Shown here: positions 1-64,000 of the stretch, one piece after another
How positions within the stretch are numbered: the stretch's first letter is position 1
Layout of the letters: the number at the start of each line of letters is the position of its first letter
IMG/VR virus record: IMGVR_UViG_3300005289_000016
Span: 1 to 64,000 of that record
Strand: one strand, 5' to 3'
Length of the DNA: 64,000 nucleotides
Program-made: the position numbers and the translations under genes
Notes under the pieces: model-generated
Database searches by the model: none
Seen by the model: the letters and a program-made list of their open reading frames with translations, nothing else
What the model was told of the DNA's origin: nothing

Positions 1-1090
1 TCTGCGATTCAGACTTGAAGGCGCTTTTGGTACGAGCCCAGAGGCCTTCGTCCATCCGACCTGTCTTCTCCACGACCGCTTCGTTCTTGGTGTCAGCCTC
101 AGAGATCTGACCCATCATCTCCGAGTTCTTCCAGATGTCCACGTAGGCTTCGTAACTGGTGTCGATCTTGTTGACGATGGCGTACACGTCACCCATGTCT
201 TCGCCGTACAAACGCTTCTTGAACACCTCACGCATTTCTGCTTTGTTGGTGATCTTGTTGAGCTGTTTGTCCAGCAACTGACGACGGTGATTGACCAGCT
301 TCTGTCCACGTTGCGCCACAGCGAACACGTCGATACCCCCGTTTGCGCGGTAGATAGACGGGATCAACTTGTGGTACGCATCGACGTCCAACTGATCCAT
401 CCCGTTCTCCTTCTCGTAGAGCGCCTTAGCGCCCTCGTAGATAGGTCGAGGGATGATGCCCATGTTCGCGGCAATGGCGTTCACCATCGAACTTACAGCG
501 CCCCAGTAAGGGAGCATTGACGGCTTGAGGTAATAGTACTTGGACGCAGGTCGACGCAAGAAGAACTTGATCGCCTTACCTGCCATGATGAACGGCAGCA
601 GACCGATGGTCGCTACGGAACCCACTGCCCAGCCCAATGAGTAGAAGAACCCAGGAGCACGACCCGAACGAGCCATGGAGGCCGCAGGGATCGAGTAGTA
701 GTTGGCGTAGAACGACGTCAGACTGTTGAACTGCGGATAGCCACACCGGAAGTGCACCACCTGCATGTTGTCATCGAACTTCTCACTGTAGACTCGACCC
801 ATGCCGTTGGTCGAGTTGGCACTGGTCCCGTTGGTCCGACTGACCTTAGGGAGCAGGGTGTCTTTACCACGCCCAGTAGGCTTGGTGAGGATGTTGTGCT
901 TCAGGTCACAGTAGCGAGTGAACTGAGGCAGCGGGTTAATGACGAAGTTACCGCCCAGGGTTGTGTCTGTGGCCTTTTGCATCGACGTGGAGTAGATGCG
1001 ATTGATGGCCGCCTGGTTACCACCCATGATCTGATCGGAGGGCAGCAGGAACGCTGATTTGACCCAGCTGTCATCCAGAATGTTTTCCAT
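1..1090 (-). CDS. phiKZ gp182-like virion tail/baseplate protein (runs off the left end of the window)
   Basis: ATG at 1090 after GAGG. It reads MENILDDSWVKSAFLLP...DTTLGGNFVINPLPQFTRYCD and appears open to the window edge. It lies directly downstream of the gp181-like gene, as in phiKZ-like phages. Absent from the ORF track because it is truncated. Confidence 0.7.
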   Translation of the reverse strand, partial: MENILDDSWVKSAFLLPSDQIMGGNQAAINRIYSTSMQKATDTTLGGNFVINPLPQFTRYCDLKHNILTKPTGRGKDTLLPKVSRTNGTSANSTNGMGRVYSEKFDDNMQVVHFRCGYPQFNSLTSFYANYYSIPAASMARSGRAPGFFYSLGWAVGSVATIGLLPFIMAGKAIKFFLRRPASKYYYLKPSMLPYWGAVSSMVNAIAANMGIIPRPIYEGAKALYEKENGMDQLDVDAYHKLIPSIYRANGGIDVFAVAQRGQKLVNHRRQLLDKQLNKITNKAEMREVFKKRLYGEDMGDVYAIVNKIDTSYEAYVDIWKNSEMMGQISEADTKNEAVVEKTGRMDEGLWARTKSAFKSESQ

Positions 1091-1103
1091 GTCTAGACCT
1101 CTG

Positions 1104-1146
1104 AAAAAAGGAAAGGGTGAGCAGGGTTTCCCCCACTCACCCCCGT
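1104..1146 (-). terminator. Rho-independent terminator after the gp181-like gene
   Basis: Minus strand reads GGGTGAGTGGGGGAAACCCTGCTCACCC followed by TTTCCTTTTTT, just after the stop at 1149. Confidence 0.7.
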
Positions 1147-1148
1147 AG

Positions 1149-4100
1149 TTACGTCCGACCTACAGAGACCGTCCCCTTTTGTGCAGCTCTCGGGGTGTTG
1201 ATCAGTGGGTTCTGCGTTGTCTGAGCAACCTGCGGTGCCGGGGCACTTTGAGCTGCATTCGGCATTACAGTCCCACCGTTCTTGACCAACTCAACCAGTT
1301 CCAGCAGCTTATCAAGCTGCCCTTGGTTGATGTCGACCAAACGGCTCATGTTGTCTGCGCCACCATACGTGTTGGTGTTCGCAGCGGCCTGAGTAGAACT
1401 TTGCACTTCAGCCGTTTTAGCCGCCATCGCCAAGCCCGCAGTGGTGTTCTGCGTTTGACGAGCGTCCGCCTTCTCGGCCAGACCGGCCGTGTCAGCGCTG
1501 GCTGGAGCTTCCGCCACAGTATTAGGCGTAGCACTTCCGCCCCCACCCGCAGGTTTCACCATGGACGGTGCTTCTGGTCCAGTGGCGGCTACGGTGGATT
1601 GGCCTTGTGCTTGCTCATCTGCGGCAGTCTGAGGTCCAGAGGCAGCTGTACTCACGCCCCCCTCACCCGGTGCCACCAATGCCTTCCCACCTTTCAGTGT
1701 CGAAGCAATCTGCATGGCATCAGGTTTACGGTGCTTCTGCAACTTCCCATCGAAGTCGTTATACACCGCTGCTACAGTCCGTGGCCGTTTGTTACTATCG
1801 TAGAAGATAGACGGGTTGGCTGCGGCTTGTTCAGGACCCACATGGTTGATCGCCGGATCGCCAGGAGGAGCTTTCAGGAAGCGCTTGGCTCCGTACGGCC
1901 CCAAGAAGTGAGCGAGGTATACGTCAGTGTCAGTGACGTTGCTCTTCACTCCTTTGATGACGTCGATGTTCTCTTTGATGTACTCCAAACCAAGCAAAGC
2001 GTTGGCCCGAGGGTCATGCTGAGTGGTGCCGGGGTTGATGCCGTACTTCGAAGCGTACTTGCCCATCAGCGACTTCCAAGTGCCTTTAATCACCTGGTAG
2101 AACGACGCTGCCGAGGAGAGAACCCCTGCGGAAGGATTGCGCGGATTCTTGTACGGGATGGCATTTGGCTTGAAGTTCGATTCTACACCAGCAATCGAAG
2201 CCGCCAAGCTAGGGTCAACCCCTACCATGTTAGCCGCCGCCATCAGCGTGCCTTTCGTAGCATCCCAACCGTCGCCAGTCGGAGCAGGCACGTCATTGAT
2301 GTTACCACCAGAACCACCACCCGGATGGGTGAGAGGTGTACCCGGTGTAATGGTAGTCGGACCCGATGCCTGCGGTTGACCAGAAGCACTGACATTACCC
2401 TGTTGAGGGGCTTTGCTTTCGTCGCCACCACCGAAGACGGATTTGATCCCGCTCCACATGCTGGAGAACATGCCCTGTTCTTCCTTAGGTCCGCCTGCTC
2501 CGCCAGAGCCAGCCGCCTGACTACCTTGTCCATCCGCCGAAGCAGGACGATTGACTTGGTTGCCATCTTGCTCGATGATCTTGCCATCCTTGTCGCGGAC
2601 TTGACCAGCTACTGCTGCGGAGTTCTCCGTCAGGGTCTTGTCTTTGATTTTGGTGGAGAGCATGTAAAGGGGTTCCTTCACAGTCTCATCATCATCGTTG
2701 AGGTAGTAGCCTGGCCATGGCGATTCCGAAATATCCCACACGGAGATACCGGCGTTGTCACGGGTGTTGGCTGTTTCCCTCAAGACTTCCAACAGGTCTT
2801 GCGGTTTGAGGCGCTCTGCTGCGTCCTTAGCGTCGATGTTGGCACGCGCACGAACAGACGAGCAGTACTGGAGGAACGTAGGCATGAACCGACGGTAGAA
2901 CCAGACATACACGGCATCGGCTTCTGCACCAATCGGGGAGAACAGAGCCTCCGCAATGGCGTACGCCTGAGCTTCATCCTTGAAGAATGCCCGCTTCTCA
3001 TTGTCGTAGTTGACCATTGGGTACAGCGCGCCCTCCAACCGGTCCAACTGGCCGACTTTGATCATGAGCATCTCAGTCAGACCGTAGACACGGTACCGCA
3101 CTGGTTTGCCATCGTCGATTTCACCATCACGATTACTGCCTGCCATGATTGCAGCCGTTGCCGCAGCAGCCATGCCGCCGTTACCTGCCCACGATACGGT
3201 TTGAGCCGCCGTCAGGTTAGCACCAGTGGTTTTGCTGCTTGCCTCTACACCAGTACCAGCTCCGGATGGTTTCGAGGCAGCCGTACTTGCGCTGGATTGC
3301 TTATCAGCATTGGCTGCGGTCTTAGCAACAGCAGCAGCACTGATCCCACCAGCAGCGGCCACAGCATCGACCATGTTCTGGTTGGTTTTGTCTTCGCCTT
3401 TCTTTTCATTTTCATTGATGTATTCCTGGATCTCTCCTTTGACCTCAGCAATGACGTCCTTGACATCCCCAGAGTCCATGTCCAGTTCCTCGTCCTCGAA
3501 AGGCGAGACCATGGCATTGAACACTTCAGGGCGATCAAGCATTGCCGCCTTGTCAACGAAGCCCATGGCAACCTTACCGGTCACCTTAGCGTCGATCTGA
3601 CTGAGGTCCATGGATTTGGTGAGTGCGTGCATGTTGGAAACATGAGCGAGGTAGACAGCGGAGAAACGACCAGTCAGGAACTTGATGAGACGTCCGTAGG
3701 TTTCGTTCTCTTCTGCTGGAATGCTCGTGTCGATCTTGAACAACTGCATGATCTTGTCTTGAGGCAGGCCTTGGCTGTTCACCGTGGCTTTGCCTTCAGA
3801 GTCGACCGCGGTCTGGGAAGTAAAGATCTTCTCCAGCTCGAGCAGTGTCTTCAGTTCGTCACTGTCAGTCTTGGGTTTGATCCCGTACTGAACCATGCGC
3901 ATCCGTGTCAGAGGAGGCAGCTTGTCTTTGTTGCGACTATAGATGTACGCACCTACAGCGACCGCACCACCAACAACTGCGATACCGGCCAGTACAGGCG
4001 CCGATACCAGACCAGCAGCACCCAACAGGGCACCCATGGCCATCCGACCTGCGAAGCCTGCTGCCATCCGTGTCAGAGGGTTGGTCAGGATACTGCCGCC

Positions 4101-7100
4101 CATCCGCAACGCACCCATCCCCAAACGGCCAGCGGTTTTAGCGCCCCACCATCCGAGTTTGGCTGTGTTCTTGGTAAGCCAAGCACCACCTTTCAAACCG
4201 CCCTTCAGGATCTTGCCAGCAGTCCCCATCTTGTCCAAAGCACGACCGCCCCAGTTGGCGATCTTGCCCAGCTTGCCGGTACGGCCTGCACGACGCCGGG
4301 TCTTGCGACTACCGCGTTCGTTACCATCACCGCCACCGAAGAGATCAGTCAGACCGCCAAGGCTGTCCATGATCCCGCCGCCTTCACCTTCTTCTTCCCC
4401 TTCGCCCTTCTTGCCGCCCAGCATGGCCATGAGGCCGGCGAGTCCTCCCGCCTTACCGAACAGTCCCTGCACCGCTTGACCTTTGTCTTTCGCCATCTCC
4501 TTGGCTTTGTTGAGCATCTCGTCACGTTTGGAGTTGATGTCTTTGAAGTTCCCTTTGCGCACCTTTTCCTTGGTGACCTCTTTCAAGGTTTCGTACTGCA
4601 ACTGCACAGAACGAAGCGACAGGGTCAGCATGTCTTGATCGTGATCGCCAGTCAGTTCGCTCGACACGTCAGCGCCAGCTTTACCGCCTGTGAACCGCGA
4701 CATCATCCGCTTCAGCCGAGGCCGGAACTTACGACGCTGCTGTTGCAACTCTTTGGACACCATGGCGCCCTTGTCTGCCAACATCGGCGACAGGTACGCG
4801 CTTGCCTTGTTGAGCTGATTGCGACCAGCCACAGCGGCTTGGTTGGTCAACTCGCCAGCACGGGTACCTTTGAAACGACCCATCATGTCAGAGACGCGTT
4901 TGATGACCTTTCCTTTATAGTCAGCAACCACACCGCTTTCCACGAACTCGTTGTAACGCATGACGGTTTTACCCTTCGCGTCAACGATGTCACCTTGGAT
5001 GTCTTCCCACTTCTTGATCACCTGGTTGGTGGCCTTGTCGCGGTACTCCCCTGCTTGGAGTTTGATCTCTTGCAGACGAGGGTGATCTTCACCCTGAATC
5101 CAGATGTCCTTGGCCATTTGTTTGGCGTTACCGTACTTCTCCTGGCCGAGCTTGAACTTCTCTTGACCCCATGCCTGAGCCTTGGTGCCCTTGCTGCGCA
5201 TGGCAGCAGAGACCTTGCTCCAATCGACCTTACCGCCCTTGGTCATCTCCCGCATACCGCCGCTCTCACCATGGCAACTACAGGCTGCCAGTTTCTTGAG
5301 CAGTTCCACCGTTTCCGAATGGAAGTCACGGGATTGGGTGATGAGGGTGATAAGGGTGGACTTGTCGCCCAGGTAATGTTCTAGGCCGGAGGTTCCTTGT
5401 TGGGCACGACGGCCTTTACCGCCCATGAGATCAGCTCGATCAGCACGGCGGGTAAGATCACCAGAACCGTTAGCAGGCCCATTACCACTATCAGAACGCT
5501 TACCACCGCGATCATCAGCATTCGGCCCACCTTTCGGAGCTCCATCTGCGCTTGCTTCGTCATCTTCATCGAGTACTGATCCCCAGATCTTGTCGTAGTT
5601 GATCCGGTCGTCACGTCCCTGGCGTTCGATGTACCCCAGCTTCCGCAGGGAATCCTTACCAAGCACGTCGCCCAAGATACGAATACGATCGCCCGCTGCG
5701 GGGATCATGCTCGCCATGCTCAGGAACTTGTCACGGATGTCGTTGAAGCGCCCTACCCCGGCAGCCGACTGATCCATCTGTTCCCCGTTGTAGTCGAGGT
5801 TGAAGGCGTCAGCAATCAGGGAAGTGATCTCATCCACAATCCCAACGTCGGTGTTGGGGTATTGAGCAGGATCAACCAAGCGCTTTGGAACAAGGTCACG
5901 ACCGTTCGCCAACTCATCGAGCAACTTCTGCTTGAGAGTGCGTTGGGCCTTCGAGGACATGGTGTCCCCGCCAATCTGCTTGATGAAATCGTCAGCAGCA
6001 GTCCGAAGAGAATCACGTTCCGAACGACTCATGATCTGACGGCCCACATCTTTCAGGCTTTCGCCTTGAGACGTGAATCCACCACGCACTACGTTGTAGA
6101 CCTGCTTCTCAGAGTCCTTCTCGCCGGTGACTGCCACCTTGGACCAGTGTGCAATCTCCGACAGGTACCCGGGGATGATCTCAATCAGAGAACGGCGGGC
6201 AATCTTGTCGAACGTGCCGATCTCATCCAGCTTGTCGACGCTCTCACCACCCGGTCGCGAGTCCAAGGAGAACTGCGGCAGGAAGGTTTTGAACATCTGC
6301 GTCATGACAGACTTGAAGCCGGTGCCTTGGGTTTCGGACTGCGCGTATTCGTTGACCTTCTGAGGAAGACCAGTGAACGTCTTACGCAGCTTCTCGCCAC
6401 CTTTGGCAATGTGCTTGTTACCGTACAGCCATGGAGCAATGTGCATCGAAGCCTGATCGCGGATCGTAGAACCGATCATCGAGCCTACGACTCGACCACC
6501 CAGCTCATGCTTATCGATGTCCATGCCCTCGGTCATGCCTTGGGCTTCGGTAAGCGGACTGATCGCACCCTGGACCATGCCAGAGACGTTGTCCATGATT
6601 TGCTTGGTGTAGTTCTGCGACCAGTTGGAGATCGTGTTCAGACCCTGACCCATCAGTCGCTGATGAGCCATCTGCTTGAACATCTCACTGCCACGGATTT
6701 TCACTGCCTCAGGGAGCGCGGTGTTGTGGCGAATGGCTTCAAGGATCTGGGCCTGTTTCTGTGTTGCTTCTGCCATCACATCCAGCAGTTGCTTTTGAGT
6801 CGCAAACTGGCGGTAGTTGAGTTCCAGCATCTTCTGCTGGTACTTGGCAGTGATCTTGTCCTGATAGCCAACCATCCGCGCCATGGAGCGGTTGATGGCA
6901 GTCAGTACCTGAACAGTGGACTTGAACCGCACCTGATCGAGGGCTTTGTCTTCCAGCTTGTCGGCAGCGTCTTGTTTAGCACGCTCCTCATCTGCGCCTG
7001 TCTTGGCCTTGAAGATTTCCGCCAACTGGGCGATGTCATTGTCTTCTTGTTCTTTCTTGTACTGTGCAGCAGATTTGACTGGTGAATCGTCGGTATCTTC

Positions 7101-7490
7101 CAGTGCATTGTTGAGGCGGTCAGAGGCCTTCTTGGTCAGAAGCTTGTTGCCCACCAGCTGCATGGCTTTACGACCGAACGCTTTACTGCCACGAACAAGC
7201 TGAGGCGAGTCGCCAGTCACCTTATCGTATAGCGATCGTGCGTCGGTTGCGACGTTCTCAATGGTGTCTGCGGCCAAGCCATAGCCCGCTGGCAAAGCCA
7301 AAGTCAAGGCTTTGCGCAAAGCGGCCGTGCTGGCCAGTTCGTCTTTTGCTCCGGACAGAGCGCCCTTGGCAACTCGTTCTACGGGCTTTCTCGAACTGTC
7401 GTCGACGTCGGAATCGGACTTCCACTCAGGGATGTCAAAGTCGAAATCGTCGAGGTCGAGATTGTCCAAATCGACATCTTTCTTTGCCAT
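1149..7490 (-). CDS. phiKZ gp181-like tail/tape-measure protein with C-terminal lytic transglycosylase domain
   Basis: 2113 aa. SLT motifs IAGVESNFKPNA, SSAASFYQVIKGTW, DPRANAL and YLAHFLGP; long helical Ala/Gly/Lys-rich regions; one hydrophobic segment; divergent from the vRNAP genes. Confidence 0.85.
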   Translation of the reverse strand: MAKKDVDLDNLDLDDFDFDIPEWKSDSDVDDSSRKPVERVAKGALSGAKDELASTAALRKALTLALPAGYGLAADTIENVATDARSLYDKVTGDSPQLVRGSKAFGRKAMQLVGNKLLTKKASDRLNNALEDTDDSPVKSAAQYKKEQEDNDIAQLAEIFKAKTGADEERAKQDAADKLEDKALDQVRFKSTVQVLTAINRSMARMVGYQDKITAKYQQKMLELNYRQFATQKQLLDVMAEATQKQAQILEAIRHNTALPEAVKIRGSEMFKQMAHQRLMGQGLNTISNWSQNYTKQIMDNVSGMVQGAISPLTEAQGMTEGMDIDKHELGGRVVGSMIGSTIRDQASMHIAPWLYGNKHIAKGGEKLRKTFTGLPQKVNEYAQSETQGTGFKSVMTQMFKTFLPQFSLDSRPGGESVDKLDEIGTFDKIARRSLIEIIPGYLSEIAHWSKVAVTGEKDSEKQVYNVVRGGFTSQGESLKDVGRQIMSRSERDSLRTAADDFIKQIGGDTMSSKAQRTLKQKLLDELANGRDLVPKRLVDPAQYPNTDVGIVDEITSLIADAFNLDYNGEQMDQSAAGVGRFNDIRDKFLSMASMIPAAGDRIRILGDVLGKDSLRKLGYIERQGRDDRINYDKIWGSVLDEDDEASADGAPKGGPNADDRGGKRSDSGNGPANGSGDLTRRADRADLMGGKGRRAQQGTSGLEHYLGDKSTLITLITQSRDFHSETVELLKKLAACSCHGESGGMREMTKGGKVDWSKVSAAMRSKGTKAQAWGQEKFKLGQEKYGNAKQMAKDIWIQGEDHPRLQEIKLQAGEYRDKATNQVIKKWEDIQGDIVDAKGKTVMRYNEFVESGVVADYKGKVIKRVSDMMGRFKGTRAGELTNQAAVAGRNQLNKASAYLSPMLADKGAMVSKELQQQRRKFRPRLKRMMSRFTGGKAGADVSSELTGDHDQDMLTLSLRSVQLQYETLKEVTKEKVRKGNFKDINSKRDEMLNKAKEMAKDKGQAVQGLFGKAGGLAGLMAMLGGKKGEGEEEGEGGGIMDSLGGLTDLFGGGDGNERGSRKTRRRAGRTGKLGKIANWGGRALDKMGTAGKILKGGLKGGAWLTKNTAKLGWWGAKTAGRLGMGALRMGGSILTNPLTRMAAGFAGRMAMGALLGAAGLVSAPVLAGIAVVGGAVAVGAYIYSRNKDKLPPLTRMRMVQYGIKPKTDSDELKTLLELEKIFTSQTAVDSEGKATVNSQGLPQDKIMQLFKIDTSIPAEENETYGRLIKFLTGRFSAVYLAHVSNMHALTKSMDLSQIDAKVTGKVAMGFVDKAAMLDRPEVFNAMVSPFEDEELDMDSGDVKDVIAEVKGEIQEYINENEKKGEDKTNQNMVDAVAAAGGISAAAVAKTAANADKQSSASTAASKPSGAGTGVEASSKTTGANLTAAQTVSWAGNGGMAAAATAAIMAGSNRDGEIDDGKPVRYRVYGLTEMLMIKVGQLDRLEGALYPMVNYDNEKRAFFKDEAQAYAIAEALFSPIGAEADAVYVWFYRRFMPTFLQYCSSVRARANIDAKDAAERLKPQDLLEVLRETANTRDNAGISVWDISESPWPGYYLNDDDETVKEPLYMLSTKIKDKTLTENSAAVAGQVRDKDGKIIEQDGNQVNRPASADGQGSQAAGSGGAGGPKEEQGMFSSMWSGIKSVFGGGDESKAPQQGNVSASGQPQASGPTTITPGTPLTHPGGGSGGNINDVPAPTGDGWDATKGTLMAAANMVGVDPSLAASIAGVESNFKPNAIPYKNPRNPSAGVLSSAASFYQVIKGTWKSLMGKYASKYGINPGTTQHDPRANALLGLEYIKENIDVIKGVKSNVTDTDVYLAHFLGPYGAKRFLKAPPGDPAINHVGPEQAAANPSIFYDSNKRPRTVAAVYNDFDGKLQKHRKPDAMQIASTLKGGKALVAPGEGGVSTAASGPQTAADEQAQGQSTVAATGPEAPSMVKPAGGGGSATPNTVAEAPASADTAGLAEKADARQTQNTTAGLAMAAKTAEVQSSTQAAANTNTYGGADNMSRLVDINQGQLDKLLELVELVKNGGTVMPNAAQSAPAPQVAQTTQNPLINTPRAAQKGTVSVGRT

Positions 7491-7598
7491 CGAAAATTCT
7501 CCAAATTGGCTTATTATACTAAGCCTCCTTCATACCAACTGTCGAAATGACTCCGAAAATTACGGGAAGCCTTTATGACCACTGAAGCAAGGAGTCTA

Positions 7599-9272
7599 AT
7601 GTCTGACTCTGGCTCGGGCATTAGATACGCCCAGACTCCCGCCAAGGTCTGGCCTATGGTGCTGACTCGGGAACGGGTCGCCCGCATGACTCCGGTCACC
7701 AGTCTCGACATCTATGACGGGGCCAGTGCCGAGTTCCACGACCAAGGTCTGTATTCGACCACCATCTTTGGCCGGGTGGGTTCTGATGAACGAGACGGCA
7801 ACTTCTCTTACATCGATTTGAAGGTCCAAGTCTTCCATCCGAAGATCTTCCGTGACCTCATGAGCCTCAAGTCCATCTACCGTGCTATTGTGTCCGGTCG
7901 TGAGACGGCTATCTTTGACCCGGTGGCCAAGGACTTCATCGCTGACAGTTCTGAGAAGGCCGAAACCGGCTACAGCTTCTTCGTGAAGCACTTCCCACAA
8001 CTGGAACTGCGTAACACCTCCAAGTCACCGACCCGTCGGATCAAGGTGGAGTTCATCCAGAAGTGGCGTGAGTTCGCCTTGACCCGATACATCCCGGTCC
8101 TGCCCGCAGGTATCCGTGACATCGAAGTCGATGACAACGGCGTGACGACCAAGAACGAGATCCACGACCTGTACTACCGTGCACTGTCGATCTCCAACAC
8201 GATTCCCGTGACCAGCAACATGGAATCGCCGGCGCTGAACATTGCCCGGAACGCATTGACCAACTGCCTCTCTGAGATCTATGACCTCATTGAAGGCATG
8301 CTGGCAGGCAAGAACGGTTTCATCCTGGACAAGTGGGCTTCTCGTAAAGTGGTCTACGGTACACGGAACGTGTTGACGGTGATGGATACGTCCATTGCCA
8401 ACCTCAACGACAGTAACGCCCCAGGCTTTGACAGCACGACCCTCGGTCTGTTCCAAGTCATCAAAGGTCTGACCCCGTTGACCATCCACCACCTGCGTCG
8501 TACCTTCGGGCACCTGATTCAGAGCGGCGAAGGTCAAGCGCAGTTGATCGATCCGAAGACCCTGCGTCCTACGTGGGTGGCTTTGAGCCCGGACACCCGT
8601 GACCAATGGTCGACCCGAGACGGTCTGACCAGCGTGATCGACAAGTATCAAATGGTGGAGATGCGTACGCGTCCTGTGGAGATCGAAGGTCATTACTTGG
8701 CCCTCATCTACAAAGGCCCTGACAACACGTTCAAGGTGTTCTTTGACATCCATGAGATGCCTGCTCACCTGAACCGTGATCACGTCTCTCCGATCAACCT
8801 GGTCGAGCTGCTGTACCTCTGTGGTTACCAGTACTGGAACCGCTACTACGCGCAGATCTGTCGTTACCCGATTTCCGGCTTGGGTTCCATCTACCCATCC
8901 CGCGTTTATGTCAAGACCACTGTGGTCGGTGAACGCCGTGTGGAACTGGATGATAACTGGCAGCCGTTCGATGATGCCGAACATGTGGCGCAGGAGTTCC
9001 CTAAAACGGGTTCGACTTCCTTTATGGACACTCAGTCCCCACACTCGACCAAATTGGTTGGGTTGGCAGCGGACTTCGATGGTGACACTGGCTCAGCAAC
9101 ACTGGTAATGTCTCAAGAGGCTCTGGTTGAGAATGACCGTATCCTCAGGTCACGTAACCACTGGATCGATGCAGGGGGTAACCTTACATCCTCCTACGAC
9201 TACGACACCATCAAGTACGTCGTAACCAACCTGACAGGACGATTCAAACATGGCCGTAATGTTTCTGTATGA
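7599..9272 (+). CDS. Virion RNA polymerase beta' subunit with catalytic motif (phiKZ gp180-like)
   Basis: Contains AADFDGD, GLYSTTIFGRVG and RYP. Start placed at ATG 7599 after AAGGAG; the ORF track start is 7575. Confidence 0.9.
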   Translation: MSDSGSGIRYAQTPAKVWPMVLTRERVARMTPVTSLDIYDGASAEFHDQGLYSTTIFGRVGSDERDGNFSYIDLKVQVFHPKIFRDLMSLKSIYRAIVSGRETAIFDPVAKDFIADSSEKAETGYSFFVKHFPQLELRNTSKSPTRRIKVEFIQKWREFALTRYIPVLPAGIRDIEVDDNGVTTKNEIHDLYYRALSISNTIPVTSNMESPALNIARNALTNCLSEIYDLIEGMLAGKNGFILDKWASRKVVYGTRNVLTVMDTSIANLNDSNAPGFDSTTLGLFQVIKGLTPLTIHHLRRTFGHLIQSGEGQAQLIDPKTLRPTWVALSPDTRDQWSTRDGLTSVIDKYQMVEMRTRPVEIEGHYLALIYKGPDNTFKVFFDIHEMPAHLNRDHVSPINLVELLYLCGYQYWNRYYAQICRYPISGLGSIYPSRVYVKTTVVGERRVELDDNWQPFDDAEHVAQEFPKTGSTSFMDTQSPHSTKLVGLAADFDGDTGSATLVMSQEALVENDRILRSRNHWIDAGGNLTSSYDYDTIKYVVTNLTGRFKHGRNVSV

Positions 9273-12200
9273 CCGCTACATGAAACTGTTCGGCATCCGC
9301 AGGCTGGGTGAGTTGGAGAATCCACGAGTACGACCAATCGCACGATTCGGTTTGCCTCGTGGGTCCAACGTCCACTACATGCCTGTGAATGAAACCGAAC
9401 TGGGTCCGGCTGCTTCCAGCCAGATCATTCAGGCAGCGCAACGTCTGGTCTTCATCGACCATGTTCCTGACCTGCTCTCGAAGGAGGGTAACCCCCGCCC
9501 CACGTTCAAGCTCATCGCACCGATGATGCAGCAGTACCGTCGCGAGAACATGACCATCCGCCCAATGCGGGATTATGAAGCAGCGGCAAAAGAACCCCTG
9601 AACATGCTCGTAGTCAACTACGCCATGGTCGCGCAGATGTACAAGTACCAACGGTCGGCTCTGAGTCGCTGGTGGAACTGGCGTAACCTCAGGACCACTC
9701 AGTGGGAACGCTTCAACCAGCTCAAGACTGAACACGAGCGCCATCACATCATCCTGTTTGATGTGCCTCAGACTCTGCCTTCATTGTCTGATCTGCGTAA
9801 AGCTGAACGGGGCATGACTCCGACGCTGATGCAGGTGTTCAACAGTCGTGAGCGTCTGGATTTGCTCGACCTGTTTATCTGGTTGGGTGAGAACCGCCAG
9901 CGCACGCCGATGGGTCGTCTGGATGAGAACCGTCTGAGTGAGATCGAGCTGGTTATCCGTAAGGACACTGGTTGGATCAGCCTGAACCTCGGCCTGCTCA
10001 ACGGCTGGCGTAAGGCTGTCACTGGTGTGTCGATGGAATCGTTCGTCGAACAACCAGTGAGTGAGGACTTCGATTTCGAGGATACCTACCAGCGTTATGT
10101 TTCCATGGAAGCGGCAGGGGATGACACCCTTGATCCTGACATGGGCGTGTCGATGGAAGCTGGGCAAGGTCTCGATCCTAAGATCATGCAGGTGCGGTTC
10201 CTGAAGTTGCTCACCAAGGTCATTGACCAGACCAACCCAGTGCAAGTGATCTCTGCTCAAGAAGTCGAAGCCCAGCAACAAGTCAGGGCTGACGACGATG
10301 CAGAAGAGAAAGCTGAAGAGCAACAGCAGCAACAGCAATCGCTGAAAGAGAACGGTGCTGAAGATCTGCTCGTTGAAGAAGAGGAAGAACTGGCTGAGTC
10401 CTTGGACGCTCCAGCTACCTCCAGCAACGACGCAGAACTGACCGACGAAGACGGCGAGCTGATCGTTGAGACCGGTAACCAGCCTACCACTGAACCGATT
10501 TCACAGATCGTGGCTGATGGCGCTACCGAACACACCCTGACCAGTTCGATCCAGAACAAGATTGACGAGTTGGTGGAGAAGGACGTCCTGACGGCTGCGC
10601 AGTATCGCCGCATGCAGCGTTTGGCTGAATCGTACAAGACGATGCCAGACCCGTGGGACAAGACCAAGACTGTCGAGACCTCCTTGGAGATCAAGCAGGA
10701 AGATCTGGTCCTTCAGGAATCTGAACCGTATCCAGAAATGGAATCGGTGCGTGACAAATCGATGTTGCAGTCTACCGTCGAGAAGATGGACAGTCAGTAC
10801 ATCGAGAAGGTCATGAAGAGTGACATCTTGAACGCCGTTATGTCCGTGCAGAAAGCAGGCATTGCTGTAACGGGGTACGAGATCGAAACCGTGCAAGATG
10901 CGGTCAGTCACTACGAGATCCACAAGGTCCAACTGACTCCAGTCACCGGCAAACCTTCGACCATCTCGTTCCGTGTGCCGGTGGTTGACAAGCGGGGGTC
11001 GTACACCTCCAACGGTCAGAAGTATCGCATGCGGACTCAGAAAGCTGACGTGCCGATCCGTAAGGTCTCGCCAATCCGCGTTGCCCTGACATCGTACTAC
11101 AGCAAGCTGTTCATCGAGCGCTCGCAGCGTGCTGTGTTCAACTACGACAACTGGATCGCCAAGCAGATCATCGCTAAAGGCATGGATCTGGCTGACACCT
11201 CCATCACCAACGTGAAGATCGCTAACGTAGCGAACTTTGAACTCGACCTGCCGACAGTCTACACGATCATCGGTACCCGAGTGATGAGCTTCGAGGCTAA
11301 CGGCCATTACTGGTTCGACTACAAGAACCGGGAGCGCAGTCGCCTGTTCGACATGAAGCTGGTGGAATCCCTTGAAGCTGAACACAAGGGAATGATCGTC
11401 GTAGGTCGTCGTGCTCAACGTTACATCATGGTGGATCGTGAGAACGCGTTCTATTTGATCGACAACAAGAACGGCCAAGTCAGTGAGTTGGGTCAGATCG
11501 AAGACATCCTTGGTTTGAACAAGGACAAGTCGCCGGTCTCCATGGCCGAGATCAGTATCTTCGGCAAGACCATGCCTGTCGGTATCGCCTTGGCGTACTT
11601 GGTAGGTTTGGATAACCTGCTGACCATGACCGGTGTCAAGTTCCGTGCTGTGCCTCTGGGTACACGGGTGCAGATGTCGGACGATGAGTACGCGATCAAG
11701 TTCCTCGATGAAACCTTGGTCATGGACAAGTCGGATGTGAAGAACAGCATGATCTTTGCTGGCTTCCTCCACTACCATAAAGCGATCCGTCAGTTCTCGC
11801 GTCACAGTTTCAACGGCAAGGACGTGTACTTCAACATCCTTGAAGCCAACGGCATCGGTTTGCGCTACCTGCGTGAACTCGACCTCATGAATGCCATGTG
11901 GGTCGACCCGATCACCAAAGGCGTCCTGGAATGGATGAAAGAGCCAACGGAATTCATCCCACTGTTGCAACGTGCGGTGGAAATGTTGGTAACTCGCCAT
12001 GTGCCCAATAAGGTTGAGGGTGCTGATGGGTTGGTGGAAGGTCAAGAACGTGCGAAGGGCTACGAACGTATCCCAGGCGCTATCTACGCCGAGATGGTCC
12101 GGTCTATCCGGGTCTACAACTCGCGTCAAGGTGGTCCGACCTCGCAAGTGACCATGAAGCCTCACGAAGTCTGGACCAACATCGTACAAGACCCGGCCTC

Positions 12201-13641
12201 GGCGATTGTCGATGACATCAACCCGATCCAAAACCTCAAGCAGAAAGAGATCATCACTTACGGTGGCCGTGGTGGCCGCAGTGGGCGGTCGATGACTGCT
12301 GAGGCGCGTCTGTATAAGGAATCCGACATCGGGTTCATCTCGGAATCCACCGTGGACTCCGGGGACGTGGCGGTCATTACCTACATGTCTCCAAACGCGA
12401 ACATCACCAGTGTGCGCGGTACGGTGCGGGCTTACGATAAAGAGAAGGACGGTGCAGCTAACATCGTATCGACCTCCGCCCTGATCAGTCCGTTTGCAGA
12501 CCGAGACGACCCTAAGCGGGTGAACTTCATTGGTATCCAGCAATCTCACGTAATCTCCGCTGACGGTTATCGTGAGTCTCCAATCTCCACCGGCTATGAC
12601 CACGTGTTGGCCCACCGTGTTGATGAGATCTTTGCTGTCCCGGCTACCAAAGCGGGTGAAGTCATTGAACGCACTGACAACCACATTGTGATTGCGTACG
12701 AAGACGGTACCTTCGAGCATCTGGATCTGACCACCCAGTACGGCATCTCCGCTGGTTCGGTCTACCCGCAGAAGCAAGACTCCACCTTCCAGTTGGGTGA
12801 CAAAGTCAAGCCAGGCGACATCTTGAAATTCAACTCGGGCTTCTTTAAGCCGAGCCGGTTCGAACCACGTCAAGTGCAGTGGAAGGCTGGGGTGATTGCG
12901 CGTACGGCTCTGATGGAAGCGTCCTACACGCTGGAAGACTCCTCGGCAATCGATGATTGGTTGGCGGGTCAGCTGGGTTCGGAAGTCACCAAAGTCAAGA
13001 CCATCGTCGTGCAATTCGGGCAGCACCTGCGTAACCTGGTAAAACCGGGCGACCACACGGACATCTCGAGTATTCTATGCACGATTGAAGATGCTGTAAC
13101 GGCGGAAGCTGGACTGTTCTCGGACGAAGACCTTGAAACCCTTCGCAAGATGGGCTCGGCGGCACCACTGGCTGGTGCGGTTGGCGAAGTCTCGAAGATC
13201 GAGGTGTTCTACCACGGTGACCCGGACGACATGTCGGACTCGCTGTTGGAGCTGGTTACTGCCCACGACAAAGAACGTCGTAAGGTGGCCAAACGTCTCG
13301 GCAAACCGGTTGTCACAGGTCAGGTCGACCAATCCCTTCGTATCGACGGGAACGGTCTGGAACTCGATCACGTTGCGATCAAAGTCTACATCACTCACCG
13401 TGAAGGCATGGGTGTCGGTGACAAGGCAGTGTTCTGTAACCAGATGAAGACAGTAGTTGGTCATCGCTTGAGCGGTGTCAATGAAACCAAGTCGGGTTCT
13501 CGGATCAATGCCGTCTTCGGCGCCAAGTCGGTAATGGACCGGATTGTATCCTCGGCCCTGCTGATTGGCATGTCCATCTCTGTCCAACGCGCCATCGGCG
13601 AGAAGGCAGCAGAGATGTGGATGAGCAACGATACCAAGTAG
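9250..13641 (+). CDS. Virion RNA polymerase beta subunit (phiKZ gp178-like)
   Basis: 1463 aa with beta-subunit motifs DDPKRVNFIGIQQSH, EDSSAI and GVGDKAVFCNQMK; overlaps the beta' gene. Confidence 0.9.
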   Translation: MAVMFLYDRYMKLFGIRRLGELENPRVRPIARFGLPRGSNVHYMPVNETELGPAASSQIIQAAQRLVFIDHVPDLLSKEGNPRPTFKLIAPMMQQYRRENMTIRPMRDYEAAAKEPLNMLVVNYAMVAQMYKYQRSALSRWWNWRNLRTTQWERFNQLKTEHERHHIILFDVPQTLPSLSDLRKAERGMTPTLMQVFNSRERLDLLDLFIWLGENRQRTPMGRLDENRLSEIELVIRKDTGWISLNLGLLNGWRKAVTGVSMESFVEQPVSEDFDFEDTYQRYVSMEAAGDDTLDPDMGVSMEAGQGLDPKIMQVRFLKLLTKVIDQTNPVQVISAQEVEAQQQVRADDDAEEKAEEQQQQQQSLKENGAEDLLVEEEEELAESLDAPATSSNDAELTDEDGELIVETGNQPTTEPISQIVADGATEHTLTSSIQNKIDELVEKDVLTAAQYRRMQRLAESYKTMPDPWDKTKTVETSLEIKQEDLVLQESEPYPEMESVRDKSMLQSTVEKMDSQYIEKVMKSDILNAVMSVQKAGIAVTGYEIETVQDAVSHYEIHKVQLTPVTGKPSTISFRVPVVDKRGSYTSNGQKYRMRTQKADVPIRKVSPIRVALTSYYSKLFIERSQRAVFNYDNWIAKQIIAKGMDLADTSITNVKIANVANFELDLPTVYTIIGTRVMSFEANGHYWFDYKNRERSRLFDMKLVESLEAEHKGMIVVGRRAQRYIMVDRENAFYLIDNKNGQVSELGQIEDILGLNKDKSPVSMAEISIFGKTMPVGIALAYLVGLDNLLTMTGVKFRAVPLGTRVQMSDDEYAIKFLDETLVMDKSDVKNSMIFAGFLHYHKAIRQFSRHSFNGKDVYFNILEANGIGLRYLRELDLMNAMWVDPITKGVLEWMKEPTEFIPLLQRAVEMLVTRHVPNKVEGADGLVEGQERAKGYERIPGAIYAEMVRSIRVYNSRQGGPTSQVTMKPHEVWTNIVQDPASAIVDDINPIQNLKQKEIITYGGRGGRSGRSMTAEARLYKESDIGFISESTVDSGDVAVITYMSPNANITSVRGTVRAYDKEKDGAANIVSTSALISPFADRDDPKRVNFIGIQQSHVISADGYRESPISTGYDHVLAHRVDEIFAVPATKAGEVIERTDNHIVIAYEDGTFEHLDLTTQYGISAGSVYPQKQDSTFQLGDKVKPGDILKFNSGFFKPSRFEPRQVQWKAGVIARTALMEASYTLEDSSAIDDWLAGQLGSEVTKVKTIVVQFGQHLRNLVKPGDHTDISSILCTIEDAVTAEAGLFSDEDLETLRKMGSAAPLAGAVGEVSKIEVFYHGDPDDMSDSLLELVTAHDKERRKVAKRLGKPVVTGQVDQSLRIDGNGLELDHVAIKVYITHREGMGVGDKAVFCNQMKTVVGHRLSGVNETKSGSRINAVFGAKSVMDRIVSSALLIGMSISVQRAIGEKAAEMWMSNDTK

Positions 13642-13646
13642 TCGAA

Positions 13647-13680
13647 GTCCGGGGGCTCTAGGGCTCCCGGACCTTCCTTT
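13647..13680 (+). terminator. Hairpin terminator after the vRNAP beta gene
   Basis: GTCCGGGGGCTCTAGGGCTCCCGGAC stem-loop followed by CTTCCTTT. Confidence 0.55.
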
Positions 13681-13712
13681 ACAGCGCGTCAGAAATTTAC
13701 AGGAACTTGCTC

Positions 13713-13901
13713 ATGAGCACTACTTTCGACAACCTCGCGCTTGTCGCGAATGCCATCGACCTCTCGGTTGAGATCGTGGCCAACGTGGCGGGAAACCAGA
13801 TCTCCAGTTATCTGGAAGGCGCCCCGCTGAACGACCGTACCATCGCGGCCATCGCGGCTGCCGACATCAACAACGTCATCGAGGGTCGCGAGAATGCTTA
13901 A
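13713..13901 (+). CDS. Small putative head protein (SPN3US gp242-like position)
   Basis: AGGA RBS, phage-typical codon usage, 8 nt overlap with the next ATG; assignment by synteny. Confidence 0.6.
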   Translation: MSTTFDNLALVANAIDLSVEIVANVAGNQISSYLEGAPLNDRTIAAIAAADINNVIEGRENA

Positions 13902-15246
13902 CCGGATCGCCATCGATGCAGCATTCCCAGTCGCACAGCGTCTGGAAGAGCGCGGGCTCCGTCTGCTGCCGGCCCAGAACAGCCCCCTGATGTCGTTGAC
14001 CTTGTCGGTCGACAACACACTGGTGGACAACAGCCTGGCTGAAAACACCGACATCGTCAGCGTGCTGCAATCGCGTGCTGGTGGTGATGCTCACCGCGTT
14101 GCCAAGGCCGACATCATCCGTCTGGCCTCTGCTTCCGTTTCTCGTCTGCATGACATCTCCCGCAACCAAGTCCTGCCTGCTATTAAAGAGCTGGCTGGCA
14201 AGGTGCAAGAGTACGTCAACGCACGTCGTCTCGAAGCTTCCCTGCCTTACTCCGTAGTGATGAAAGAAATCCCTGCGGTGTTCAGCAACCCTGCCCTGCG
14301 TCAACTGGCAGAACGTTACCCGAACCCGTCGCAGATGGATTACATCGCCCGTAACTTGGCGCCTGTTACTCTGGAGCGCGTCAAGGAACTCGTCAAGACC
14401 GGCATGGCTGGTTTCGACAGTGAACTGGACCTGTGCCTCAGCCTGCGTAACGATGAAGGCTACGCTGCGGTCATGGACGTGCTGTCGGCCAAGGCCAACG
14501 TGAACGGCATCAATCAGGATTACCTCCCGGGTGTTCTGGTTGCCGCTCAAGCGATCTACGACGAACCAGAGCCGGGTGTGAACCTGACCTTGGTCGAGTA
14601 CAACGACAATGTGAACCGCCTGCTGGGCCGTACTGCTCAACTGCTGCGCGGTGCCATGCTGCGTTATGCTGAGACTGAAAAGCTCGGCATCCTGTACAGC
14701 GCTGACGGTCGTAACTCCCTGACCCAGATCGTGGTCATGGGCAAGACCTACCGCGCCATGCTGGAAAAGGGTTTGACCCCTGAGGCCTTGATCGGTAACG
14801 AAATGGCTGCACGCCGTTTCACTCAAGGTCAACTGATCGAGAACAAAACCATTCTCGAAACCATCTACAACCGCGAAATGAACATGCAAGCTGTCAAGGT
14901 GCAAACCCAGATGGCCAGCATCGTTCGTGATGCACTGCGCGGTGTGATTGGTACCGAGTTGGCTGCTCGTGACATGGGCGAAGAAGCTGTCGATGCCAAC
15001 AAGCGTCTGGTCGAGCTGACTGGCAAAGTCAATGCGGCGAACTGCGATGACCTGAACACTCTGGTCACCGAGATCGTGTGCGAAGTGTTCTACCCACGTA
15101 CCGATGCTCTGACGTTCATTCGTCTGATGAACCGCGTTGGCAGCACTCTGGCAGCGGACACCGATCCGCGCGAAGTGGCGCTGATGGCGACCATCAAGTA
15201 CGTGAACTTCTGGCTGTGCCGTCAACTCGGCTTGGCCCAGGCCTAA
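13894..15246 (+). CDS. Virion head protein (phiKZ gp177-like)
   Basis: 450 aa with strong codon bias; sits between the gp178-like and gp176-like genes. Confidence 0.65.
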   Translation: MLNRIAIDAAFPVAQRLEERGLRLLPAQNSPLMSLTLSVDNTLVDNSLAENTDIVSVLQSRAGGDAHRVAKADIIRLASASVSRLHDISRNQVLPAIKELAGKVQEYVNARRLEASLPYSVVMKEIPAVFSNPALRQLAERYPNPSQMDYIARNLAPVTLERVKELVKTGMAGFDSELDLCLSLRNDEGYAAVMDVLSAKANVNGINQDYLPGVLVAAQAIYDEPEPGVNLTLVEYNDNVNRLLGRTAQLLRGAMLRYAETEKLGILYSADGRNSLTQIVVMGKTYRAMLEKGLTPEALIGNEMAARRFTQGQLIENKTILETIYNREMNMQAVKVQTQMASIVRDALRGVIGTELAARDMGEEAVDANKRLVELTGKVNAANCDDLNTLVTEIVCEVFYPRTDALTFIRLMNRVGSTLAADTDPREVALMATIKYVNFWLCRQLGLAQA

Positions 15247-15297
15247 CACCATCATCTGCTGGAGGGGTGACCCTCCAGCTATCATCGAGAGTTCGCT

Positions 15298-16029
15298 ATG
15301 AGTATCAAATCGAGTAAGTTCACCCGAGACGCAGCCCGTGTCCACAAAGCCTGGGAGAAGACCGCCGATGGTGCAATGGTGGCGCTCAAGCCGTTGAAGG
15401 TGTACATTCCCTCTCGGTTCCCTCAGCGCGATCTGGCCACGTTCGAAGATGAGATCACGTTCGTTGGTATCTGTGCAGTTGTGCTGGACGATCAGTACTA
15501 CATGGCGTCCCGTATCTGCGCACCCATCCGTTCCGAACCCACGCTAGTGAACACCGCCGTCATCGACGATGTCGAGTACATCGAAATGCACTATGAACCC
15601 GGTGATCGGGTGATCGTGACTGATGAACTGGTGATGATCGACAACCTGCTTTATCGGATCTACGACGAGATCATTGCAAAGGGACGCGTGCCTTGGTACG
15701 TCCTTTACCCTGAACTCGGTGGGATCTTCCAAACCTCGCTGAAACATGCGGGCGTTCGGGTAGGTAAGACCCCGACGGTGATGGAAATCATTGCCAGCGT
15801 TATCTGCCGTGATACTGGCGACCTGCGTCGCTACTATCGTCAAATGGTAGAAACCTACGAAGACATCCGGTATACACCGCCGACCATCATCCCGCTTCGT
15901 AACGTGAGTTACGGTGCGACCAACACCATCGCAAAGTTAACCGGTTCCCGCTTCGACGAAGGCATGACCTCCGCCATCGTCAACCCTGGCGATCGCGTAG
16001 AGCGGACCGAGATGGTACTCCGAACGTAA
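15298..16029 (+). CDS. phiKZ gp176-like protein, probable vRNAP beta' C-terminal subunit
   Basis: 243 aa. C-terminal PLRNVSYGATNTIAKLTGSRFDEG resembles the beta' clamp C-terminus; directly upstream of the protease. Confidence 0.65.
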   Translation: MSIKSSKFTRDAARVHKAWEKTADGAMVALKPLKVYIPSRFPQRDLATFEDEITFVGICAVVLDDQYYMASRICAPIRSEPTLVNTAVIDDVEYIEMHYEPGDRVIVTDELVMIDNLLYRIYDEIIAKGRVPWYVLYPELGGIFQTSLKHAGVRVGKTPTVMEIIASVICRDTGDLRRYYRQMVETYEDIRYTPPTIIPLRNVSYGATNTIAKLTGSRFDEGMTSAIVNPGDRVERTEMVLRT

Positions 16030-16039
16030 GGATTCCGCC

Positions 16040-16840
16040 ATGGATCAAAGAATCATTTATCAATGTAACGTGTTGAAGGGCATCAATAAGGTTGGGGACC
16101 TGAAGAAGCTCGACAACGGTTACTACGAAGTGCGCCTTGGTGCACTCGGTGCGTACAACGAAGCTGGTTGGCTCTACAATGAGCGCGAAGGTCGTCAACT
16201 GATGGAAGGCTCTGCCGGCCTGATGCGGATGATCAACCAGAACAACGCCCTGCGTGGCGAGAACGGTCACCCGCGCTTCCAAGCCGGTATGAACCAGCTC
16301 CAGTGGTTCGGTCGTGTGAACGATATCTTCGAACCTAACGTCTGCTTCCACATGCGTCGTCTGATGCTCGATCCTGCCAAGGACGAACGTGGTCGCAGCA
16401 TCTCCATGGTGCTCGGTGAAGTCCGTGCATCGGGTAAAGAGAGCGCTTGGTTTGACCGTCAGTTGGAGAACCGTGACGAAAACGTCTGCTTCTCCATCCG
16501 GTCATTTACCGAAGACAAGATCGTCGGTGGCGTCAAGACCAAGTTCCTGAAGAAGATCGTGACGTGGGACACTGTGAACGAGCCGGGCATCCGTAACTCG
16601 TCCAAGTACGCCACGCCGTCGCTGGAATCGGCTCCTGAAGCTGGCAGCGGCTTGATCGCCCTGCCTGAAGCTGAACTGGAAACCGTCTTCTACGCCGATG
16701 CCCTGCGTAAAGAAGCCATGGCCAACCCAGTTGGTGTTGGTGCAGGCGTGGGCTTTGAGTCCGGCGCGAACATGATGTCGCTCATTGCTGAAATCGAACG
16801 ACCAATCAAGGTCTACGTGCCCAGCTCCTGGAGGTGGTAA
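16040..16840 (+). CDS. Prohead protease (phiKZ gp175-like)
   Basis: LRGENGHP, NVCFH, CFSIRS and WDTVNEPGI motifs; C-terminal S-L-E and G-F-E candidate autocleavage sites. Confidence 0.85.
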   Translation: MDQRIIYQCNVLKGINKVGDLKKLDNGYYEVRLGALGAYNEAGWLYNEREGRQLMEGSAGLMRMINQNNALRGENGHPRFQAGMNQLQWFGRVNDIFEPNVCFHMRRLMLDPAKDERGRSISMVLGEVRASGKESAWFDRQLENRDENVCFSIRSFTEDKIVGGVKTKFLKKIVTWDTVNEPGIRNSSKYATPSLESAPEAGSGLIALPEAELETVFYADALRKEAMANPVGVGAGVGFESGANMMSLIAEIERPIKVYVPSSWRW

Positions 16841-18133
16841 ATGCAAGACACCATCAACGAAGCGTTGGTGGGGGCTGTTGAGCGGATGGAGTCAGAAGCA
16901 TCTCTGGCTCCAGCGCTTTCGGTTATTTCCGACATGGCAGACGTTGCCGACAGTCGCATGGTGCTTGAGCAATGCGTAGAGCAGCTCACCATGGCAGACG
17001 GCTCGGTGGTGGATGTCTTGGAGGCTGAACAGTCCTACTTGGACTGGCGTGCTACTCACCACGATGTGGTCCGTGGCCGTGCTCAGACTGGCGATGCGCT
17101 GGTTGATGAGATTCGTGTCACCATGGAAATGCTGAACAACCCCTCCATGGAATCCGATTTGGTGCAACAGCTCAAGCGCACCTTTGGTTCCATGACGCTG
17201 ACCCTGAAGACCTTTGGTAAGGATCTGATCGACATCAAGTCGAAGATCAGCCAGAACAAGGACACCATTGCAGCTTCGCCTGTCTTGCTCGATTCGGCAG
17301 CGGCTTACGCATTCTTGACCCGGGACAACAAACCGGTCAAGTTGGTAGGTTCGATTGACGAGGACCTCAAGTTCATCGACGCAGCGATGGCGCACTATCA
17401 GCGTCTGTTCAACACGTCCACTGACCTGTCCAAGCGTTTCCGTGAAGCGTGCAGTCAGGACGATGACGGTGCAATCCGGGAAGCTGTCGACTATTTCGAC
17501 GAGCACCTGATTGACCGCACTGAGTTCGAAGACCTGACAGGTTTCCATCTGCTGGGCAATCGTACCGTTTACTTGGACAAACGTGGCTTCCCACAGTTCA
17601 AGAAAGACGGCAGTCCTTGGAAGTTCACCAACAAGGACACTGACGAGAATGGTCTCAAAACCAAACTCGCCAAGAAACAGATCCATGGCTTCACCATTGG
17701 CGGGCCTTTGAAGGCAGTCACCGGTGTGGTCGGTATGAACGACGTTGCTGCTAAGCGGCAAGTGTTGGCCCAAGTCAAGTCGACTGGCGGTGAGACGGAT
17801 GTGAGTGGCTTCCTTGGTGTGGTTGACAAGGCGATCAACCTCAACAATCAGACCGTCAAGTTTGCACAGATGGCGGCAACCATGTCCGAGCGTATTGAAC
17901 GCTTGATGGGCGACATGGACGATTCGTACCGTTTCGTGAATACCGAGAAATCCGTCGACGATAACGTCGTCCGATTGAGGACTCTGCGTGCCCTTTACCG
18001 CTCGGCTCGCCGTAGCGTGTCGCAGTACATGTTCCTGGGCAAAGCCATCGCTACGGTGATGGAGGACCATGCGTCCTACGTGTACCGCAACATCACCATC
18101 ATCTCCAACGAAGTCCTCAAGAAATCCAAGTAA
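16841..18133 (+). CDS. Putative internal head protein with an acidic propeptide
   Basis: Acidic N-terminal ~100 aa ending PSME; abuts the protease stop codon. Confidence 0.55.
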   Translation: MQDTINEALVGAVERMESEASLAPALSVISDMADVADSRMVLEQCVEQLTMADGSVVDVLEAEQSYLDWRATHHDVVRGRAQTGDALVDEIRVTMEMLNNPSMESDLVQQLKRTFGSMTLTLKTFGKDLIDIKSKISQNKDTIAASPVLLDSAAAYAFLTRDNKPVKLVGSIDEDLKFIDAAMAHYQRLFNTSTDLSKRFREACSQDDDGAIREAVDYFDEHLIDRTEFEDLTGFHLLGNRTVYLDKRGFPQFKKDGSPWKFTNKDTDENGLKTKLAKKQIHGFTIGGPLKAVTGVVGMNDVAAKRQVLAQVKSTGGETDVSGFLGVVDKAINLNNQTVKFAQMAATMSERIERLMGDMDDSYRFVNTEKSVDDNVVRLRTLRALYRSARRSVSQYMFLGKAIATVMEDHASYVYRNITIISNEVLKKSK

Positions 18134-18143
18134 GGAAAGTCCC

Positions 18144-19394
18144 ATGAAGAACTCGGTTCTTACCGCTGCCCTGAAAGTGTCTCAGGAAAGCGCCGAAGAC
18201 GGCGAAGCGTTGCTGGATCAGCTGCGCAGTGAAAGCACCCCGGTCAACGCCGACAACTACGTCGAAGACCGTCTGGAAATCGAACAGGACATGTCGACCC
18301 TGGAAGAAACCGTCGTTCAGCTCGAAGGTGGCGATGAAACCGTCAGCCAAGAAGCCCTGGACAGCGCTGCTCAACTGGTTTCGGCTGTCATGGGTCGCTA
18401 CGGCATTACCGTCAACACCGCGTCGCTGGAATCGGCTGACAACAGCGGCCGTGCCAAAGAACTGGCTACCCAGATCCGTGGCATCAATGCTTCCCTGGAA
18501 GGTCACCTGACCGTCGCAATGGAAAGCTACTCCATTACCGACCTGTGGGACAAGATCGGCCTGCTGAACCGTGAAGTCCCAGACCTGAAGGACAACGTCG
18601 CTGTCCTGAAGAACTACGCGTCCCAGAATGCCAAGTTGGCCATCACTCCAGCCTTCGGTCGTTCGCTGATCTACGCCTTCCGCGTCGATGGTTCCGTGCC
18701 GGACAACATTCCGAAAGCTGCCGACGACACTGCGGGCATCATCGGTGATCTGATCAAGTTCGGTACCAAGCTGGTTGACGACAGCAAGAAAGCTGCTGAC
18801 ATCGCCATGCGTGTTGACTGGAAAGATCAGGATGCTGCTGATAAAGCCATCAGCCAAATCAACGGTATCAACCCAGGTATCAACGAAGTGTACCGTCGTT
18901 TCGACGAAACCTTCACCATGGGTAACCGTCGTCTGAACGTGAAGAAGTTCGACATCAAGAACGCACCTCAAGGCCTGGGCAACTGGTCCACTGGTGGCTC
19001 GCTGAACGTGAGCTGGCCGAAAGCTGCCCTGCTGGACTTCGTCTTCGACCCAAGCGTCGTGACGGTGGTTCAGGGCGGTCGTAAGCGTGTCGTCAAGGTA
19101 GAAGAGCTGATCGGCGCTCTGGACAAGTTCCTGGCTGCTGCAACCGCTACCCAGCAAATGCGTTCCAACTCGCCGAAGAAGTGGACCGAGCACAAGCAGC
19201 TGGCAGTGCGCATGAAGAAAGACGTGTCGGGTTCTGCTGATGCTAAAGGCGTACAACGCGCTATCATCGAGACCTCCCGTCTGGGCTGGCAGTGCCTGAA
19301 CGGCGCTGTGACTGTTCTGTACTACATCATCCGTGAGATCAACCTCGCGGCTGAGCGCGTTGCTAAAGACGCGAAGAAGAACAACCGTTCGTAA
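18144..19394 (+). CDS. Putative internal head/ejection protein with multiple S/A-x-E sites
   Basis: AAGGA RBS; SQE, SQE, SLE, SLE and AME sites in an acidic N-terminal region; strong codon bias. Confidence 0.65.
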   Translation: MKNSVLTAALKVSQESAEDGEALLDQLRSESTPVNADNYVEDRLEIEQDMSTLEETVVQLEGGDETVSQEALDSAAQLVSAVMGRYGITVNTASLESADNSGRAKELATQIRGINASLEGHLTVAMESYSITDLWDKIGLLNREVPDLKDNVAVLKNYASQNAKLAITPAFGRSLIYAFRVDGSVPDNIPKAADDTAGIIGDLIKFGTKLVDDSKKAADIAMRVDWKDQDAADKAISQINGINPGINEVYRRFDETFTMGNRRLNVKKFDIKNAPQGLGNWSTGGSLNVSWPKAALLDFVFDPSVVTVVQGGRKRVVKVEELIGALDKFLAAATATQQMRSNSPKKWTEHKQLAVRMKKDVSGSADAKGVQRAIIETSRLGWQCLNGAVTVLYYIIREINLAAERVAKDAKKNNRS

Positions 19395-19401
19395 CGGCTG
19401 A

Positions 19402-19435
19402 GCATAGAGAGGAGCCCTAGGGCTCCTCTCTATGC
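19402..19435. terminator. GCATA...TATGC hairpin terminator
   Basis: Perfect palindrome GCATAGAGAGGAGCCCTAGGGCTCCTCTCTATGC after the stop at 19394. Confidence 0.7.
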
Positions 19436-19448
19436 CGTATGTAAATGC

Positions 19449-19486
19449 GATTCGAATATTTTTCAACCACACATGATTCAGGTGAG
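19449..19486 (+). promoter_or_regulatory. Putative early (vRNAP) promoter
   Basis: GATTCGAATATTTTTCAACCACACATGATTCAGGTGAG; matches the motif found at seven other intergenic sites. Confidence 0.65.
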
Positions 19487-19532
19487 ATCCAAGCAATAAC
19501 CTTACCTTACCCAGTCCTTAGGAGGACACACC

Positions 19533-19814
19533 ATGCAACATGACATCGTTGAGTTGCTGGACTTCATCAAATACGCCAAAGAGAACTTTGGTAGTGATGA
19601 AAGCGCCAAGCATTACTTCGTCCGTACGGAACGGGTAGATGCGTTCGGCAAACCTTATCGTGAAGATAAGGTGAAGTTCGAGTGTGTCTTGATTCTCGGC
19701 TGGGTCACTGGGACCAAGATCGAGATCAAGGTCGTCGGCCTTAATGACGACGTCCAGTTCCAGCGAGAGTTCATCGCCGGGGTAATTGACGCTCACAAGA
19801 AAGAGAGTGCATAA
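19533..19814 (+). CDS. Hypothetical early protein
   Basis: AGGAGG RBS; 93 aa; first gene after the promoter motif. Confidence 0.7.
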   Translation: MQHDIVELLDFIKYAKENFGSDESAKHYFVRTERVDAFGKPYREDKVKFECVLILGWVTGTKIEIKVVGLNDDVQFQREFIAGVIDAHKKESA

Positions 19815-19851
19815 CGCTCTCTTTCACCTAACCTTACTCTTGGAGAGTACG

Positions 19852-19995
19852 ATGGAAACCAAAGACTACCTGGGCTGCATGGCACTTGGCATCGCCCTGT
19901 TCGCTGCTATCGAGATCGTCTCGAGCATCACCAAACGCAATGAAGCGGTTGCCAACCGCAACAACGCAATCGCTGACCGTATCCGGAGAAAGTAA
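19852..19995 (+). CDS. Small single-TM membrane protein (47 aa)
   Basis: GGAGAG RBS; METKDYLGCMALGIALFAAIEIVSSI followed by a basic tail. Confidence 0.6.
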   Translation: METKDYLGCMALGIALFAAIEIVSSITKRNEAVANRNNAIADRIRRK

Positions 19996-19997
19996 TC

Positions 19998-20150
19998 ATG
20001 AAAGACATTTTCCTTGTAGCACTGGGCATCGCTGTAGGCTTCTGGGCACGCGGTTGCTCGAACAAGCGTAAACAGCTGGAAGAAGACAACGCCATCCTGA
20101 TGGCTAAACTGCGTGAAGAAGAAAATCGTAAGAAAGGAGATAACCAATGA
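19998..20150 (+). CDS. Small membrane-anchored protein (50 aa)
   Basis: GGAG RBS; MKDIFLVALGIAVGFWARGC plus a charged coiled tail; below the ORF-track size cutoff. Confidence 0.6.
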   Translation: MKDIFLVALGIAVGFWARGCSNKRKQLEEDNAILMAKLREEENRKKGDNQ

Positions 20151-20281
20151 CCGGCTTTAACCCATGGATCGACGTCGCAGTAGTTCTCGGTGCCATGGCG
20201 GCATTGGGCTTCATCTGCTTCATCGGTCACAAGTACGACAAGCACCAGCAGTCCAAACTGCGCGGTGCTACCCGCTGCTAA
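20147..20281 (+). CDS. Small single-TM membrane protein (44 aa)
   Basis: AAGGAG RBS and ATGA overlap; MTGFNPWIDVAVVLGAMAALGFICFIGHKYDK... Confidence 0.6.
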   Translation: MTGFNPWIDVAVVLGAMAALGFICFIGHKYDKHQQSKLRGATRC

Positions 20282-20347
20282 TTGAAACACCCGCGTAACC
20301 GTAAAACCCAAACCCTCATTTGCAACACCTGATACTGGAGATACACC

Positions 20348-20662
20348 ATGTCCTTCCTCGACACTCTGAAAGAAATCGCTGGCACCGTTGTTGAAGCTGT
20401 TAAAGAGAATCCAATCGCCGCAGTCGCCATCGGCGGTGGTGCTCTGGTGGTTGGCGGTGGCGGCATCTACGCCAAGCGTCGCTACGCTGCCCACAAGGCT
20501 GCCAAGGCAGCCGCTCCTGCCGTAGCTGCCCCAGTGGCAGCAGTTGAAGGGATCGCGCCTGTAGCGGCTGCTGAAGAGGCCCCTGCCGCTCCAGCTGAAG
20601 ACACCCTGCTGCGCCAGGAGTTCCAACACCCTGACCGTCCTTCGTTGACGGCCAAGGGTTAA
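20348..20662 (+). CDS. Single-TM protein with an Ala/Pro-rich tail
   Basis: GGAG RBS; PIAAVAIGGGALVVGGGGIY then KRR. Confidence 0.7.
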   Translation: MSFLDTLKEIAGTVVEAVKENPIAAVAIGGGALVVGGGGIYAKRRYAAHKAAKAAAPAVAAPVAAVEGIAPVAAAEEAPAAPAEDTLLRQEFQHPDRPSLTAKG

Positions 20663-20667
20663 GCATC

Positions 20668-20698
20668 AAAAGAAAAGGCCCTAGTGGCTTTTTCTTTG
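20668..20698. terminator. Hairpin terminator, possibly bidirectional
   Basis: AAAAGAAAAGGCCCTAGTGGCTTTTTCTTTG. Confidence 0.55.
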
Positions 20699-20711
20699 TT
20701 TGGTTTGATTC

Positions 20712-20749
20712 CATTCAAGGGATCTTCGATAATACATTATCAAGGTGTA
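20712..20749 (+). promoter_or_regulatory. Putative early promoter
   Basis: Core ATACATTATCAAGGTG; the upstream box is divergent. Confidence 0.55.
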
Positions 20750-20841
20750 CAATGAACCACTTGCGTAAATAAAAACGTAGGCGGCGCTTACTGTGCGACA
20801 ACACGTCGAATCAATTTCTCAACACCATCAGGAGTTACACC

Positions 20842-21321
20842 ATGAGCGATGCTCTCAACAAAGTTAGCCAGTCCATCAAAGATCTGGGCGCAGCGTACGA
20901 AGCAGCAATCTCCTTTGACGACGACGGCGCTGCTGTAGTCCCTGAGACCTTCGTCAAAGACAACCTGGCGGCGGCTTCGGGCAACGAAGAACTGACCATG
21001 GAAACCGTGAAACTGGTTCAACAAACCGAAGCAGTCTTCGCCGGCGGTCTGGCGCTGGGTCTGGGTAATGCCGGCCTGAAGCGCATGGAAGCCAACAAAG
21101 ACGTCGAGCGCGTCACTTCCTCCCTGGACTTCGGCAACAACACCATCCGCGCCTCCGTCGATCGCAAGATCATGGTTCGCGCTCCTGGCTCGTCCGAAGA
21201 AAAGCCGAAGTACGGCAACGTCTCTGTCAAACTGGATTCCGGTGCTGCTGCCAAGCGTGGCGACCTGAAGCGTATCGTGACCCACGTGTCCGACAGCTTC
21301 GCCGCCGCGTTCAACAAGTAA
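20842..21321 (+). CDS. Hypothetical early protein
   Basis: AGGAG RBS; 159 aa; very strong codon bias. Confidence 0.75.
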   Translation: MSDALNKVSQSIKDLGAAYEAAISFDDDGAAVVPETFVKDNLAAASGNEELTMETVKLVQQTEAVFAGGLALGLGNAGLKRMEANKDVERVTSSLDFGNNTIRASVDRKIMVRAPGSSEEKPKYGNVSVKLDSGAAAKRGDLKRIVTHVSDSFAAAFNK

Positions 21322-21411
21322 CACTGCGCCCCGGCCTACACCCAGTCGTCTAGCGGCGACTGGGTGTTTATGTTGATGATTTTTTCTCTGCACAAATACC
21401 AAGGAGTGACC

Positions 21412-21942
21412 ATGAGCAAGCTGCAACAATTGAAAGATGAACTGGATGCTATCGGCACTGGCCTGCGCAACGATGGTGTTTACTTCCGCTTGATCATGAC
21501 CGACGACATCGACAACATGGCGGACATCCGTGAGCGTGCCAAAGCCGGACTGAACTGGCTTGGTAAAGTCGACAAGGAGAACGGGTTCTTTTATGGCCAG
21601 TGCATCCGTCAGAGTCTGCAAGACCGCATCGACAATCTGGTGCGAGACTTCAAGCCACAACTGCTCGAAGTGATCAACGGCGGTGAACCCAACTGGGCTG
21701 AGTTCGGCATCGACGTTATTGACGACAAGGCACAGAAAGCCTACCTGATTCTGTTTAACCAATGCTGCGCCGGTTTCTACCTGAGCGTACGCATTCATAC
21801 GCCGCGCCACGAGCGCCGCCAGCGCACGTCTCTGCAAGACGTGACCCATCGGGTGCTGATGGCTCCAAAGCCCGCTCCAAGCCATGAGAAGGCCTCTGGA
21901 CGCCGCAAGAAGTTCACCACCATCCGCCATCACGTCAACTGA
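21412..21942 (+). CDS. Hypothetical protein
   Basis: AAGGAG RBS before MSKLQQ; the ORF track extends further upstream. Confidence 0.7.
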   Translation: MSKLQQLKDELDAIGTGLRNDGVYFRLIMTDDIDNMADIRERAKAGLNWLGKVDKENGFFYGQCIRQSLQDRIDNLVRDFKPQLLEVINGGEPNWAEFGIDVIDDKAQKAYLILFNQCCAGFYLSVRIHTPRHERRQRTSLQDVTHRVLMAPKPAPSHEKASGRRKKFTTIRHHVN

Positions 21943-21949
21943 GGTGTCT

Positions 21950-22447
21950 ATGGATTACCTGGCCCCAATGGCCGGTGCGTTGGTCGGGATTCTCCGCACC
22001 ATGTCCGACCGCATCGAGATCGCGATCAACAAAAAGGAAACCTGGACCTACCAGTTCGGGAACTTCCCTGCGTACCAAGGTAACAACACTATCCGTGACA
22101 CAGTGGACTTCGACAACGACTTTATCAAGTTGTCGTTTCATCCATCGGCTACGGAAGGGTTCAACCTCACCATCATCGTGGGTTTCGATGCAGCGGAAGG
22201 TGAAGAGGTCGGTGGCCTGATCCTGAACATCAACACGGTCTCAGGCGATTGCCTGTTGACTCACCCGTGCGAATGCCCTCATCCGCCCTTCAGTGACCTC
22301 ATGGACGTCGGCAGCGTGATCAATGCCATCGCGGTGTTTGACCTGTGCATGAAGCTGGAGCAGGAACATGCTGCTGAGTTGACCAAGGCTCAAGAAGCCC
22401 TCGATGAGCGCAACCGGCGGAAGTCGCAGTTCCGTGTGGTGCAGTGA
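21950..22447 (+). CDS. Hypothetical protein
   Basis: GAGGT RBS before MDYLAP. Confidence 0.65.
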   Translation: MDYLAPMAGALVGILRTMSDRIEIAINKKETWTYQFGNFPAYQGNNTIRDTVDFDNDFIKLSFHPSATEGFNLTIIVGFDAAEGEEVGGLILNINTVSGDCLLTHPCECPHPPFSDLMDVGSVINAIAVFDLCMKLEQEHAAELTKAQEALDERNRRKSQFRVVQ

Positions 22448-22815
22448 TGGATGTCATTGATGCCTACATTGACCCTAACCCTAGTTTAGAGTCAGGGTTC
22501 AACCACGTTCTGCTAGAAGCCGCTATAAGGGCCATAGAGGACGATAGCGACGTACCGGTATACTCGGTTGACCAGAACGTCGATATACGCGCCATGGCAC
22601 ACGTGAAGAGCATTGAGGCCCTGCGTGACCTGATCCGCGATCCTGGATTCGAACTTGACCTCAATAAGTTCCCAGGAAAGCCGATCGAATACACCACACC
22701 GTATCAGCGTGACGTCAAACGTGGTTGGCAAACCAATCACTTCAAGATCTCTTCCAGTAAGGGATGGCTGATCCTTGATTACAGTGTTGAGCCCCAGATG
22801 GACCTGCGTAAATAG
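22444..22815 (+). CDS. Hypothetical protein
   Basis: GTGA overlap with the upstream gene; followed by a hairpin. Confidence 0.55.
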   Translation: MMDVIDAYIDPNPSLESGFNHVLLEAAIRAIEDDSDVPVYSVDQNVDIRAMAHVKSIEALRDLIRDPGFELDLNKFPGKPIEYTTPYQRDVKRGWQTNHFKISSSKGWLILDYSVEPQMDLRK

Positions 22816-22843
22816 ATGGAGGGCCTAGCCCTCCCTTTATGCC
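22812..22843 (+). terminator. Hairpin terminator
   Basis: GGAGGGCCTAGCCCTCC followed by CTTTATGCC. Confidence 0.55.
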
Positions 22844-22848
22844 CAGTC

Positions 22849-22886
22849 GATTGAAACTTTCTGTAGCGATACATGATACTGCTGAG
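22849..22886 (+). promoter_or_regulatory. Putative early promoter
   Basis: GATTGAAACTTTCTGTAGCGATACATGATACTGCTGAG. Confidence 0.6.
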
Positions 22887-22913
22887 TAACCCATCCCACC
22901 AAGGAGTGACACA

Positions 22914-24473
22914 ATGCAACCTAAAGCTGAAGTGAAGATTACCCACGGTAAGGAAAGCATGACCAAGTCTGGCAAGATCTTCTCGATCTTCCAGTTGCTG
23001 CAAACCGTTGAAGGCTGGATCAACGTCGAAGGCACGCTGGTCCAGTTCCAACCTCTCGAACTGTTCCGTGTGCGTCGTGGGCAACGTGGTGCCATGAGCG
23101 TCGAACTGGAGCTGGGCGAAGATCGTTTCGTACCGCTGGGCATCGGCGAGGACAAGCAGTCCCTCGTGGTAGTCGAACCCATCACCGGCAGTACGCTGCT
23201 GATGAACTGGTCGCGCACCAGCCTCGAAGAACAAGCCAAGGGTCTGGGCAGTGCAGCAGATGGCGAAGATCGTCTGCTCAATACCCTGCTCGGCGATGGT
23301 CCGGTAGAATCGAAGTGGGGTAATGGCAAACTCAATGCCGTGCTGCATTTCCAGAACCCTACCGATCTTCAAACCCTGAGCGAGTTCCGCAAGGAAGAAA
23401 ACTTCGCCACTCGAGTCTTCGCCTGCATCGCGCACAACGTCGAATCCCTGCGTGAGCCTAACTCGTTCGCACTGGAGTTTGATGTGCTGTTGGATCAGAC
23501 CAACGCATACCCTCACGTTATCGTGATCGGTGATCCGTGCACGGTCTTCCGCCTCGACCTGGATGTCAACGACATGTTTGCTGTGTCGCGCTTCCCGGCC
23601 GGTAGCGAAGAAATGCCAGACGGCTCGAAGATCCGCGTTCGCATGTCCGAAGTCACTCGCCTGACCCACGACAAGCAAGTGGAACCAACCCGCATCGAAA
23701 CCAAGATAGCCTCGGCTGATTACATCCCTCACTCCAAACAGGAAGGGGCTGAAATCGAAGAGCTGCTCGGCGAAAGCGGACTGTCGAACATCATCGGCAA
23801 TATCCTGGCCAACGATGTATCCCCACTGGCCCGTAAATGGCTCAATGGCTACATCGTACGCGTGATCACTGCGCCTGCCCACTACGCCGACAAGGTACTG
23901 GTGGAACGGCTCAATGCCCGTGAAGAAGCTGAAGGACGTGGTGACATCTACCATGTTGGCAGCCGTGGCGAGATCTCGCTGGATCGTCACCGTGTGCGCT
24001 TCGAAGAGTTCCAGGGGCCGATGTTCAGCCTCGAGAACATTACCTTCTCCGAAGCCGCTGGTGAAGGCCGTGTGTTCGGTGGTCGTCAAGGCTATGACAC
24101 TCGTGGCATTGTTCGCCGCCACGTGGGCGCTGGGCTGTCTCGTGAGGAAGAGCGTTCGGATACTCCGAAACGTGCTGACCTTGAAGTTGGGCTGCATCGT
24201 GAAGAGCGTCCATCGAAGATCCCCACTCGCGAGTGGATTCCTCAAATGAACCAGTGCGTCTTCATCGAAGATGATCCGAAGCAGGAGATGTACTACATCG
24301 CCGACTACGATCAAGCTGAGCACAAGTTCCTGCTGATCCCGGCTGATAGCCTGCGTCGTGAACGCATGGCCCGTCAGATGCCGTCGGGTTCGAAGGATCA
24401 TTCCCTCCACAACCTCAATGGCCAGATCCCCGTAGAGCCGGGTCGTCTGCGTCCATTCGTGTTGTTCCACTAA
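22914..24473 (+). CDS. Hypothetical early protein (519 aa)
   Basis: AAGGAG RBS; flanked by its own promoter motif and terminator. Confidence 0.75.
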   Translation: MQPKAEVKITHGKESMTKSGKIFSIFQLLQTVEGWINVEGTLVQFQPLELFRVRRGQRGAMSVELELGEDRFVPLGIGEDKQSLVVVEPITGSTLLMNWSRTSLEEQAKGLGSAADGEDRLLNTLLGDGPVESKWGNGKLNAVLHFQNPTDLQTLSEFRKEENFATRVFACIAHNVESLREPNSFALEFDVLLDQTNAYPHVIVIGDPCTVFRLDLDVNDMFAVSRFPAGSEEMPDGSKIRVRMSEVTRLTHDKQVEPTRIETKIASADYIPHSKQEGAEIEELLGESGLSNIIGNILANDVSPLARKWLNGYIVRVITAPAHYADKVLVERLNAREEAEGRGDIYHVGSRGEISLDRHRVRFEEFQGPMFSLENITFSEAAGEGRVFGGRQGYDTRGIVRRHVGAGLSREEERSDTPKRADLEVGLHREERPSKIPTREWIPQMNQCVFIEDDPKQEMYYIADYDQAEHKFLLIPADSLRRERMARQMPSGSKDHSLHNLNGQIPVEPGRLRPFVLFH

Positions 24474-24483
24474 GCCGACACGG

Positions 24484-24534
24484 CATACAGGGCGGGCCAT
24501 TTGGCCCGCCCTGTATGTTCTTTCTTTTTTCTTT
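24484..24534. terminator. Hairpin terminator between convergent genes
   Basis: CATACAGGGCGGGCCATTTGGCCCGCCCTGTATG followed by a T-rich tail. Confidence 0.75.
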
Positions 24535-24544
24535 GCACCAAGCC

Positions 24545-25411
24545 TTACAGCTTGATGTAAGTGCGGTTGAAGTCCGCTACCTGCTCGGTGAAACCAACGT
24601 TGTGTTTGGCAACATCGGCTTCCACGCCCGTCGCGAACGACGGCTTCAGGTTTGGAGAGGTACCGGTCTTCGGCATCGCGTCCAGCAGTTGCTGAGCGAA
24701 ACGGTCGACTGCGACACCTACCTGCTGCATGCCGGTCCAAGGGATCGACAGCACCAGCTCTTCACCATCAGCCGTCTTGTCACGGCGGCCAGTGAAATCA
24801 CCGGCAGTGGTTGGGTACATGTTGGTCATCAGCCATGCCGAGTTGACCTTGGTGAAGGACGGGTCCGGCTCGAAAGCAATGATGCTCATCGAGTAGATGT
24901 CCGGCAGCAAGTCGGTAGGCTTGTTGACACGGGTGGAGATCCCAGGCACCTTCGAGTCAGGGTCCATGATCAGCTCGGTGATCCAGCTCTCGAAGAAGCG
25001 CTGAACTGGACGGCCGTACTTCTCACGGATGGTCATCGATGGGTCGGAACGCTGACGCGTCACGTTGCTTGGGGTCTGTTGCATTTCGCCAGCACCCGAC
25101 ACCGGAGCTTCGACGCTGTTCACAGTCAGGGTACGGTTGAAGCCGTCCCAGGTCTGTGCGTGCATCTCAACAATGCCTTTGAGGGCCTTGTAGTAGCTGT
25201 CCGGGTTGTCCAGGTATTGGAAACCACGTGGCGCTTGCAGAACCTTGATGATCAGGTTGCGGCGCACGTAGTCGGTGTTGGCGTGGAAGTAACGGAGGTC
25301 AGACTGGTAGGCGTTCTGCCCACCAATCGCCAGGTTGACCATCGGCGAGTTGTTGAACTCGCCGTAGCCCAAGCCGTTACCGAGCAGGGTGTCGCGATGA
25401 CGGACGGTCAT
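24545..25411 (-). CDS. Tail tube protein (phiKZ gp30-like)
   Basis: 288 aa directly downstream of the sheath with a 1 nt overlap; EKYGRPVQRFFESWI and AWLMTNMYP. Confidence 0.8.
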   Translation of the reverse strand: MTVRHRDTLLGNGLGYGEFNNSPMVNLAIGGQNAYQSDLRYFHANTDYVRRNLIIKVLQAPRGFQYLDNPDSYYKALKGIVEMHAQTWDGFNRTLTVNSVEAPVSGAGEMQQTPSNVTRQRSDPSMTIREKYGRPVQRFFESWITELIMDPDSKVPGISTRVNKPTDLLPDIYSMSIIAFEPDPSFTKVNSAWLMTNMYPTTAGDFTGRRDKTADGEELVLSIPWTGMQQVGVAVDRFAQQLLDAMPKTGTSPNLKPSFATGVEADVAKHNVGFTEQVADFNRTYIKL

Positions 25412-27468
25412 TACTCAGTCTCCGTACCAGGACGACGGCCAGCAACAACGGTCAGAACCTCAACCGTCTTCATGCCGTCGAAAAGACCTTCGATGTCCGT
25501 GTGCCAGCTGTAGCCGCGCTGGGTGTCAGCCGCGGTGTAGTAGGAACTCGGGGTGATGTCCGCACGACCGTCGTAGCGATCCTTGATCTCTTCTTCGATG
25601 AAGCGGTCCACGTTCGTGGCGTATTCAGCAGCAGTCATGCGGCTGTCACCAGTGAACATGCGCCAGGCCAACTCACCGATACGGTTGAGGTGGCAGCAGA
25701 TCGCCATCGGGAAGAACGAGTTGAGGACCGACGTGTTGTCGTGGTAGACGGTCTGGATACCAGGGAAGAACACTTGACCGCGGTGGTCGAAGGGCTCTGC
25801 CGAGCTGATACCAGCTTGCCAGTCGGTGTTGCGTGGCTTGACCGGACGGAACTTGGCGTTGTGGTCGACGAAGCGAGTCACAATGCGGCCAGCCTGGCCA
25901 TCAGGCGCGTAGCCTGCTTTCATGCGAGCGCCACCCATGTAGGTAGCGACCTTCACCGCGAAGTCCACAGTGAACGGCAGGATGCCGTCGTACTCGGAAT
26001 CGAGGTAGGTACCAGCGTGCTTCATTACGATAGCACGGCAGGCGCCGGTGTTGTAGAACTCGGATTCAGGAACCAAGCTCAGCGCGTTACGCAGGGTAGC
26101 GCCGATGCTCGAATCTTCTTCCGGAGTGTTCAACGGCTCCAGGACGTCCTGAGTGGAAGCCAGTACCCATGCGTCGGGACGCACGGCCATGACGTTCGAC
26201 ATCAGACGCTTGGTCGGCAGGGTGTAACCGGTGTCGATGAAGCTCGACATCGGGAAGCTGGCACGGTCAGCGTAAGGCACATCGCCTTCACCGAACACGT
26301 TCAGCTCGCCGTTCACCGCTTCGTCGTAAGACTCAGGGGTCACGGTACCGTCTTCACCGCCTTGCAGCCAGTGAGTAGCGGTCTCGCCGAACAGCACACC
26401 ACCGGCCGATGGACCTTCGATCTTCACAGCGTAATAAGGCACGCCGTTGACGTTGGTACCGCCGAACAGGTTGATCGAGTGCTCTGGAGTGACTTCGCTT
26501 TCGATCAGACCGAAGTCTTTCTCGACGGCGTAGATCGCGTCCAGGACGGTTTTCAGGTGAGCGTTGTAGACGTAGAACGTCTTCAGCGGACCATAACCGG
26601 AGAACACTTCAGGGTCGTTGTTCTCGAACGCCTTCAGCACGCGCTTGTCGTAGCTGTAGTTCAGGTTGGACTTCGGATCGACCACACCTTGCTTGAGGGA
26701 GAACTCGACGAACGGGTTGCCGTCCAGGTTCATGCGGACTTGGCCGGTGCTGTTCACACTGGCACGTTCCAGGATCGACAGGCGGTACACGTACGCACCT
26801 TGGCTTTCGATCAGCTCGGCGTTAGCCGGAGTCGACGAAGCGGTAGTCGGAGCAACCAGACGCAGACCGAAGTTGGAACCCTTGGCACCGTCGAAACGGG
26901 CTTCCACGTCCATCAGCGGATACATGGTCGATGGCTTGCCATCCCAGTTGGTCATGGTGCCAGTGGTAGGCGATGCTTTACGCACGCCGTCTTCACCGTC
27001 GATCTTCTCGACAACGAAGCGCAGGCGAACACCTTCAACCGGCTCACCAGTAATGACCAGCGCGCCATTGGTACGTTTGAAGGTACCGTCTGGATTACGC
27101 TCGTATTGATCGATCTTGTCATCGACCATGTCAACCCAGATACGCAGGTTGGCAGTTGCAGCGCCGATCGCTTTCAGACGACGAACCAGAGCCATTGCAC
27201 CGGTCTGCATGACCTTCTGCAACATGGCGCCTTGGTGGCTCAGGAATGCCGAACCAGCGTAGAAGTTGTCGGCACCGTAGATGGTGCTGAAGCCAGCTCC
27301 GCTCACCAGCATAGCGGTGTCAGAGGGACCCCAAGATGTGAACAGCGGGGTCCACGGCAGAAAGATCGGCAGATCGACGATCTCCAGCGGTTGACCCTGA
27401 CCGCTCACATCTTTAAAACCAAGAACTTCCGTTCTCGGCAAAGACGAAGCCATCGAAACAGACGACAT
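25411..27468 (-). CDS. Contractile tail sheath protein (phiKZ gp29-like)
   Basis: About 685 aa; WLQGGEDG, FIDTGY, FFPGIQTVY..TSVLN and YYTAAD..RGYSW; start chosen after GGAGA. Confidence 0.85.
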   Translation of the reverse strand: MSSVSMASSLPRTEVLGFKDVSGQGQPLEIVDLPIFLPWTPLFTSWGPSDTAMLVSGAGFSTIYGADNFYAGSAFLSHQGAMLQKVMQTGAMALVRRLKAIGAATANLRIWVDMVDDKIDQYERNPDGTFKRTNGALVITGEPVEGVRLRFVVEKIDGEDGVRKASPTTGTMTNWDGKPSTMYPLMDVEARFDGAKGSNFGLRLVAPTTASSTPANAELIESQGAYVYRLSILERASVNSTGQVRMNLDGNPFVEFSLKQGVVDPKSNLNYSYDKRVLKAFENNDPEVFSGYGPLKTFYVYNAHLKTVLDAIYAVEKDFGLIESEVTPEHSINLFGGTNVNGVPYYAVKIEGPSAGGVLFGETATHWLQGGEDGTVTPESYDEAVNGELNVFGEGDVPYADRASFPMSSFIDTGYTLPTKRLMSNVMAVRPDAWVLASTQDVLEPLNTPEEDSSIGATLRNALSLVPESEFYNTGACRAIVMKHAGTYLDSEYDGILPFTVDFAVKVATYMGGARMKAGYAPDGQAGRIVTRFVDHNAKFRPVKPRNTDWQAGISSAEPFDHRGQVFFPGIQTVYHDNTSVLNSFFPMAICCHLNRIGELAWRMFTGDSRMTAAEYATNVDRFIEEEIKDRYDGRADITPSSYYTAADTQRGYSWHTDIEGLFDGMKTVEVLTVVAGRRPGTETE

Positions 27469-27634
27469 GTTCATGTCTCCCATGGGAAAGAATTTCAACT
27501 TCGCGCGTGAAGTTACGAATGGTATGGCCCTTGCCTACATTTAAAAACCGTAGGATTCGGTACTCGATGTATTCGATACCATCACCACATACTATTTTGT
27601 TATTTTTTACTGGTTGCGACAGAAGAGGTCGAAG

Positions 27635-28945
27635 ATGATCACCAGCCCCTGGAACTCCACCGTGCTTCGCCAACACAGAACTGGCGAAATTATCAGCGAA
27701 CTCGCCGTGGCAAAAGCCATGGGTGGGTTGGTCGCTGACGGTCCCGCTGTTGTTCTGGTTACCCCGGCAGCTGAGAAGATTGACACCTTCATTCTGCCGA
27801 TCACATCCGAAGAATACGGCAGCCGTAAGCTCAACGAAAACGGTGTCGTGTTTATGGACGGTCGTTCGTTCATGCGCAAGGAACAGCGCTCGGCTACAGG
27901 CTTTATTGTCGCCAACCAAACCCAAGCAGACTTTGTGGTCCGTCTGGGAGAGCTGACCGCGTTGTGGGTTAAAGACCTTTCTGTACGTGATGACTTCCTG
28001 CGGGTGGGCGATTTGGCTCCCCAGACTTTCATCGCATGGATCGCTGGACTCATCACAGGGCAGCTCGGCGTAGACGAAGTAGCCTCGCGCGAGATTCAGA
28101 TCATTACGGGACTTTTTTACATCCATCAGTTTTATGGCGCAGATGTAGCGCTGTCGACTCATGGTAAAGAGACCGCGATGAAACTGATCCAGCGTTGGAC
28201 TCGCGCTCCGATTCAATTGATTCAAGGGATCGTGGCAGTGGCTGAATACATGCCGTTGCTGGAAAACTACGTGGCTGAAGTGCGCAAGCAATTCGCTTCC
28301 AACACCCGCATCATCCGTATCAACGTGGGTTTCATTACCATGTCCTTGGGTCGTTCGTGGTTTGGCTGGGGTGCGCAAGAACTTTGCGGCGTAGCGCTCG
28401 AATACCCGCCTGCTTTCTTGGCTCTGGTAGAAGCTGCGTCGAACACCAAGGTATGGCGTAAGAACCACCTCGGTGGTCTCGTCCAGCGCTTGGCTGTTAA
28501 TGAAGCAGGCATGCAGGCGTTCGGCAAGTCCATGGAGATCCTGGCTGGTAAAGTCCGTCAGATGTCCGTGTCCATGGAATCGTTCGAAGCAGGTGCTCCG
28601 GCAATCCAAGCCGACATCGACAAAGCCCAGAAAGACTTGGGCGTGAAGTTCGCTCCAGACTACATCGTCTTCCTCAAGAAGTTCGGTGTGCTGAGCGTTG
28701 GCAGTCACGAGATCTACGGTCTCGGTCCTAAAGCTGGCCACCTCAATGTGGTTGCCGGTACTCAGGAAATCGCCAAGTACTTCAAGACCAAAGGCCTGTA
28801 CGTGATCGAAAGCGTGGGCGTGGATTCGGTGTTCATTGCAGCCGACTCCAAGGGCAACCTGTACGAGGTAAGCCCGGCTGGCGAAACGCCAATGAAGACC
28901 ACCTTCAGCAAGTACCTGGATGAAGTCATCGCAGGTAATGACTGA
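27635..28945 (+). CDS. phiKZ gp28-like virion protein with a C-terminal SUKH (SMI1/KNR4)-like domain
   Basis: Divergent from the sheath and upstream of the gp27/26/25-like genes. The last ~120 aa begin after VSME and contain IDKAQKDLGVKFAPDYIVFLKKFG. Confidence 0.7.
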   Translation: MITSPWNSTVLRQHRTGEIISELAVAKAMGGLVADGPAVVLVTPAAEKIDTFILPITSEEYGSRKLNENGVVFMDGRSFMRKEQRSATGFIVANQTQADFVVRLGELTALWVKDLSVRDDFLRVGDLAPQTFIAWIAGLITGQLGVDEVASREIQIITGLFYIHQFYGADVALSTHGKETAMKLIQRWTRAPIQLIQGIVAVAEYMPLLENYVAEVRKQFASNTRIIRINVGFITMSLGRSWFGWGAQELCGVALEYPPAFLALVEAASNTKVWRKNHLGGLVQRLAVNEAGMQAFGKSMEILAGKVRQMSVSMESFEAGAPAIQADIDKAQKDLGVKFAPDYIVFLKKFGVLSVGSHEIYGLGPKAGHLNVVAGTQEIAKYFKTKGLYVIESVGVDSVFIAADSKGNLYEVSPAGETPMKTTFSKYLDEVIAGND

Positions 28946-28966
28946 TTACTCAAAAGGGCGAGTGTC

Positions 28967-31537
28967 ATGACCTCCGATGATTTTCTGATCAACCATGCGT
29001 ACAAGAACGTGTGGTGTGCGCCGGAGCAGGACCGGCAGCACATCTTGCGTCCTGCACGCATCAGCCCTAAAGTCGGGGCTCGGGGAAGTGTTGAGGTGCT
29101 GTGGACGCGCTTTAACCTCCCAACCGCCAAAGAACGCTACCACGTGTTCCAATTCGGTAACATCGCCCTGAGCAATCTGGACCTTGACCTGAAGCGGAAT
29201 ACCTGGACAGCCGTCAGCAGCCAGATGGTTGACTCCGTCTTGCTGATCGACATCTACACCGAGAAGGGTCTGATGGTCCCTCGGCGTCTGGCGTACTTCC
29301 TTTATACGAACGACGGCAACCTCGTGATCGCCATCGAGAACCTGCTCACCATCGGTGATTTCGGTCAAGAGAACGTCTACGTTCGGTTCTACAGCAACGC
29401 CTTCTTCGATCGGGACGACATGAACGATCCGAACGAGGGCATCGAGTACCACTTCGCTAATCCACTGACCGGCTCGCAGATCAACGCCTTGACGTTCAAG
29501 CTGCGGGACCTGCGACTGAAGTCGGGCTATTGCTTTGCTTTCGTCAATGGCTGGCGTGTCAACGAACTCAACGTGAGCACCGTCGCTAAAGGCGACTTGG
29601 TCGAGATCGTACGTGACAGTTCGGTGGTGCGGGTCGAGGAATGGGACGTTAAGGACCTTCCGGTGTTCTTGTCGGAACTGGACCAGAAACAGAAGTACCT
29701 CCTGCACCCCGCGGTGAATGAGGACGACTTGATCTGGTACCGGGATGACCAAGAGATCTTCTTGATGTATAAGAAGACCCCGTACGTGCACAAGGGCGTC
29801 TACTACCACAAGAACGTCGAGGACTCGGTGCGCATGGTGACTCACCGTGACTATTCGATCCCGACAGCTCAAGTGGACCGCTTCCTCAACCAGAACCCTA
29901 ATTGGGCAGTGAATAATCAACTCACGGTGCAGATGTTCATTCGTCGCTCCGGGATTGACCGTTCCCTGATGAGCGAGGCCCATCACATCAAAGAGCTGTA
30001 CAAGCTTGAAGGTGCTGCTTGGCAAGCAGCCGTGATGGGTACTGAGGCCGTGGTGGACGTGTGGCGGATTGAGGAACTGGAGAAATCCCAGTACACCGCT
30101 TTGATGCGTGCACCTTCAGCGACCATCACTCGTCAAATGGTGGAAGCCGCTTACGGCTACAACACCATCACCCGGATCGTGGCGGATACGCCGCAGAAGA
30201 TCGCGACACCCAAGGCTTGGACGGAGTTGCCGTTCGGTCTGCGTGGTGAAAGCACGGTGTACGAGTACGATGTAGCTGGACGCCTGCTGGGCTGGTATCT
30301 CAACCAGAATGTGCAGAACTACGTGCCACGGTCTGCGGCAACGCGGTACATCGAAGGCATTGTGGGACGTGGCACTGATGTCCTGACCACGGTCTACGCC
30401 AAGAACGCCAAGATCAAAGCTGGTCTGGCGTATCGCTGCTACGTCTGCCCGATCGAGAACGCGCTGCCCACTGGCGAATGGATCGATGTCACCGACAAGA
30501 CCACGCATTACGACCTCATTGATGGGGAAGTGGTGTGGAAGGTCAACCCGCAGATGTTCTACACCGCGGTGAAGTTCGACGACTCCTTCCTGACGTACAA
30601 CCTTGAGTTGGACTACGCCGATGGATTGCTACGTTTCAGTCTGAACGTGAAGGAGATCCGGATTGACGGTGTTCTTTACGAAGGCTTGGTGGAAATCCCA
30701 GCGGGGCTGCTGGAGATCTGGTTGAACGGCTGTCCGTTGATCGAAGGTCTTGACTGGTTCATGGTCGGTAAAGAGATCGTGATCGTCAACAAGCAGTACC
30801 GCAACCAAGTGGACACGAAGAACATCATCACCATCCGTCACACTGGCTTCTGCACCCCGGACATGAAACGGGTCAAGGAGTCGGAGTACGGGTTCGTGGA
30901 GAATGGTCTGCTGTCTCGTAACAACCGCTGGAACCTGCGTGATGACAAAGTGGTCCGTGTCATTGCTGATGGTCGGATCTGGAGCCGGGAAGAATTGAGC
31001 TGGGCAGAAGACCGCCCAGGAGTAATTCTGGAAAACGTGCGTAATGGCGCGCCATATCAGGTTACTGAACCCTTGATTCCGCTGCGGGGCCTGACGTATC
31101 AGGACGCGTACGACATGCGTGAAGTGGCCGAGGCTACTGACAAGCAGATCGAAGACTACATGACTGTGAAGGTGGGTGAGGTGCCTCCACAAGAGGTCAA
31201 CCTTATCCCGCATCGCCACACGCTGTACAGTCCATTCGTGGGCAAGCTGATGCATGATCTGATCAGCGGGTACTTCGACCAGATTCCTCTGACCGAGTAC
31301 TACAGTGACGTGGATGTGCGCAAGTGGTGTGAAGGATACGTGTGGTTGCTCAAGTACGAGCCGACCTCCAAAGGCTTTGATGAGCGTTACGTGAGCATCA
31401 GTGCCCATGAGCGTAATGAAGTCTTCCGTCTCCCGATCTACCAGTACAACTTCTTGGCTCGTGCGATCCGTGTGATGCTTGACGACAAAATCGACATCAC
31501 CAACGCCATCGTCATTGACCACCTGCCCATCGATTAA
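28967..31537 (+). CDS. Virion baseplate/tail protein (phiKZ gp27-like)
   Basis: 856 aa beginning FLINHAYKNVWCAPEQDRQ; assignment by synteny. Confidence 0.7.
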   Translation: MTSDDFLINHAYKNVWCAPEQDRQHILRPARISPKVGARGSVEVLWTRFNLPTAKERYHVFQFGNIALSNLDLDLKRNTWTAVSSQMVDSVLLIDIYTEKGLMVPRRLAYFLYTNDGNLVIAIENLLTIGDFGQENVYVRFYSNAFFDRDDMNDPNEGIEYHFANPLTGSQINALTFKLRDLRLKSGYCFAFVNGWRVNELNVSTVAKGDLVEIVRDSSVVRVEEWDVKDLPVFLSELDQKQKYLLHPAVNEDDLIWYRDDQEIFLMYKKTPYVHKGVYYHKNVEDSVRMVTHRDYSIPTAQVDRFLNQNPNWAVNNQLTVQMFIRRSGIDRSLMSEAHHIKELYKLEGAAWQAAVMGTEAVVDVWRIEELEKSQYTALMRAPSATITRQMVEAAYGYNTITRIVADTPQKIATPKAWTELPFGLRGESTVYEYDVAGRLLGWYLNQNVQNYVPRSAATRYIEGIVGRGTDVLTTVYAKNAKIKAGLAYRCYVCPIENALPTGEWIDVTDKTTHYDLIDGEVVWKVNPQMFYTAVKFDDSFLTYNLELDYADGLLRFSLNVKEIRIDGVLYEGLVEIPAGLLEIWLNGCPLIEGLDWFMVGKEIVIVNKQYRNQVDTKNIITIRHTGFCTPDMKRVKESEYGFVENGLLSRNNRWNLRDDKVVRVIADGRIWSREELSWAEDRPGVILENVRNGAPYQVTEPLIPLRGLTYQDAYDMREVAEATDKQIEDYMTVKVGEVPPQEVNLIPHRHTLYSPFVGKLMHDLISGYFDQIPLTEYYSDVDVRKWCEGYVWLLKYEPTSKGFDERYVSISAHERNEVFRLPIYQYNFLARAIRVMLDDKIDITNAIVIDHLPID

Positions 31538-31575
31538 TCTCAGGAGCACGGGGACTCGGTCCCCGTGATGAATAC

Positions 31576-33252
31576 ATGAGTACTGTTGAAGACATTCCTC
31601 TGGTAGGTATTGTCGATCTGGAGCGTGAGCCACGAATCTGGTTCATGCGTCAGATCTTCACGGGCAAGCCAGGCACTGGTTTGTATTGCCCGAACGTTGA
31701 TGACCTGATCATTGACCTGACCTCGGGTTGGTACCTCGTTACCACCATCGACATCACCACCGGCAAGTGCACTTTCATTCCGTGGAAACTGCCAATGGTG
31801 AGCGAGAACAACGTCGTCGTCGACCAGTTGCTGGGCGTCGGTACCGGTTCTCAAAGCGAGACCTGGCGTGTGTACATCGACACCCGTCAAATGCCGTACT
31901 CGATGCAGATCGACGGGCGTCTCCACCTGTACCGTTCTGATGCGGACCACTACAAGGTCTTCCTCGGTACGGACTTGACCGACAACGGCATCCTGATCTC
32001 AGCCTCCTATTCTCCTTCGGGCGAGTATGAAAACGAGAACATCGGCCTTGAGCATGTGGGTCACGATGACATCAACAACTGGGCGATCTGGGCGCCGAAA
32101 GCCGGTAACACCAACCGCAAGCTGAACAACGGCGAAGTGGTCACGGTGGTGCTGTACAACGCTGTCGGTAACGCCCTGAGCCATTCGACCATGTTGGTGG
32201 AGAACACCACTCTGGTGCGTCGTACGGCGGCTGGCCGCAAGCAGATCCGTTCTGTGGGCCTGCGTTCTCCGTACCTGTCGGAATCCGATCCAAGCCAACT
32301 CGTGGTACCTATCAACGTCGACCTGCGTACTGTGGTCATGACGGGTGTGGTGCGCTACAACACTGGCGAAGAAATGGAAATCCCAGTGGTACTGGACGGC
32401 ACCGGCAAGATGTCGTTGCATGGTCTGCGTTGGTACTCGCCGACTATCCAGACTTACGCTCACAAGCTGACTCTGGCGTACAAGTTGGCCGATGATGAGT
32501 TCTCTCTGGAGCACGGTATCACGGAAAACGGGTTCATCACCGAGCCGTTCACCATCAAGGCCGTGGCGGCAGACAACGCTTATAGTGTGCGTCTGTACGC
32601 ATTCCCGACCTGGAACGATCCAGCGTCGCGTTATGACCTCGATTTCTGGCTCTTCAATATCGACCGCGATCAGTACTACCGTGTACCGCGTTCGGTGGTG
32701 GAGACCCCAGACAACGAAGTGGCCTTCGACGGTAAGGACTTTGTGTCCCGTCAGCGCCTGAAGTTCGGCGTGTTGCTCAGCAACGTCGACCCGATCTTCC
32801 CTGAACACAAGTTCGTCCAATCTGCCGAGTTCTCGTTGATGAAGCCCGGTTCGGAGAAAGGCGACAAGTGGCAGGTCAAGTGCGACCCGTCGCAAGAGAA
32901 GTTCTTCGGTGCAGGCGTTGTTGCTAAGAACCGCTTCGTCAACGTCAACCTGTCGTACCTGGATCTGAAAGCGGGGGCTACTGATCTGGACGGCTGGTTC
33001 AACAAGGTCTACTACCCACTCAACCACCTGTTCGATGACACCAGTGAAGTCCAAGCGCTGGAGCCTACGCACTTCGTTATCCACACGAAGACGCGTGAGT
33101 ATCCGTTCGCCGTGACTCAATGGAATCAGGAATTCCCGATCCTCAACGACGTCAAAGTCGGTGAAGCCATCTACATCCGATGGATTCGGGAGACCTCTAA
33201 CGCCCAGCTTCAATTGGGCGTCACTGGCTTGGCCGTCGAGCAAAGCAACTGA
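31576..33252 (+). CDS. Virion structural protein (phiKZ gp26-like)
   Basis: 558 aa beta-rich protein between the gp27-like gene and the terminase. Confidence 0.65.
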   Translation: MSTVEDIPLVGIVDLEREPRIWFMRQIFTGKPGTGLYCPNVDDLIIDLTSGWYLVTTIDITTGKCTFIPWKLPMVSENNVVVDQLLGVGTGSQSETWRVYIDTRQMPYSMQIDGRLHLYRSDADHYKVFLGTDLTDNGILISASYSPSGEYENENIGLEHVGHDDINNWAIWAPKAGNTNRKLNNGEVVTVVLYNAVGNALSHSTMLVENTTLVRRTAAGRKQIRSVGLRSPYLSESDPSQLVVPINVDLRTVVMTGVVRYNTGEEMEIPVVLDGTGKMSLHGLRWYSPTIQTYAHKLTLAYKLADDEFSLEHGITENGFITEPFTIKAVAADNAYSVRLYAFPTWNDPASRYDLDFWLFNIDRDQYYRVPRSVVETPDNEVAFDGKDFVSRQRLKFGVLLSNVDPIFPEHKFVQSAEFSLMKPGSEKGDKWQVKCDPSQEKFFGAGVVAKNRFVNVNLSYLDLKAGATDLDGWFNKVYYPLNHLFDDTSEVQALEPTHFVIHTKTREYPFAVTQWNQEFPILNDVKVGEAIYIRWIRETSNAQLQLGVTGLAVEQSN

Positions 33253-33322
33253 TTGGTGCATGGGGCTGCTGGGGAAACCCGGCAGTCCTGTGTTCCGTAT
33301 GTTGTCCTGTCAAGGAACAGTC

Positions 33323-35539
33323 ATGGAAACGATCCTCTTTAAACAAGACTGGGACCGATACCCTACGGCCATCTGGGATACCCAAACTACAAACACCTCG
33401 TTCCTCGAGTTCTCCTCTCTGCTGAAACACATGGGGGTGCAGAACCACTTGTTCATGCTGGCTCTCATGCAGCCAGACCTGCAAGGCGTCGATCCGTACG
33501 ATCCGTTCTTGACGGACGAGATGAAACTCAAGATCAAAATTGAGTGCACGTTCAACCCGTGGTACTTCATTCGTGAAGTCATGCGCGTGCCACCTGCTGC
33601 TGGTGATACGCCGGTTGTCCTCCAGGCTAACCGAGGTAACATCTCACTGTGGTGGAGCTTCCTGAACCACATCGACTACTTCCTGGTGCAAATTCGTCAG
33701 ACCGGTAAGTCGCTGAACTCCGACGGCATCTCGGTATGGTACCAGATGTTCGGGGCACGGAACTCCCGTTCCAACTTGTTCACCAAGGGTGACTTGTTTA
33801 AAGAACACATCGCCCGTCTCAAGAAGCTGCGGGGCTTGCTGCCGAAGTATCTGGTCAACATTGTCAAGAAGGACACGGACAACCAGAAAGAATTCACCAA
33901 CATGTCTCAGGGTAACCGCATGGTGGTGTACATTCCTCAGAAGGACGAGGAAGCGGCACGTAACCTGGGTCGTGGTCTGACCACCCCACACTCCCACACG
34001 GACGAAATCGCGTTCCTGAAGAACGTGCACATCTCCCTCGGCGTTATGCTGGCGGGTGGTGGTGCTGCACGTGAAGAAGCAGCGCGCAACGGCTTGCCGT
34101 ACGGTAACATCTTCACCACTACTGCTGGCGAACTGGATACGGACGAAGGCGCTTACGCTTACGACCTGATGACAGGCGGGGCAGAGTGGAACGATCACTT
34201 CTACGACTGCGAAAACACCGAGCATCTGTACGATGTGGTGCGTAAGCAGTGCCGGAACAAAGACGCGATCCTCATCAACGGTACCTTCAACCACAAACAG
34301 CTCGGTAAGACCGATGCCTGGCTGCGGCAGAAGATCGCTGAATCCCGTCAGACCGGTGACAACGTCCGTCGAGATTACCTCAACGAATGGACGTCGGGTA
34401 ACGCCCGAAACCCATTGTCGAAAGACACCCTGCGTAAGATCCACGCCAGTGTCACCAAGCCGATGTACTTGGAGATCGACAAGCAGGAGAACTATTCCAT
34501 CCGGTGGTACATCCCGGAATGGGAAGTACATCAAGGCATTCTCAATCGCGAACTCACCATGGGCATGGATACCTCCAACGCCGTGGGCCGAGACAACATC
34601 ACTGGTGTCATTGTCGACAACAGTACACTCGAAGTAGTGGGTGCATGGACAGTCAACGACTCTAACCTCACGGCCTTTGCCATGTGGGTGGGTAAGATTC
34701 TCGTCCGGTTCCCGAAACTCACCATGGTACCTGAATCCAAATCCACCTGGATCGGTATCTTGGACACCTTGCTTCTCACCATGCCTACGTTCAAGATCGA
34801 CCCGGCTAAGCGTATCTACTCGACTCTCGTGGATGCCAAAGACTCGTCGCCAGAAGACCGTAAGCGGTACCACGAATACATCGGTGACCGAGACAACTAC
34901 CGGTCGTACCGGAAGTACTTCGGCTTCCCCACCAACTCCCAGTTGCGCGAGATCATCTACGGTCCTGTGCTGCAAGAAGCAGCCAAGAAGACCGGTGCGG
35001 TGGTACGCGACGCTAAACTCCAGAGTGAGTTGTCTCGCCTTGTAGAGCGGAACGGTCGTATCGACCACGATGCTTCGGGCCACGATGACCACGTTATCAG
35101 CTGGTTGCTCTGCCACTGGTTCCTGACCTATGGGCGTAACCTTGAACACTACGGCATTACCCTGAGTGAAGTGAAGCGTCGTATCTACGAAGCCGAACAC
35201 AAACTCTCGTGGGAAGAACAACGCCGGTATGACCAACAGCAGAGCGTCCGTGATGAGATCACTCAATTGGGTGACCGCATCGGCCAAGAACGCAACACGT
35301 TCGAGCGGATGAAACTGCAACATCGGTTGGAACTGCTGTTGCTGCAAGTCAGTGACGAGTTTGAAATGGAAGGCACGATGTCCCTTGACCAGATCAGGGA
35401 AAGCAGCCGCGAGAAACTCAACATTGCTAACCGGAGCTTTGGCCCTGGTCGCACGCTTGATGTGGACCGTCCACTCAACCTCAACATTGGACAGCGCAAG
35501 CAGTTCAGAATGCCTAGCCAGAACTACGTGATCCGGTGA
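33323..35539 (+). CDS. terL: Terminase large subunit (phiKZ gp25-like)
   Basis: Walker A RQTGKS, Walker B HTDE, coupling motif TTTAG, nuclease motifs MGMDTS and HDDHV; AAGGA RBS. Confidence 0.9.
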   Translation: METILFKQDWDRYPTAIWDTQTTNTSFLEFSSLLKHMGVQNHLFMLALMQPDLQGVDPYDPFLTDEMKLKIKIECTFNPWYFIREVMRVPPAAGDTPVVLQANRGNISLWWSFLNHIDYFLVQIRQTGKSLNSDGISVWYQMFGARNSRSNLFTKGDLFKEHIARLKKLRGLLPKYLVNIVKKDTDNQKEFTNMSQGNRMVVYIPQKDEEAARNLGRGLTTPHSHTDEIAFLKNVHISLGVMLAGGGAAREEAARNGLPYGNIFTTTAGELDTDEGAYAYDLMTGGAEWNDHFYDCENTEHLYDVVRKQCRNKDAILINGTFNHKQLGKTDAWLRQKIAESRQTGDNVRRDYLNEWTSGNARNPLSKDTLRKIHASVTKPMYLEIDKQENYSIRWYIPEWEVHQGILNRELTMGMDTSNAVGRDNITGVIVDNSTLEVVGAWTVNDSNLTAFAMWVGKILVRFPKLTMVPESKSTWIGILDTLLLTMPTFKIDPAKRIYSTLVDAKDSSPEDRKRYHEYIGDRDNYRSYRKYFGFPTNSQLREIIYGPVLQEAAKKTGAVVRDAKLQSELSRLVERNGRIDHDASGHDDHVISWLLCHWFLTYGRNLEHYGITLSEVKRRIYEAEHKLSWEEQRRYDQQQSVRDEITQLGDRIGQERNTFERMKLQHRLELLLLQVSDEFEMEGTMSLDQIRESSREKLNIANRSFGPGRTLDVDRPLNLNIGQRKQFRMPSQNYVIR

Positions 35540-35541
35540 TG

Positions 35542-35579
35542 CAGCATACAGGGCGGGGATTACCCCGCCCTGTATGCTG
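35542..35579. terminator. Hairpin between convergent genes
   Basis: CAGCATACAGGGCGGGGATTACCCCGCCCTGTATGCTG. Confidence 0.75.
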
Positions 35580-35581
35580 TC

Positions 35582-36844
35582 TTAGCTTTTCCGGTAGTAG
35601 TTCATGGTGATAGTGCGAGCCACCAAGTACAGGATAGCGCCAGTACGGATCGACGACACCAAGTTATCGTTCTTGGTCTTCACGGCCTTACGCACCACTT
35701 TCTCACCGACTTCCCGCATGCCCAGTAACAGGTCATTGTTAGCCCGGGAGGCTTTGTACAGATTGCACAGTTTGGTGAGCAGTCCAGGAATGTCCCGAAC
35801 GTTGATGGTATTGCGATTGGTCGCGATGTAATCGAACAAGTGCTCCAGTGTCAGGTCAACCAACTTGGTCACCTGTGGATCACCTTTCAACTTCGACGAG
35901 TGACGGGTCATGTATTCGAGGCACTGCATCATGTTGTGCAATGGCAACTTCGGCATGCAGCCAGCCACGATCTCGGTCAGTTCCGGGATGATGAAGCTGT
36001 TGCGGTCCGTCATGACTTCGTCAATGTAACGACGATAGATCGAGTAGACGTTCTTGGTGTTCTTGACCACCACTTCACCGTCCATGTTCACCGTGGTGTT
36101 GCTGTTGGTGCGGATCAGAGCAGTGGGGTCTTTACGAACGATCTCGAACACGTCACGAATGTTCTTCAGGTAGCCTTTGATCCGGCCCTGAATGTCGTTG
36201 ACCATGTAGATGATGTCGAAGTCGTCATCGAACTTCTGGAACGTCTTGTTCTTGAAGTGTGGGGATTGGCTGTCCACGGTGGCTTCTGCACGGTAGACGA
36301 GCAGCGCACCCCATGAGCCCAGTTCCTTGAGCTTGAACTTCTTCGGCAGCTTAGCGTAGGTCGCTGTGGCTACCGCCTCGTCAGCCCGGTTTGGAAACCA
36401 GTAAGCCAAGATCGAGGTGATGAACTTGTACTCCAGCACGAGCAAGGCGTCGATCATGCCTTGGTGCTTTTCCTTGTCAGTCAGGGAAGTGGAGGTGTAG
36501 ATGGCATGGACCAACCACAAGCACGACAGGTTCATGACGTCCGTGGAAACGAAGCGCACCTTGTTCGGATCGGGTACGAGCGTACTCAGGGTCAGCAGGT
36601 CTTCCTGCAACGTGACGTCGTCGATGTCCAAGATACCGCTGAGCCATTCCAAACGATCGGACTTGGTAAAGCGCACATCTTGTACGCCCATCAAGTGACC
36701 ACCAAAGAATGCCACGTGGTCATCGTTCTTGTTGGCAAAGGTCTGACGGTAGGCCTGTAGCTTGTGGAGGAACTTGCGGTCGATGGTCAAGTGCTTAGTA
36801 GCCTCCTCGAACAACGACTTCACATTAGGAGCAGGGGTTGACAT
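35582..36844 (-). CDS. Conserved phiKZ-like protein (gp32-like)
   Basis: 420 aa with FFGGHLMGV, KFKLKELGSW and RTGAILY; AGGA RBS. Confidence 0.65.
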   Translation of the reverse strand: MSTPAPNVKSLFEEATKHLTIDRKFLHKLQAYRQTFANKNDDHVAFFGGHLMGVQDVRFTKSDRLEWLSGILDIDDVTLQEDLLTLSTLVPDPNKVRFVSTDVMNLSCLWLVHAIYTSTSLTDKEKHQGMIDALLVLEYKFITSILAYWFPNRADEAVATATYAKLPKKFKLKELGSWGALLVYRAEATVDSQSPHFKNKTFQKFDDDFDIIYMVNDIQGRIKGYLKNIRDVFEIVRKDPTALIRTNSNTTVNMDGEVVVKNTKNVYSIYRRYIDEVMTDRNSFIIPELTEIVAGCMPKLPLHNMMQCLEYMTRHSSKLKGDPQVTKLVDLTLEHLFDYIATNRNTINVRDIPGLLTKLCNLYKASRANNDLLLGMREVGEKVVRKAVKTKNDNLVSSIRTGAILYLVARTITMNYYRKS

Positions 36845-36906
36845 AACTGGTATCCTGTTGGGACGAGTAGTCGAAGATTCATAGCGATACGCCGTCCACA
36901 GGGGTC

Positions 36907-36944
36907 GATTCGAATTTATTTCAAGGATACATTAAAATGGTGAG
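36907..36944 (+). promoter_or_regulatory. Putative early promoter
   Basis: GATTCGAATTTATTTCAAGGATACATTAAAATGGTGAG. Confidence 0.65.
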
Positions 36945-36988
36945 CTAGGAACACTAACCAATTGACTTACCCCATTAGGAGTCACCCA

Positions 36989-37591
36989 ATGAACGCATTG
37001 ACCCGTCATCCAATCTTCAAGAACCTGATGGATCACGAAGCGGATGCACATCCAGTACACATTGACGAAGCCGCTCTGGAGGAACTGATGAGCAAGGAAG
37101 ATGGCACCTTCACAGGGACCGTGGGCACTGTTCGCATCGTGGGACGCAACAGCGTCGGCATCGGCCAACACAAACCCGCTGAAGGTAATCTCACCAGCCG
37201 CATCTTCTCGCTGGTAGAAGCCACTCGTTGGTGCAAGCTGCAAGCCGAGTTCCAGGACATCGTTACTGATCACCCGGCCTTCGCCTTGATCCGTGATGAG
37301 CTGCGCACCGCCAATAAAGAAGGCACCCTGAACCAGAAGTTCGACGTCATCGAAGCGACCGGCGCTACCGTGACCTTCGACAAGTTCAAGGGTCTGGTGA
37401 GCATCGGGTTGAACGAACCACAAATGCGTGGCGCGATCAAGGAATACACCAAGCTGGTGGATCTGAGCAACAAGCGCCTGATCAACCACCTGAACGGTGT
37501 GACCCACCTCGACATCTTCAAAGAGCCGCGTGACACCCCAGTTGAGAAAGTCGAGATGACTACCTCGTACTTCGTCAGCTTTGCGGTTTAA
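36989..37591 (+). CDS. Hypothetical early protein
   Basis: AGGAG RBS before MNALTR. Confidence 0.7.
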   Translation: MNALTRHPIFKNLMDHEADAHPVHIDEAALEELMSKEDGTFTGTVGTVRIVGRNSVGIGQHKPAEGNLTSRIFSLVEATRWCKLQAEFQDIVTDHPAFALIRDELRTANKEGTLNQKFDVIEATGATVTFDKFKGLVSIGLNEPQMRGAIKEYTKLVDLSNKRLINHLNGVTHLDIFKEPRDTPVEKVEMTTSYFVSFAV

Positions 37592-37696
37592 CCATTCATC
37601 CCATTGATTCTTACCACGTCCCCCAACCGGCCGTGCGCACACCCCTTCGACTTGAGCGGTCGGTGTGGTAAGGATCTTTTTTTGCAGGAATCCCAA

Positions 37697-38113
37697 ATGG
37701 AACAAACGTTCGACCAACTGGTCCGCGAGTTCAAAGCCTTGGTTGCCTTCCAGCTGTCCGGGAAAGGTGAGACCATGAGCCCTATTGAGAAACAAGAGAT
37801 ACGGAGGCAGATTGGTAAGCTGGTGGATGCAGTCGCTACACTGGTGGTGGGTATTCCTTGCAAGGGCATGAATCGTCTCAGCATGATGGAGACTGTCGTG
37901 ATGATGTCATCTGTACGTCAAGACATCTTCGACAAGCTCGATAACGTAGGGATCAAGTACTCGCAGTATGCCAGTGAAGGTGCTATCGCTGTACAGTTGA
38001 CTGACAAAGAAAGTGGTGTCTGCATTTACCGCAGTGTCACTGATACATGGAACGATACTGAAATGCGGAACCTGATGGCTACCGTTGTCATGGAGCGCGC
38101 ATCGCTTCATTGA
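37697..38113 (+). CDS. Hypothetical protein
   Basis: AGGA RBS before MEQTFD; followed by a terminator. Confidence 0.6.
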   Translation: MEQTFDQLVREFKALVAFQLSGKGETMSPIEKQEIRRQIGKLVDAVATLVVGIPCKGMNRLSMMETVVMMSSVRQDIFDKLDNVGIKYSQYASEGAIAVQLTDKESGVCIYRSVTDTWNDTEMRNLMATVVMERASLH

Positions 38114-38116
38114 CGG

Positions 38117-38154
38117 ACATAGGAGCAGGGACTATCCCCTGCTCCTTTTCTTTT
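38117..38154 (+). terminator. Rho-independent terminator
   Basis: AGGAGCAGGG-ACTATC-CCCTGCTCCT followed by TTTCTTTT. Confidence 0.75.
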
Positions 38155-38159
38155 CTAAA

Positions 38160-38455
38160 ACGGGGGTCTGTATAGTATGCAAGGCTTGTCAACTTCTTGG
38201 GAAGGAAAGGGAAGGGGGCAAGACTAATGACGAACGGAGTGAGGAATTAGTCTGGGGGTTGGGATAGGAAGGGAATGGTCTGCCGTGTGGTGGCTGTCTG
38301 GAGGGAAGGTTACTGACCGGAGGATAGACGACACATGAGCTGTTCTAGTGAGGCGAAGCCTCACCTATACTAGAGACCGGGAAAACGTACTCACTCTATA
38401 TGTCTGATTTCGTAGTAAAAAACTTAAAACAACTAAGCTGACCTAAGGTCAGCGT
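38160..38455. other. Structured, purine-skewed non-coding element (candidate origin or ncRNA)
   Basis: No credible ORF; six G-tracts; inverted repeats AGACTAAT/ATTAGTCT, GTGAGGCGAAGCCTCAC and GCTGACCTAAGGTCAGC. Confidence 0.45.
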
Positions 38456-38475
38456 CTATGTCTGAAGGTCTGGTC

Positions 38476-39138
38476 ATGAAACTCTACCATTACTCTAAGA
38501 CGCGATTTCCTGAGTTACTGACCAAACGTCTATCGGGGGCCAGTGCAGAGGAGATCCGTAAAGCTGAGAAGCAACGTGACCGTTATGGGTTCGTCGGAGC
38601 CTATGTGGACCATCTCTCTTTCTTCTTTGACCCGATACCATCCAAGACTGTTGCTGACATCTTTAAGAACGATCATCACACATGGTACAAGGGGAGTGTC
38701 CTGTTTGAGTACGTGATTGATGTCAATCAGTTTGAAGCAGACGTTGGTTATGCGGTCACTGAAAGTCGTCGAAAGACAGCCTTCATGGATAAGTTCGTTG
38801 AGGAGCACAATTGGGTCGATGACGATCCAGTACTCTTGGCGAGATACCTGAAGGAGTTGGACGTCCTTGAAAAGCAATGGGGTGAAGTCGGACGTAGTCT
38901 TCCCGGACTCAAGGAGCAGATCGCTCTGAACGTCGGCGGTACCAAACAAGCTTACATCGATGCCTCCAAACGCCCTGATTTCGAAGAAGGTCGCCAACGG
39001 TATGCGACCAATGTGCCACATGTGATGGTCTACCCGAAATCAGGGAAAGCGCAATACACGGAACTCAATAAGCTCACTATCGGGTCAGATGCACGTCAAG
39101 CCATTGTGCGTGCTCAATCCGCTAGTTTTAAATGGTAG
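38476..39138 (+). CDS. Hypothetical protein, possible ADP-ribosyltransferase-like fold
   Basis: MKLYHYS...HLSFFFDP...LFEYVID pattern; TATG upstream; ends in FKW. Confidence 0.5.
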   Translation: MKLYHYSKTRFPELLTKRLSGASAEEIRKAEKQRDRYGFVGAYVDHLSFFFDPIPSKTVADIFKNDHHTWYKGSVLFEYVIDVNQFEADVGYAVTESRRKTAFMDKFVEEHNWVDDDPVLLARYLKELDVLEKQWGEVGRSLPGLKEQIALNVGGTKQAYIDASKRPDFEEGRQRYATNVPHVMVYPKSGKAQYTELNKLTIGSDARQAIVRAQSASFKW

Positions 39139-39146
39139 GACGCAAG

Positions 39147-39863
39147 ATGAGCGCAGAGGCTATCAAGCAATGGTTGGACTTACAGCCCACCAATATCCGT
39201 AAGGGTGTGGAGTTCGTATCGGCTGAAGAGGCTGGTCCGATGTTCCACATGAGTCTGGATGGGGAGATCAAGAAGTTCACCCCGTACGTGACTCGTCGTG
39301 CTGCACAGAAAGAGAACATCTCGGTTCCTCGTGTCTCTGTGGCTCCCAGTATCATGGGGTGCTTCGTTGGGTACGTGGCTGCTTGGGGTGACATCGTGTG
39401 GCCGGACTATGGCGGTAAGCGGCACAAGAACGGATGGTACCTCTACGAGATCCCGTACGAGTACGCCATCAAGCCGAACAAGAAACAACTGTTCGACGTA
39501 GAGCAGAGCAATGAGCACTGGCTGGTGACCTACTCTCCCACCACTCGGGAGTACAAGGGTAACATCGTCGCCAAGATGTTCTACGCTGAGCTGAAGATGC
39601 TGCCTCAGACAGGGAAAGATCCTCAGTACATGGTCAAACTACTGATTGACGTCCAGCGTGAAGGCGGGGTGTTGTTCGGGGGTGATCAGGTGCTGGAGAA
39701 AGGCTACTGGATGATCGATGGTCCGTCACCTGAAGTCCATGGCCAATGGGCTGACATCAAACCGTATACGATCAACAAGATCGGCTATGGCGAATACGCC
39801 AAACTCAAAGGCCTGTCTGCGGACATGCTTTCGTTGAACCCTCCTCCTGCATTCAAGTGGTGA
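39147..39863 (+). CDS. Hypothetical protein, possible ADP-ribosyltransferase-like fold
   Basis: MFHMS...KFTP...PRVSVAPSIMGC...WYLYEI...DVEQSNEHW; ends in PPPAFKW. Confidence 0.5.
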   Translation: MSAEAIKQWLDLQPTNIRKGVEFVSAEEAGPMFHMSLDGEIKKFTPYVTRRAAQKENISVPRVSVAPSIMGCFVGYVAAWGDIVWPDYGGKRHKNGWYLYEIPYEYAIKPNKKQLFDVEQSNEHWLVTYSPTTREYKGNIVAKMFYAELKMLPQTGKDPQYMVKLLIDVQREGGVLFGGDQVLEKGYWMIDGPSPEVHGQWADIKPYTINKIGYGEYAKLKGLSADMLSLNPPPAFKW

Positions 39864-39867
39864 GTCC

Positions 39868-40275
39868 ATGAACATCTTTGCATCACTCGAAGAAACCCTG
39901 TCACCCGTCGGTGAACCCAAAGCCCCAGTGATCGGCATGATGGTCGAAGACTGGGATGAGAACGTCCAAGACACGGCAGGCAAGTTGGTCAACATGGGCT
40001 ACGCTGTCCAGACCATCCCTAAAGGGGTCTCGTACTCCGGCGAAGCAGCAGCCAACGGCATAGTCACCCCAGACCCTGTTCCACACGGTCAAGAACCACA
40101 GGTCCTGTTTTACTACAAGGGCAAACCAGAAGACGCTTCCGAAGGGATTCCGATCCTTGTCGTTGAAGATGGCAACGTGAAAGTCAGTGTCGAAGGCAAG
40201 ATGAAAGAACTGGCTGAATACCTAGGCATGATTAAGGACGCTGACGATGATACATCTGATCACGAATATCGCTGA
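39868..40275 (+). CDS. Hypothetical acidic protein
   Basis: 135 aa; begins MNIFASLE, containing an S-L-E site. Confidence 0.6.
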   Translation: MNIFASLEETLSPVGEPKAPVIGMMVEDWDENVQDTAGKLVNMGYAVQTIPKGVSYSGEAAANGIVTPDPVPHGQEPQVLFYYKGKPEDASEGIPILVVEDGNVKVSVEGKMKELAEYLGMIKDADDDTSDHEYR

Positions 40276-40579
40276 GTGGGCGTTTGTCGCAGGCGTGGTC
40301 CTGTTGATGCTCTACCCCTACCTGTCGTACTACGCTCACCACAGGACGCTCAAGGGCATCCTCGTGGAAAACGGTATCGGTTATTGCGTAGCGTTGCAGA
40401 TCGCTGCCAGAGACCGCTTACACGAGCTCGTAGGCATGCTCTGCATCCTGTTCTTCCTAGCGGCAGTGTCCACCAAGGTCGGTTGTGCCTTGGCGATCTA
40501 CTTCTTCCAACTTTTGTACGTCATCCATCTCGCCATGAGTGCTGGGCATAAGCTCGGTACGATGCCATCCCGTCGTTAA
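40247..40579 (+). CDS. Multi-pass membrane protein
   Basis: About three hydrophobic segments; AAGGA RBS. Confidence 0.6.
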   Translation: MIHLITNIAEWAFVAGVVLLMLYPYLSYYAHHRTLKGILVENGIGYCVALQIAARDRLHELVGMLCILFFLAAVSTKVGCALAIYFFQLLYVIHLAMSAGHKLGTMPSRR

Positions 40580-40590
40580 CAGGTAATCCG

Positions 40591-41067
40591 ATGATCCTCG
40601 CCACTCCGCTGAACCATCACATCGTCACTCTCTGCACTATCTTGGAACCGGTAGCCAAAGACCCCAATTGGCACCATGATAACATCTGCTGGCTCGGGGT
40701 GGCTGTCTCGTTCATTGCCGGTCGTCAAGGCGATAACGCCGAAGCAGCTTACCCGGTCACGGTCAGAAAGATCATCGGGATTACCAGTGAGGCTCTCTTC
40801 AATGAAATCCTCACTACCCCGTCCCATCCAGCGTTCGTGACTGACAAAGAACGTCGGTTAGTTGCAGAGAAGGTGTTCGGTGAGATTGTGGCGCAGGCGC
40901 ATGAGTTGGTATTGTCGGCTGAATCCGAATGGCACGAGAGTAGTTTGATCTGTGAGCAGTTGCGCGACTTGATGGCCGGGATGTATTACGCCGTTCGTTG
41001 TGTGGCACTGTCTGCTGACATGACCGTGGAAGCAGCGTTGCAGTCCGCTGAGCTTTACAACACGTGA
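40591..41067 (+). CDS. Hypothetical protein
   Basis: 158 aa; ends just before a hairpin. Confidence 0.6.
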   Translation: MILATPLNHHIVTLCTILEPVAKDPNWHHDNICWLGVAVSFIAGRQGDNAEAAYPVTVRKIIGITSEALFNEILTTPSHPAFVTDKERRLVAEKVFGEIVAQAHELVLSAESEWHESSLICEQLRDLMAGMYYAVRCVALSADMTVEAALQSAELYNT

Positions 41068-41100
41068 CATAGGGGAGGGTTCAGGCCCTCCCTTTATGCC
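41068..41100 (+). terminator. CATA...TATG hairpin terminator
   Basis: CATAGGGGAGGGTTCAGGCCCTCCCTTTATGCC. Confidence 0.6.
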
Positions 41101-41111
41101 GTCTCGAATCT

Positions 41112-41149
41112 GATTCGAATATTTTTCAACAATACATTGTAGCAGTGAG
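41112..41149 (+). promoter_or_regulatory. Putative early promoter
   Basis: GATTCGAATATTTTTCAACAATACATTGTAGCAGTGAG; the first 19 nt are identical to the copy at 19449. Confidence 0.7.
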
Positions 41150-41194
41150 TAAGGAGAACAATCTACTTACCAATAACCTTTCAGGAGCTACACC

Positions 41195-41551
41195 ATGACT
41201 ACTAAAGCCACCCCAGCACAAATCATCGAAGCCGTTAAAGCAGCCGGTTTCAAAATCATCGACAACCACGATCCAAAGCGTGGCCTCGAAACCATCTGCG
41301 CTGTGGGTGTCCACAAGGCAGGCGGCAAAGAAGAAGTCGTGGCCCTCTACGGTCGCGTCTCTCACTTCAGCGTCAACTCGATCTACTTGGATGACGAAGG
41401 TCGCCCTCATCTGTCCACTTGGTCGGTGGGTGGGTTGATCAAACCGTACGGTGACGTCATGACTGGCGTTGAAGATTACAACGAAGGCCAGAAGCGCAAT
41501 CCGTTGTGCCCTGGCTTTATTGACCGCGTAGAACTGCGTAAAGCAGCCTAA
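41195..41551 (+). CDS. Hypothetical early protein
   Basis: AGGAG RBS; 118 aa. Confidence 0.7.
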   Translation: MTTKATPAQIIEAVKAAGFKIIDNHDPKRGLETICAVGVHKAGGKEEVVALYGRVSHFSVNSIYLDDEGRPHLSTWSVGGLIKPYGDVMTGVEDYNEGQKRNPLCPGFIDRVELRKAA

Positions 41552-41581
41552 GCACCCACCACCCGCAAGAAGGAAATAACC

Positions 41582-41704
41582 ATGCGCTTTCTCCTAGGCT
41601 TCATCACCGGCGTTGCAGTCTGCTGCTACCTCGGTGTCAAGGAACAAGAAAAGAAAACTCCTCCAGTGCAGTCAGCTCCGTCTGAACCTGCGCCGAAGGA
41701 GTAA
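41582..41704 (+). CDS. Small single-TM protein (40 aa)
   Basis: AAGGA RBS; MRFLLGFITGVAVCCYLGVKEQEKK...; followed by a hairpin. Confidence 0.6.
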   Translation: MRFLLGFITGVAVCCYLGVKEQEKKTPPVQSAPSEPAPKE

Positions 41705-41711
41705 CGGCAAA

Positions 41712-41760
41712 AGAGAGGAGCCTACGGGCTCCTCTCCCCCACTTCTTTTTCTTTGTTTCT
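41712..41760. terminator. Hairpin terminator between convergent genes
   Basis: GAGAGGAGCCTACGGGCTCCTCTC followed by a T-rich tail. Confidence 0.65.
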
Positions 41761-41768
41761 TGTCTTTC

Positions 41769-42596
41769 TTAACGGCGGCTGCCTACTGTATACCGGAGTA
41801 GCCGTTGATGCTGTGCCCGGTTTGCCATCACGCCCGACTTACGCCAGTTGTCACGCAGGTACTCCTTGTACATCTGGTTGGCATCGGCGAACGAGTCAAC
41901 GATCTCACGAATCCTGCCCAGCGACGCACCACCTCGGATAGCACCTTCGTCAAGTGGGATGATAGTCCGGGTGTAGATGTACGCCTTCACAGCAAGGATC
42001 ACCAGCTCGGTGAACTTGTCGTAATAGTGCGGTGGGATGTTGGCGAGGTTTGGCTCATGACTGACCAAGCAGCGCAAGTAGGCAATCCCCGGCACGCGGT
42101 TCATGTTGGTGATCTCGACGACGTTGTCAGCGACCAGTTGGCAGTACGCGGTCTGGACTTGGGTCCATGCGGCGTTAGACTGCATCAGGCCAGCAGCCGC
42201 CTCGAGCACCATCGAACGGTCTTCGGAGAATGTACCGACACCGCCCATGTTGTTACCTTGACCGTAGCTCAGTCCGTAAGGGACAGTGATCGAGCGGCCT
42301 TGGGTCAATTCCTTGGGGATGGTGTAGACGTACGTCCAGCGATCGACCATCTCGTTCGGAACGTTGTTCAGCGGGATGAAGATCTCCACACCAGAACACA
42401 GGTTGATGTCCACCATTACGCGGGCATCGATCACTTGACGACGGATCACGGTGTCATTGCTGATACCGGTACTGTAGTCACGGATCAGTCCATTCTTGGA
42501 CGGGTCGTAGCGGGTGGGTGAGAAGGTATAGCGGAGCACCTCCTGCGGGATTTCGAAACCTACCCTGTCAAGGGCAATTGTGATAAGGTCCATCAT
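41769..42596 (-). CDS. Conserved phiKZ-like core protein (gp42-like)
   Basis: MMDLITIALDRVGFEIPQEVL...LAVKAYIY...IREIVDSFADANQMY; GAGG RBS. Confidence 0.6.
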   Translation of the reverse strand: MMDLITIALDRVGFEIPQEVLRYTFSPTRYDPSKNGLIRDYSTGISNDTVIRRQVIDARVMVDINLCSGVEIFIPLNNVPNEMVDRWTYVYTIPKELTQGRSITVPYGLSYGQGNNMGGVGTFSEDRSMVLEAAAGLMQSNAAWTQVQTAYCQLVADNVVEITNMNRVPGIAYLRCLVSHEPNLANIPPHYYDKFTELVILAVKAYIYTRTIIPLDEGAIRGGASLGRIREIVDSFADANQMYKEYLRDNWRKSGVMANRAQHQRLLRYTVGSRR

Positions 42597-42657
42597 GGTG
42601 ACTTGCCTCGATAAGACGAAGGTACACATGATTGGGTAATACGAAAAGGAGCATAGC

Positions 42658-43326
42658 GTGAATAACGACATCGGTGGTTTGTGGGATGAGGTGCAGTTTC
42701 GTCAAGAGCTGCATGATCGCTTGTTTCATGGCGACATCTACAACCTGACCAAGCCACACCGTTTAACGCATTTGGTCCTGCACCACTGCAAGTACACTTC
42801 CAAGATTTACGGCCTGCACAACCTGTACATCCGTCAGGAATTCTACAAGTCGAATCGCCCGTTGTTCGAGGGCGACGAAGACGGGAAGAATCTTATCCAA
42901 GCCCTGTGCGTGGATGGGATGATCGTCGGGCTGTCCATGTTGAACGTCGCCAACAAACGTTACAGTGACCTCAGATCACGCGATGAACACTGGCCGTTTG
43001 ACTGCTGCGTTGGATTGCTTGTCACCCATACCGGGAAGATGGCCAAGACAATCGAAGACATCGACCACATGGCCCAGACGAACCCCATCGGTGACATCGT
43101 CAGCGTACTGAAAGAAATGATGCGCTGCTACACCGACGTCTACACGTACTTTGGCGATAGCGAACGTGACATGGTCGAGAAGATCTATGCACGCCTGAAC
43201 TTCATCGAAGAGAAGAACATGTTCGGTGAGCGGTTGCAGGCACAGATGCTCATGATCATCAACGAAGCCCGCGAGCGCAAGGGCCTTCGCAAACTGACAG
43301 CCGCAGCAGCCCGAGTGGGTAGCTAG
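42658..43326 (+). CDS. All-alpha protein, possibly MazG-like NTP pyrophosphohydrolase
   Basis: AAGGAG RBS with GTG start; HD..FHGDI, HLVLH..KY and GKMAKTIEDIDH. Confidence 0.45.
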   Translation: MNNDIGGLWDEVQFRQELHDRLFHGDIYNLTKPHRLTHLVLHHCKYTSKIYGLHNLYIRQEFYKSNRPLFEGDEDGKNLIQALCVDGMIVGLSMLNVANKRYSDLRSRDEHWPFDCCVGLLVTHTGKMAKTIEDIDHMAQTNPIGDIVSVLKEMMRCYTDVYTYFGDSERDMVEKIYARLNFIEEKNMFGERLQAQMLMIINEARERKGLRKLTAAAARVGS

Positions 43327-43361
43327 TCAAACATTTAATGAAGATACATTATCATTGTGTG
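43324..43361 (+). promoter_or_regulatory. Putative early promoter of phuZ
   Basis: TAGTCAAACATTTAATGAAGATACATTATCATTGTGTG. Confidence 0.6.
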
Positions 43362-43399
43362 CAACTCCCAAAACCATCAACCTCAATGAGGAAGTCATA

Positions 43400-44389
43400 A
43401 TGAGTCACGGTCTCTCTTCTCGTCCAGTCGGCACCATGCGTATCTACGGCTGTGGTGGCGGTGGTGTAAACATCGGTAAGGAATACCTCGAAGCCGGTCA
43501 CAGCGCTGACATCGCGAATATCGAAACCTGCTTCGTCGACACCTCCGACTCCAACCTCGAAGATCGCCTGCTCGACAAGACCTGGCTGTTCGACGGCCTC
43601 GACGGTTCTGGTGCTATCCGTCAGGAAAACGCTGACGCCATTGCCAAGGCAGTGCCGGACATCATCCGCAAGTTCCCACCTGCTGAAATGAACGTCGTGG
43701 TCTTCACCCTGGCTGGCGGTACTGGTTCGGTATCGGGTCCCCTGATCCTGAAGAAGTTGCTGGACGACGGCCACATGGCTATCGGCATCGTGGTCTGGGC
43801 TCAACAGGCCATCAAGAACGCCGAGAACACCATCGGCGGCGTGAAGACCCTGGACAACATCTCGCGTTCCTGCGGCATGCCGGGCATCATTCACCTGGGC
43901 TTCAACAAGGCAGGCGTCGTATCCGACAAGTCCGTCGACAACGAAGCTCACCTGATGATCACTGCCCTGGCTGCACTGTGCTCGCGTCGTAACCACGGCC
44001 TGGACACCGCAGACTTGAAGTCGCTGTTCAACTTCACCAAGTCGACCAAGGCTCCTGCTCAGCTGTGCCGTATCCACGTCTCCGACAACATCGAAGACTT
44101 CACCAAGCTCATGCGTTCCGGTGCTCTGGCCTCGGCGTACCTGCTGCGTGAAGCCACCGACCCGATCCCGGAAATCTTCGTACCGTACAACACCTTCGGC
44201 GTGATGCCTGCAATCGCACAAGCCAAAGGCAGTCTGTTCTTCGGTATCGAGAACGGCAGCATGGGCGAACTGCGCAAGCGCGTCTCCGAGCTGGAAACTG
44301 AAATCGCTGACCAGCAAAATGCCGCTACTGAAGCAGTGGCGTTCGCTGGCGAAAAGGACAAGCCAACGGCCTCCGGCCTGGTTTGGTAA
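43400..44389 (+). CDS. phuZ: Phage tubulin PhuZ
   Basis: YGCGGGGVNIG, FVDTS, DGSG, AGGTGS and LDTAD tubulin/FtsZ motifs; short C-terminal tail; jumbo-phage context. Confidence 0.92.
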   Translation: MSHGLSSRPVGTMRIYGCGGGGVNIGKEYLEAGHSADIANIETCFVDTSDSNLEDRLLDKTWLFDGLDGSGAIRQENADAIAKAVPDIIRKFPPAEMNVVVFTLAGGTGSVSGPLILKKLLDDGHMAIGIVVWAQQAIKNAENTIGGVKTLDNISRSCGMPGIIHLGFNKAGVVSDKSVDNEAHLMITALAALCSRRNHGLDTADLKSLFNFTKSTKAPAQLCRIHVSDNIEDFTKLMRSGALASAYLLREATDPIPEIFVPYNTFGVMPAIAQAKGSLFFGIENGSMGELRKRVSELETEIADQQNAATEAVAFAGEKDKPTASGLVW

Positions 44390-44391
44390 AC

Positions 44392-44428
44392 ACATGGACC
44401 GTGGAGGAAACTCCACGGTCCTATGCCG
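44392..44428 (+). terminator. CAT...TATG hairpin after phuZ
   Basis: GGACCGTGGAG-GAAA-CTCCACGGTCC. Confidence 0.65.
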
Positions 44429-44458
44429 CCTCACCCTTATTCTAACTGGAGAATCACC

Positions 44459-45169
44459 ATGTCGCAGAAGAAAGAAGTCATCCTCGGCCTTGACGGTAAG
44501 CCAATGTACGAGCTGATCACCAAACCTCATGCCGAACAGGCGTTCATCTGGAAGCCGATCTACGGCAGCGTTCCTCTGTTCCGCGTAGGTTTCCTCTCGC
44601 CGGTGCCTCCTCGCCATCTGGACAACCCGGAGTACATCCACGACTCCCGCCCAATCGCTTGGCCGTTGTACCACCCGTACTGGATCGTGCGCATGTCCCA
44701 CGATGCCAACATGATGATGGCCTACGTCGAAAGCGTCGACGACATCACCACCTTCTGGCCTGAAGCCACCGAGATCACGGTGTTCGAAAACAACGCCATG
44801 CGCTACGGGTTCAATGCCAACTTCCAAGAGCCAAGCTGGCTCAAAGAAGTGCATGATGTGGACTTCAAGGTAGCGCCACGCAAGATCGGTGCGTTCCGTA
44901 TCTTCGACGACGAAGACGACACCTTCAACATCCTGGGCTACAGCGACGATCTGGACTACGCCATCCAGCTCAACAACCACAAGCTGGAATACGGCGTGCA
45001 CCCGAGCAACGAGTTCCAGGCTGAATACAAGACCTGGGAAACCCTGACCATCGAGATCTACCCGGCCAACAACATGGACGAAGCCAAAGCTCGTTACGAA
45101 GAGCTGGTCAAGTTCCATACCCCGGCAGACCTCGCAGAAGGTGGCCTCCCGACGAACTTTAAGTTCTAA
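44459..45169 (+). CDS. Hypothetical protein with a degenerate C-terminal GIY-YIG-like domain
   Basis: IGAFRIFD...NILGYSDDL...GVHPSNEFQAEY...MDEAKARYEEL. Confidence 0.55.
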   Translation: MSQKKEVILGLDGKPMYELITKPHAEQAFIWKPIYGSVPLFRVGFLSPVPPRHLDNPEYIHDSRPIAWPLYHPYWIVRMSHDANMMMAYVESVDDITTFWPEATEITVFENNAMRYGFNANFQEPSWLKEVHDVDFKVAPRKIGAFRIFDDEDDTFNILGYSDDLDYAIQLNNHKLEYGVHPSNEFQAEYKTWETLTIEIYPANNMDEAKARYEELVKFHTPADLAEGGLPTNFKF

Positions 45170-45178
45170 GAGGCATGT

Positions 45179-45484
45179 ATGCACAGACAAACCACCGTAG
45201 TAATTGGGGCAGCGGACAAAGGCAATCTGGATGAAGACTTCGGTAACATCCATGATTGGCTGCGGGATACCGACATTGAAGATTGTCGCCCGCTGTTCAA
45301 ATGTCTTGCCGACCACTATGACGACGGTCTTAAAGCGGCTGTTGTCTTGCGCCACGTGGACGGTGATGACGTGTCCCATGAGCTGGTGATCCTCCATGAC
45401 GAGCTGCTCAAACGCTACTCGTCACCGATCATCAGCGAAGAACCATCGTGGAATGAATTCCTTTACAGGGCCGGTGCCAAGTAA
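45179..45484 (+). CDS. Hypothetical protein
   Basis: GAGG RBS; operonic spacing. Confidence 0.6.
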   Translation: MHRQTTVVIGAADKGNLDEDFGNIHDWLRDTDIEDCRPLFKCLADHYDDGLKAAVVLRHVDGDDVSHELVILHDELLKRYSSPIISEEPSWNEFLYRAGAK

Positions 45485-46335
45485 TGGACTTCCACTCTAA
45501 CCTCTCTATTGGCGCTGATGGGGTCGTGCTTCGAAACAAGCACGGCCTCAGCGGCTTCTCCATCAAGGAACCTCGCACCATGAATTATCTGGAATTGGTA
45601 GAGCTGTATCGTCGTCAACTGTGGCGCGGTACATTGCGTCAAGGTATCGAATACGGCCATCGTCAGAAACGCTCGAAGGCTGAGTTCCAGCAGAAGTTGA
45701 TGAAGTACGCTCGTCGTGCTGGTCACAACTACCTGTCTGCGTTCGAAGACCGTAGTGTGCTGAAAGACCAGGACCTGCTGATCGGCTGGGCTGGCAAGAA
45801 ACTCAAGGCCAAGATGCGGGAACTGAATCGCGTGCACATCGGTCGTAAGCGTCAGAAGGTCGCGCGCAAGGTCTTCAAGGGTGACATGTTCTACTTCACC
45901 CTGCGTGATACCGTCCTGACCCGCAAGATGATGCCGGTGACTGATCTGGTAGCCGATGACTTCATGATCGGTGAGCTGGCTGAAATCATCCTGTGCCGCA
46001 ATGGCAAGCAAGGCACCATGAAGCTGCTGGACGCTGAAGGCGTGTGGCGTAACGTTCAGTGGCAAGAACAACCAAGCGTATCCGATGCCGACGTATTGCT
46101 GGCCTGGGCTCCGCTCACTGTTGTCCGCACTTGGTCAGGTAGCACTAACATCCTTCCTAGACCACTCTTCCGCGGTCCTCGTCTCCGCTCGAAGACCCCT
46201 CCCTTCTTCTGTGGAAGCAATATCCCACCTGAAGAAGATCGTGGCTTAGGGATCATCTCAGAATCCACGATCGAGAGTTCTCCGAGCCAGTTCAGCCCGA
46301 CCTACACGACTCCACCGGTTGAGAAATCCGAATGA
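45484..46335 (+). CDS. Hypothetical basic protein
   Basis: TAATG overlap; Arg/Lys-rich. Confidence 0.6.
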   Translation: MDFHSNLSIGADGVVLRNKHGLSGFSIKEPRTMNYLELVELYRRQLWRGTLRQGIEYGHRQKRSKAEFQQKLMKYARRAGHNYLSAFEDRSVLKDQDLLIGWAGKKLKAKMRELNRVHIGRKRQKVARKVFKGDMFYFTLRDTVLTRKMMPVTDLVADDFMIGELAEIILCRNGKQGTMKLLDAEGVWRNVQWQEQPSVSDADVLLAWAPLTVVRTWSGSTNILPRPLFRGPRLRSKTPPFFCGSNIPPEEDRGLGIISESTIESSPSQFSPTYTTPPVEKSE

Positions 46336-46778
46336 TCAAACTGACGACCGTCCTGCACGCAGCAGACACCACGTCGTCTTTGGCCGATCTGCTGATCCTC
46401 CTGTCCAACAGTGAGGACCAGCAGATCCATGCCTTGCTTGAGCCGTTCAACGAACTGATCTGGAAGCAAGATGGCGCTCCTTCCTGCGCCATCCTGGTCC
46501 GTAACGAGATGGAAGACGGTTCATTCAACTACAACATCGGGATGAGCTTCAAAGGCGTGGACTACATGATCCATGATTATGACCTCACCCCGAACCGTTC
46601 CGTTGAAAAGCTCAAGACGTGGTTTCCTCACATCAACCCACAATACTACCGCGAGCTCAAGCTAAAGGAAGCGAATGCTAACCTCGGTCTTGAACGAGGT
46701 GCTGAGTATTTCATCGACCTGTTCGGCGAAGGCATCAAGCCGTTACCGCCTATACCTGACCGAAGGAAAAGAAAATGA
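46332..46778 (+). CDS. Hypothetical protein
   Basis: ATGA overlap with the upstream gene. Confidence 0.6.
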   Translation: MIKLTTVLHAADTTSSLADLLILLSNSEDQQIHALLEPFNELIWKQDGAPSCAILVRNEMEDGSFNYNIGMSFKGVDYMIHDYDLTPNRSVEKLKTWFPHINPQYYRELKLKEANANLGLERGAEYFIDLFGEGIKPLPPIPDRRKRK

Positions 46779-47110
46779 CCAAGCCGTTGCTGAGCCCTCT
46801 GGAAGCCTATCGTCAGGATCTGGAACAACGAGCCGCTATCGACAACAAAGCTCGGGAAGACAAGGAACGCAAGGACAAGGAATACGTGGCTCAGCATTCG
46901 GCCAAGCGTCTCCTGCAAACCAGTCCTCCTTACCCTTCCACTGTAGAAGCCCTGGAAGCCTGCGCAGCTAATCGCCAGCTCCCTGGTTGTGACTATGCCT
47001 ATGTGACAGAAGACAACCGCGTAGTGGGCATCTACGAGTACTACGACGTGACGCCAGAGCAAGCTGTCATGCGCGGACAGCGTCGCGTAATTACCCCTGT
47101 AAATCTTTGA
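46775..47110 (+). CDS. Hypothetical protein
   Basis: ATGA overlap; AAGGA RBS. Confidence 0.6.
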   Translation: MTKPLLSPLEAYRQDLEQRAAIDNKAREDKERKDKEYVAQHSAKRLLQTSPPYPSTVEALEACAANRQLPGCDYAYVTEDNRVVGIYEYYDVTPEQAVMRGQRRVITPVNL

Positions 47111-47132
47111 GACCATACATAATGAAGTTGAT
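47095..47132 (+). promoter_or_regulatory. Putative early promoter
   Basis: CTGTAAATCTTTGAGACCATACATAATGAAGTTGAT; the core matches the motif. Confidence 0.45.
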
Positions 47133-47162
47133 ATTGACACCATCAGCTTTGGAGAGTTGACC

Positions 47163-47372
47163 ATGACCACCGTCTTTGAATGTGAAACCTGCGGCAACGT
47201 TGACGACATCCACGCAACCCAGCAGACCACTGTCGGCTATGAGTGCGGTCGTTGCAAGCACGGCGAATGGCACCACCAGTTCCCGGAAGAGCGCTACGAC
47301 TTCAACAAGCACGGCCCTGCCTTGAACAAGTCCGATCCGATTGGCAGCGAAGGCTGGCCGAGTCTGGGCTAA
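47163..47372 (+). CDS. Small zinc-ribbon protein
   Basis: CETC...CGRC; GGAGAG RBS. Confidence 0.65.
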   Translation: MTTVFECETCGNVDDIHATQQTTVGYECGRCKHGEWHHQFPEERYDFNKHGPALNKSDPIGSEGWPSLG

Positions 47373-47380
47373 CATTCCAA

Positions 47381-47421
47381 ATAGACGGCGGGGTCTTCCC
47401 GCCGTCTATGGGTTATTTTTT
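47381..47421 (+). terminator. Hairpin terminator
   Basis: ATAGACGGCGGGGTCTTCCCGCCGTCTAT followed by TTATTTTTT. Confidence 0.65.
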
Positions 47422-47465
47422 AGGTCTTTAAATACCAACACCGGGTATCCTTTGAGGGGGAGACT

Positions 47466-47810
47466 ATGAACATCAAATACAAGGGGCCTACAGCGCTCGT
47501 GTTCGATGTTTCGTCCCTAATTGGTACCCTAGATGAGGGTGGAGAGTTATCGTTGCTTGCATGGCAGTTTGTGATCGAAAGAGAGCTGGTTGAGAAAGCC
47601 GGATTGACGTTGGTCTCATCTACCCCACGGTGCAAATCGTTGGAGAAGCAGTACCGAAAGATCCACGCTCTACAGGACCGGTTTGGAATGACGTTCATCG
47701 ATCAGCTGGATAGACATGTAGTCGCGCATCTGCAAGGTTACGTGGTAGCGATCGAAATGACTAATGAGATACTGGTCATGGTCAAAAGAAAAAGACTTAG
47801 CTTGGAGTGA
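47466..47810 (+). CDS. Small-protein array member 1
   Basis: GAGGGGG RBS; 114 aa. Confidence 0.6.
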   Translation: MNIKYKGPTALVFDVSSLIGTLDEGGELSLLAWQFVIERELVEKAGLTLVSSTPRCKSLEKQYRKIHALQDRFGMTFIDQLDRHVVAHLQGYVVAIEMTNEILVMVKRKRLSLE

Positions 47811-47814
47811 AGCC

Positions 47815-48423
47815 GTGCAGAACATCTCAGTACCGATTTCCGAGGTAGTATCTTACCTCGACGATACACTGGACTTGTGGCCTCGTGGTCACAATGTGGA
47901 GAGCAGTGGTCCGGCCCGGAATGAGGCGCTGGTAAACGCAGCAGCAGCTTTCGCGAAAGCCTACATCCGCATGTCGATGAGGCATCTTCGCAGGAAGCCT
48001 GACCCGCTCGAGGAATTGGTTGTAGCACTGGGTTACCCAGTGAAAGCGATGTCTGAGGTAGATGTCGACGAACTGTGTAACGAATGTGACGAACATTACT
48101 TGGCCATCATGTTGACCATGGACCCAATGATCGACACGATCCTGCGGGCTGTTGGTAACCGTGCCGTCGAGTTCCGTCATGTCAAGTTCACCGAAGACCT
48201 GATCATTGAAGTAAAAAGTGACCAGCTCGTAGAACGGTATAAGGACTTGCTCCGTCAAGTCAAACGCATGGCCCCGCCGAAGATGGTGCAGGAAATTGAT
48301 GATCTGGATGAAGTGGCCGAGTACATCGACTACTGCATCAATGAAGTGTTCTCGAACATCAATAACCCGGTCATCAAGGACGAGGTCAAGCGGATGTACA
48401 TGGAGCAGCTCAGCCGTCAGTAA
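47815..48423 (+). CDS. Array member 2
   Basis: GGAG with GTG start (ORF track start 47764). Confidence 0.6.
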   Translation: MQNISVPISEVVSYLDDTLDLWPRGHNVESSGPARNEALVNAAAAFAKAYIRMSMRHLRRKPDPLEELVVALGYPVKAMSEVDVDELCNECDEHYLAIMLTMDPMIDTILRAVGNRAVEFRHVKFTEDLIIEVKSDQLVERYKDLLRQVKRMAPPKMVQEIDDLDEVAEYIDYCINEVFSNINNPVIKDEVKRMYMEQLSRQ

Positions 48424-48435
48424 GCAGGTGCTCAG

Positions 48436-48879
48436 ATGACAACGTTCCTAGTCTCCACTGGGGAAATCGAAACGATGTTCAGGGAGATGTTCCTTGAACA
48501 GCACGGTTCGTGCTTCTCCTCCACTGTAACCAAGGCGATGATTGCCATGGTGAACTCTTACAACCGGACTGAATCGACCTTCTTGGTCGATGATGTGATT
48601 GAGTGTGTAAAGGGCAACCTTTCAGACTACTCCCCCGTGGATGACATCATAGCTCAGTTCCTCCGGTTAGTAGAGACGGGGGTTGATCTAAAGGTGTGCA
48701 TCGTTGAGCTTGAGTACCACCCACAGGACGAAACCCTGTTTGTGACTCAGGCTCAGCGCCCGGTGCCGAAACCTACCCACCGCATAAAGGAAGACTATCA
48801 CCATGCCAAAGAGCAGGGAGATTTCTATCCTGAACGGTTACGTCGAGCGCTCGAAGAACTTATATCCTCGGGCCTATGA
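48436..48879 (+). CDS. Array member 3
   Basis: AGGTG RBS; 147 aa. Confidence 0.6.
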   Translation: MTTFLVSTGEIETMFREMFLEQHGSCFSSTVTKAMIAMVNSYNRTESTFLVDDVIECVKGNLSDYSPVDDIIAQFLRLVETGVDLKVCIVELEYHPQDETLFVTQAQRPVPKPTHRIKEDYHHAKEQGDFYPERLRRALEELISSGL

Positions 48880-49294
48880 GCCATACACGGTAAGCCGGGT
48901 GACTATTGGTGCTCCTGCCAAAGCCACCCGGTACGTATTGGTCGAGTCACCCATGGAACATGATGAGTTCAAGCGTCATTACAGACGGTTGGGCAAGATA
49001 GGCATCATGGTCCCCATGGTTGAGATGATCAACTGCGCTATCATAGCTCGCGACGTTCTCGACACCAGAGCCGGCCGTTCATGGATCAACCGGACACGCG
49101 AATCGGTGCAAGTTGCCGAACGCATGAACATCACTGCCGTCAACAAGATCATGCAGGCCTGCTTCCAAGGCTTGCTCAGGAATGCCTGCTCCGACTGCCG
49201 GGTTCTTGAATACTGTGACGGCGTAATGGTAATAGAGGTGAGACGAGTTGTCAACTGGAATAAGCTCAATCGCTTTGAACCTACCGTACAATGA
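48803..49294 (+). CDS. Array member 4
   Basis: AAGGA upstream of the ATG; start uncertain. Confidence 0.5.
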   Translation: MPKSREISILNGYVERSKNLYPRAYEPYTVSRVTIGAPAKATRYVLVESPMEHDEFKRHYRRLGKIGIMVPMVEMINCAIIARDVLDTRAGRSWINRTRESVQVAERMNITAVNKIMQACFQGLLRNACSDCRVLEYCDGVMVIEVRRVVNWNKLNRFEPTVQ

Positions 49295-49763
49295 GGCATT
49301 CGATATGCTCGGCAAGAAATTAGCCGACCACATTGGTGCCTCTGCTTTACTCTATGCCGCTATAGCGTATTTTGTCTTCGACGACTCCTTCTACTTAGAG
49401 GACATCAACGACAACAACCCAGATTTGGAAGAGGAGATGAGATGGTGGCTTGATGACATCTATTCCACCTTTTACACCCTCTTTGATAACCTCAGGACCT
49501 TTTATGAGACGACCGATAAATCTTCTGGACCAGCTCAGAATTGGCGCACTCGGAAGCCATTCAGCCTCCTCAAGGTTGTCTACTCCGAGGACGATGAAGA
49601 CCTCTACATCCAAGCCTCCAGAGACAAAGGTGATTATTACCTTGGAAACCAGTGGCGAGTTCTTACAGAATGTTGCCCGAGTCCTGGACGCTACCGGCCT
49701 AACTCTCGAGCAACTTTTCGAATACCTCTCCGTCGCCGCTGGAAGGCTCCATCGCACTTCTGA
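49248..49763 (+). CDS. Array member 5
   Basis: GAGGTG with TTG start; acidic core. Confidence 0.5.
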   Translation: MSTGISSIALNLPYNEAFDMLGKKLADHIGASALLYAAIAYFVFDDSFYLEDINDNNPDLEEEMRWWLDDIYSTFYTLFDNLRTFYETTDKSSGPAQNWRTRKPFSLLKVVYSEDDEDLYIQASRDKGDYYLGNQWRVLTECCPSPGRYRPNSRATFRIPLRRRWKAPSHF

Positions 49764-50073
49764 CATGATGATCGAGCCTATGATGAACGATCGACTTCCA
49801 GAGTCGATTCAGGCGGAGTTGTCCAGCATTCTCACTAACGTCGTCGAAGACTTGTCCCATTCAACCAGCCACTTCGTCGACCAGCTCGGCGATTTCCATT
49901 TAGTGGAGGTGCTTGATGATGATCTTGCCGTCGTTGAAATCACTCCCGCAGGAGGAGATACGATCGTTGATCCCGCTAGTGTTGTGCATCCCCGTCGAAG
50001 GAGAATGGTTGTCCGGCATAAACCGAAAACTCTTGGCGGTGACGGTGGCAGCGGTCCTGAGGGGTGTCATTAA
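49630..50073 (+). CDS. Array member 6
   Basis: GTG start (MIITLETSGEF) inferred from the N-terminal pattern shared with neighbours. Confidence 0.45.
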   Translation: MIITLETSGEFLQNVARVLDATGLTLEQLFEYLSVAAGRLHRTSDMMIEPMMNDRLPESIQAELSSILTNVVEDLSHSTSHFVDQLGDFHLVEVLDDDLAVVEITPAGGDTIVDPASVVHPRRRRMVVRHKPKTLGGDGGSGPEGCH

Positions 50074-50317
50074 GAACACCCTTTCGTTGGAATATGGTCA
50101 AGTACTCAGTTATTGGATGAGAGAGTCTGCGGTTCGGAACGTTCTTCGGGATCGACTGATGGTGGAAGTCGACGAAGCTTACGAGCTAGTCGTTCCGGTC
50201 TTCGCGGGCTTTGCAGACAAACTGAGCCGCTTCAGAACACTCGACCATTTGCTGACCGAACTGGTCATGTACAGTCCTTCTGACGGCTCAATCGTTGTGA
50301 GAATATCCAATGGCTGA
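49967..50317 (+). CDS. Array member 7
   Basis: GGAGGAG with TTG start. Confidence 0.5.
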   Translation: MIPLVLCIPVEGEWLSGINRKLLAVTVAAVLRGVIKNTLSLEYGQVLSYWMRESAVRNVLRDRLMVEVDEAYELVVPVFAGFADKLSRFRTLDHLLTELVMYSPSDGSIVVRISNG

Positions 50318-50666
50318 GCGAAACATGATCTTCAATGGAGGCGATATACATGAAGCCTTCCTAACCGATTTGTCCCAAGTCATGGACCACTCGTATGTCA
50401 TTGACGAGATGTATTCGTTCTATGCTGACTGGTGTCGCCGTGGCGAGGTAGCAGTGGACAACTACTGCAAGCCGCTGTATCCCGTTTACCCGGGATCGGC
50501 ACGTGAAGAGCAGGAAGAAGCCGAAGACAATTTCATAGCGCTGAGAAATGCTATGATCAACCTCTACTGTACGATAGACCGTGCAACTCCAGGGCTAGAC
50601 CGCCGCAGCGTCATCCATGCCGCGTACTACCCCGAGGATGAGGCCCTGATCATCGTTGTGCGTTAA
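50310..50666 (+). CDS. Array member 8
   Basis: 118 aa; 8 nt overlap with the upstream gene. Confidence 0.6.
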   Translation: MAERNMIFNGGDIHEAFLTDLSQVMDHSYVIDEMYSFYADWCRRGEVAVDNYCKPLYPVYPGSAREEQEEAEDNFIALRNAMINLYCTIDRATPGLDRRSVIHAAYYPEDEALIIVVR

Positions 50667-50675
50667 GGACCACCC

Positions 50676-50996
50676 ATGATCGTTATCAATACTTCAGAGG
50701 TTCTGGCTGACCTCCTGCCTGAGGTCCGCTACTCTCTCGACCCAGACATGCCACACGACGATGAACTGCCAGCAGCAGTGCGTCGTTACGTGAGGGACTT
50801 GATCCTTCATGCATTCTTCATCGCGCTCAGGGAAGACCTGCGCCATCATGGGGAATGGCTGGCACGAATCCGCCAAGACCGCTCGTTCAGCGCTATCTCA
50901 CACAGGCAGTGGCTGGATGTTGAGGTGGTCGACACAGAAGGGACATTCGTTTTACTCATTGAGGAACCCATGCATGATCACCGATTACAAAGGTAA
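50676..50996 (+). CDS. Array member 9
   Basis: AAGGA RBS; 106 aa. Confidence 0.6.
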   Translation: MIVINTSEVLADLLPEVRYSLDPDMPHDDELPAAVRRYVRDLILHAFFIALREDLRHHGEWLARIRQDRSFSAISHRQWLDVEVVDTEGTFVLLIEEPMHDHRLQR

Positions 50997-51366
50997 GACG
51001 GTCCGCTTCAACACCTTGGCGCCTAACGTACTGGGTGCCAATCGGGACAACGTCACCATCGTGGCCGCTGACTTGGACCTTGACACCGCCGTGCTCATCT
51101 CGGACGTCAAGGCCAAGCACAATCAGGTCAAGAACTACCTCACCAGCCTGCCTCAGTCGGCTGGTTCGTACAGTTACGTGAAGTTGCGTTATGGCAACGG
51201 CAAAGTTGAGGTCCTCGGCGTGCCTTGGATCGACATCAATAGCATCGAAGTAATCACCGACCGCAAGCTGGTGGTAACAGTTGGCAGTGTGAGTGATACT
51301 ACCGAACAACTCGTGCGGCAGGCACTACTCCAAAATGGGATCACGGATTTCAAGATCGACTACTAA
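50974..51366 (+). CDS. Conserved phiKZ gp49-like protein
   Basis: GAGGA RBS; FNTLAPNVLG...VLGVPWIDINSI; upstream of the DNA polymerase. Confidence 0.6.
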   Translation: MITDYKGKTVRFNTLAPNVLGANRDNVTIVAADLDLDTAVLISDVKAKHNQVKNYLTSLPQSAGSYSYVKLRYGNGKVEVLGVPWIDINSIEVITDRKLVVTVGSVSDTTEQLVRQALLQNGITDFKIDY

Positions 51367-51838
51367 CTGGCCTCCAAAGCCACGCAGAAGATCGACACCT
51401 TTTAAGCTGGATTACTCAGGAGGGGCAGAGAATCATCTGATCCTCCCGTATGACGGTGAGTTCTTCGCGGTGTACGGAGATTTCCTCGCCGAGGTCGACA
51501 AGGTTGCGAATCGATTCAATCTAAGCGAGGAAGAGCGCAATGGCCTGTTTTCCCTGACCAACCTCGCCACCCATATCAACATCATGGTCTTGGAAGAAAG
51601 TGGCGTCATGGAGGACACAGAGGCCTTCATGGACGACTGTGCAGCAACTCTCGATGAGAATGCAGCGGCAGCGTTCATTGAAGCTGTGTCCAATTTCCAT
51701 AACGCCGGCATCCGTCCTTATGGCTTTGAGATACTCCGTCAGTTAGAAGCGGAGGTCGAGGGGTTCATGGTAATGGAAGTGGTACCGCTGCGTGAAGAAG
51801 ACAGCATGGTCATCACTGTCGTGAATCTCAGTGAATAA
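51335..51838 (+). CDS. Array member 10 (start uncertain)
   Basis: Acidic core HLILPYDGEF...FMVMEVVPLREEDSMVITVV; followed by a terminator. Confidence 0.5.
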   Translation: MGSRISRSTTNWPPKPRRRSTPFKLDYSGGAENHLILPYDGEFFAVYGDFLAEVDKVANRFNLSEEERNGLFSLTNLATHINIMVLEESGVMEDTEAFMDDCAATLDENAAAAFIEAVSNFHNAGIRPYGFEILRQLEAEVEGFMVMEVVPLREEDSMVITVVNLSE

Positions 51839-51842
51839 AAAC

Positions 51843-51886
51843 GGAGGAGGGCTCTATTATGAGCCACTCCTCTTTCTTTTTCTTTT
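51843..51886 (+). terminator. Rho-independent terminator
   Basis: GGAGGAGGGCTC-TATTAT-GAGCCACTCCTCT followed by a T-tract. Confidence 0.6.
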
Positions 51887-51907
51887 GCCGTATCAAGGGC
51901 CCAACTG

Positions 51908-54199
51908 ATGGAAAATCCGTTTGTACTTCCGAAGGAAGCCTATACCCGTGACCTCGACTTGCTGAAGGGGTACTTTGAACAAAATACCCACTATCTGCAT
52001 CGGATGACCGGGCAGCCGGAAGACAAGTGCTTGGCGTTCCTGAAGCGTACACTCTCCCGAGGTGGGAAGTACCCGCTTCGTGATCCAAACATGCTGGTCT
52101 TGAAACAAGAATCACCGGGCAACCGGGTCAAAACTGAAATGACCCTGCTCAGCTACGTCAAAACCGTGACCGACAGCAACCGAATCATCAGTCCATCGAT
52201 GGTTTGCTACGAGAACCCGAAGGTGTTGAAGTCCCCTTCGGCCAAGTTCGTTGAATCGGGCATCGCAGGCCGTAAGAAAGCCAAGAACGAGATGTTCCTT
52301 GCTCAGGTAGCAGGGGACGAGACCCTTGAGAAGATCAAAGACGCCGAGCAGAACGCCAAGAAGATCGCGATTAACTCGCTGTCAGGTATGCACGGCTTCA
52401 CCGGCAACATCCTGTACGTGAAATCGGGTCACTCCAGCCTGACTTCCATGTGCCGTTCGGCTACCGGCTACGGTAACGCCAGTAACGAGAAGCTCTTGGC
52501 AGGGTCAAGACACTATTGGTCACCCAAGATAACGATTGCGAACATCCTCGCGCTGGTCAAGAGCCAACCGCACGAGGAATTCCGTCAGGTGATGGACGAT
52601 TGTGGCTTCGTGTACCCGTCGACTGAGCAAACCGCTGCCTGTATCAAACGTTCGACCGACCTGTACTGGCGCAATGAGGCTAACTTCCAGAAGATCGTTG
52701 ATCTGATCGAGAAGCTGACTCCGCTAGAGCGTGCAATCGTGATGTACACGGGTGACCTGTACCACATTGCCAAGCTCAACGATGGTTTTGTCCGTGGGTT
52801 CATGGACCGGATCATCAAGCATGAGCCTCGTAACGACCAGACTCAAATCGACGACCCGTTTGATGTGCTGCGCAGCAAGAAGTTCGACGACGACACCAAG
52901 ATGCTGGCTACTTACCTGAACGCCGACGTGACTCGAGGTGAAGACTTCGATTCCATGAAGGAAAAGGGCATGGTTGCGGAGCTGGCATTGGTCGCCAAGT
53001 CTTCGGCCAACATCCAGAACACCTTGCAGGATTACTTCCAGTTCATCCGGGTGTTCCTGACTCCGGTATTGCTAGCACCGACCGTAGCGAACATCAAGGG
53101 CATCCTCCGCCGCGTGGTACTGGCGTCTGACACAGACTCCACGATCTTCACCACGCAAGAATGGGTGACTTGGTACACCGGTAGCGACGTGCGTAGCCGT
53201 GAAGGTGACGGTATCTGGTACACCACGACGTACGTGGCTTGCCAGTGTATCGTGCACGTACTGGCGAAGCTCTCGGCGAACATGGGCGTGATTCAGGAAG
53301 ACCTGCACCGCCTCACCATGAAGAACGAGTACGCCTTCCCGGTCTTTACCTTGACCAGTCGGGCAAAGCACTACTACGCGTTCATGAGTGCTCGTGAAGG
53401 TCGCGTGTACCGTGACTACGAGATGGAGATCAAAGGCGTAGCCCTGCGTTCCTCCACTGTACCGGTGGCAATCATCAAGCAGGCCAAGGCGTTCATGAAG
53501 GAAGTCATGACCCGTGCGGATGAGAACCGTCAGTTCACGCTGGAAGAGCTGTACCTGCTGGTCTGGCGTTTGGAGCAAGACATCTACACCTCGATCAAGT
53601 CCGGGGAACACCGTTACCTGAAGTCAGCACAGATTCAGGAATCGTACCCGAACATGAACAAGGAAGACCCGTTCCGTGAGAAGACGAACTACCGTCACTA
53701 TCACTTCTGGGAAACCGTCTTTGCGCCGAAGTATGGCCACGTAGAGTCTCCACCGTTCTCTGTGATTAAGGTTCCTCTGGCGATCAATAACAAGACCGAC
53801 ATGCAGAGCTGGTTCACTCACGTAGACAACACTGACCCGGACATGGGCGTACGCCTGCGTGACTACTGTGCACGGGCTGGTAAGGACAAGATGGGCACGC
53901 TGATGCTGCCCCTGTCGATCCTGTCGGGCATCGGGATGCCAGATGAGGTCATGGCCATGATCGACGTCCGTCGTCTCACCTACGAGATCCTGGAGTCGTT
54001 CTACATGATCCTCGAGACGCTGGGGATCTTCCAAGTGGACAGCAACTACGTCCGCTTGATCAGCGACATCTATACCCCATCGGGCGAAGTCAACCTACAG
54101 CCCGATCCAACTGACGCTAACAGCATCATCCTCAAAATCGACGAGGGTGAGGAAGAGGAGTACGAGGAAGATGACGGAGAAGACTGGCTTGCCGACTGA
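51908..54199 (+). CDS. Family B DNA polymerase, polymerase-domain subunit (phiKZ gp50-like)
   Basis: QNAKKIAINSLSG (motif B), VVLASDTDSTIF (motif C), KHYY and EIKGV. Confidence 0.88.
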   Translation: MENPFVLPKEAYTRDLDLLKGYFEQNTHYLHRMTGQPEDKCLAFLKRTLSRGGKYPLRDPNMLVLKQESPGNRVKTEMTLLSYVKTVTDSNRIISPSMVCYENPKVLKSPSAKFVESGIAGRKKAKNEMFLAQVAGDETLEKIKDAEQNAKKIAINSLSGMHGFTGNILYVKSGHSSLTSMCRSATGYGNASNEKLLAGSRHYWSPKITIANILALVKSQPHEEFRQVMDDCGFVYPSTEQTAACIKRSTDLYWRNEANFQKIVDLIEKLTPLERAIVMYTGDLYHIAKLNDGFVRGFMDRIIKHEPRNDQTQIDDPFDVLRSKKFDDDTKMLATYLNADVTRGEDFDSMKEKGMVAELALVAKSSANIQNTLQDYFQFIRVFLTPVLLAPTVANIKGILRRVVLASDTDSTIFTTQEWVTWYTGSDVRSREGDGIWYTTTYVACQCIVHVLAKLSANMGVIQEDLHRLTMKNEYAFPVFTLTSRAKHYYAFMSAREGRVYRDYEMEIKGVALRSSTVPVAIIKQAKAFMKEVMTRADENRQFTLEELYLLVWRLEQDIYTSIKSGEHRYLKSAQIQESYPNMNKEDPFREKTNYRHYHFWETVFAPKYGHVESPPFSVIKVPLAINNKTDMQSWFTHVDNTDPDMGVRLRDYCARAGKDKMGTLMLPLSILSGIGMPDEVMAMIDVRRLTYEILESFYMILETLGIFQVDSNYVRLISDIYTPSGEVNLQPDPTDANSIILKIDEGEEEEYEEDDGEDWLAD

Positions 54200-54524
54200 G
54201 TGCAAGGTTTTCCAGTTTCCGGATAGAACGCCCCAAGCATTAACCACTTGGGGTGATCTCTCTAGCAACACCATCGCGCACAACGTCACTGCATCGCTCA
54301 TTGCTGAACCATTCAAGCCTCGATGCGTGGCTGAGGTATTCGCTGAGTTGATGGATGAGGCGGTTACACAGTCCACTATCAGCGGCGTGTCGGTGTACGT
54401 GCTGGCAGAGACGGGTATCCGTCGTCACCGTGGACTCACTGTCCCTGTGGCAAAGTTGCTGACCGAAACCCTAAGAGCATTGAGGAAGGCCGATGAAGCC
54501 CAACGAGAGCGTCTCAACCCTTAG
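54171..54524 (+). CDS. Hypothetical protein
   Basis: GAGGA before ATG; overlaps the end of the polymerase gene. Confidence 0.45.
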   Translation: MTEKTGLPTECKVFQFPDRTPQALTTWGDLSSNTIAHNVTASLIAEPFKPRCVAEVFAELMDEAVTQSTISGVSVYVLAETGIRRHRGLTVPVAKLLTETLRALRKADEAQRERLNP

Positions 54525-55074
54525 AATCACGCCGTGGTCCAAGGTGCATGCTTTCCAGATTCAGCGGGTCGACCGCACGGACTGGATGTTTCATGATGAC
54601 CCATCCTACACCGCTTACGGGTTCAATCCCAAAGAGGTCATGCAGATCGATCCTGATTTCATGCAGCTCTTTAAGCCTGAGGCTGGGCATTGGTTGATCG
54701 TCTGGCCTCATGGGCTGGTGACCTTCCGTGACGACATTACCTTCAAGCAGGACTTCACTCACCGCAGTGGTACGGTGTATGAGACTCCGCTGATGGCGTT
54801 GTTCCAGAAAGGCATGATGGACCCGGAAGCACAAGCCCAGCGTAAGGTGGACGATGTCGCTCGACGGGAACGTCTGCGGGTGCAGGCAGCAGAGTGGGCC
54901 AAAGAGCGTGAGTCACGGCCTACGACGACTATCACACCTGATGGGGTGATGATCCGTCGTGTGATTCCAGGGCTTGTGCCGATGCCTGAGGGCTTCGCAG
55001 TCCAGCCACGGAGTCCACACATCGCTTCACTGCCCATCATGAGCAGTATCTCGATTGATCGTTTGTTTGAGTGA
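54493..55074 (+). CDS. Hypothetical protein
   Basis: GAGGA RBS; ends at a hairpin. Confidence 0.55.
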   Translation: MKPNESVSTLRITPWSKVHAFQIQRVDRTDWMFHDDPSYTAYGFNPKEVMQIDPDFMQLFKPEAGHWLIVWPHGLVTFRDDITFKQDFTHRSGTVYETPLMALFQKGMMDPEAQAQRKVDDVARRERLRVQAAEWAKERESRPTTTITPDGVMIRRVIPGLVPMPEGFAVQPRSPHIASLPIMSSISIDRLFE

Positions 55075-55079
55075 CACGG

Positions 55080-55109
55080 CATAGAGAGGAGCCTAGGCTC
55101 CTCTCTATG
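55080..55109. terminator. Hairpin between convergent genes
   Basis: CATAGAGAGGAGCCTAGGCTCCTCTCTATG, nearly identical to the hairpin at 19402. Confidence 0.75.
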
Positions 55110-55110
55110 T

Positions 55111-56250
55111 TTACAGGGGCTGCTGTGCTGCTTGAGGCGAGGTGTTCAGCAGAGGCAGGACGTTCTTGGCAATGAACGCGTTGATCCCGATCGAAACGTC
55201 CGAGGGCAACTGGTTCACCAAGTACTTACCGCTCTCTGCTTCCGTCAAGCTACGACGGATACGGTTACGGTCAGCGTCGTTCTTCATGTTCTTGGCCAGT
55301 TGGTCGAACTTGAGGAGCATCGCAATCACCGGGAGCCGCGCCATGGTCAAGGCCCAGATGGCTTGGTTGGTGTAGGCAATGTCCGGCATCCGCACTGTCT
55401 GGATCAAGGTATCGCTACCAAACACCGGGATGTTCGACAGGATGTCCTTGTAGTACAGTGTCTGGTTAATGAACCGGGTAGCCAGCTCATTGAGACCCTT
55501 CTCCAGTTTCGGGTAAAGGTCAGCCGTGTAGAACGGCATGGCGCTGTCCACCTTGACGTACCCATCTCCCCCGATGAGGTGGTGCAAGGTGTTCCCAACC
55601 GCCACGTCCAGATGACTGGGCAGGATGTTAGGAATGATGATCTGCGTGAGGAAGTGCGCCACAGGGAAGACAAAGCCCTCAGGGGCCATGCTCGCTGTAG
55701 CCATCCGCCACAGGTGATACTGACAGGCCAGCAGTGGGATGTTGACTTCAAGGACCGCGGTAGCGCCCACGGGCAATCCCTTGATGTCATTCGTCCCGTC
55801 CAGTTCAATAATCCCACAACCCATAATAGGATGTGAGAGTACCCTCACCGGGCTCATATTCCGCCAGTTGAACCAGATCTGGCCTGGAGTGACTTCATCG
55901 TCAGCAATAGCGATGATGACTTCATTCACGCCCTTGCCGTAGAAATGGCTGTGGTTCCTGACCCGCCCGTGGTGGCCGGCGGTGCAGAAGCCCATCTGAC
56001 CAGCGAGTCTGTCGACAATGCTGGAGACACGGAGATAGTAGTCGGGTAGGTCGCCATCGAAAGGGATGTCGACCATGCCCAGGATCTTCTGTAGCACGTG
56101 GTCGCTCTTCAGGTACCCGGGGTTTGATGCCCGTAACTGTTTATAGCGGCCCACCTGTGTGCTCATCAGTTCGCGCTTAACGTAGTCGAGACCGAAGGTG
56201 GCAATGTTAGTCTGCCGGAGCCTCGACTCAGTGTTGAACAGTTGGTACAT
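55111..56250 (-). CDS. Conserved phiKZ-like protein divergent from chmA (gp52-like)
   Basis: Starts MYQLF; contains HFYGKGVNEVII and PVRVLSHP; assignment by synteny. Confidence 0.6.
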   Translation of the reverse strand: MYQLFNTESRLRQTNIATFGLDYVKRELMSTQVGRYKQLRASNPGYLKSDHVLQKILGMVDIPFDGDLPDYYLRVSSIVDRLAGQMGFCTAGHHGRVRNHSHFYGKGVNEVIIAIADDEVTPGQIWFNWRNMSPVRVLSHPIMGCGIIELDGTNDIKGLPVGATAVLEVNIPLLACQYHLWRMATASMAPEGFVFPVAHFLTQIIIPNILPSHLDVAVGNTLHHLIGGDGYVKVDSAMPFYTADLYPKLEKGLNELATRFINQTLYYKDILSNIPVFGSDTLIQTVRMPDIAYTNQAIWALTMARLPVIAMLLKFDQLAKNMKNDADRNRIRRSLTEAESGKYLVNQLPSDVSIGINAFIAKNVLPLLNTSPQAAQQPL

Positions 56251-56477
56251 GGCGATGGTCCATTGGCGGGTAAGTCTCAAAGGATAGCCGGATCTTCTTA
56301 CTAAGGTGGTGCGAGTGGAATCGTAAAAAATAACCTGAGACTGCATATGCTATAGGAGATCTGCTCCGGCTGAGTTTATCGCTCAGCACAAGAGGAGGGT
56401 ATTTCCTTTTCCTGGAAAGATCGCACGTATTTTTAAACCCCCTGGTCGAATCATAATGAGGCTCTCTGCACGAATTC

Positions 56478-56515
56478 CATTCGAACTTCGTACGGTGCTA
56501 CATTATAAAGTTGAA
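56478..56515 (+). promoter_or_regulatory. Putative early promoter of chmA
   Basis: CATTCGAACTTCGTACGGTGCTACATTATAAAGTTGAA, with the same box spacing as the other copies. Confidence 0.65.
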
Positions 56516-56576
56516 TACAGAAGCAAAGCTTCGAGTTCACTAGGCCTAGTAACGTTATTATCCAAGGAGTCACACC

Positions 56577-58487
56577 ATGGCTGTACAAGACGACATCGAC
56601 AACACCTCCTCGAGCAACGAGCGTCCAACTCGCGAAGCTCCACGTCAAGAGCGCACCGAGCGCACTGCCCGTGAAGCCCAGCCGACTACCGCTGGCCTGC
56701 TGGACATCAACCGCCTGCTCGGCGCCCCGATGTCCCGTCGCATCAGCGGCGAAGTGCTGGTCAACGCTGTTAAGTCGGTTAAGCACTGGTTCGATCCAGA
56801 GCGTCAGGTTGCAGGCGCCGGCCTGATCGACCTGTCCAAGATCCAAGTCCTGGGTCTGGAAGCTTCCGAGCACAACGTCAGCATCTCCTCGGTGATCCTG
56901 GCTTACCCAGTAGAAGACAACGGCACCGTCAAGGTTCTGGTGTCGGCTCTGGCCCTGTCCTCGAGCATGACCGACGACGCCACCGTGCGTAACGTCGAAA
57001 TCAACCACCGCACCTACCCGCTGCCGATCATCGCTTCCGACTACATCACCGAGAGCTACCTGGCTCTGGTTGACGAAATCGCGAAGAAGGCGTTCGAAGG
57101 TCAGCGCCGTAACGTGGAAATCGTGCGTGCCGGCTGGCGCGTAGTGAGCCACAAGGTCGACTTCAGCGAACCAGAAAACACCGAAGTGCGTCAGGTCGTG
57201 TTCTACGCCCAGGCCGCTCTGGCGTCGATCTACGCGAACCTGTTCCAGCCTGACCTGTACTTCTCGCTGGACTGGCTGAGCAAGCAGTCGACTCTGGAAA
57301 TCAACGTTGACCTGTCTGGCCGTGAAGCCCAGACCGCTGACGGTCTGCCACGTCGTTCCGACCTGGCCGTTACCGTTGCCGGCATCGTGCGCAAAGGCGA
57401 CCAGAACATCCCTGTTGGCCTGGCCAACCTGGGCGGTTACGTCAGCATCATGTACACCCCGCCGGTAGAACAGGATCGTTGGTCCCGTACCCAGCGCCGT
57501 GATCAGCCGTACTTCACTCCGATGTACGTGATCAACCGCATGGACACCAATGCCAACGGTATCACCCCTGAACTGCTGCTGCTGGCTCTGGCCGGTGCGT
57601 CGGTGATCTCCAAAGACCAGGCGTGGGCTCAGACCTACCTGCCAGGCGACATCGCTCGCGGTGATGTTGACTACCGTGACGCTGGCCTGCTGAACATCCT
57701 GGGCCCGGATCAGGACAAGACTCCGGTCGAGTTCGACAACCGTGCATCGCTGGACACCCACAAGTGGGCGCAGTACTTCTTCAGCCTGGTTGACGACCAA
57801 CTGGCCTGGGCAATCGAGCTGGAAGAAGGCGGCGACAACAGCTGGATCACCTCCCTGCTGTCCGACGCTGCAACTGACGACAGCGCCAACAAGGACGCCA
57901 TCGGCCGTCTGTACGACTACGCCGACCGTCTGACCAACGGCAACTTCACCCGTCGTGCCCGTGAACTGGGCGTCGAAGTCCCGCTGCAAATGTCCGGTGC
58001 TCGTTACCTGACTGGCACCTGGATCGACGAGAAGGGCAACGAGCGCGATCTGCGTGACTGGGACCTGCTGCGCTGGATGGCCACCAACCCGAATGACGAG
58101 GGCGAATCCGCTCTGCGTTACCAGGACGTGATCGACCGCACTGACCTGGACGTTGAAATCCGCGTCAGCGAGCAGTACGACCAACTGACCGGCGCCCTCG
58201 GCGCGAGCAACGTGAAGTTCGCTCGTTACGTGGACCTGGCCTTCATCAACCCGCAGTTCATCGAAGCGCTGGCAATGGCCGTTGCTGATTGCAAAATCAA
58301 CATCGACCAGCGTTCCGCTCACTACACCTTCGGCAACCGTCGCCTGCGTGGTAACACTCGCATCCGTGACTTCGTCGGCGGTGACCTCACTCACGGCATG
58401 CTGTCTGGCCGTCGTGTGACCGGTGACGGCGCTCGTTCGCTGCGTGGCAACGTCGGTAACGGCTACGGCTTCGGCAATAGCTTCTAA
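56577..58487 (+). CDS. chmA: Chimallin, major phage nucleus shell protein
   Basis: 636 aa with extreme codon bias; GLPRRSDLAV, GYVSIMY, ITPELLLLALA, GTWIDEKGNERDLRDWD and FINPQFIEAL; directly upstream of the nvRNAP beta' gene. Confidence 0.85.
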   Translation: MAVQDDIDNTSSSNERPTREAPRQERTERTAREAQPTTAGLLDINRLLGAPMSRRISGEVLVNAVKSVKHWFDPERQVAGAGLIDLSKIQVLGLEASEHNVSISSVILAYPVEDNGTVKVLVSALALSSSMTDDATVRNVEINHRTYPLPIIASDYITESYLALVDEIAKKAFEGQRRNVEIVRAGWRVVSHKVDFSEPENTEVRQVVFYAQAALASIYANLFQPDLYFSLDWLSKQSTLEINVDLSGREAQTADGLPRRSDLAVTVAGIVRKGDQNIPVGLANLGGYVSIMYTPPVEQDRWSRTQRRDQPYFTPMYVINRMDTNANGITPELLLLALAGASVISKDQAWAQTYLPGDIARGDVDYRDAGLLNILGPDQDKTPVEFDNRASLDTHKWAQYFFSLVDDQLAWAIELEEGGDNSWITSLLSDAATDDSANKDAIGRLYDYADRLTNGNFTRRARELGVEVPLQMSGARYLTGTWIDEKGNERDLRDWDLLRWMATNPNDEGESALRYQDVIDRTDLDVEIRVSEQYDQLTGALGASNVKFARYVDLAFINPQFIEALAMAVADCKINIDQRSAHYTFGNRRLRGNTRIRDFVGGDLTHGMLSGRRVTGDGARSLRGNVGNGYGFGNSF

Positions 58488-58494
58488 CTGACGT

Positions 58495-58542
58495 CATAGC
58501 TTGGGGGAGCCTGTGCTCCCCCTTGTTATGCCTTTTTATTTT
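58495..58542 (+). terminator. Terminator after chmA
   Basis: GGGGGAGC-CTGT-GCTCCCCC flanked by CATA/TATG, followed by a T-tract. Confidence 0.7.
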
Positions 58543-58565
58543 CACCGAGCATCTAGGGGAGGTCA

Positions 58566-60029
58566 ATGAAAAAGCGTAATGGCATTTACTTACGCGTGGT
58601 GGGTTACGACACCATGTTCATGCATCAGTCGCATCCTGCGATCCTGATGAACGACTTCAACATCGATCTTGAGGCCGACCGTCTCAAGCTGAACAACCTG
58701 ATTTATGCCAGCCTCGACGGGGACTCGCTGAACAACACGGCGAGCTGTGACTGTGGACTCATCCACGGCATGGACAATTACGGCATCCGCTGTAATGACT
58801 GTCTGAGCTTGGTAATGCCGATCACTGAGAAGCCATTGGAGACTCTCCTGTGGATCAAGTGCCCGGCAGGTATTAAGAAATTCATCAACCTTACAGTGTG
58901 GCGGATTCTCTCGAAGAACCTGACACACTCGAACTTCAATATCCTGGAGTATCTTTGTAACCCGCGCTACACGGCTGCCTCTCCCCTGGCGCCGGACAAG
59001 ATGCGCAAGCTGGATAAGCTGGAAATCCCCCGTGGCTACAACCACTTTGTTGAGAACTACGAGTCCATCCTGGTAGCGCTGTTTAAGGCTGGCTTGATTG
59101 GTCCATCGGCATCTGCCCGTAAGCGTAGAAAGATCATGCGCTTCTTGCAGGAGAACTTCGACCGGACGTTCTCGGATTACCTGCCATTCCCTACGCGTCT
59201 TGGGTTCATCAAAGAGAACTCCAACAACCGCATCACGGCCGACCCCAAGATGGTGTCTGCGGTTAACGCCGCGCACATCCTGATCGGGATCGACAACCGT
59301 GAGACTGCCGAGAACCAGCCCAAGCTGGCCCAGGCGGTCAAGGAAGGTCGCGTTGTCAGCGCACTCCAGCACTTCAACGATTACTACAAGACCTTCGAGT
59401 CTGAGGTGATCTTCAAGAAGCCTGGCGTAGCGCGGAAGCTGATCTACGGCACACGTCCGTACTTCGGCTACCGTGCGGTGATCACGTCGCGTCAGAAGCC
59501 TCACCGGCAGGACGGTATGGAGATGCCGTGGTCTGCGAGTACCTTGCTGTTTAAGGTCCACTTGCAGAACAAGCTGCTGACTCAGGGGTACATCCCCAAC
59601 GAGATGCAGGCCCTGATCTACGAGAACACTTTGCGTTGGCACCCTGAGCTGGACCGGCTGTTCAAGGAGCTACTAGCCGAAGCTCCGAACGGTACCATTC
59701 CAACCACCTTCGGTCGTAACCCAACCCTGACCCGTGGCTCTATCGGCTATAACCAGATTGACACGATCAAGTCTGACCCAACCGACAACACCATCAGCAT
59801 CTCGCCGCTCAACCTGATCGACAAGAACGCTGACTTCGATGGTGACGCACTGTGGGGCGAATTGCCGCTCGATCAGAAGAATGCGAAAGTCATGAGTCGT
59901 CTTGATCCAGTCACCGGCGTCATGGACCTCGACAAACCGTTCACGGTGTCCCGTAACACAACGCTTCCACCACCGTTGATCGCGACCATTACCAGTTGGA
60001 TCGTCGAGGGCGACCAGATTTCACGATGA
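58566..60029 (+). CDS. Non-virion RNA polymerase beta' subunit (phiKZ gp55/56.1-like), uninterrupted
   Basis: Zinc finger CDC...CNDC, KKPGVARK, RAVITS, GRNPTL and catalytic NADFDGD. Confidence 0.9.
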   Translation: MKKRNGIYLRVVGYDTMFMHQSHPAILMNDFNIDLEADRLKLNNLIYASLDGDSLNNTASCDCGLIHGMDNYGIRCNDCLSLVMPITEKPLETLLWIKCPAGIKKFINLTVWRILSKNLTHSNFNILEYLCNPRYTAASPLAPDKMRKLDKLEIPRGYNHFVENYESILVALFKAGLIGPSASARKRRKIMRFLQENFDRTFSDYLPFPTRLGFIKENSNNRITADPKMVSAVNAAHILIGIDNRETAENQPKLAQAVKEGRVVSALQHFNDYYKTFESEVIFKKPGVARKLIYGTRPYFGYRAVITSRQKPHRQDGMEMPWSASTLLFKVHLQNKLLTQGYIPNEMQALIYENTLRWHPELDRLFKELLAEAPNGTIPTTFGRNPTLTRGSIGYNQIDTIKSDPTDNTISISPLNLIDKNADFDGDALWGELPLDQKNAKVMSRLDPVTGVMDLDKPFTVSRNTTLPPPLIATITSWIVEGDQISR

Positions 60030-60039
60030 GGAGTTCACC

Positions 60040-60663
60040 ATGGCGATAGCTATCTACGCTGATGATCAGGAGTTCGGTGTCATGCACTACGGACTTCCGC
60101 GATCGGAGGACCGTGCGGCTATCCGACAGCGTATGGAAAACACTGCACGGTCATTTGGTTTGGCAGGCAGTGAAGTGTTCAACCGAGCAGTCCAACGGTT
60201 CGAGTCATTTGACTTTGATCGACTGGAACGCAAGATGGACGCATTGAAACGGAAGGTCAGCCACCTCTTTGACCGGGACGAGATCCGGCCAATGTGGAAG
60301 ATCGGCCAGTTCCAGCAGGCAGGTCCTGAGCAACAGCGTTGGCTGATGGCCAACCCGCGTGCCCAGCGTCTGTTTGAGAAGGACATGATGAATGGCTGGC
60401 GTGATTCCTTTGTCAACTACTTCCAAGGAAAGGTTGGCGAAGAGAACCCCGACTACCAGGCAGTCATGGACGGTATGGTGGTGTTTAACGAAGAAGGTGG
60501 TGCTGTGGCAACTCAGTACCTCACGATCCGTGACGCCGACAACCGTGGTCCGCTGCGCTTTGCCGAGCAAACCTTGGTGAAAGACAGCATGTGGGCCAAC
60601 TTCAACGCCTACCTCGATGAGGGCTTGGACGATCCAAGCGATTCGAACAACGGGTCGCTGTAA
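60040..60663 (+). CDS. Conserved hypothetical protein
   Basis: GAGGAG RBS; 207 aa. Confidence 0.7.
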   Translation: MAIAIYADDQEFGVMHYGLPRSEDRAAIRQRMENTARSFGLAGSEVFNRAVQRFESFDFDRLERKMDALKRKVSHLFDRDEIRPMWKIGQFQQAGPEQQRWLMANPRAQRLFEKDMMNGWRDSFVNYFQGKVGEENPDYQAVMDGMVVFNEEGGAVATQYLTIRDADNRGPLRFAEQTLVKDSMWANFNAYLDEGLDDPSDSNNGSL

Positions 60664-60748
60664 AGGAGCGAGGCCTAGTGGAGCACTGCCCTATGGGTAT
60701 GTGCTCCGCAACCGCCTCACCCCTTTTCTTTTTCGTCTGGAGTGTCCT

Positions 60749-61174
60749 ATGGCACGTGTCATCCCGGTCTTGGGTAGTGCTGGTTTTGCTACTGACTTGA
60801 CCATCAAGGCCGATGAAGCCCTGACCAATTTCTACACCTCCCAGCGCTCTCAGTCTGACATGTACCGCGGTCAGATCGCCAGTCTGGGGGACATCATCAG
60901 TCGCTTTGGCAACAGCCCCATGGAACTCGAGAATGAGGTCCGGGATGTGCTCGAAGACTACTTCGGTCGTCAGTTCGATGAAGTGACTCTTGATGTAACT
61001 ACTGTGGTGAAAGGACCCAGTATTGATTTACAAATCGGTGCTATCTTACGAGACGGTACGAAGACGATTGACATTCAGCACGTAGTCACGTCTACCGATT
61101 CCAAAATTCGCAGCATCATTGATCTGCAAAATGACGGTAAGCCATTCATTCTGGCTGACCTTCTTACTACCTAG
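60749..61174 (+). CDS. Conserved phiKZ gp59-like protein
   Basis: GGAG RBS; MARVIPVLGSAGF...SQRSQSDMYRGQIASL; assignment by synteny. Confidence 0.55.
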   Translation: MARVIPVLGSAGFATDLTIKADEALTNFYTSQRSQSDMYRGQIASLGDIISRFGNSPMELENEVRDVLEDYFGRQFDEVTLDVTTVVKGPSIDLQIGAILRDGTKTIDIQHVVTSTDSKIRSIIDLQNDGKPFILADLLTT

Positions 61175-61183
61175 GAGTGATCC

Positions 61184-62008
61184 ATGTCCCAAGTTGTTAA
61201 GCTCGTTACCTCCAACGGCCCGATCCTTGTTCTGGCCAGCCTGCTCCTGAACCGTGCTGACGGCAGCGAAGTCCGCGCAGGCGAACTGGTTGCGGGTGAT
61301 GGCTACACCGTGACTCGTGGTGGCGCTCAGTTCAGCGAAACCGTTACCGAAGTGCTGGTTCCGACCGCTGAAGAAGCGCGTGAGTTCCTGCAAGAAGCTC
61401 GCATTGCCAAGCTGGAAGATCTGGTGGAAGACCAAGGCTCCCGCCTGGAAACCACCGAGAAAGCACTGGAAAGCGCCAACAACGCCCTGCTCGGCCTGCA
61501 ACGCACCATCGTTGAGCTGACCGCTTCGCACATCGACCGCATCTTCACCGATCAGGTCATGGTCGACAGCCTGGCTCAGCGCTTCTTCATCGCCGGCGCT
61601 AACGCCATCGCTCACAAAGCCCGTCAGTCCAAGGAGCGTACTCCTGAGCTGATCGTGATCGAGCAAGCGATCCCAGGCGCTATCCGTGCGACCCTGAAAG
61701 AAGAAGGCGGCGTGCTGGTCGAAGAACAGCTGAAAGAAACCGGTGAGTGGGTTACCGGCGAGCAGCTGTCCGAAGCCATGCAGGCTGACGTGATTCAGGA
61801 AGTGTTCGGCAACCTGCTGGCCAGCTCCGGCTGCACCATCGGTCGTCCGTACTTCATCGTTGAAGACGTGCACCTGGAAGAGTTCCGCAAGCAAGCCGCT
61901 GCTGGCGCTCGTGAAGCCCTGAGCCAAGTGGCCGGCGCTGCTGCACCTGTGACTGAAGAAGCTCAGGCACCTGTCGAAGCTGAGCCTGAAGCTCCGGTCG
62001 TTCACTAA
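61184..62008 (+). CDS. Hypothetical coiled-coil protein
   Basis: AGGAG RBS; heptad-rich segment; strong codon bias. Confidence 0.7.
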   Translation: MSQVVKLVTSNGPILVLASLLLNRADGSEVRAGELVAGDGYTVTRGGAQFSETVTEVLVPTAEEAREFLQEARIAKLEDLVEDQGSRLETTEKALESANNALLGLQRTIVELTASHIDRIFTDQVMVDSLAQRFFIAGANAIAHKARQSKERTPELIVIEQAIPGAIRATLKEEGGVLVEEQLKETGEWVTGEQLSEAMQADVIQEVFGNLLASSGCTIGRPYFIVEDVHLEEFRKQAAAGAREALSQVAGAAAPVTEEAQAPVEAEPEAPVVH

Positions 62009-62018
62009 GACCTGCACT

Positions 62019-62047
62019 GGGGGAGAGCTTCGGCTCTCCCTCTTTTA
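62019..62047 (+). terminator. UUCG-loop terminator
   Basis: GGGAGAGC-TTCG-GCTCTCCC followed by TCTTTT. Confidence 0.75.
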
Positions 62048-62060
62048 CGGAGAGACTCCC

Positions 62061-62657
62061 ATGCAGCTTACCGACGATGATTTCAAACGGCTCGATGAAA
62101 TGGATAAAGAAGCCAATGCTCGCATGTCCGAGCGTGACTTCACCCAGCGTCTCCTGCCGCACCTTGTGCCGAATGGTCGGGGTGAAAACGTCCGTGTTGA
62201 CATTTATGTAGCCGCTGCTGGTCATGCCAACCGCATGATCGACGTCTTCGAGAATGGCAACCCAGGCAAGATCCTGTTCACCGTTCCACCGCTGATCTCC
62301 CCGACTCCGATGACCATCCGCTCAATCCATGCGCGGCCTGAAACGGACATCGGTGAACTCAGCGCAGAGTACGACGCCCAAGTGACCACCAACGCCCCAG
62401 GCATGGTGATTGACGGTTTCGTGCAGCGCCTCATGGCTTTGAACTACACTCCGGCTGACGCGATCTCCGCTGTCTACGGGTTGATGTGGGCCAAGATCTA
62501 CCGTCGTTACAACATCCCACTGGAATTGATGTTCGGTGAAGCCGCTCCTGAAGTCGCCAAGCAATTGGGTCAGATCAGCGGTGAAGCGGATGTCGATACC
62601 GGCCAGGCCAGGAAGACCCTCGATGACATTGCTGAAGACGACATCGAACCGCTCTGA
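62061..62657 (+). CDS. Conserved hypothetical protein
   Basis: GGAGAG RBS; ILFTVPPL motif. Confidence 0.65.
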   Translation: MQLTDDDFKRLDEMDKEANARMSERDFTQRLLPHLVPNGRGENVRVDIYVAAAGHANRMIDVFENGNPGKILFTVPPLISPTPMTIRSIHARPETDIGELSAEYDAQVTTNAPGMVIDGFVQRLMALNYTPADAISAVYGLMWAKIYRRYNIPLELMFGEAAPEVAKQLGQISGEADVDTGQARKTLDDIAEDDIEPL

Positions 62658-63777
62658 AAGACTCATGGCGTTCATCTCGGACATCCACTTAGCCCATCCA
62701 CGTACCAACACGTACCACATCATCCAGAACCTCCGCAAGGCGTTTCCCGATGATGAGCAGACGGGCAAGCTCGATGTCATTTTCTTTGCAGGCGACGTCT
62801 TTGACCGCCTGATGAGTTTGCCTCAGGATGAGGTGGACGCCATCCAAGAGTGGATCGGTGATCTTCTTCGCATCTGCGCGAAACGCAACATCCTCGTGCG
62901 GGTTCTCGAAGGTACACCAAGCCATGACTGGCGCCAGTCGAAACAGTTCGTCAACGTCAACAACACGCTGGACAATCCCGCTAACCTGCGCTACGTCGAT
63001 ACATTGAGTATTGAGGTGATACAGGAGCTGGACAACCTGAGCGTGCTGTACGTGCCGGACGAGTGGAACGCTGACGCCAGTGTTACCTGGGCTCAGGTCC
63101 AAGAACTCCTTTCGATCCATGGGTTGGAAAAGGTTGACGTGGGCTGTATGCACGGCTCCTTCGACTATCAGTTGCCCATTGAGTCGAGCAAGAACCACAA
63201 CAGCGACGCGTACATGTCCATCGTTCGCCATTACATCGGCATCGGGCACGTACACATCCGCACAGAGCGAAACGGCAAGATCTTGGCCCAAGGGTCCTTT
63301 GATCGCCTGTCGCACGGTGAGGAAGCCGCTAAGGGTCATTACAGGGCATGCATCTCGCCTGCCGGTAATTACCACTGGTTCGTTGAAAACACCGGTGCCC
63401 GCATCTATAAGACGCTGGACTGCCGGGATCAGGTCATTGAGGAAACCATTGACCTGTTAGCGCAATACGAGAACGAACCCGATCAGTCGAACTTCCGACT
63501 GATGATCCAACGGGGCGGTACGGTGCACCACGGCTTGAAGGATTTGCGTAAGCGCTTCCCTCAGTTCCGGTTGACCACACAGCTTGATGATCTGAAGACC
63601 CAGGAAGAAGTCCAACTGGCTCAACAGCAGGCTCCGGTGGTGAAACCGATCAGCATCACGCCTACCAACATCACGCACCTTGTGGCTGAGCGAATGGCCC
63701 GTCAGGGAACTGACGTGACAGATCCTCGGGCATTGAAGGTCCTGGCTGTCTTGGACAAATATAAAGAGGCAGCATAG
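62623..63777 (+). CDS. SbcD/Mre11-like metallophosphoesterase nuclease (phiKZ gp65-like)
   Basis: SDIH, AGDVFD, EGTPSHD, MHG, IGHVH and QGSFDRL; start is 62623 or 62665. Confidence 0.85.
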   Translation: MTLLKTTSNRSERLMAFISDIHLAHPRTNTYHIIQNLRKAFPDDEQTGKLDVIFFAGDVFDRLMSLPQDEVDAIQEWIGDLLRICAKRNILVRVLEGTPSHDWRQSKQFVNVNNTLDNPANLRYVDTLSIEVIQELDNLSVLYVPDEWNADASVTWAQVQELLSIHGLEKVDVGCMHGSFDYQLPIESSKNHNSDAYMSIVRHYIGIGHVHIRTERNGKILAQGSFDRLSHGEEAAKGHYRACISPAGNYHWFVENTGARIYKTLDCRDQVIEETIDLLAQYENEPDQSNFRLMIQRGGTVHHGLKDLRKRFPQFRLTTQLDDLKTQEEVQLAQQQAPVVKPISITPTNITHLVAERMARQGTDVTDPRALKVLAVLDKYKEAA

Positions 63778-63785
63778 GAGGTTGC

Positions 63786-64000
63786 ATGATTACTGATCCC
63801 AGCGCCCAAGCGGCGCTGTCGAGCCGTGAGCTGGGGCAGATCCCCATCTCCATCGGTACCAGTCTGGCCCTTGAGGGTGCCTTCGGCATCCTTGAGGACA
63901 ACCACAACCCAAAGCCAATCATCCATAATGTTGACGTCTTGTATGTCAACATCCGGACGTTGATCCGGAACATGGTGGGGGCAATCGACAACGAGCAACT
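63786..64000 (+). CDS. Conserved phiKZ gp66-like protein (partial)
   Basis: AGGAGG RBS; RELGQIPISIGTSLALE...YVNIRTLIRN; runs off the window. Confidence 0.6.
   Translation, partial: MITDPSAQAALSSRELGQIPISIGTSLALEGAFGILEDNHNPKPIIHNVDVLYVNIRTLIRNMVGAIDNEQ

Follow-up and report, generated by a model that had tools for sequence, protein, structure and literature searches.

A SUKH-family domain behind a putative prohead-protease site in a gp28-like protein of a nucleus-forming giant phage: a candidate virion payload

What purpose might an immunity-type domain of bacterial toxin systems serve at the C-terminus of a gp28-like phage protein? The question is raised by one gene in IMG/VR virus record IMGVR_UViG_3300005289_000016, of which we analyzed positions 1 to 64,000 (a stretch of 64,000 nucleotides, called the window below). 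The phage that carries the gene is a giant nucleus-forming phage. The gene (27635..28945, + strand) is an intact ORF with two Pfam domains that runs unbroken from an ATG at 27635 to a TGA at 28943-28945, with zero read-through stops, and a Shine-Dalgarno-like GAAGAGG, found by direct reading of the sequence, lies 6 nt 5' of the ATG (27622..27628, +). Its product of 436 aa and 47.6 kDa consists, in order, of a gp28 domain (aa 1-305), a linker that is predicted to be disordered, and a SUKH_5 domain (aa 323-436). The reading frame, the location of an S-M-E tripeptide (aa 313-315, nt 28571-28579), and the peptide strings given in a preliminary description of this DNA all match the sequence. The fusion gene is flanked by a divergent tail sheath gene (25411..27498, - strand; "putative tail sheath protein" in DT01, the nearest cultured phage, and PF20961 phiKZ_gp29PR in syntenic loci) and, directly downstream, by a DUF7193 gene (28967..31537, +; PF23823, E 2e-290). 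The DUF7193 neighbor is also found in DT01 and in all related loci fetched, and this gp28-type neighborhood, with sheath (gp29) divergent and DUF7193 downstream, is conserved in the window and the related loci.

The N-terminal part (27635..28549, +) is mostly helical and belongs to the PhiKZ_VTX/gp28 family. It matched PF25614 over aa 1-302 (Pfam, E 1.5e-61) and phiKZ gp28 (PDB 8y6v_D) in sequence (E 2e-14) and, with the N domain of the AlphaFold2 model, in fold (E 1.3e-9, TM 0.76). It is 61% identical to a 311-aa DT01 protein, which stops where this domain ends. The gp28 protein of phiKZ is essential. It is situated at the five-fold vertices, on the inner face of the capsid, and the phiKZ structure paper does not include it in the list of cleaved capsid proteins (PMC11297242). 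The gp28 homologue was not seen at all in the Goslar capsid map, which implies that the location of gp28 may differ between chimalliviruses. We propose that the fusion gene encodes an inner-capsid vertex protein of the gp28 family that doubles as the carrier of a payload domain.

The C-terminal part (28601..28942, +) had been proposed to be a SUKH domain, and both its Pfam scores and its predicted fold bear this out. PF14567 (SUKH_5) matched aa 323-405 of the full protein (E 4e-10, 40.0 bits; cut-off 27) and scored 43.5 bits (E 3.5e-11; cut-off 27) against the last 121 aa alone, against which SUKH_6 was also above its cut-off (30.3 bits; cut-off 27) and SMI1_KNR4 was just under it (24.7 vs 25.4 bits). 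The AlphaFold2 model of the domain has a pLDDT of ~88-94, and its fold matches in Foldseek (probability 1.0, TM 0.65-0.68 on the target, 0.65-0.67 for the first three) are YobK (2prv), Lin2918 (2icg), BF1740 (3d5p), 2pag, and Knr4. The best of these matches is YobK, which confers immunity to the toxin YobL. No close free-standing relative of the 121-aa SUKH piece was found by a word-indexed search of 5.8 billion proteins, and an exhaustive HMMER search with SUKH recovered free-standing relatives of at most ~40% identity, plus other fusions. The bacterial relatives are stand-alone SUKH_5 proteins of ~130 aa or are fused to PoNi immunity domains, an LHH nuclease, or DUF6985. Zero matches were obtained by megablast of the fusion gene against 50,697 phage records and by tblastn of the SUKH piece against phage records. 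Because the free relatives found are this distant, recent capture of the SUKH domain from a sequenced host gene was rejected, in agreement with the uniform composition of the fusion gene (GC 0.53-0.56). As judged from codon substitutions, the SUKH part is under purifying selection (dN/dS of 0.10-0.18, vs 0.10-0.27 for the gp28 domain). Purifying, not diversifying, selection is unlike what is usually seen at a fast arms-race interface.

The fusion could conceivably be an artefact, with two separate genes joined through loss of a stop codon or through chimeric assembly, as metagenome assemblies do contain errors. This prior is opposed by the recurrence of the fusion in at least 14 protein clusters, ranging from 94% down to 44% identity, and on 9+ contigs, including contigs of 258-277 kb, from NCBI, JGI, ENA, and Logan assemblies. 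It is further opposed by the continuous frame, the uniform GC, and the purifying selection on the codons, and no split, two-gene version of the fusion was found among the 5.8 billion proteins. Assembly error, which had been named as an alternative at the outset, and read-through are rejected by the recurrence in clusters and contigs and by dN/dS, and we regard an artefact as extremely improbable.

The presence of the SUKH domain varies among gp28 relatives. DT01 and 19 of the 34 clade members end 3-6 residues past the last gp28 helix, and no C-terminal extension occurs in cultured phages among 174 gp28-bearing records. As the preliminary description had supposed, the SUKH domain is not common to all gp28 orthologues, being absent from most, DT01 included. 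The gp28 slot carries a SUKH domain, a DUF6985-like domain, both, or none, with at least 6 switches of cargo state along the gp28 tree. For example, the gp28 domain of P0352 is >90% identical to that of the short-form protein P0015, yet P0352 has a SUKH domain behind TSFE/AF (slashes mark predicted cuts), and P0010, with a SUKH domain, is sister to P0014, with a DUF6985-like domain (support 98/91). Two relatives, P0008 and P0030, carry both cargo domains, whereas the fusion protein of the window carries one. The DUF6985 assignment comes from Pfam matches below the cut-off (18.6-23.4 vs 24.5 bits); the AlphaFold2 model of this domain is confident (pLDDT 86.5), and no fold match to it with E <0.3 was found in the PDB. 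These repeated state changes, and the near-identical backbones with and without cargo, uphold the idea of a swappable C-terminal slot, and by these sequence comparisons the SUKH part is an accessory, exchangeable module. We hold the fusion architecture and the modularity of its SUKH part to be nearly certain.

Between the two domains, the linker (aa 306-322, KVRQMSVSMESFEAGAP; 28550..28600, +) is predicted to be disordered, with an AlphaFold2 pLDDT of <50 at aa 306-319, between a helix at 290-304 and a helix at 325-335. It contains a putative prohead-protease site, V-S-M-E (aa 312-315; 28568..28579, +), with a predicted cut after E315 and before S316. The protease logo of SPN3US favors V at P4 and S at P1' (PMC10052503), and V-S-M-E/S fits it at both positions. 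The predicted processing enzyme, the gp175-type protease invoked in the preliminary description, is encoded in the window (16040..16840, +); this homologue of phiKZ gp175 (32% identity, E 3e-29, tblastn) belongs to MEROPS family S80 and matches PF20034 Peptidase_S80 with E 2.4e-63. Relatives of this head protease cut after S/A-x-E.

The generic motif proves nothing alone, since [SAG]-x-E occurs ~11 times in the fusion protein, which has a conserved SME inside the last gp28 helix (aa 299-301) and an SHE inside the SUKH core. In the proteins of the window [SAG]-x-E is not enriched (255 vs 258 expected), and we rejected it as evidence by itself. The specific form VSME occurs 4 times in these proteins vs 0.19 expected, a ~20-fold excess that 0 of 500 shuffles reached. 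The three further sites lie at aa 260-304 of a gp178-like vRNAP subunit (ORF 9250-13641; sites at 10027..10158, +), as anticipated by the earlier remark that this subunit contains VSME, and they match the position at which the vRNAP beta propeptide of 201phi2-1 is cut, residue 275 (PMC5694885). Moreover, S-x-E is kept at the linker column in 15/15 extended homologues, as well as in the additional fusions P0036 and P0352. The same motif stands at every module boundary examined, namely between gp28 and SUKH in 14 proteins, between gp28 and the DUF6985-like domain in P0014, between SUKH and the DUF6985-like domain in P0008 (VSLE/SF) and P0030 (VSQE/AF), and, as described below, on both sides of the SUKH domain in the gp89 homologue P0034. 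At the frequency of S.E in the proteins of the window (0.0042 per residue), the chance of finding one in a 20-aa linker is ~8% by a rough estimate, so that chance is a very unlikely reason for an S-x-E at all of about eight distinct junctions. The site proposed earlier thus lies in a linker that is predicted to be disordered and is conserved at every boundary, and on this sequence evidence cleavage at the gp28-SUKH linker is probable.

We propose that the S80 protease would cut the fusion protein after E315 during prohead maturation. The gp28 part (34.7 kDa) would stay in the vertex-binding complex, and the cut would free the acidic SUKH domain inside the head (aa 316-436; predicted 12.9 kDa, pI 5.3), in up to ~55 copies (5 per non-portal vertex) if phiKZ stoichiometry holds. 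The free domain would remain in the head and exit with the DNA and other ejection proteins at the next infection. Once delivered, it would be a ready-made immunity (antitoxin-type) binder, active before any phage gene expression, and would neutralize a nuclease, an RNase, or a similar toxin-type effector, whether this came from the host, from a resident element, or from a neighboring cell. Taken as a whole up to delivery into the next host, this chain, as read from sequence, has in our view about equal chances of being right and wrong. Retention in the head followed by ejection may well occur, though we would put it slightly below an even chance, and an antitoxin or anti-defense role is suggested more tentatively.

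One point against the proposal is that nearly all cuts mapped in SPN3US remove N-terminal propeptides, and the sole C-terminal one is in the protease itself. Alternatively, the extension might be cleaved during maturation and then leave the head, as many propeptides do, with any function confined to the late phase of the ongoing infection. Clearance from heads after cleavage is seen for N-terminal pieces of phiKZ gp86 and for propeptide fragments of 201phi2-1 gp148 (PMC5694885), and the S-H-E in the SUKH core could be cut if the domain unfolds. However, a stably folded domain of 13 kDa (pLDDT ~90) is unlikely to escape a closed shell, and the strong purifying selection and repeated re-acquisition, always within head proteins, imply that location in the head matters. 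For a cytoplasmic role, a free gene would also be the simpler solution, and the 5.8 billion proteins contained no free-standing close relative. We therefore judge loss from the head to be improbable compared to retention and ejection.

A cognate toxin is the usual partner of a SUKH domain, and the SUKH and DUF6985-like domains could instead confer immunity to a toxin that the phage itself packages, restraining this toxin in the producer cell and within the head up to the moment of ejection. Packaging of toxins in heads by fusion to head proteins is known from MuF polymorphic toxins and polyvalent proteins (PMC3482391, PMC5512222), and purifying selection would fit a fixed partner in the same genome. 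This explanation is somewhat weakened by the lack of any toxin domain next to the fusion gene and across the scanned parts of the window, and by the comparison with DT01, which at this locus differs from a phage with SUKH on gp28 only by the module. The tail sheath and DUF7193 genes flank the fusion gene in the window and its counterparts at all related loci, with no toxin gene alongside. The absence of an adjacent toxin gene implies that there is no toxin-immunity pairing at the locus, and hence no clue there to the target of the SUKH domain. A self-protective role is a minor possibility in our estimate, and a target outside the phage is the reading that we favor.

Once its nucleus exists, a nucleus-forming jumbo phage is shielded from DNA-targeting defenses. 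It is still vulnerable during the first minutes of infection, and also to effectors directed at RNA, translation, or membranes. In T4, IPI* and Alt carry a capsid-targeting sequence that is cut by gp21, and both are injected; IPI* blocks GmrSD restriction. The proposal for the SUKH fusion resembles this system in that a counter-defense protein made in advance would be loaded into the head, undergo cutting by the prohead protease, and accompany the DNA into the cell. It differs in that T4 removes a short N-terminal targeting peptide, whereas here a whole structural protein would do the targeting and stay in the shell, and the protease families (S77 in T4, S80 here) are distantly related.

Closer precedents exist in phiKZ, where the N-termini of gp93 and gp184/Tad1 are described as wedged in the capsid, where the head protease releases their C-termini, which are then injected (bioRxiv 10.1101/2025.11.23.690004; PMC11297242), and gp162 is a further anchored, protease-freed, injected protein of the same capsid complex. 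The Tad1 assignment of gp184 follows the former report (bioRxiv 10.1101/2025.11.23.690004), as we found no Pfam family for this protein. All three share with the SUKH fusion the virus family, the vertex-binding complex and inner wall, and the plan of an anchor, an S/A/G-x-E cut, and a released C-terminal domain; in gp184 the cargo is, moreover, an anti-defense protein. Because of gp184/Tad1 and gp93, the carrier-cleavage-cargo design, which the preliminary description had taken to be undescribed, is not new. That view does stand for the SUKH cargo, the gp28 carrier, and the multi-cargo arrays, of which no description was found in the literature searched. Unlike gp184, gp93, and gp162, the fusion protein has as its carrier gp28, an essential protein of phiKZ for which no cleavage is reported in that phage, and the cargo is a SUKH immunity-type domain instead of a Tad1 sponge or an inner-body domain; by sequence comparison, this cargo is optional, exchangeable, and concatenable (SUKH plus DUF6985-like). 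New in these fusions are the cargo of immunity type, the use of the essential gp28 as carrier, and the modular arrays.

Polyvalent proteins and MuF toxins likewise bring conflict domains on head-associated proteins, occur in late or virion gene contexts, vary in their domain arrays, and, by prediction, undergo processing and injection (PMC5512222; PMC3482391). These are enzymes, toxins, and anti-restriction domains, often with a peptidase of their own, whereas the cargo here is an immunity-type binder; Pfam detected no peptidase domain within the fusion protein, and processing would occur in trans. The term SUKH has 0 occurrences in the text of PMC5512222. Bacterial SUKH immunity proteins, such as B. 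subtilis YobK (2prv), have the same fold and family signature as the cargo and also occur in multi-immunity arrays with PoNi and DUF6985. In contrast to them, the phage domain has no adjacent toxin gene, is fused to a virion protein, and is at most ~40% identical to free homologues.

The only phiKZ anti-defense protein known previously was gp184/Tad1, delivered from the capsid wall (bioRxiv 10.1101/2025.11.23.690004). The present findings suggest that this route is a general, evolvable payload slot and that immunity proteins of bacterial toxin systems are recruited as payloads, with the DUF6985-like domain as a likely second payload type. A SUKH payload would offer a handle on which host toxins limit nucleus-forming jumbo phages, and the order of anchor, then V-S-x-E/S, then cargo would be a natural design rule for loading jumbo-phage heads.

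The gp28 slot is not the only location of the SUKH domain in a head protein. In P0034, a homologue of the inner-body protein gp89, a SUKH domain is flanked by two S-M-E sites (TASME/SS and ETSME/AN); this insertion is found in one protein on one contig among ~105 gp89 homologues. The carrier was identified as gp89 type through synteny with the phiKZ annotation, and the P0034 sequence gave no match to solved structures. Its DT01 orthologue, without the SUKH domain, already has TASME at the same point, and the gp89-borne SUKH domain nests within the gp28-borne SUKH clade (support 90/94).

These results bear on whether the domain needs to be released at all. An uncut protein could hold the SUKH domain on gp28 at the inner capsid wall, where it would position a packaged protein (ejection protein, vRNAP, or inner-body component) or the DNA-associated core. 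Such a role would suit a generic protein-binding module, since Knr4 and FBXO3 are among the fold matches, and a fixed, essential wall component such as gp28, and folded proteins contain many [SAG]-x-E motifs, most of which are left uncut. It is difficult to reconcile with the lack of the SUKH domain in the closest relatives, which have an identical capsid gene set, with its replacement by an unrelated DUF6985-like domain, and with its position inside a cleaved linker of gp89 in one phage. The conservation of S-x-E at all boundaries and the predicted disorder of the linker also argue against a permanent tether, which we consider unlikely.

The occurrence of SUKH and DUF6985-like domains in the gp28 slot and of SUKH in gp89 implies that the selected unit is a protease-flanked cargo cassette and not a particular carrier. 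It is conceivable, and we offer this with considerable reserve, that a chimallivirus clade plugs such cassettes into different head proteins (the gp28 C-terminus and the gp89 linker) and so pre-loads its virions with immunity-type domains from bacterial polymorphic-toxin systems. In that case, injected SUKH and DUF6985-like domains would serve as antitoxins at time zero against toxin-effector defenses or incoming interbacterial or phage toxins. If this reading is true, DUF6985 would be a new immunity or anti-defense family, and the payloads would protect where the phage nucleus cannot, as in the case of effectors that are RNases or that target translation. Besides P0034, no gp89 homologue of the ~105 has another Pfam-recognized insert, and the length variation in the others consists of low-complexity K/E/R/A linker.

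The gene at positions 27635-28945 (+) is an uninterrupted ORF of 436 codons with the ribosome-binding site GAAGAGG 6 nt upstream. In Pfam, residues 1-302 of the encoded protein matched PhiKZ_VTX (gp28, PF25614; E = 1.5e-61) and residues 323-405 matched SUKH_5 (PF14567). A PDB sequence search matched the protein to phiKZ gp28 (8y6v chain D; E = 2e-14), and the helical N-terminal domain of an AlphaFold2 model, for which 21 homologues served as input, superposed on the same chain in Foldseek (E = 1.3e-9, TM 0.76). Residues 306-319 had pLDDT <50, and V-S-M-E (aa 312-315, nt 28568-28579) lies in the middle of this segment. The C-terminal domain was modeled confidently as an alpha+beta fold (pLDDT 88-94), whose best matches were the solved SUKH structures YobK (2prv), Lin2918 (2icg), BF1740 (3d5p), PSPTO_5518 (2pag), and yeast Knr4. 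The ORF, gp28 part, VSME position, and SUKH domain recorded in the preliminary description were thus all borne out by Pfam, fold, and sequence comparisons, including a profile search of the last 121 aa alone, which scored 43.5 bits for SUKH_5 against a cut-off of 27, with SUKH_6 above its cut-off and SMI1_KNR4 slightly below. Two antisense ORFs, among others, were rejected as genes. One, of 442 aa (27413-28741, -), was treated as spurious, since many such long ORFs occur in ~55% GC DNA; the other, of 669 aa (25501-27510, +), opposes a real gene and is typical at this GC content.

The window also encodes homologues of chimallin (56577-58487, +), a divergent family-B polymerase (PolB; 51908-54199, +), the phiKZ vRNAP subunits gp178 (9250-13641, +) and gp180 (7575-9272), gp176 (15298-16029, +), and the Peptidase_S80 prohead protease gp175 (16040-16840, +; PF20034, E = 2.4e-63; 32% identity), which places it in a jumbo phage of the nucleus-forming Chimalliviridae. 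At 1149-7490 (-) lies the gene for a 2112-aa protein that includes an SLT transglycosylase domain. The nearest of 50,697 GenBank phages was Pseudomonas phage pPa_SNUABM_DT01 (DT01), which aligned at ~81% nucleotide identity to about half of a 24-kb query, with identical synteny around the gene: tail sheath (opposite strand), gp28, and DUF7193.

The DT01 orthologue (311 aa, 61% identical) ends ...EILAGEARGSNR, exactly where the window protein runs on with ...EILAGKVRQMSVSME↓SFE... (↓ marks the putative cut). Of the 174 phage records in which gp28 has a homologue, none covered the C-terminal part, and a search with just the SUKH piece matched no phage record. In a 5.8-billion-protein collection the full-length query matched 34 clusters of the window's clade: 11 combine gp28 with SUKH (436-440 aa, 94-58% identity), 19 are short forms (309-335 aa), and the remainder are longer variants. 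The SUKH domain is an accessory part, absent from most gp28 orthologues. The fusion clusters came from compost and other metagenomes in NCBI, JGI, ENA, and Logan, with some contigs of 258-277 kb, and the top cluster held 11 member sequences, read on 9 contigs. Composition was flat across the gp28/SUKH junction, and dN/dS in four genomes was 0.10-0.18 for SUKH codons and 0.10-0.27 for the gp28 domain, so that SUKH is at least as constrained as its carrier. An origin of the fusion in faulty assembly or annotation is refuted by its recurrence in 11 clusters and many contigs from four sequence sources, its flat composition, and this purifying selection.

Across these homologues the C-terminal slot is swappable, as had been surmised, holding SUKH, a DUF6985-like domain, both, or nothing. 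In an alignment of 21 members, [V/I/A]-S-x-E occupied a single column, directly past the end of the short forms, in 15 of 15 extended proteins, and the S-x-E rule extended to two further fusions, P0036 (FSME↓D) and P0352 (TSFE↓A). The homologue P0014 (454 aa; locus L016:5001-6365; same synteny) carries gp28, ISME↓D, and then a different domain of 130 aa that matches DUF6985 weakly, whereas P0008 (604 aa) and P0030 (570 aa) run gp28, S-x-E, SUKH, a second S-x-E (VSLE↓SF and VSQE↓AF, respectively), and a DUF6985-like domain. P0008 and the related P0033 contain an acidic spacer with extra SFE and SME motifs. The DUF6985-like domain was modeled confidently by AF2 as a ~130-aa beta-alpha-beta unit (pLDDT 86.5), and no solved structural relative was found with this model as query. 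Bacterial proteins fuse DUF6985 to SUKH_5 (P0078, P0144), and other SUKH_5 relatives are fused to PoNi immunity domains or LHH nuclease; such partners are typical of polymorphic-toxin immunity modules.

The cargo has also moved. On a maximum-likelihood tree of the gp28 domain, the four cargo states required at least 6 changes, compared to a possible minimum of 3. Eleven SUKH carriers, the window among them, form a well-supported clade, the SUKH form P0010 is sister to the DUF6985-like form P0014 (98/91 support), and the SUKH form P0036 sits on a distant branch with two short forms. P0352 (438 aa), with a SUKH of the P0009-P0011 type at the junction TSFE↓AF, and P0015 (311 aa; same 90% cluster), which lacks SUKH, are >90% identical throughout the gp28 domain, implying that 3'-end exchange added or removed SUKH very recently. 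Moreover, P0034 (581 aa; L002:8001-9746), encoded on a compost-metagenome contig of 247.5 kb, is homologous to phiKZ gp89, a structural head protein in the phiKZ record annotation and a high-copy inner-body protein according to a recent preprint. Its SUKH domain is 69% identical to that of the window and is inserted between ...TASME↓SS and ...ETSME↓AN; the DT01 gp89 orthologue has TASME at the matching position and no insert. In the SUKH-domain tree, the gp89-borne copy nests in the gp28-borne clade beside the window's SUKH (90/94 support). We conclude that SUKH moved between two head proteins, in each of which it came to lie between protease-type sites. This insertion was found in 1 of ~105 gp89 homologues, and a contig bearing the gp28-SUKH cluster P0001 encodes a gp89 homologue without SUKH. 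All gp89 homologues of the clade (P0034 compared to L007:2998-4443 and L019:2001-3395) keep an S-[ML]-E cluster at aa 140-175; the linker that comes next, 40-130 aa long and rich in K/E/R/A, is hypervariable.

The generic motif [SAG]-x-E is uninformative, with 255 occurrences in the window's proteins compared to 258 expected and ~11 in the gp28-SUKH protein. VSME, in contrast, occurred 4 times compared to 0.19 expected, a count reached in 0 of 500 shuffles. The other three copies lie in a 45-residue stretch (aa 260-304; 10027-10158, +) of the gp178-like vRNAP subunit. At this position in the 201phi2-1 homologue, cleavage at residue 275 removes an N-terminal propeptide (PMC5694885); the stretch probably marks the end of a propeptide, with several sites. 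In SPN3US, the protease cleaves behind A-x-E and favors V in the P4 and S in the P1' position (PMC10052503), and phiKZ gp86 is cut at SQE-122 (PMC5694885), a pattern that the putative site V-S-M-E↓S fits. The chance of an S-x-E in a 20-residue linker is ~8%, a rough estimate from motif frequencies in the window. Cleavage of the gp28/SUKH linker is likely, given three facts together: the window has the protease gene, the linker is predicted to be disordered, and S-x-E recurs at about eight distinct junctions. Counting against C-terminal release, nearly all mapped SPN3US cuts remove N-terminal propeptides; also, the phiKZ capsid proteins for which cleavage is noted do not include gp28 (PMC11297242). 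Directly downstream of the protease gene, ORFs 16841-18133 (+; 430 aa) and 18069-19394 (+; 441 aa), without Pfam or PHROG match, show NPSME↓S (aa 102-104) and KVSQE↓S/TVSQE↓A near the N-terminus, and may encode further protease substrates or ejection proteins.

In phiKZ, gp28 is found at the vertices, on the inside of the capsid, where it bridges adjacent complexes, of which there are five per vertex (PMC11297242); just three minor capsid genes, gp28 among them, are essential at 37 C. From this placement, a C-terminal extension would sit inside the head in up to ~55 copies; the Goslar gp28 homologue was not seen in the Goslar capsid map. The preliminary description took a carrier, cleavage site, and cargo design to be undescribed, and in this respect it was out of date: gp175 separates the capsid-bound N-terminal parts of phiKZ gp93 and gp162 from C-terminal inner-body domains (PMC11297242), and even anti-defence cargo has been described in this virus family. 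Its interpretation holds in part: there is good evidence for the architecture, the modularity, and the logic of a protease site, and cleavage, delivery, and function are predicted. What is new compared to phiKZ is the SUKH immunity-type cargo, the DUF6985-like second cargo, their concatenation, the mobility of cargo from one head protein to another (gp28, gp89), and a carrier that is an essential vertex protein. SUKH was not mentioned in a jumbo-phage comparative genomics paper or a polyvalent-protein paper, nor found by a targeted literature text search.

We propose that the protein would join the prohead through its gp28 domain and that the S80 protease would cut after E315, steps supported by sequence logic. 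The 12.9-kDa acidic SUKH domain (pI 5.3) would be left free in the head, be expelled with DNA and ejection proteins, and, in the new cell, bind and block a toxin-type effector ahead of any phage transcription. These later steps are suggested by analogy with phiKZ, bacterial SUKH roles, and T4 IPI*/Alt. An RNase or translation-directed effector would, speculatively, be a sensible target for a phage with shielded DNA. A caveat to effector binding is that selection on SUKH is purifying rather than diversifying. An uncut SUKH tethered as a docking domain fits poorly with a module that is optional, exchangeable, and also present in a cleaved linker (gp89). Protease-cut fragments can be cleared from phage heads (PMC5694885), but a SUKH that is cut off and discarded, or active only in the producer cell, is hard to reconcile with a folded domain under strong constraint, found exclusively inside head proteins, and for which no free-standing close relative was found in the 5.8-billion-protein collection. 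SUKH may instead be the immunity partner of the phage's own packaged toxin; no toxin gene adjoined the gp28-SUKH gene in the window or related loci.

Beyond this clade, SUKH domains appear in two other phage morphogenesis settings. P0192 (572 aa; L012/L013:6001-7719) has two of them, and its gene lies in the head module of a prophage, flanked on one side by a connector gene and on the other by those for TerL, portal, and S78 protease. P0188 (424 aa; L010:8001-9275), from a large AT-rich phage, has a C-terminal SUKH. These two cases hint at a wider occurrence of virion-associated SUKH domains.

What the first reader, a model, noticed from the sequence alone, without database searches (positions are those of the whole stretch)
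38160..38455. 300 bp G-rich, multi-hairpin non-coding element
Seen: one of the longest gene-free gaps in the window, strongly purine-skewed, with six GGG(GG) tracts at 38199-38273. It contains a stem AGACTAAT/ATTAGTCT around GACGAACGGAGTGAGGA, an imperfect GTGT..GTCT/AGAC..ACAC arm, a perfect GTGAGGCGAAGCCTCAC hairpin inside CTAGT/ACTAG, an outer GGTCT/AGACC pair, an A-rich tract and the hairpin GCTGACCTAAGGTCAGC. Established: GCGAAGC is an unusually stable DNA mini-hairpin. Inference: a replication origin or priming signal, a packaging or nucleus-anchoring site, or a structured late ncRNA starting at the TATG at 38176.
Basis: partly seen in the sequence, partly recalled or inferred. Interest (0 to 1): 0.65.

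Follow-up and report, generated by a model that had tools for sequence, protein, structure and literature searches.

The report
Conserved structured RNA gene, jumbo phage
The 300-bp "gene-free" gap holds a previously undescribed, roughly 275-nucleotide folded non-coding RNA gene with its own phage-type start signal, conserved in at least 40 giant-phage genomes and better preserved than the protein genes beside it; what the RNA does is still unknown.

Summary
The window is the first 64 kb of a 276-kb phiKZ-lineage jumbo phage. Its nearest cultured relative is Pseudomonas phage pPa_SNUABM_DT01.

The gap holds a stand-alone + strand transcription unit:
- the upstream gene's terminator (38121-38156);
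- an invariant TATG (38176-38179), which matches the phiKZ late-promoter word;
- about 275 nt of RNA with seven helices;
- a 3' hairpin (38437-38453);
- a second TATG (38457-38460) for the next gene.

On an alignment not fitted to structure, 93.5% of pair cells are standard pairs, against 43-50% in slid controls. Fourteen pairs show double changes. 17% of cells are G.U, so the fold works only on the + strand. One-base indels rule out coding.

The core is 75-91% identical among relatives, where neighbouring genes are 60-83%. My covariance models find the RNA, syntenic and single-copy, in phages whose terminase is only about 40% identical. They do not find it in phiKZ, 201phi2-1, Noxifer, PA1C or RAY. 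Rfam has no match. No RNA reads were available.

Function is inferred only. The most likely role is a trans-acting RNA that binds protein. The replication-origin, packaging-site and CsrA-sponge readings get little support.

The parts
38121..38156 (+). Intrinsic terminator of the upstream gene (ORF 37604-38113): a 10-bp hairpin followed by a T/C tract.
   Evidence: The terminator scan finds it. In relatives the stem sequence differs but still pairs. A hairpin plus T run stands upstream of the RNA in every distant member.
38171..38179 (+). Promoter word TATAGTATG. TATG lies at 38176-38179, and G38179 is the inferred +1.
   Evidence: TATG is invariant in 17 near relatives. It is also present at the start of all distant members. 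phiKZ late promoters are T(-3)ATG(+1) (PMC7598289). No sigma-70-type promoter lies on the + strand. The start site is inferred, not mapped.
38179..38453 (+). Body of the non-coding RNA, about 275 nt.
   Evidence: The core 38179-38375 is 75-91% identical to relatives, against 60-69% for the adjacent coding sequences. Several 1-nt indels exclude coding. There is no Rfam match.
38187..38220 (+). Hairpin P1. The 5' pyrimidine segments 38187-38190 and 38195-38198 pair with 38217-38220 and 38213-38216. The apical purine loop is 38199-38212 (GGGAAGGAAAGGGA).
   Evidence: 94-97% of cells are paired and many are U.G. Compensatory variants occur in distant members, for example CACCC with GGGUG. In distant members the loop shrinks to GGGA, GAGA or GGA.
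38221..38253 (+). Hairpin H1. An 8-bp stem (38221-38228 with 38246-38253) is extended by GA/GA, C-G, GA/GA and AC/GU, and capped by the GGA triloop at 38236-38238.
   Evidence: 100% of cells are paired. All 8 stem pairs show double changes across 23 distinct sequences, and 5 of 11 do so on the alignment not fitted to structure. The apex is invariant in the near group.
38254..38258 (+). G run directly after H1. It has a twin G run at 38214-38218, just before H1.
   Evidence: G runs flank the second hairpin in every family member, including the divergent L015 form. No conserved pairing partner was found for the 3' run.
38262..38284 (+). Hairpin P3. GG.UAGG (38262-38268) pairs with UCUGCC (38279-38284), leaving the loop AAGGGAAUGG.
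   Evidence: 95% of cells are paired, and 4 of 6 pairs show double changes.
38285..38337 (+). Long irregular hairpin P4. The outer stem is GUGU (38285-38288) with 38333-38336; its register is ambiguous against 38331-38334. The inner stem is CUGUCU (38294-38299) with GGAUAG (38322-38327). The apex is variable and purine-rich.
   Evidence: The outer stem is 91% paired and the inner stem 75%. The apex is deleted in L029 and different in L028, L058 and L024. This is the least certain part of the model.
38345..38373 (+). Hairpin H3. The 7-bp core is 38348-38364, with a GAA triloop at 38355-38357. It is extended by CUAG (38345-38348) with CUAG (38370-38373).
   Evidence: 99% of cells are paired, and 3 of 7 pairs show double changes. 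Equivalent GC hairpins with GNA-type loops occur in distant members. Model R3 finds this domain also in L015, L016 and L026.
38400..38436 (+). A/U-rich 3' third, carrying a conserved GUA..AAAAAC word.
   Evidence: It is conserved as an A/U-rich stretch of 40-90 nt in all members. In many of them it contains a small GUAA/UUAC hairpin.
38437..38453 (+). 3' terminal GC hairpin (7 bp, loop CUA), the presumed terminator or 3' end.
   Evidence: A hairpin stands at this place in nearly all members. It is followed by a T run in L003, L005, L004, DT01 and L029. The window copy has no T run, and the scan registers only the - strand reading.
38457..38476 (+). Second TATG (38457-38460), the promoter word of the next gene. 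The likely true start codon of that gene is ATG 38476.
   Evidence: The arrangement 'hairpin then (T)TATGC/T' follows the RNA in near and distant members. It also recurs elsewhere in this genome. Relative L017 keeps only the second ATG in frame.

Best explanation
The gap holds a stand-alone gene for a folded non-coding RNA of about 275 nt. It is a new RNA family of DT01-like and more distant phiKZ-lineage jumbo phages.

**Shown**
- A conserved unit lies on the + strand. It consists of the upstream terminator, an invariant TATG, seven helices kept by compensatory change, a 3' hairpin, and then the next TATG.
- The fold works only as + strand RNA.
- The sequence is non-coding.
- It is single-copy and syntenic, lying between a head-protein gene and another core gene, downstream of the terminase gene.
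- It is more conserved than its neighbours.

**Inferred**
- Transcription starts at G38179, by the phage's own non-virion RNA polymerase, in the middle-to-late phase.
- The RNA ends at the 3' hairpin.
- It acts in trans as a compact folded RNA that binds one or more proteins (phage or host), as a scaffold or decoy. The binding surfaces would be its GNA/GNRA-capped hairpins, its tandem G.A motifs, and its G runs and purine loops.
For: **Identity of the phage**
- The window is bases 1-64000 of a 276,032-bp viral record.
- The nearest GenBank relative is DT01. DT01 is reported to carry virion and non-virion RNAP genes (PMC8541153).
- This genome has an RNAP beta-like ORF and no sigma70_r2 match.

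**Transcription-unit anatomy**
-.
- The phiKZ late-promoter word is TATG, with G as +1 and all four bases required in vitro (PMC7598289).

**Structure**
- RNAalifold predicts 31 pairs, 12 of them with double changes.
- My 42-pair model was counted on the MAFFT alignment, which is not fitted to structure. 93.5% of cells are paired, against 43-50% in slid controls. 14 pairs have double changes, against 1-7 in the controls. 0 of 500 shuffles reach the observed value.
- All 8 stem pairs of H1 covary.

**Strand**
- 16.9% of cells are G.U. Read on the - strand, only 78.6% of cells would pair.
- Fold z-scores are -4.5 on the + strand and -2.5 on the - strand.

**Conservation**
- The core is 75-91% identical, against 60-69% for the adjacent coding sequences and 74-83% for the core head-protein gene.

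**Breadth**
- Model R1/R2 finds the RNA on the same strand, downstream of the terminase gene, in loci whose terminase is only 38-53% identical.
- In three further genomes it lies just beyond the flank that was fetched.
- It occurs once per genome.
- The 3' domain model R3 recovers L015, L016 and L026.

**Loops**
- Across the family the loops are GNA triloops or GNRA-like tetraloops, and a GA-clamped GNA hairpin recurs. This is typical of compact, protein- or tertiary-contact-forming RNAs (my knowledge).
Against: - No transcript evidence exists. The one run labelled RNA held contigs elsewhere in the 5-kb stretch, and none over the element.
- The window copy's 3' hairpin lacks a T run, so the RNA may read through into the next gene.
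- TATG is a four-letter word. In this genome's upstream regions it is only about 1.5-fold commoner in the sense than in the antisense direction.
- L015 and L016 start with TATAG and have no TATG.
- The protein-binding mode of action rests on motif types only. No partner gene is consistently adjacent, because the flanking small genes vary.
- The 5' domain is replaced in L015, L016 and L026, so hairpin H1 is not indispensable.
- The models do not find the RNA in phiKZ, 201phi2-1, Noxifer, PA1C, RAY or LucasX.
Confidence: 0.5

Rival explanations
1. It is a cis-acting leader. The RNA would be the 5' part of the downstream late transcript. It would act on its own polymerase or message, for example by processive antitermination in the manner of phage HK022 put RNA, or as a conformational switch that sets read-through of the 3' hairpin.
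For: - The window's 3' hairpin has no T run.
- In the near group the 5' segment can pair either as P1 or, in an extended form, with the 5' strand of H1. The extended form has 95% of cells paired, which would allow a switch.
- The unit sits at the head of a run of + strand genes.
Against: - The downstream genes differ between relatives, while the RNA stays the same.
- Many relatives have a full hairpin plus T-run terminator and then a fresh TATG promoter between the RNA and the next gene.
- In distant members P1 and H1 are simply adjacent, with no competing pairing.
Confidence: 0.12
2. It is a replication primer or R-loop origin. A G-rich structured transcript would form a persistent hybrid with the C-rich template, and the adjacent A/T-rich stretch would be unwound. 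The models are ColE1 RNA II and the T4 ori(uvsY)/ori(34) origins.
For: - The unit has a dedicated promoter.
- The 5' two-thirds are G-rich, with invariant G runs.
- The 3' third is A/T-rich family-wide.
- The local GC skew, +0.105, is the highest in the window.
Against: - The cumulative GC skew over the 276-kb genome has no extremum near 38 kb.
- There are no iterons or repeats.
- The unit ends in a terminator-like hairpin.
- Covariation of seven helices, including ones far from the G runs, is more than a primer would need. RNA II is also structured, however, so this does not exclude the idea.
Confidence: 0.1
3. It is a sponge for the host translational repressor RsmA/CsrA. The many GGA motifs in loops and single strands would titrate the protein, as RsmY, RsmZ and CsrB do.
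For: - There are 13 GGA in 200 nt, the + strand maximum of the genome.
- GGA lies in the P1 and P3 loops of the window and in the P1 loop of 7 of 9 distant members.
- The hosts of the cultured relatives are Pseudomonas, a genus that has the Gac/Rsm system (my knowledge).
Against: - The enrichment is modest once composition is allowed for (79 of 5000 shuffles).
- Distant members have 5-9 GGA per 250 nt, about what composition predicts.
- L015 has an A-rich P1 loop without GGA.
- The GGA at the H1 apex is GAA or GUA in most relatives.
- No CsrB, RsmY or RsmZ model matches, even at E up to 10.
- Most 'GGA loops' are better read as GNRA/GNA capping loops.
Confidence: 0.08
4. It is a DNA-level site, such as a packaging (pac) site, a nucleus-anchoring site or a protein-bound cruciform near the terminase gene.
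For: - It lies 2.6 kb downstream of the terminase gene, in the head module.
- It contains many inverted repeats.
Against: - 16.9% of pair cells are G.U, and pairing drops to 78.6% on the other strand.
- The strong purine asymmetry, the promoter and the terminator are all oriented on one strand.
- The loops are conserved as RNA-type GNA/GNRA loops.
- The distance from the terminase gene varies from about 3.5 to 12 kb.
Confidence: 0.04
5. It is a G-quadruplex element. The conserved G runs flanking H1, together with those of the purine tract, would form an RNA quadruplex with H1 in a long loop, competing with the G.U-rich P1.
For: - G runs of 3-9 stand directly before and after the second hairpin in every member, including L015.
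- Four or more GGG runs are present in the window and in several distant members.
Against: - The 5' G run is accounted for by covarying pairing with the 5' pyrimidine segment.
- Some members (L060, L044) have only two runs of three or more.
- Nothing here tests folding.
Confidence: 0.05

Closest known systems
Small RNAs of phiKZ and 201phi2-1 mapped by ONT-cappable-seq (PMC11512511, PMC10914365)
   Same: - Encoded by phiKZ-lineage jumbo phages.
- Short transcription units bounded by a phage promoter and a terminator.
- Function unknown.
- One of them is conserved by position across genera.
   Different: - Those RNAs are under 250 nt and mostly derive from 5' UTRs. The conserved one sits upstream of a tail gene.
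- This RNA is a stand-alone, multi-helix RNA of about 275 nt in the head/terminase module.
- My model finds no counterpart in phiKZ or 201phi2-1.
- I did not compare sequences directly with those sRNAs.
CsrB/RsmY/RsmZ protein-sponge RNAs
   Same: - Purine-rich.
- Repeated GGA in loops.
- Independent gene ending in a terminator.
- Pseudomonas hosts.
   Different: - No model match.
- GGA density is not maintained across the family.
- The promoter is a phage TATG word, not a host GacA-dependent promoter.
- The helices are long, with GNA/GNRA caps, rather than short GGA-presenting stem-loops.
ColE1 RNA II and T4 R-loop origins
   Same: - A dedicated promoter.
- A G-rich structured transcript.
- A neighbouring A/T-rich stretch.
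   Different: - No skew or other sign of an origin.
- A terminator-like 3' hairpin.
- No antisense RNA I-like partner is evident.
phi29 packaging RNA (pRNA)
   Same: - A phage-encoded structured RNA.
- Lies in the packaging/head module.
- Inferred to be expressed late.
   Different: - No Rfam pRNA match.
- No evidence for the intermolecular loop-loop complementarity that defines pRNA rings.
- The phage lineage is unrelated.
Large structured RNAs of unknown function found in phages and prophages (GOLLD, ROOL; from my own knowledge)
   Same: - Phage-borne.
- Rich in GNRA-type loops.
- Strong covariation.
- No known function at discovery.
   Different: - Those are 500-800 nt and are in Rfam.
- This RNA is about 275 nt, has no match, and belongs to a different host and virus group.

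Membership tests
Any Rfam 15 family (4227 models) | Score at or above the family's gathering threshold | tested here: not met
   There are no matches in the whole window or in eight related loci. With E up to 10 on 38100-38480, only chance-level microRNA and terminator-like hits appear.
phiKZ-type late transcription unit | TATG word with G as the transcription start | tested here: met
   The sequence word is met. TATG at 38176-38179 is invariant in 17 near relatives and present in the distant members. The start site itself has not been mapped.
phiKZ-type late transcription unit | The genome encodes a non-virion multisubunit RNA polymerase | tested here: inconclusive
   One RNAP beta-like ORF was found at G000 71784-72092. 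The full virion and non-virion sets are reported only for the relative DT01 (PMC8541153). I did not catalogue all the subunits here.
phiKZ-type late transcription unit | Late, rifampicin-independent transcript | not testable with these tools
   No RNA run covers the element.
Independent RNA gene with an intrinsic terminator | GC hairpin followed by a U run at the 3' end | tested here: inconclusive
   The feature is met in L003, L005, L004, DT01 and L029. The window copy has the hairpin 38437-38453 but no T run.
CsrB/Rsm sponge RNAs | Many GGA motifs, above what composition predicts, kept across homologues and presented in loops | tested here: not met
   The window has 13 GGA per 200 nt, p about 0.016. 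Distant members have 5-9 per 250 nt, near expectation. L015 lacks the GGA loop. The apex GGA is not conserved.
CsrB/Rsm sponge RNAs | Binding of CsrA/RsmA | not testable with these tools
   This needs a gel shift or a pull-down.
Replication origin or primer RNA | Strand-composition switch or other origin signature at the site | tested here: not met
   The cumulative GC skew over 276 kb is weak, with its minimum near 130 kb and no turn at 38 kb. Jumbo phages may lack skew, so this is weak evidence.
Protein-coding gene (small ORF) | Reading frame kept among relatives | tested here: not met
   Five or more 1-nt indels lie within 38190-38340 between close relatives. The candidate 7-13-codon ORFs are not conserved.
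tRNA / tmRNA | ARAGORN detection | tested here: not met
   No tRNA or tmRNA gene is found in the window.
RNA G-quadruplex | Four G runs of three or more, able to form stacked tetrads | tested here: inconclusive
   The sequence requirement is met in the window, with six runs, and in several relatives but not all. Folding was not tested, and the 5' run is also explained by P1.

The most novel reading that the evidence does not exclude
The RNA is the RNA subunit of a so far unknown ribonucleoprotein of nucleus-forming jumbo phages. This particle would act late in infection, for example in head assembly or DNA packaging, or in traffic between the phage nucleus and the cytoplasm. It might involve a G-run/P1 conformational switch. 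That would make it a new functional class of phage RNA, rather than one more regulatory sRNA.
Probability: 0.12. Interest if true: 0.85.

Novelty: new variant of a known kind. Interest (0 to 1): 0.6.

Why it matters
Nucleus-forming jumbo phages are under intense study for how they organise the infected cell and evade defences. Almost all of that work concerns proteins.

This RNA is multi-helix, conserved from DT01-like phages to relatives with only about 40% identical terminase, and better preserved than the neighbouring genes. It is therefore a strong candidate for an unrecognised functional component.

It can be tested directly. pPa_SNUABM_DT01 is a cultured phage of P. aeruginosa that carries the RNA unannotated, in the gap between PA10_00117 and PA10_00118 (MW735835 119574-119973). 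Antisense-oligomer knock-down has been described for phage functional genomics (PMC12571901, seen by title and abstract only).

The alignment also gives comparative support, independent of transcript mapping, that the phiKZ TATG word marks transcript starts in a distant branch of the lineage. It further shows a recurring terminator-hairpin/TATG junction.

Tried and rejected
- **Expression evidence.** The run search found no RNA holder. The single run labelled RNA-Seq had contigs elsewhere in the 5-kb stretch, and none over 38171-38504. This leaves expression untested; it is not evidence of silence.
- **Second GGA-rich element at 46.1-46.6 kb (- strand).** This is coding sequence on the + strand.
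- **The 'gap' at 24897-25410.** It was an artefact of my crude gene caller; a 288-aa - strand ORF covers it.
- **Neighbouring proteins.** Pfam gives nothing, and PHROGs gives only families of unknown function. One of my own calls failed on bad coordinates.
- **sigma70 reading of the promoter, prompted by the PaBG paper.** Dropped, because this phage belongs to the phiKZ/Noxifer/DT01 lineage, not the PaBG group.
- **Named phages.** blastn with three distant family members against 50,697 phage records found nothing. Model R2 found nothing convincing in Noxifer, phiKZ, 201phi2-1, PA1C, RAY, LucasX or RP12. SA002 gave only E = 0.1.
- **Metagenome pattern scan.** The 14 specified bases gave mostly chance hits. 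A contig labelled human gut metagenome (L123) was left out of all later steps.
- **Catalogue of 10,006 candidate viral structured RNAs (PMC10690425).** Its supplements are not held, so I could not check whether part of this RNA is listed there.
- **Hammerhead, k-turn, sarcin-ricin or type I-F CRISPR-repeat resemblance of H1 and P4.** I considered these by eye and rejected them, because the defining unpaired or bulged positions are base-paired or not conserved here.
- **Long-range pairings.** I looked at GAGUGAG with CUCACUC, at the post-H1 G run with downstream C runs, and at the terminator tail with the purine tract. Each is present in some sequences but not conserved.

Full report
**What the window is.**
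The window is bases 1-64000 of a 276,032-bp viral record. Its only close GenBank relative is Pseudomonas phage pPa_SNUABM_DT01, at 81.6% nucleotide identity over the flank and 90% terminase identity. DT01 clusters with Noxifer and phiKZ and is reported to carry both virion and non-virion multisubunit RNA polymerases (PMC8541153). The window's genome has an RNAP beta-like ORF and no sigma70 region-2 match. The phiKZ transcription logic is therefore the right frame. The host-sigma logic of PaBG, which I looked at first, is not.

**The observation.**
These are the six G runs, the AGACTAAT/ATTAGTCT stem, the GTGT..GTCT/AGAC..ACAC arm, the perfect hairpin 38348-38364, the A-rich tract and the hairpin 38437-38453. 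As + strand RNA the gap folds better than all 100 shuffles (z = -4.5). The - strand gives z = -2.5. One proposed pair, GGTCT/AGACC, is broken without compensation in close relatives and is probably not real.

**Anatomy.**
I aligned the gap with DT01, with four IMG/VR contigs found by a pattern from the first stem-loop, and with loci fetched through the terminase. All show the same order of parts:
1. The upstream gene's intrinsic terminator (38121-38156). Its stem differs between relatives but always pairs.
2. A short spacer, then an invariant TATG (38176-38179).
3. About 200 nt of highly conserved, purine-rich sequence.
4. An A/U-rich stretch.
5. A GC hairpin (38437-38453), followed by a T run in several relatives.
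6. Directly after that, another TATG(C/T) ahead of the next gene.

In the window this second TATG is 38457-38460. Relative L017 keeps only the second ATG in frame, so the next ORF probably starts at 38476 rather than 38458. The arrangement 'hairpin then TATG' recurs elsewhere in this genome.

The phiKZ late promoter is T(-3)ATG(+1), with all four bases required in vitro (PMC7598289). I therefore infer that the RNA starts at G38179 and is made by the phage polymerase. No sigma-70-type promoter lies on the + strand.

**It is RNA, on the + strand, and non-coding.**
RNAalifold on 17 near relatives predicts hairpins P1, H1, P3 and H3, with 12 pairs showing double changes. I added the middle hairpin P4 by hand and counted the 42-pair model on the same MAFFT alignment, which is not fitted to structure:
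- 93.5% of cells are standard pairs, against 43-50% when partners are slid by 1-3 columns.
- 14 pairs have double changes, against 1-7 in the slid controls.
- No shuffle of 500 reaches the observed pairing or covariation.

H1 is the best supported helix. On a model-fitted alignment of 23 distinct sequences, all eight stem pairs covary and 100% of cells pair.

16.9% of cells are G.U, and on the opposite strand only 78.6% would pair. This is the signature of a + strand RNA, not of a duplex DNA site or cruciform.

Several one-base indels between close relatives exclude a reading frame on either strand. The tiny ORFs that can be drawn are not conserved.

**Conservation and spread.**
The core 38179-38375 is 75-91% identical to six relatives. 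The two upstream coding sequences are 60-69% identical, and the conserved head-protein gene is 74-83%.

I built a covariance model of the 5' domain (TATG, P1, H1, G run; R1). It finds the RNA on the same strand downstream of the terminase in loci whose terminase is only 38-53% identical. The rebuilt model R2 finds it in three more genomes, just beyond the flank I had fetched. It occurs once per genome.

Synteny is as follows:
- terminase (+);
- a core 'structural head protein' gene (-);
- variable small + strand genes;
- the RNA;
- more variable genes;
- a core - strand gene.

Three near-group phages (L015, L016, L026) seemed to lack the RNA. Reading the gap showed a version with a different 5' domain: an A-rich P1 loop, no H1, and the G runs kept. 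The 3' domain is the same, and the 3' domain model R3 confirms this.

In all, the RNA stands on about 40 distinct contigs. Model R2 finds nothing convincing in Noxifer, phiKZ, 201phi2-1, PA1C, RAY, LucasX, RP12 or SA002. blastn with distant members finds no named phage. DT01's record annotates nothing in its 400-bp gap. Rfam 15 has no match.

**What the family comparison says about the 'G-rich' look.**
In distant members, the purine tract is simply the 3' strand of a long P1 hairpin. Its 5' strand is pyrimidine-rich, with many G.U pairs, and its loop is GGGA, GAGA, GGAGA or GGA.

H1 is capped by GAA, GGA or GUA closed by C-G. In the window it is extended by two tandem G.A steps. The same GA-clamped GNA hairpin recurs in the middle domain of distant members, with its closing pair covarying between C-G and U-A. 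H3 carries a GNA-type loop as well.

The RNA is therefore built of stable GNA/GNRA-capped helices plus G runs flanking the second hairpin. This resembles compact folded RNAs more than a string of protein-binding GGA sites.

The window's 13 GGA per 200 nt is the + strand maximum of the genome. It is only modestly above what composition predicts. It is not maintained in distant members, and it is absent from the P1 loop of L015.

**How it most likely works.**
The following is shown: a conserved, single-copy, + strand, non-coding, structured unit with a promoter word and a terminator-like end, lying in the head/packaging gene neighbourhood.

The following is inferred: it is a stand-alone middle or late transcript of the phage polymerase that acts in trans by binding protein, as a scaffold or decoy. 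I hold the first part at about 0.85 and the mode of action at about 0.35.

The rivals are:
- a cis-acting leader or antiterminator (the window lacks a T run, and an alternative 5' pairing is possible);
- a primer or R-loop origin (G-rich RNA next to an A/T-rich stretch, but no skew signal);
- an RsmA/CsrA sponge;
- a DNA site;
- a G-quadruplex switch.

**Limits.**
- No transcript data could be had.
- The shuffle controls ignore phylogeny.
- The P4 register and apex are uncertain.
- The models cover about 85 positions each, and only fetched loci and a dozen whole phage records were searched.
- A published catalogue of viral candidate structured RNAs could not be checked.
- The read-laying run used 5001 letters. 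One metagenome locus labelled human gut (L123) was not used further.

Noticed in passing
window 41110-41136 (+), and G000 near 93567, 186222, 216967, 236424 and 270369: A repeated AT-rich motif (ATTCGAAT .. TTTTTCAACAATACAT) stands ahead of genes. It looks like the conserved early (virion RNAP) promoter class described for phiKZ-like phages.
   Followed up: partly
whole genome G000; examples at 197449, 185827 and 125582: TATAG is about 4.5-fold under-represented (85 seen, about 389 expected). Yet it sits 20-25 nt before start codons just after terminators, and before the genes downstream of the RNA in relatives. It may be a second promoter word.
   Followed up: partly
window 41074-41097; G000 119352, 165376 and 221866: A GC hairpin directly followed by (T)TATGC recurs. 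It is the same terminator/promoter junction as at 38437-38460.
   Followed up: partly
window 38458-38476: The ORF listed as 38458-39138 probably starts at ATG 38476, preceded by GAAGG. The ATG at 38458 overlaps the TATG promoter word, and only the second ATG is in frame in relative L017.
   Followed up: partly
L015 12780-13150, and also L016 and L026: These near-group phages carry a variant of the RNA. Its 3' domain is conserved, but its 5' domain is replaced: a G9 run, an A-rich loop, no H1, and TATAG without TATG.
   Followed up: partly
window 38142-38156 versus 38204-38218: The T/C tail of the upstream terminator is complementary to the purine tract over 15 bp, including G.U pairs. This is not conserved in relatives and is probably incidental.
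   Followed up: yes
G000 about 91000-91800 (outside the window): Sequences that begin like tRNA genes cluster here, seen while listing TATAG sites. ARAGORN was run only on the window, which has none.
   Followed up: no
window 38187-38198 and 38217-38225: In the near group the 5' segment (AAGUCUUGUC) can pair with the G run plus the first five bases of H1's 5' strand, with 95% of cells paired. This is an alternative to H1's base and a possible switch. It is absent in distant members.
   Followed up: partly

What the first reader, a model, noticed from the sequence alone, without database searches (positions are those of the whole stretch)
47466..51838. Tandem array of about 10 highly diverged small proteins with one shared architecture
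Seen: each ~105-150 aa core starts with a hydrophobic strand plus helix (ALVFDVSSLI, QNISVPISEVV, TTFLVSTGEI, RYVLVESPME, IALNLPYNEAF, IITLETSGEF, LVLCIPVEGEW, MIFNGGDI, IVINTSEVL, HLILPYDGEF). Each ends in a beta-hairpin with an acidic or Gly turn (VVAIEMTNEILVMV, FRHVKFTEDLIIEV, IVELEYHPQDETLFV, RVLEYCDGVMVIEV, LLKVVYSEDDEDLYI, HLVEVLDDDLAVVEI, LVMYSPSDGSIVVRI, HAAYYPEDEALIIVV, DVEVVDTEGTFVLLI, MEVVPLREEDSMVITV). The helical middles vary, there are no DNA-level repeats, and codon bias is weak. The array sits between phuZ and the DNA polymerase/chmA block. Inference: an ancient paralog expansion forming a repertoire of adaptors (constant scaffold, variable surface) or a hetero-oligomer. From memory, and needing verification, small phiKZ genes just upstream of gp49/gp50 were implicated as cargo-specific nuclear import factors, so this may be an importin-like adaptor array for the phage nucleus.
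Basis: partly seen in the sequence, partly recalled or inferred. Interest (0 to 1): 0.8.

Follow-up and report, generated by a model that had tools for sequence, protein, structure and literature searches.

The report
Same-fold small-protein operon, jumbo phage
A nucleus-forming jumbo phage carries a conserved operon of about ten small, very diverged proteins that appear to share one fold. The operon sits where phage phiKZ keeps two of its cargo-specific nuclear-import factors, so the whole row may be a set of import adaptors, though this is untested.

Summary
The window is the first 64 kb of a 276-kb chimallivirus contig whose nearest isolate is Pseudomonas phage pPa_SNUABM_DT01. Positions 47466-51838 hold 11 co-oriented genes (O1-O11), all under purifying selection and bounded by two conserved intrinsic terminators, so they probably form one operon. 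O10 is a known domain (Pfam PF20287 SH3DP, phiKZ gp49). The other ten are ORFans.

BLAST, HMM and profile-profile searches find no significant paralogy among the ten (best pair O2~O3, 27%). The weak alignments are collinear far more often than reversed-profile controls.

O9 has no PDB fold or sequence match; O8 has no PDB sequence match. Their nearest BFVD neighbours overlap (12 shared in the two top-50 lists). Nearly all neighbours are chimallivirus ORFans, and all ten I could map lie in the same array upstream of the polymerase.

The array is collinear across clades. O2(+O3) corresponds to phiKZ gp43. O8 and O9 occupy the slots of gp47 (Imp2) and gp48 (Imp4), and their neighbours include Imp2- and Imp4-family members.

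Verdict: a real, conserved, probably single-fold array related by synteny and fold to Imp2/Imp4. An import-adaptor role is plausible but inferred.

The parts
47381..47418 (+). Intrinsic terminator (13-bp G+C-rich stem followed by a T run) between the zinc-ribbon-like gene U6 and O1. It marks the upstream edge of the transcription unit.
   Evidence: Found in the scan and seen in the sequence. Present in all 13 clade members, with different stem sequences but the same structure and T run.
47466..47810 (+). O1, 114 aa, pI 7.9. First array member.
   Evidence: ATG conserved in 12/12 relatives. Orthologues in 20 loci. Coding frame supported. hhalign 68% to family F24, which holds the same array position in a clade whose polymerase is about 40% identical.
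47815..48423 (+). O2, 202 aa, acidic. Homologue of the N-terminal half of phiKZ gp43.
   Evidence: GTG start conserved in 12/12. The merged O2 profile matches the gp43 family at hhalign 99.1%, E 4.7e-19, with gp43 residues 5-183 aligned to O2 3-181.
48436..48879 (+). O3, 147 aa, acidic. Counterpart of the C-terminal half of phiKZ gp43, with a conserved tail motif GD(F/Y)YPERLRRA.
   Evidence: hhalign 33% to gp43 residues 260-350, and 95% to family F61 in another clade. Best paralogue signal in the array is O2~O3: 27%, 102 aligned columns.
48803..49294 (+). O4, 163 aa from the conserved ATG (131 aa if GTG 48899 is used), basic with pI 9.4. Overlaps O3 by 77 nt in another frame.
   Evidence: ATG 48803 conserved in 12/12. 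Both frames show excess synonymous change in the window starting at 48841.
49248..49763 (+). O5, 171 aa. The tail after the hairpin (from about 49640) overlaps O6 and is not selected in O5's own frame.
   Evidence: TTG start conserved in 11/12. The selected frame switches at about 49621. hhalign 69% to its positional counterpart F22.
49594..50073 (+). O6, 159 aa. The start is uncertain: ATG 49504 is conserved in 12/12 and ATG 49594 in 6/12. The tail overlaps O7 by 158 nt.
   Evidence: In-register weak match to O8: 7-8%, up to 85 columns.
49916..50317 (+). O7, 133 aa.
   Evidence: A start codon aligned at 49916 in 12/12 relatives (ATG in 11), preceded by GGAGG. Its hairpin motif scores above all 101 controls.
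50310..50666 (+). O8, 118 aa, pI 4.5. Occupies the Imp2 (phiKZ gp47) slot, two genes upstream of the SH3DP gene. Folded here.
   Evidence: AlphaFold2 pLDDT 95.3, pTM 0.87, with elements E-H-H-H-H-H-E-E. BFVD neighbours are chimallivirus array proteins, including Psa21 gp042 of the Imp2 family.
50676..50996 (+). O9, 106 aa, pI 5.2. Occupies the Imp4 (phiKZ gp48) slot immediately upstream of the SH3DP gene. Folded here.
   Evidence: AlphaFold2 pLDDT 80.8. No PDB match. BFVD neighbours include the Imp4-family members 201phi2-1 gp80 and Psa21 gp044. Distant family members always lie directly upstream of SH3DP and the polymerase.
50974..51366 (+). O10, 130 aa. An SH3DP domain protein (phiKZ gp49 homologue). 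In the operon but not a member of the fold family.
   Evidence: Pfam PF20287, E 5e-23, 81 bits against a cut-off of 25. hhalign 100% to the gp49 family. Present in 77 loci.
51335..51838 (+). O11, 167 aa, pI 4.5. The fastest-evolving member. It lies between SH3DP and the polymerase and has no phiKZ counterpart.
   Evidence: ATG conserved in 12/12. 43-46% identity to the DT01 orthologue. Weak coding signal.
51843..51890 (+). Intrinsic terminator after O11, upstream of the DNA polymerase gene.
   Evidence: Conserved hairpin and T run with compensatory stem changes in all clade members.
51908..54199 (+). Context: family-B DNA polymerase (phiKZ gp50 type).
   Evidence: 82% identity to the DT01 polymerase; 304 phage records matched.
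43400..44389 (+). Context: PhuZ tubulin.
   Evidence: Pfam Tubulin and TubZ_C_2.
60040..60663 (+). Context: homologue of Imp3 (phiKZ gp59 type). It shows that core import machinery is encoded nearby.
   Evidence: BLASTP E 4e-18 to PhiPA3 gp055, which is annotated as similar to phiKZ gp059.

Best explanation
Shown: positions 47466-51838 are one terminator-bounded operon of a DT01-like chimallivirus. Ten of its eleven genes encode small, mostly acidic proteins. The two that were folded share a chimallivirus-specific architecture: an N-terminal beta-strand, then a helical region that varies in length and number of helices, then a C-terminal beta-hairpin. The eleventh gene encodes the SH3DP protein that accompanies the DNA polymerase. 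Each position in the array has its own orthologue in other chimallivirus clades, so the set is old and each member is individually maintained.

Inferred: the array is the counterpart of phiKZ gp43-gp48. O8 and O9 are the structural and positional equivalents of Imp2 and Imp4. The members act as cargo-specific adaptors that present particular proteins to the Imp1/PicA importer at the nuclear shell. In this picture the conserved strand/hairpin scaffold is the constant part and the variable helices carry the cargo-binding surface.
For: Operon: conserved terminators with compensatory stem changes lie on both sides. All frames are under purifying selection. Start codons are conserved.

Fold: the AlphaFold2 models of O8 (pLDDT 95.3) and O9 (80.8) have the same order of elements. 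Their BFVD top-50 lists share 12 targets and consist almost entirely of chimallivirus ORFans. All ten hits in genomes whose array I had annotated match an array gene exactly by length: Ea35-70 gp212 and gp215; Psa21 gp040, gp042 and gp044; Noxifer gp038 and gp039; 201phi2-1 gp80; Mortimer gp218 and gp222. O9 has no PDB relative by fold or sequence; O8 has none by sequence, and its fold was not searched against the PDB.

Synteny: the hhalign matrix has a clear diagonal. O1~F24 is 68%, O2~F6 20%, O5~F22 69%, O8~F20 69% and O9~F33 13%. The gp43 family matches O2 at 99.1% and O3 at 33%. phiKZ gp48 (Imp4) matches family F15 at 95.7%, and F15 members are among O9's best structural hits. Distant O9 relatives keep the slot directly upstream of SH3DP and the polymerase.

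Distant similarity: array families score higher against each other than against reversed profiles (Mann-Whitney p = 4.7e-4). Their alignments are in register in 12 anchor matches, with no cross matches.

Function lead: imp2 (orf47) and imp4 (orf48) are genetically defined cargo-specific import factors. Tn-seq data show 0 insertions in phiKZ 043, 047, 048 and 049. An Imp3 homologue is in the window. Imp2, Imp4 and most O proteins are acidic.
Against: No pair of array families is significantly similar by BLAST, HMM or hhalign; the best is 27%.

O9 against the Imp4 family scores 1.3%, and O8 against the Imp2 family 0.5%.

All non-orthologous Foldseek hits are weak, with E of about 0.01 or higher and TM 0.3-0.63. 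Neither model finds the other's DT01 orthologue, or any other DT01 array member, in its top 50. The direct O8-O9 TM-score is therefore unknown.

Only two of the ten members were folded. The hairpin PSSM does not transfer to phiKZ-like arrays (p = 0.74), and O1, O4, O6 and O9 are not distinctive in it.

In phiKZ, gp44, gp45 and gp46 tolerate transposon insertions, and only two array genes have an import phenotype.

Hits were mapped to genes by exact protein length, not by accession. No functional, localisation or expression data exist for this phage (one search found DNA runs only).
Confidence: 0.45

Rival explanations
1. The array encodes replisome or DNA-polymerase accessory factors. On this view the small proteins work with the SH3DP protein and the divergent family-B polymerase that are transcribed with or just after them, and are not import factors.
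For: The array is co-oriented with the polymerase and always adjacent to it. It contains the SH3DP gene, which Pfam describes as associated with phage DNA polymerases. This order is conserved in 77 loci. Tn-seq shows no insertions in phiKZ gp43, gp47, gp48, gp49 or gp50. Imp4's known cargo is a topoisomerase.
Against: A conserved terminator separates O11 from the polymerase gene. No member matches a clamp, clamp loader, primase, helicase or SSB family in Pfam or PHROGs. The two characterised homologous slots in phiKZ have import phenotypes, not replication phenotypes.
Confidence: 0.15
2. The members form a hetero-oligomeric complex. They would assemble with each other, for example by pairing of edge strands, into one multi-subunit structure of unknown role at or in the phage nucleus, and would not act as independent adaptors.
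For: The gene number and order are fixed across clades. Successive genes overlap tightly or extensively, which suits coupled, stoichiometric translation. All members share an exposed strand/hairpin element.
Against: In phiKZ three of the array genes are dispensable while their neighbours are not. imp2 and imp4 mutants have different, cargo-specific phenotypes. Some phages have fused (gp43) or duplicated (F15, F34) members, which changes stoichiometry. No multimer prediction could be run.
Confidence: 0.13
3. The array encodes host-takeover or anti-defence proteins: a cluster of small, fast-evolving proteins that each target a host factor or immune system.
For: The proteins are small, acidic ORFans that evolve faster than neighbouring core genes, at 43-73% identity to DT01 against 82% for the polymerase. 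They have no Pfam or PHROG family.
Against: Anti-defence islands vary in gene content. Here each slot has a one-to-one orthologue in clades whose polymerase is only about 40% identical. Several phiKZ counterparts tolerate no insertions.
Confidence: 0.12
4. There is no family. The ten are unrelated ORFans, and an N-terminal strand plus a C-terminal hairpin is a generic feature of small alpha/beta proteins that a reader's eye picks out.
For: All sequence tests for paralogy fall below threshold. The N-terminal motif is not distinctive, and four of ten hairpins are not either. Foldseek scores are weak. My motif anchors were chosen by eye.
Against: Twelve shared structural neighbours in a library of viral proteins, nearly all of them from the same array in other phages, cannot be chance. 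In-register alignments greatly exceed the reversed-profile control. The same pattern recurs in every member of a very distant array, L089. Some arrays contain BLAST-detectable tandem duplicates.
Confidence: 0.1

Closest known systems
phiKZ Imp4 (gp48, orf48) and its family (201phi2-1 gp80, PhiPA3 gp045, Psa21 gp044)
   Same: O9 has the same genomic slot, immediately upstream of the SH3DP/gp49 gene and the polymerase. It is similar in size and acidity. It has the same architecture of an N-terminal strand and a C-terminal hairpin, and the hairpin turn carries a D-x-x-G-T-like motif. Family members are among O9's best structural neighbours (prob 0.84-0.89, TM 0.39-0.51).
   Different: There is no detectable sequence homology (hhalign 1.3%). 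Imp4's role in TopA import is known only in phiKZ. The source paper describes Imp4 as conserved only in Pseudomonas phiKZ-like phages.
phiKZ Imp2 (gp47, orf47) family
   Same: O8 occupies the corresponding slot, two genes upstream of SH3DP. It is acidic. Its model hits Psa21 gp042, which BLAST clustering places in the Imp2 family (prob 0.77, TM 0.41/0.30).
   Different: O8 is 118 aa and Imp2 is 178 aa. Sequence homology is absent (hhalign 0.5%). Import of Nlp1, and Imp2's own import, are shown only for phiKZ and PhiPA3.
phiKZ gp43 (uncharacterised, 357 aa)
   Same: O2 is a clear homologue of its N-terminal half (99.1%). O3 is a probable homologue of its C-terminal half, including the GDY-P-R tail motif.
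   Different: The window has two separate genes where phiKZ-like phages have one fused gene. No function is known for gp43. No transposon insertions were recovered in it.
Pfam PF20287 SH3DP (phiKZ gp49)
   Same: O10 is a full-length member.
   Different: It is an SH3-like beta fold, not the array fold. It is embedded in the operon but is not part of the family.
Eukaryotic importin-alpha/karyopherin adaptors
   Same: The resemblance is only in concept: one transport machine served by several cargo-selective adaptors.
   Different: There is no structural or sequence relation. Karyopherins are large ARM/HEAT-repeat proteins that recognise linear signals. Phage-nucleus cargo is recognised through surface residues of the folded protein (PMC12908238).

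Membership tests
Imp4 (phiKZ gp48) family | Detectable sequence homology to gp48 or family F15 | tested here: not met
   O9 profiles against the Imp4 superfamily profile: hhalign 0.25-1.3%, with only the hairpins aligned. As a positive control, gp48 against F15 gives 95.7%.
Imp4 (phiKZ gp48) family | Gene immediately upstream of the SH3DP (gp49) gene and the DNA polymerase | tested here: met
   O9 ends at 50996 and O10 (SH3DP) starts at 50974. The same holds for distant O9 relatives.
Imp4 (phiKZ gp48) family | Same fold | tested here: inconclusive
   The O9 model against BFVD gives 201phi2-1 gp80 (TM 0.51/0.44, prob 0.84) and Psa21 gp044 (TM 0.44/0.39, prob 0.89). E-values are only 0.02-0.09. 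phiKZ gp48 itself could not be folded here.
Imp4 (phiKZ gp48) family | Required for import of a specific cargo (TopA) | not testable with these tools
   This is a genetic phenotype reported for phiKZ only.
Imp2 (phiKZ gp47) family | Detectable sequence homology to gp47 or family F5 | tested here: not met
   The 64-sequence O8 profile against the Imp2 family profile gives hhalign 0.46%.
Imp2 (phiKZ gp47) family | Slot two genes upstream of SH3DP, plus the same fold | tested here: inconclusive
   The slot criterion is met. The O8 model hits Psa21 gp042, an Imp2-family member by BLAST clustering, with TM 0.41/0.30 and prob 0.77.
phiKZ gp43 family | Sequence homology | tested here: met
   O2 (merged with F6) against the gp43 family: hhalign 99.1%, E 4.7e-19, 163 columns. 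O3 against the C-terminal half: 33%, E 4.5e-4.
Pfam PF20287 SH3DP | Score above the curated cut-off | tested here: met
   O10 scores 81.4 bits against a cut-off of 25.
One paralogous family comprising the ten array proteins | Significant pairwise sequence or profile similarity | tested here: not met
   BLASTP finds none. HMM searches give no cross hits. The best hhalign results are O2~O3 at 27% and O6~O8 at 7-8%.
One paralogous family comprising the ten array proteins | Collinear sub-threshold similarity above a null model | tested here: met
   In-register anchor matches: N-N 6, C-C 6, cross 0 in 45 pairs. Reversed-profile controls gave 4 in 90 pairs across 4 categories. Real scores exceed the controls, p = 4.7e-4.
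One paralogous family comprising the ten array proteins | Shared three-dimensional fold | tested here: inconclusive
   O8 and O9 have the same element order and share 12 BFVD neighbours. No direct TM-score was obtainable.
Chimalliviridae (nucleus-forming jumbo phages) | Presence of PhuZ, chimallin, the divergent polymerase and an Imp3 homologue in the conserved order | tested here: met

The most novel reading that the evidence does not exclude
The whole row of small genes between phuZ and the DNA polymerase is one ancient, chimallivirus-wide family of same-fold proteins. It forms the cargo-adaptor repertoire of the phage nucleus. Imp2 and Imp4 are merely the two members that genetic selections have found so far, and each other member licenses a different set of cargo through Imp1/PicA. 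This would turn about ten ORFans per phage into a testable map of adaptors to cargo.
Probability: 0.3. Interest if true: 0.85.

Novelty: new variant of a known kind. Interest (0 to 1): 0.68.

Why it matters
How the protein shell of the phage nucleus selects its cargo is an open question. Imp1/PicA is the central factor, and only a few cargo-specific helpers (Imp2, Imp4, Imp5, Imp7) are known. All come from phiKZ, and the source paper reports Imp2, Imp4 and Imp5 as restricted to close Pseudomonas relatives.

Suppose Imp2 and Imp4 do belong to a conserved, same-fold array present in all chimallivirus clades. The adaptor layer of the import system would then be older and larger than thought. The uncharacterised neighbours (phiKZ gp43-gp46 and their counterparts) would become obvious candidates. 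A constant scaffold with variable helices would also offer a structural handle on cargo recognition.

None of the papers I searched mentions a shared fold or common origin for these genes.

Tried and rejected
- **BLASTP and iterative HMM searches for cross-paralogue hits:** none found.
- **Pfam and PHROGs on the ten proteins:** nothing.
- **ESM Atlas look-alikes for O9 and O8:** only noise-level scores, and no models held.
- **PDB fold search for O9, and PDB sequence-profile searches for O8 and O9:** nothing.
- **Extending the O9 profile:** I used 21 representatives drawn from 1.84 billion proteins to try to reach the Imp4 family. It failed, at 1.3%. A 64-sequence O8 profile failed to reach the Imp2 family.
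- **N-terminal motif PSSM:** not distinctive.
- **Applying the window-trained hairpin PSSM to phiKZ-like arrays:** no enrichment, p = 0.74. The sequence motif is therefore clade-specific.
- **Chou-Fasman secondary structure on the alignments:** too noisy to use as evidence.
- **Search for RNA-seq runs:** only DNA metagenomes (soil, compost, rhizosphere and others) hold the region, so no reads were laid.
- **Sigma-70 promoter scan:** fewer sites than in shuffled sequence, as expected for a phage with its own RNA polymerases.
- **Structure prediction:** An all-against-all structure comparison was therefore impossible.

Full report
**Source and setting**

The window is the first 64 kb of IMG/VR contig IMGVR_UViG_3300005289_000016, which is 276 kb long. 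Its only close cultured relative is Pseudomonas phage pPa_SNUABM_DT01, with 82% amino-acid identity in the DNA polymerase. The next relatives have about 38% polymerase identity and are phiKZ-like jumbo phages of many hosts.

- PhuZ at 43400-44389 (Pfam Tubulin and TubZ_C_2).
- A family-B DNA polymerase at 51908-54199.
- Chimallin at 56577-58487 (25% identity, E 4e-23 to the PhiPA3 shell protein).

An Imp3 (phiKZ gp59-type) homologue lies at 60040-60663.

**Gene content of 47466-51838**

There are eleven + strand ORFs, which I call O1-O11. Every one has orthologues in the roughly 20 contigs of the DT01-like clade. A scan of synonymous against non-synonymous differences over 11 relatives shows the expected frame under purifying selection along the whole stretch. 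The selected frame switches at the gene borders.

Start codons are conserved in 9-12 of 12 sequences for all but O6.

Several genes overlap the next one out of frame:
- O3/O4 by 77 nt.
- O5/O6 by at least 170 nt.
- O6/O7 by 158 nt.
- O9/O10 by 23 nt.
- O10/O11 by 32 nt.

The overlapped tails of O5 and O6 are not selected in their own frame.

A strong intrinsic terminator lies just before O1 (47381-47418), and another lies just after O11 (51843-51890). Both are present in all 13 clade members, with different stem sequences but the same hairpin and T run. The eleven genes therefore look like one transcription unit. No DNA-level repeats exist.

**The odd one out**

It is a full-length PF20287 SH3DP domain protein (E 5e-23), homologous to phiKZ gp49 (hhalign 100%). 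It is present in 77 of about 80 chimallivirus loci examined.

**Is there sequence-level paralogy?**

Not by the usual standards:
- BLASTP and iterated HMM searches give no cross hits.
- All-against-all hhalign of the ortholog-family alignments gives at most 6% between array families. This is no better than control families.
- After merging each family with its counterpart from a second clade, the best pairs are O2~O3 (27%, E 7e-4, 102 columns spanning both units) and O6~O8 (7%, 85 columns).

The weak alignments are nevertheless not random. Among the top alignments of the 45 pairs, 6 superpose the N-terminal strand/helix anchors and 6 superpose the hairpin anchors. None matches an N anchor to a C anchor. 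With one profile reversed, only 4 anchor coincidences occur in 90 pairs across four categories, and the scores are lower (Mann-Whitney p = 4.7e-4).

I also built a leave-one-family-out PSSM of the hairpin. It ranks O5, O7 and O8 above all 101 control proteins. O3, O2 and O11 fall within the top 2-7%. O1, O4, O6 and O9 are not distinctive.

Two caveats apply to the PSSM. I chose its anchors by eye. It also does not carry over to phiKZ-like arrays.

**Structure**

Only two predictions were allowed.
- **O9** (23-sequence alignment): pLDDT 80.8, pTM 0.71, with elements E2-6, H8-21, H33-48, H53-66, H69-74, E81-87, E90-96.
- **O8** (64-sequence alignment, built after a profile search): pLDDT 95.3, pTM 0.87, with elements E4-9, five helices, E101-107, E112-117.

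O9 has no fold match in the PDB (best E 0.88). Neither has a sequence match there.

Against BFVD, each model finds its DT01 orthologue first (TM 0.82-0.97). After that come hits that are almost all uncharacterised proteins of chimalliviruses, with TM 0.3-0.63 and probabilities up to 1.00. These include phages Ea35-70, Psa21, 201phi2-1, Noxifer, PhiEaH1, Phabio, RSL2, RP12, RP31, Eowyn, Miami, Mortimer and Desertfox.

The two top-50 lists share 12 targets.

For the genomes whose arrays I retrieved, every hit matches an array gene exactly by length:
- Ea35-70 gp212 and gp215.
- Psa21 gp040, gp042 and gp044.
- Noxifer gp038 and gp039.
- 201phi2-1 gp80.
- Mortimer gp218 and gp222.

Several genomes contribute two to four different array genes. 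This is good evidence that O8 and O9 belong to one chimallivirus-specific fold family that fills these arrays.

Some cautions remain:
- All non-orthologous E-values are 0.01 or worse.
- Neither model lists the other's DT01 orthologue, or any other DT01 array member, in its top 50.
- A direct O8-O9 TM-score could not be computed.
- Eight members remain unfolded.

**Synteny with phiKZ**

I clustered all + strand ORFs upstream of the polymerase in 80 loci. This shows a collinear array in every clade.

Against a clade with about 40% polymerase identity, hhalign gives a clean diagonal: O1~F24 68%, O2~F6 20%, O5~F22 69%, O8~F20 69%, O9~F33 13%. Off-diagonal values are near zero. Each slot is therefore an old, separately conserved gene.

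The links to phiKZ-like phages are:
- The gp43 family matches O2 (99.1%, E 5e-19; gp43 residues 5-183) and O3 (33%; gp43 residues 260-350). phiKZ gp43 is thus a fusion of an O2-like and an O3-like unit.
- phiKZ gp48 matches family F15 (201phi2-1 gp80, PhiPA3 gp045, Psa21 gp044) at 95.7%.
- F15 occupies the slot directly upstream of SH3DP, as O9 does.
- gp47 and family F5 occupy the slot before that, as O8 does.

An HMM search of 1.84 billion representatives found only 21 O9-family clusters. The two distant ones I inspected sit directly upstream of SH3DP and the polymerase, after eight or nine small genes with no Pfam hit. By eye, every protein of one such distant array shows the same strand and hairpin pattern.

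Some arrays hold BLAST-detectable tandem duplicates: Noxifer gp037/gp038, and two F15 copies in L080 and L082. Duplication within these arrays therefore does occur.

**Function**

In phiKZ, orf47 is imp2, needed for Nlp1 import and itself imported. orf48 is imp4, needed with imp5 for TopA import. Both act together with the core factor Imp1, and later work calls them cargo-specific adaptors.

Supplementary data from a transposon screen list no insertions in PHIKZ043, 047, 048, 049 or 050. They list 6-11 insertion sites in 044, 045 and 046.

None of the papers I searched mentions a shared fold or common origin for these genes.

Sequence membership of O8 and O9 in the Imp2 and Imp4 families fails (0.5% and 1.3%). 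The relation rests on slot, size, acidity and moderate structural similarity. The import-adaptor mechanism is therefore an inference, not a result.

**Assessment**

It is directly verified for two members and indirectly supported for the rest.

I put about 0.6 on the statement that the array is one fold family including the Imp2 and Imp4 lineages. I put about 0.45 on the full statement that adds an adaptor role in nuclear import. Rivals are polymerase or replisome accessory proteins, a hetero-oligomeric complex, host-takeover proteins, and unrelated ORFans.

Noticed in passing
window 47381-47418 and 51843-51890: Two intrinsic terminators bracket the array. Both are conserved in all 13 clade members, with compensatory stem changes. 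The second has a conserved loop, CTCTATTATGAG.
   Followed up: yes
window 48803-48879, 49594-49763, 49916-50073, 50974-50996, 51335-51366: Successive array genes overlap out of frame by 23 to about 170 nt. In the long overlaps only the downstream gene's frame is under selection. The C-terminal tails of O5 and O6 therefore look like by-products of the overlap, or they may serve translational coupling.
   Followed up: partly
L014 14342-15415 (phiKZ gp43) against window 47815-48879: phiKZ gp43 (357 aa) corresponds to O2 plus O3 fused into one gene. O2 and O3 are also the best candidate paralogue pair (27%), so gp43 may be an internal tandem duplication.
   Followed up: partly
window 45179-45484 and 46332-46778: Two small genes upstream of the terminator (U2, U4) also begin with a hydrophobic strand (TTVVIGAAD and TTVLHAAD). 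U2 has a hairpin-like VVLRHVDGDD..ELVILH. hhalign U2~U4 was the top control pair at 9.9%.
   Followed up: no
window 47163-47372: A 69-aa protein with two CxxC pairs (zinc-ribbon-like) is conserved in 42 loci. It marks the upstream border of the array in several clades.
   Followed up: partly
window 60040-60663: A homologue of Imp3 (phiKZ gp59 type; E 4e-18 to PhiPA3 gp055) lies directly after the nvRNAP beta-subunit-like gene (58566-60029), as in phiKZ.
   Followed up: partly
L080 8113-9028, L082 8111-9020; L085 5733-6604: Tandem duplicates of the Imp4-family gene occur in two uncultured phiKZ-like contigs. A BLAST-detectable pair, gp037/gp038, occurs in phage Noxifer.
   Followed up: partly
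window 47466-51838: Near-identical DNA is held only by DNA metagenome runs from soil, compost, rhizosphere, wetland, freshwater sediment, an invertebrate and food. No RNA run holds it.
   Followed up: no
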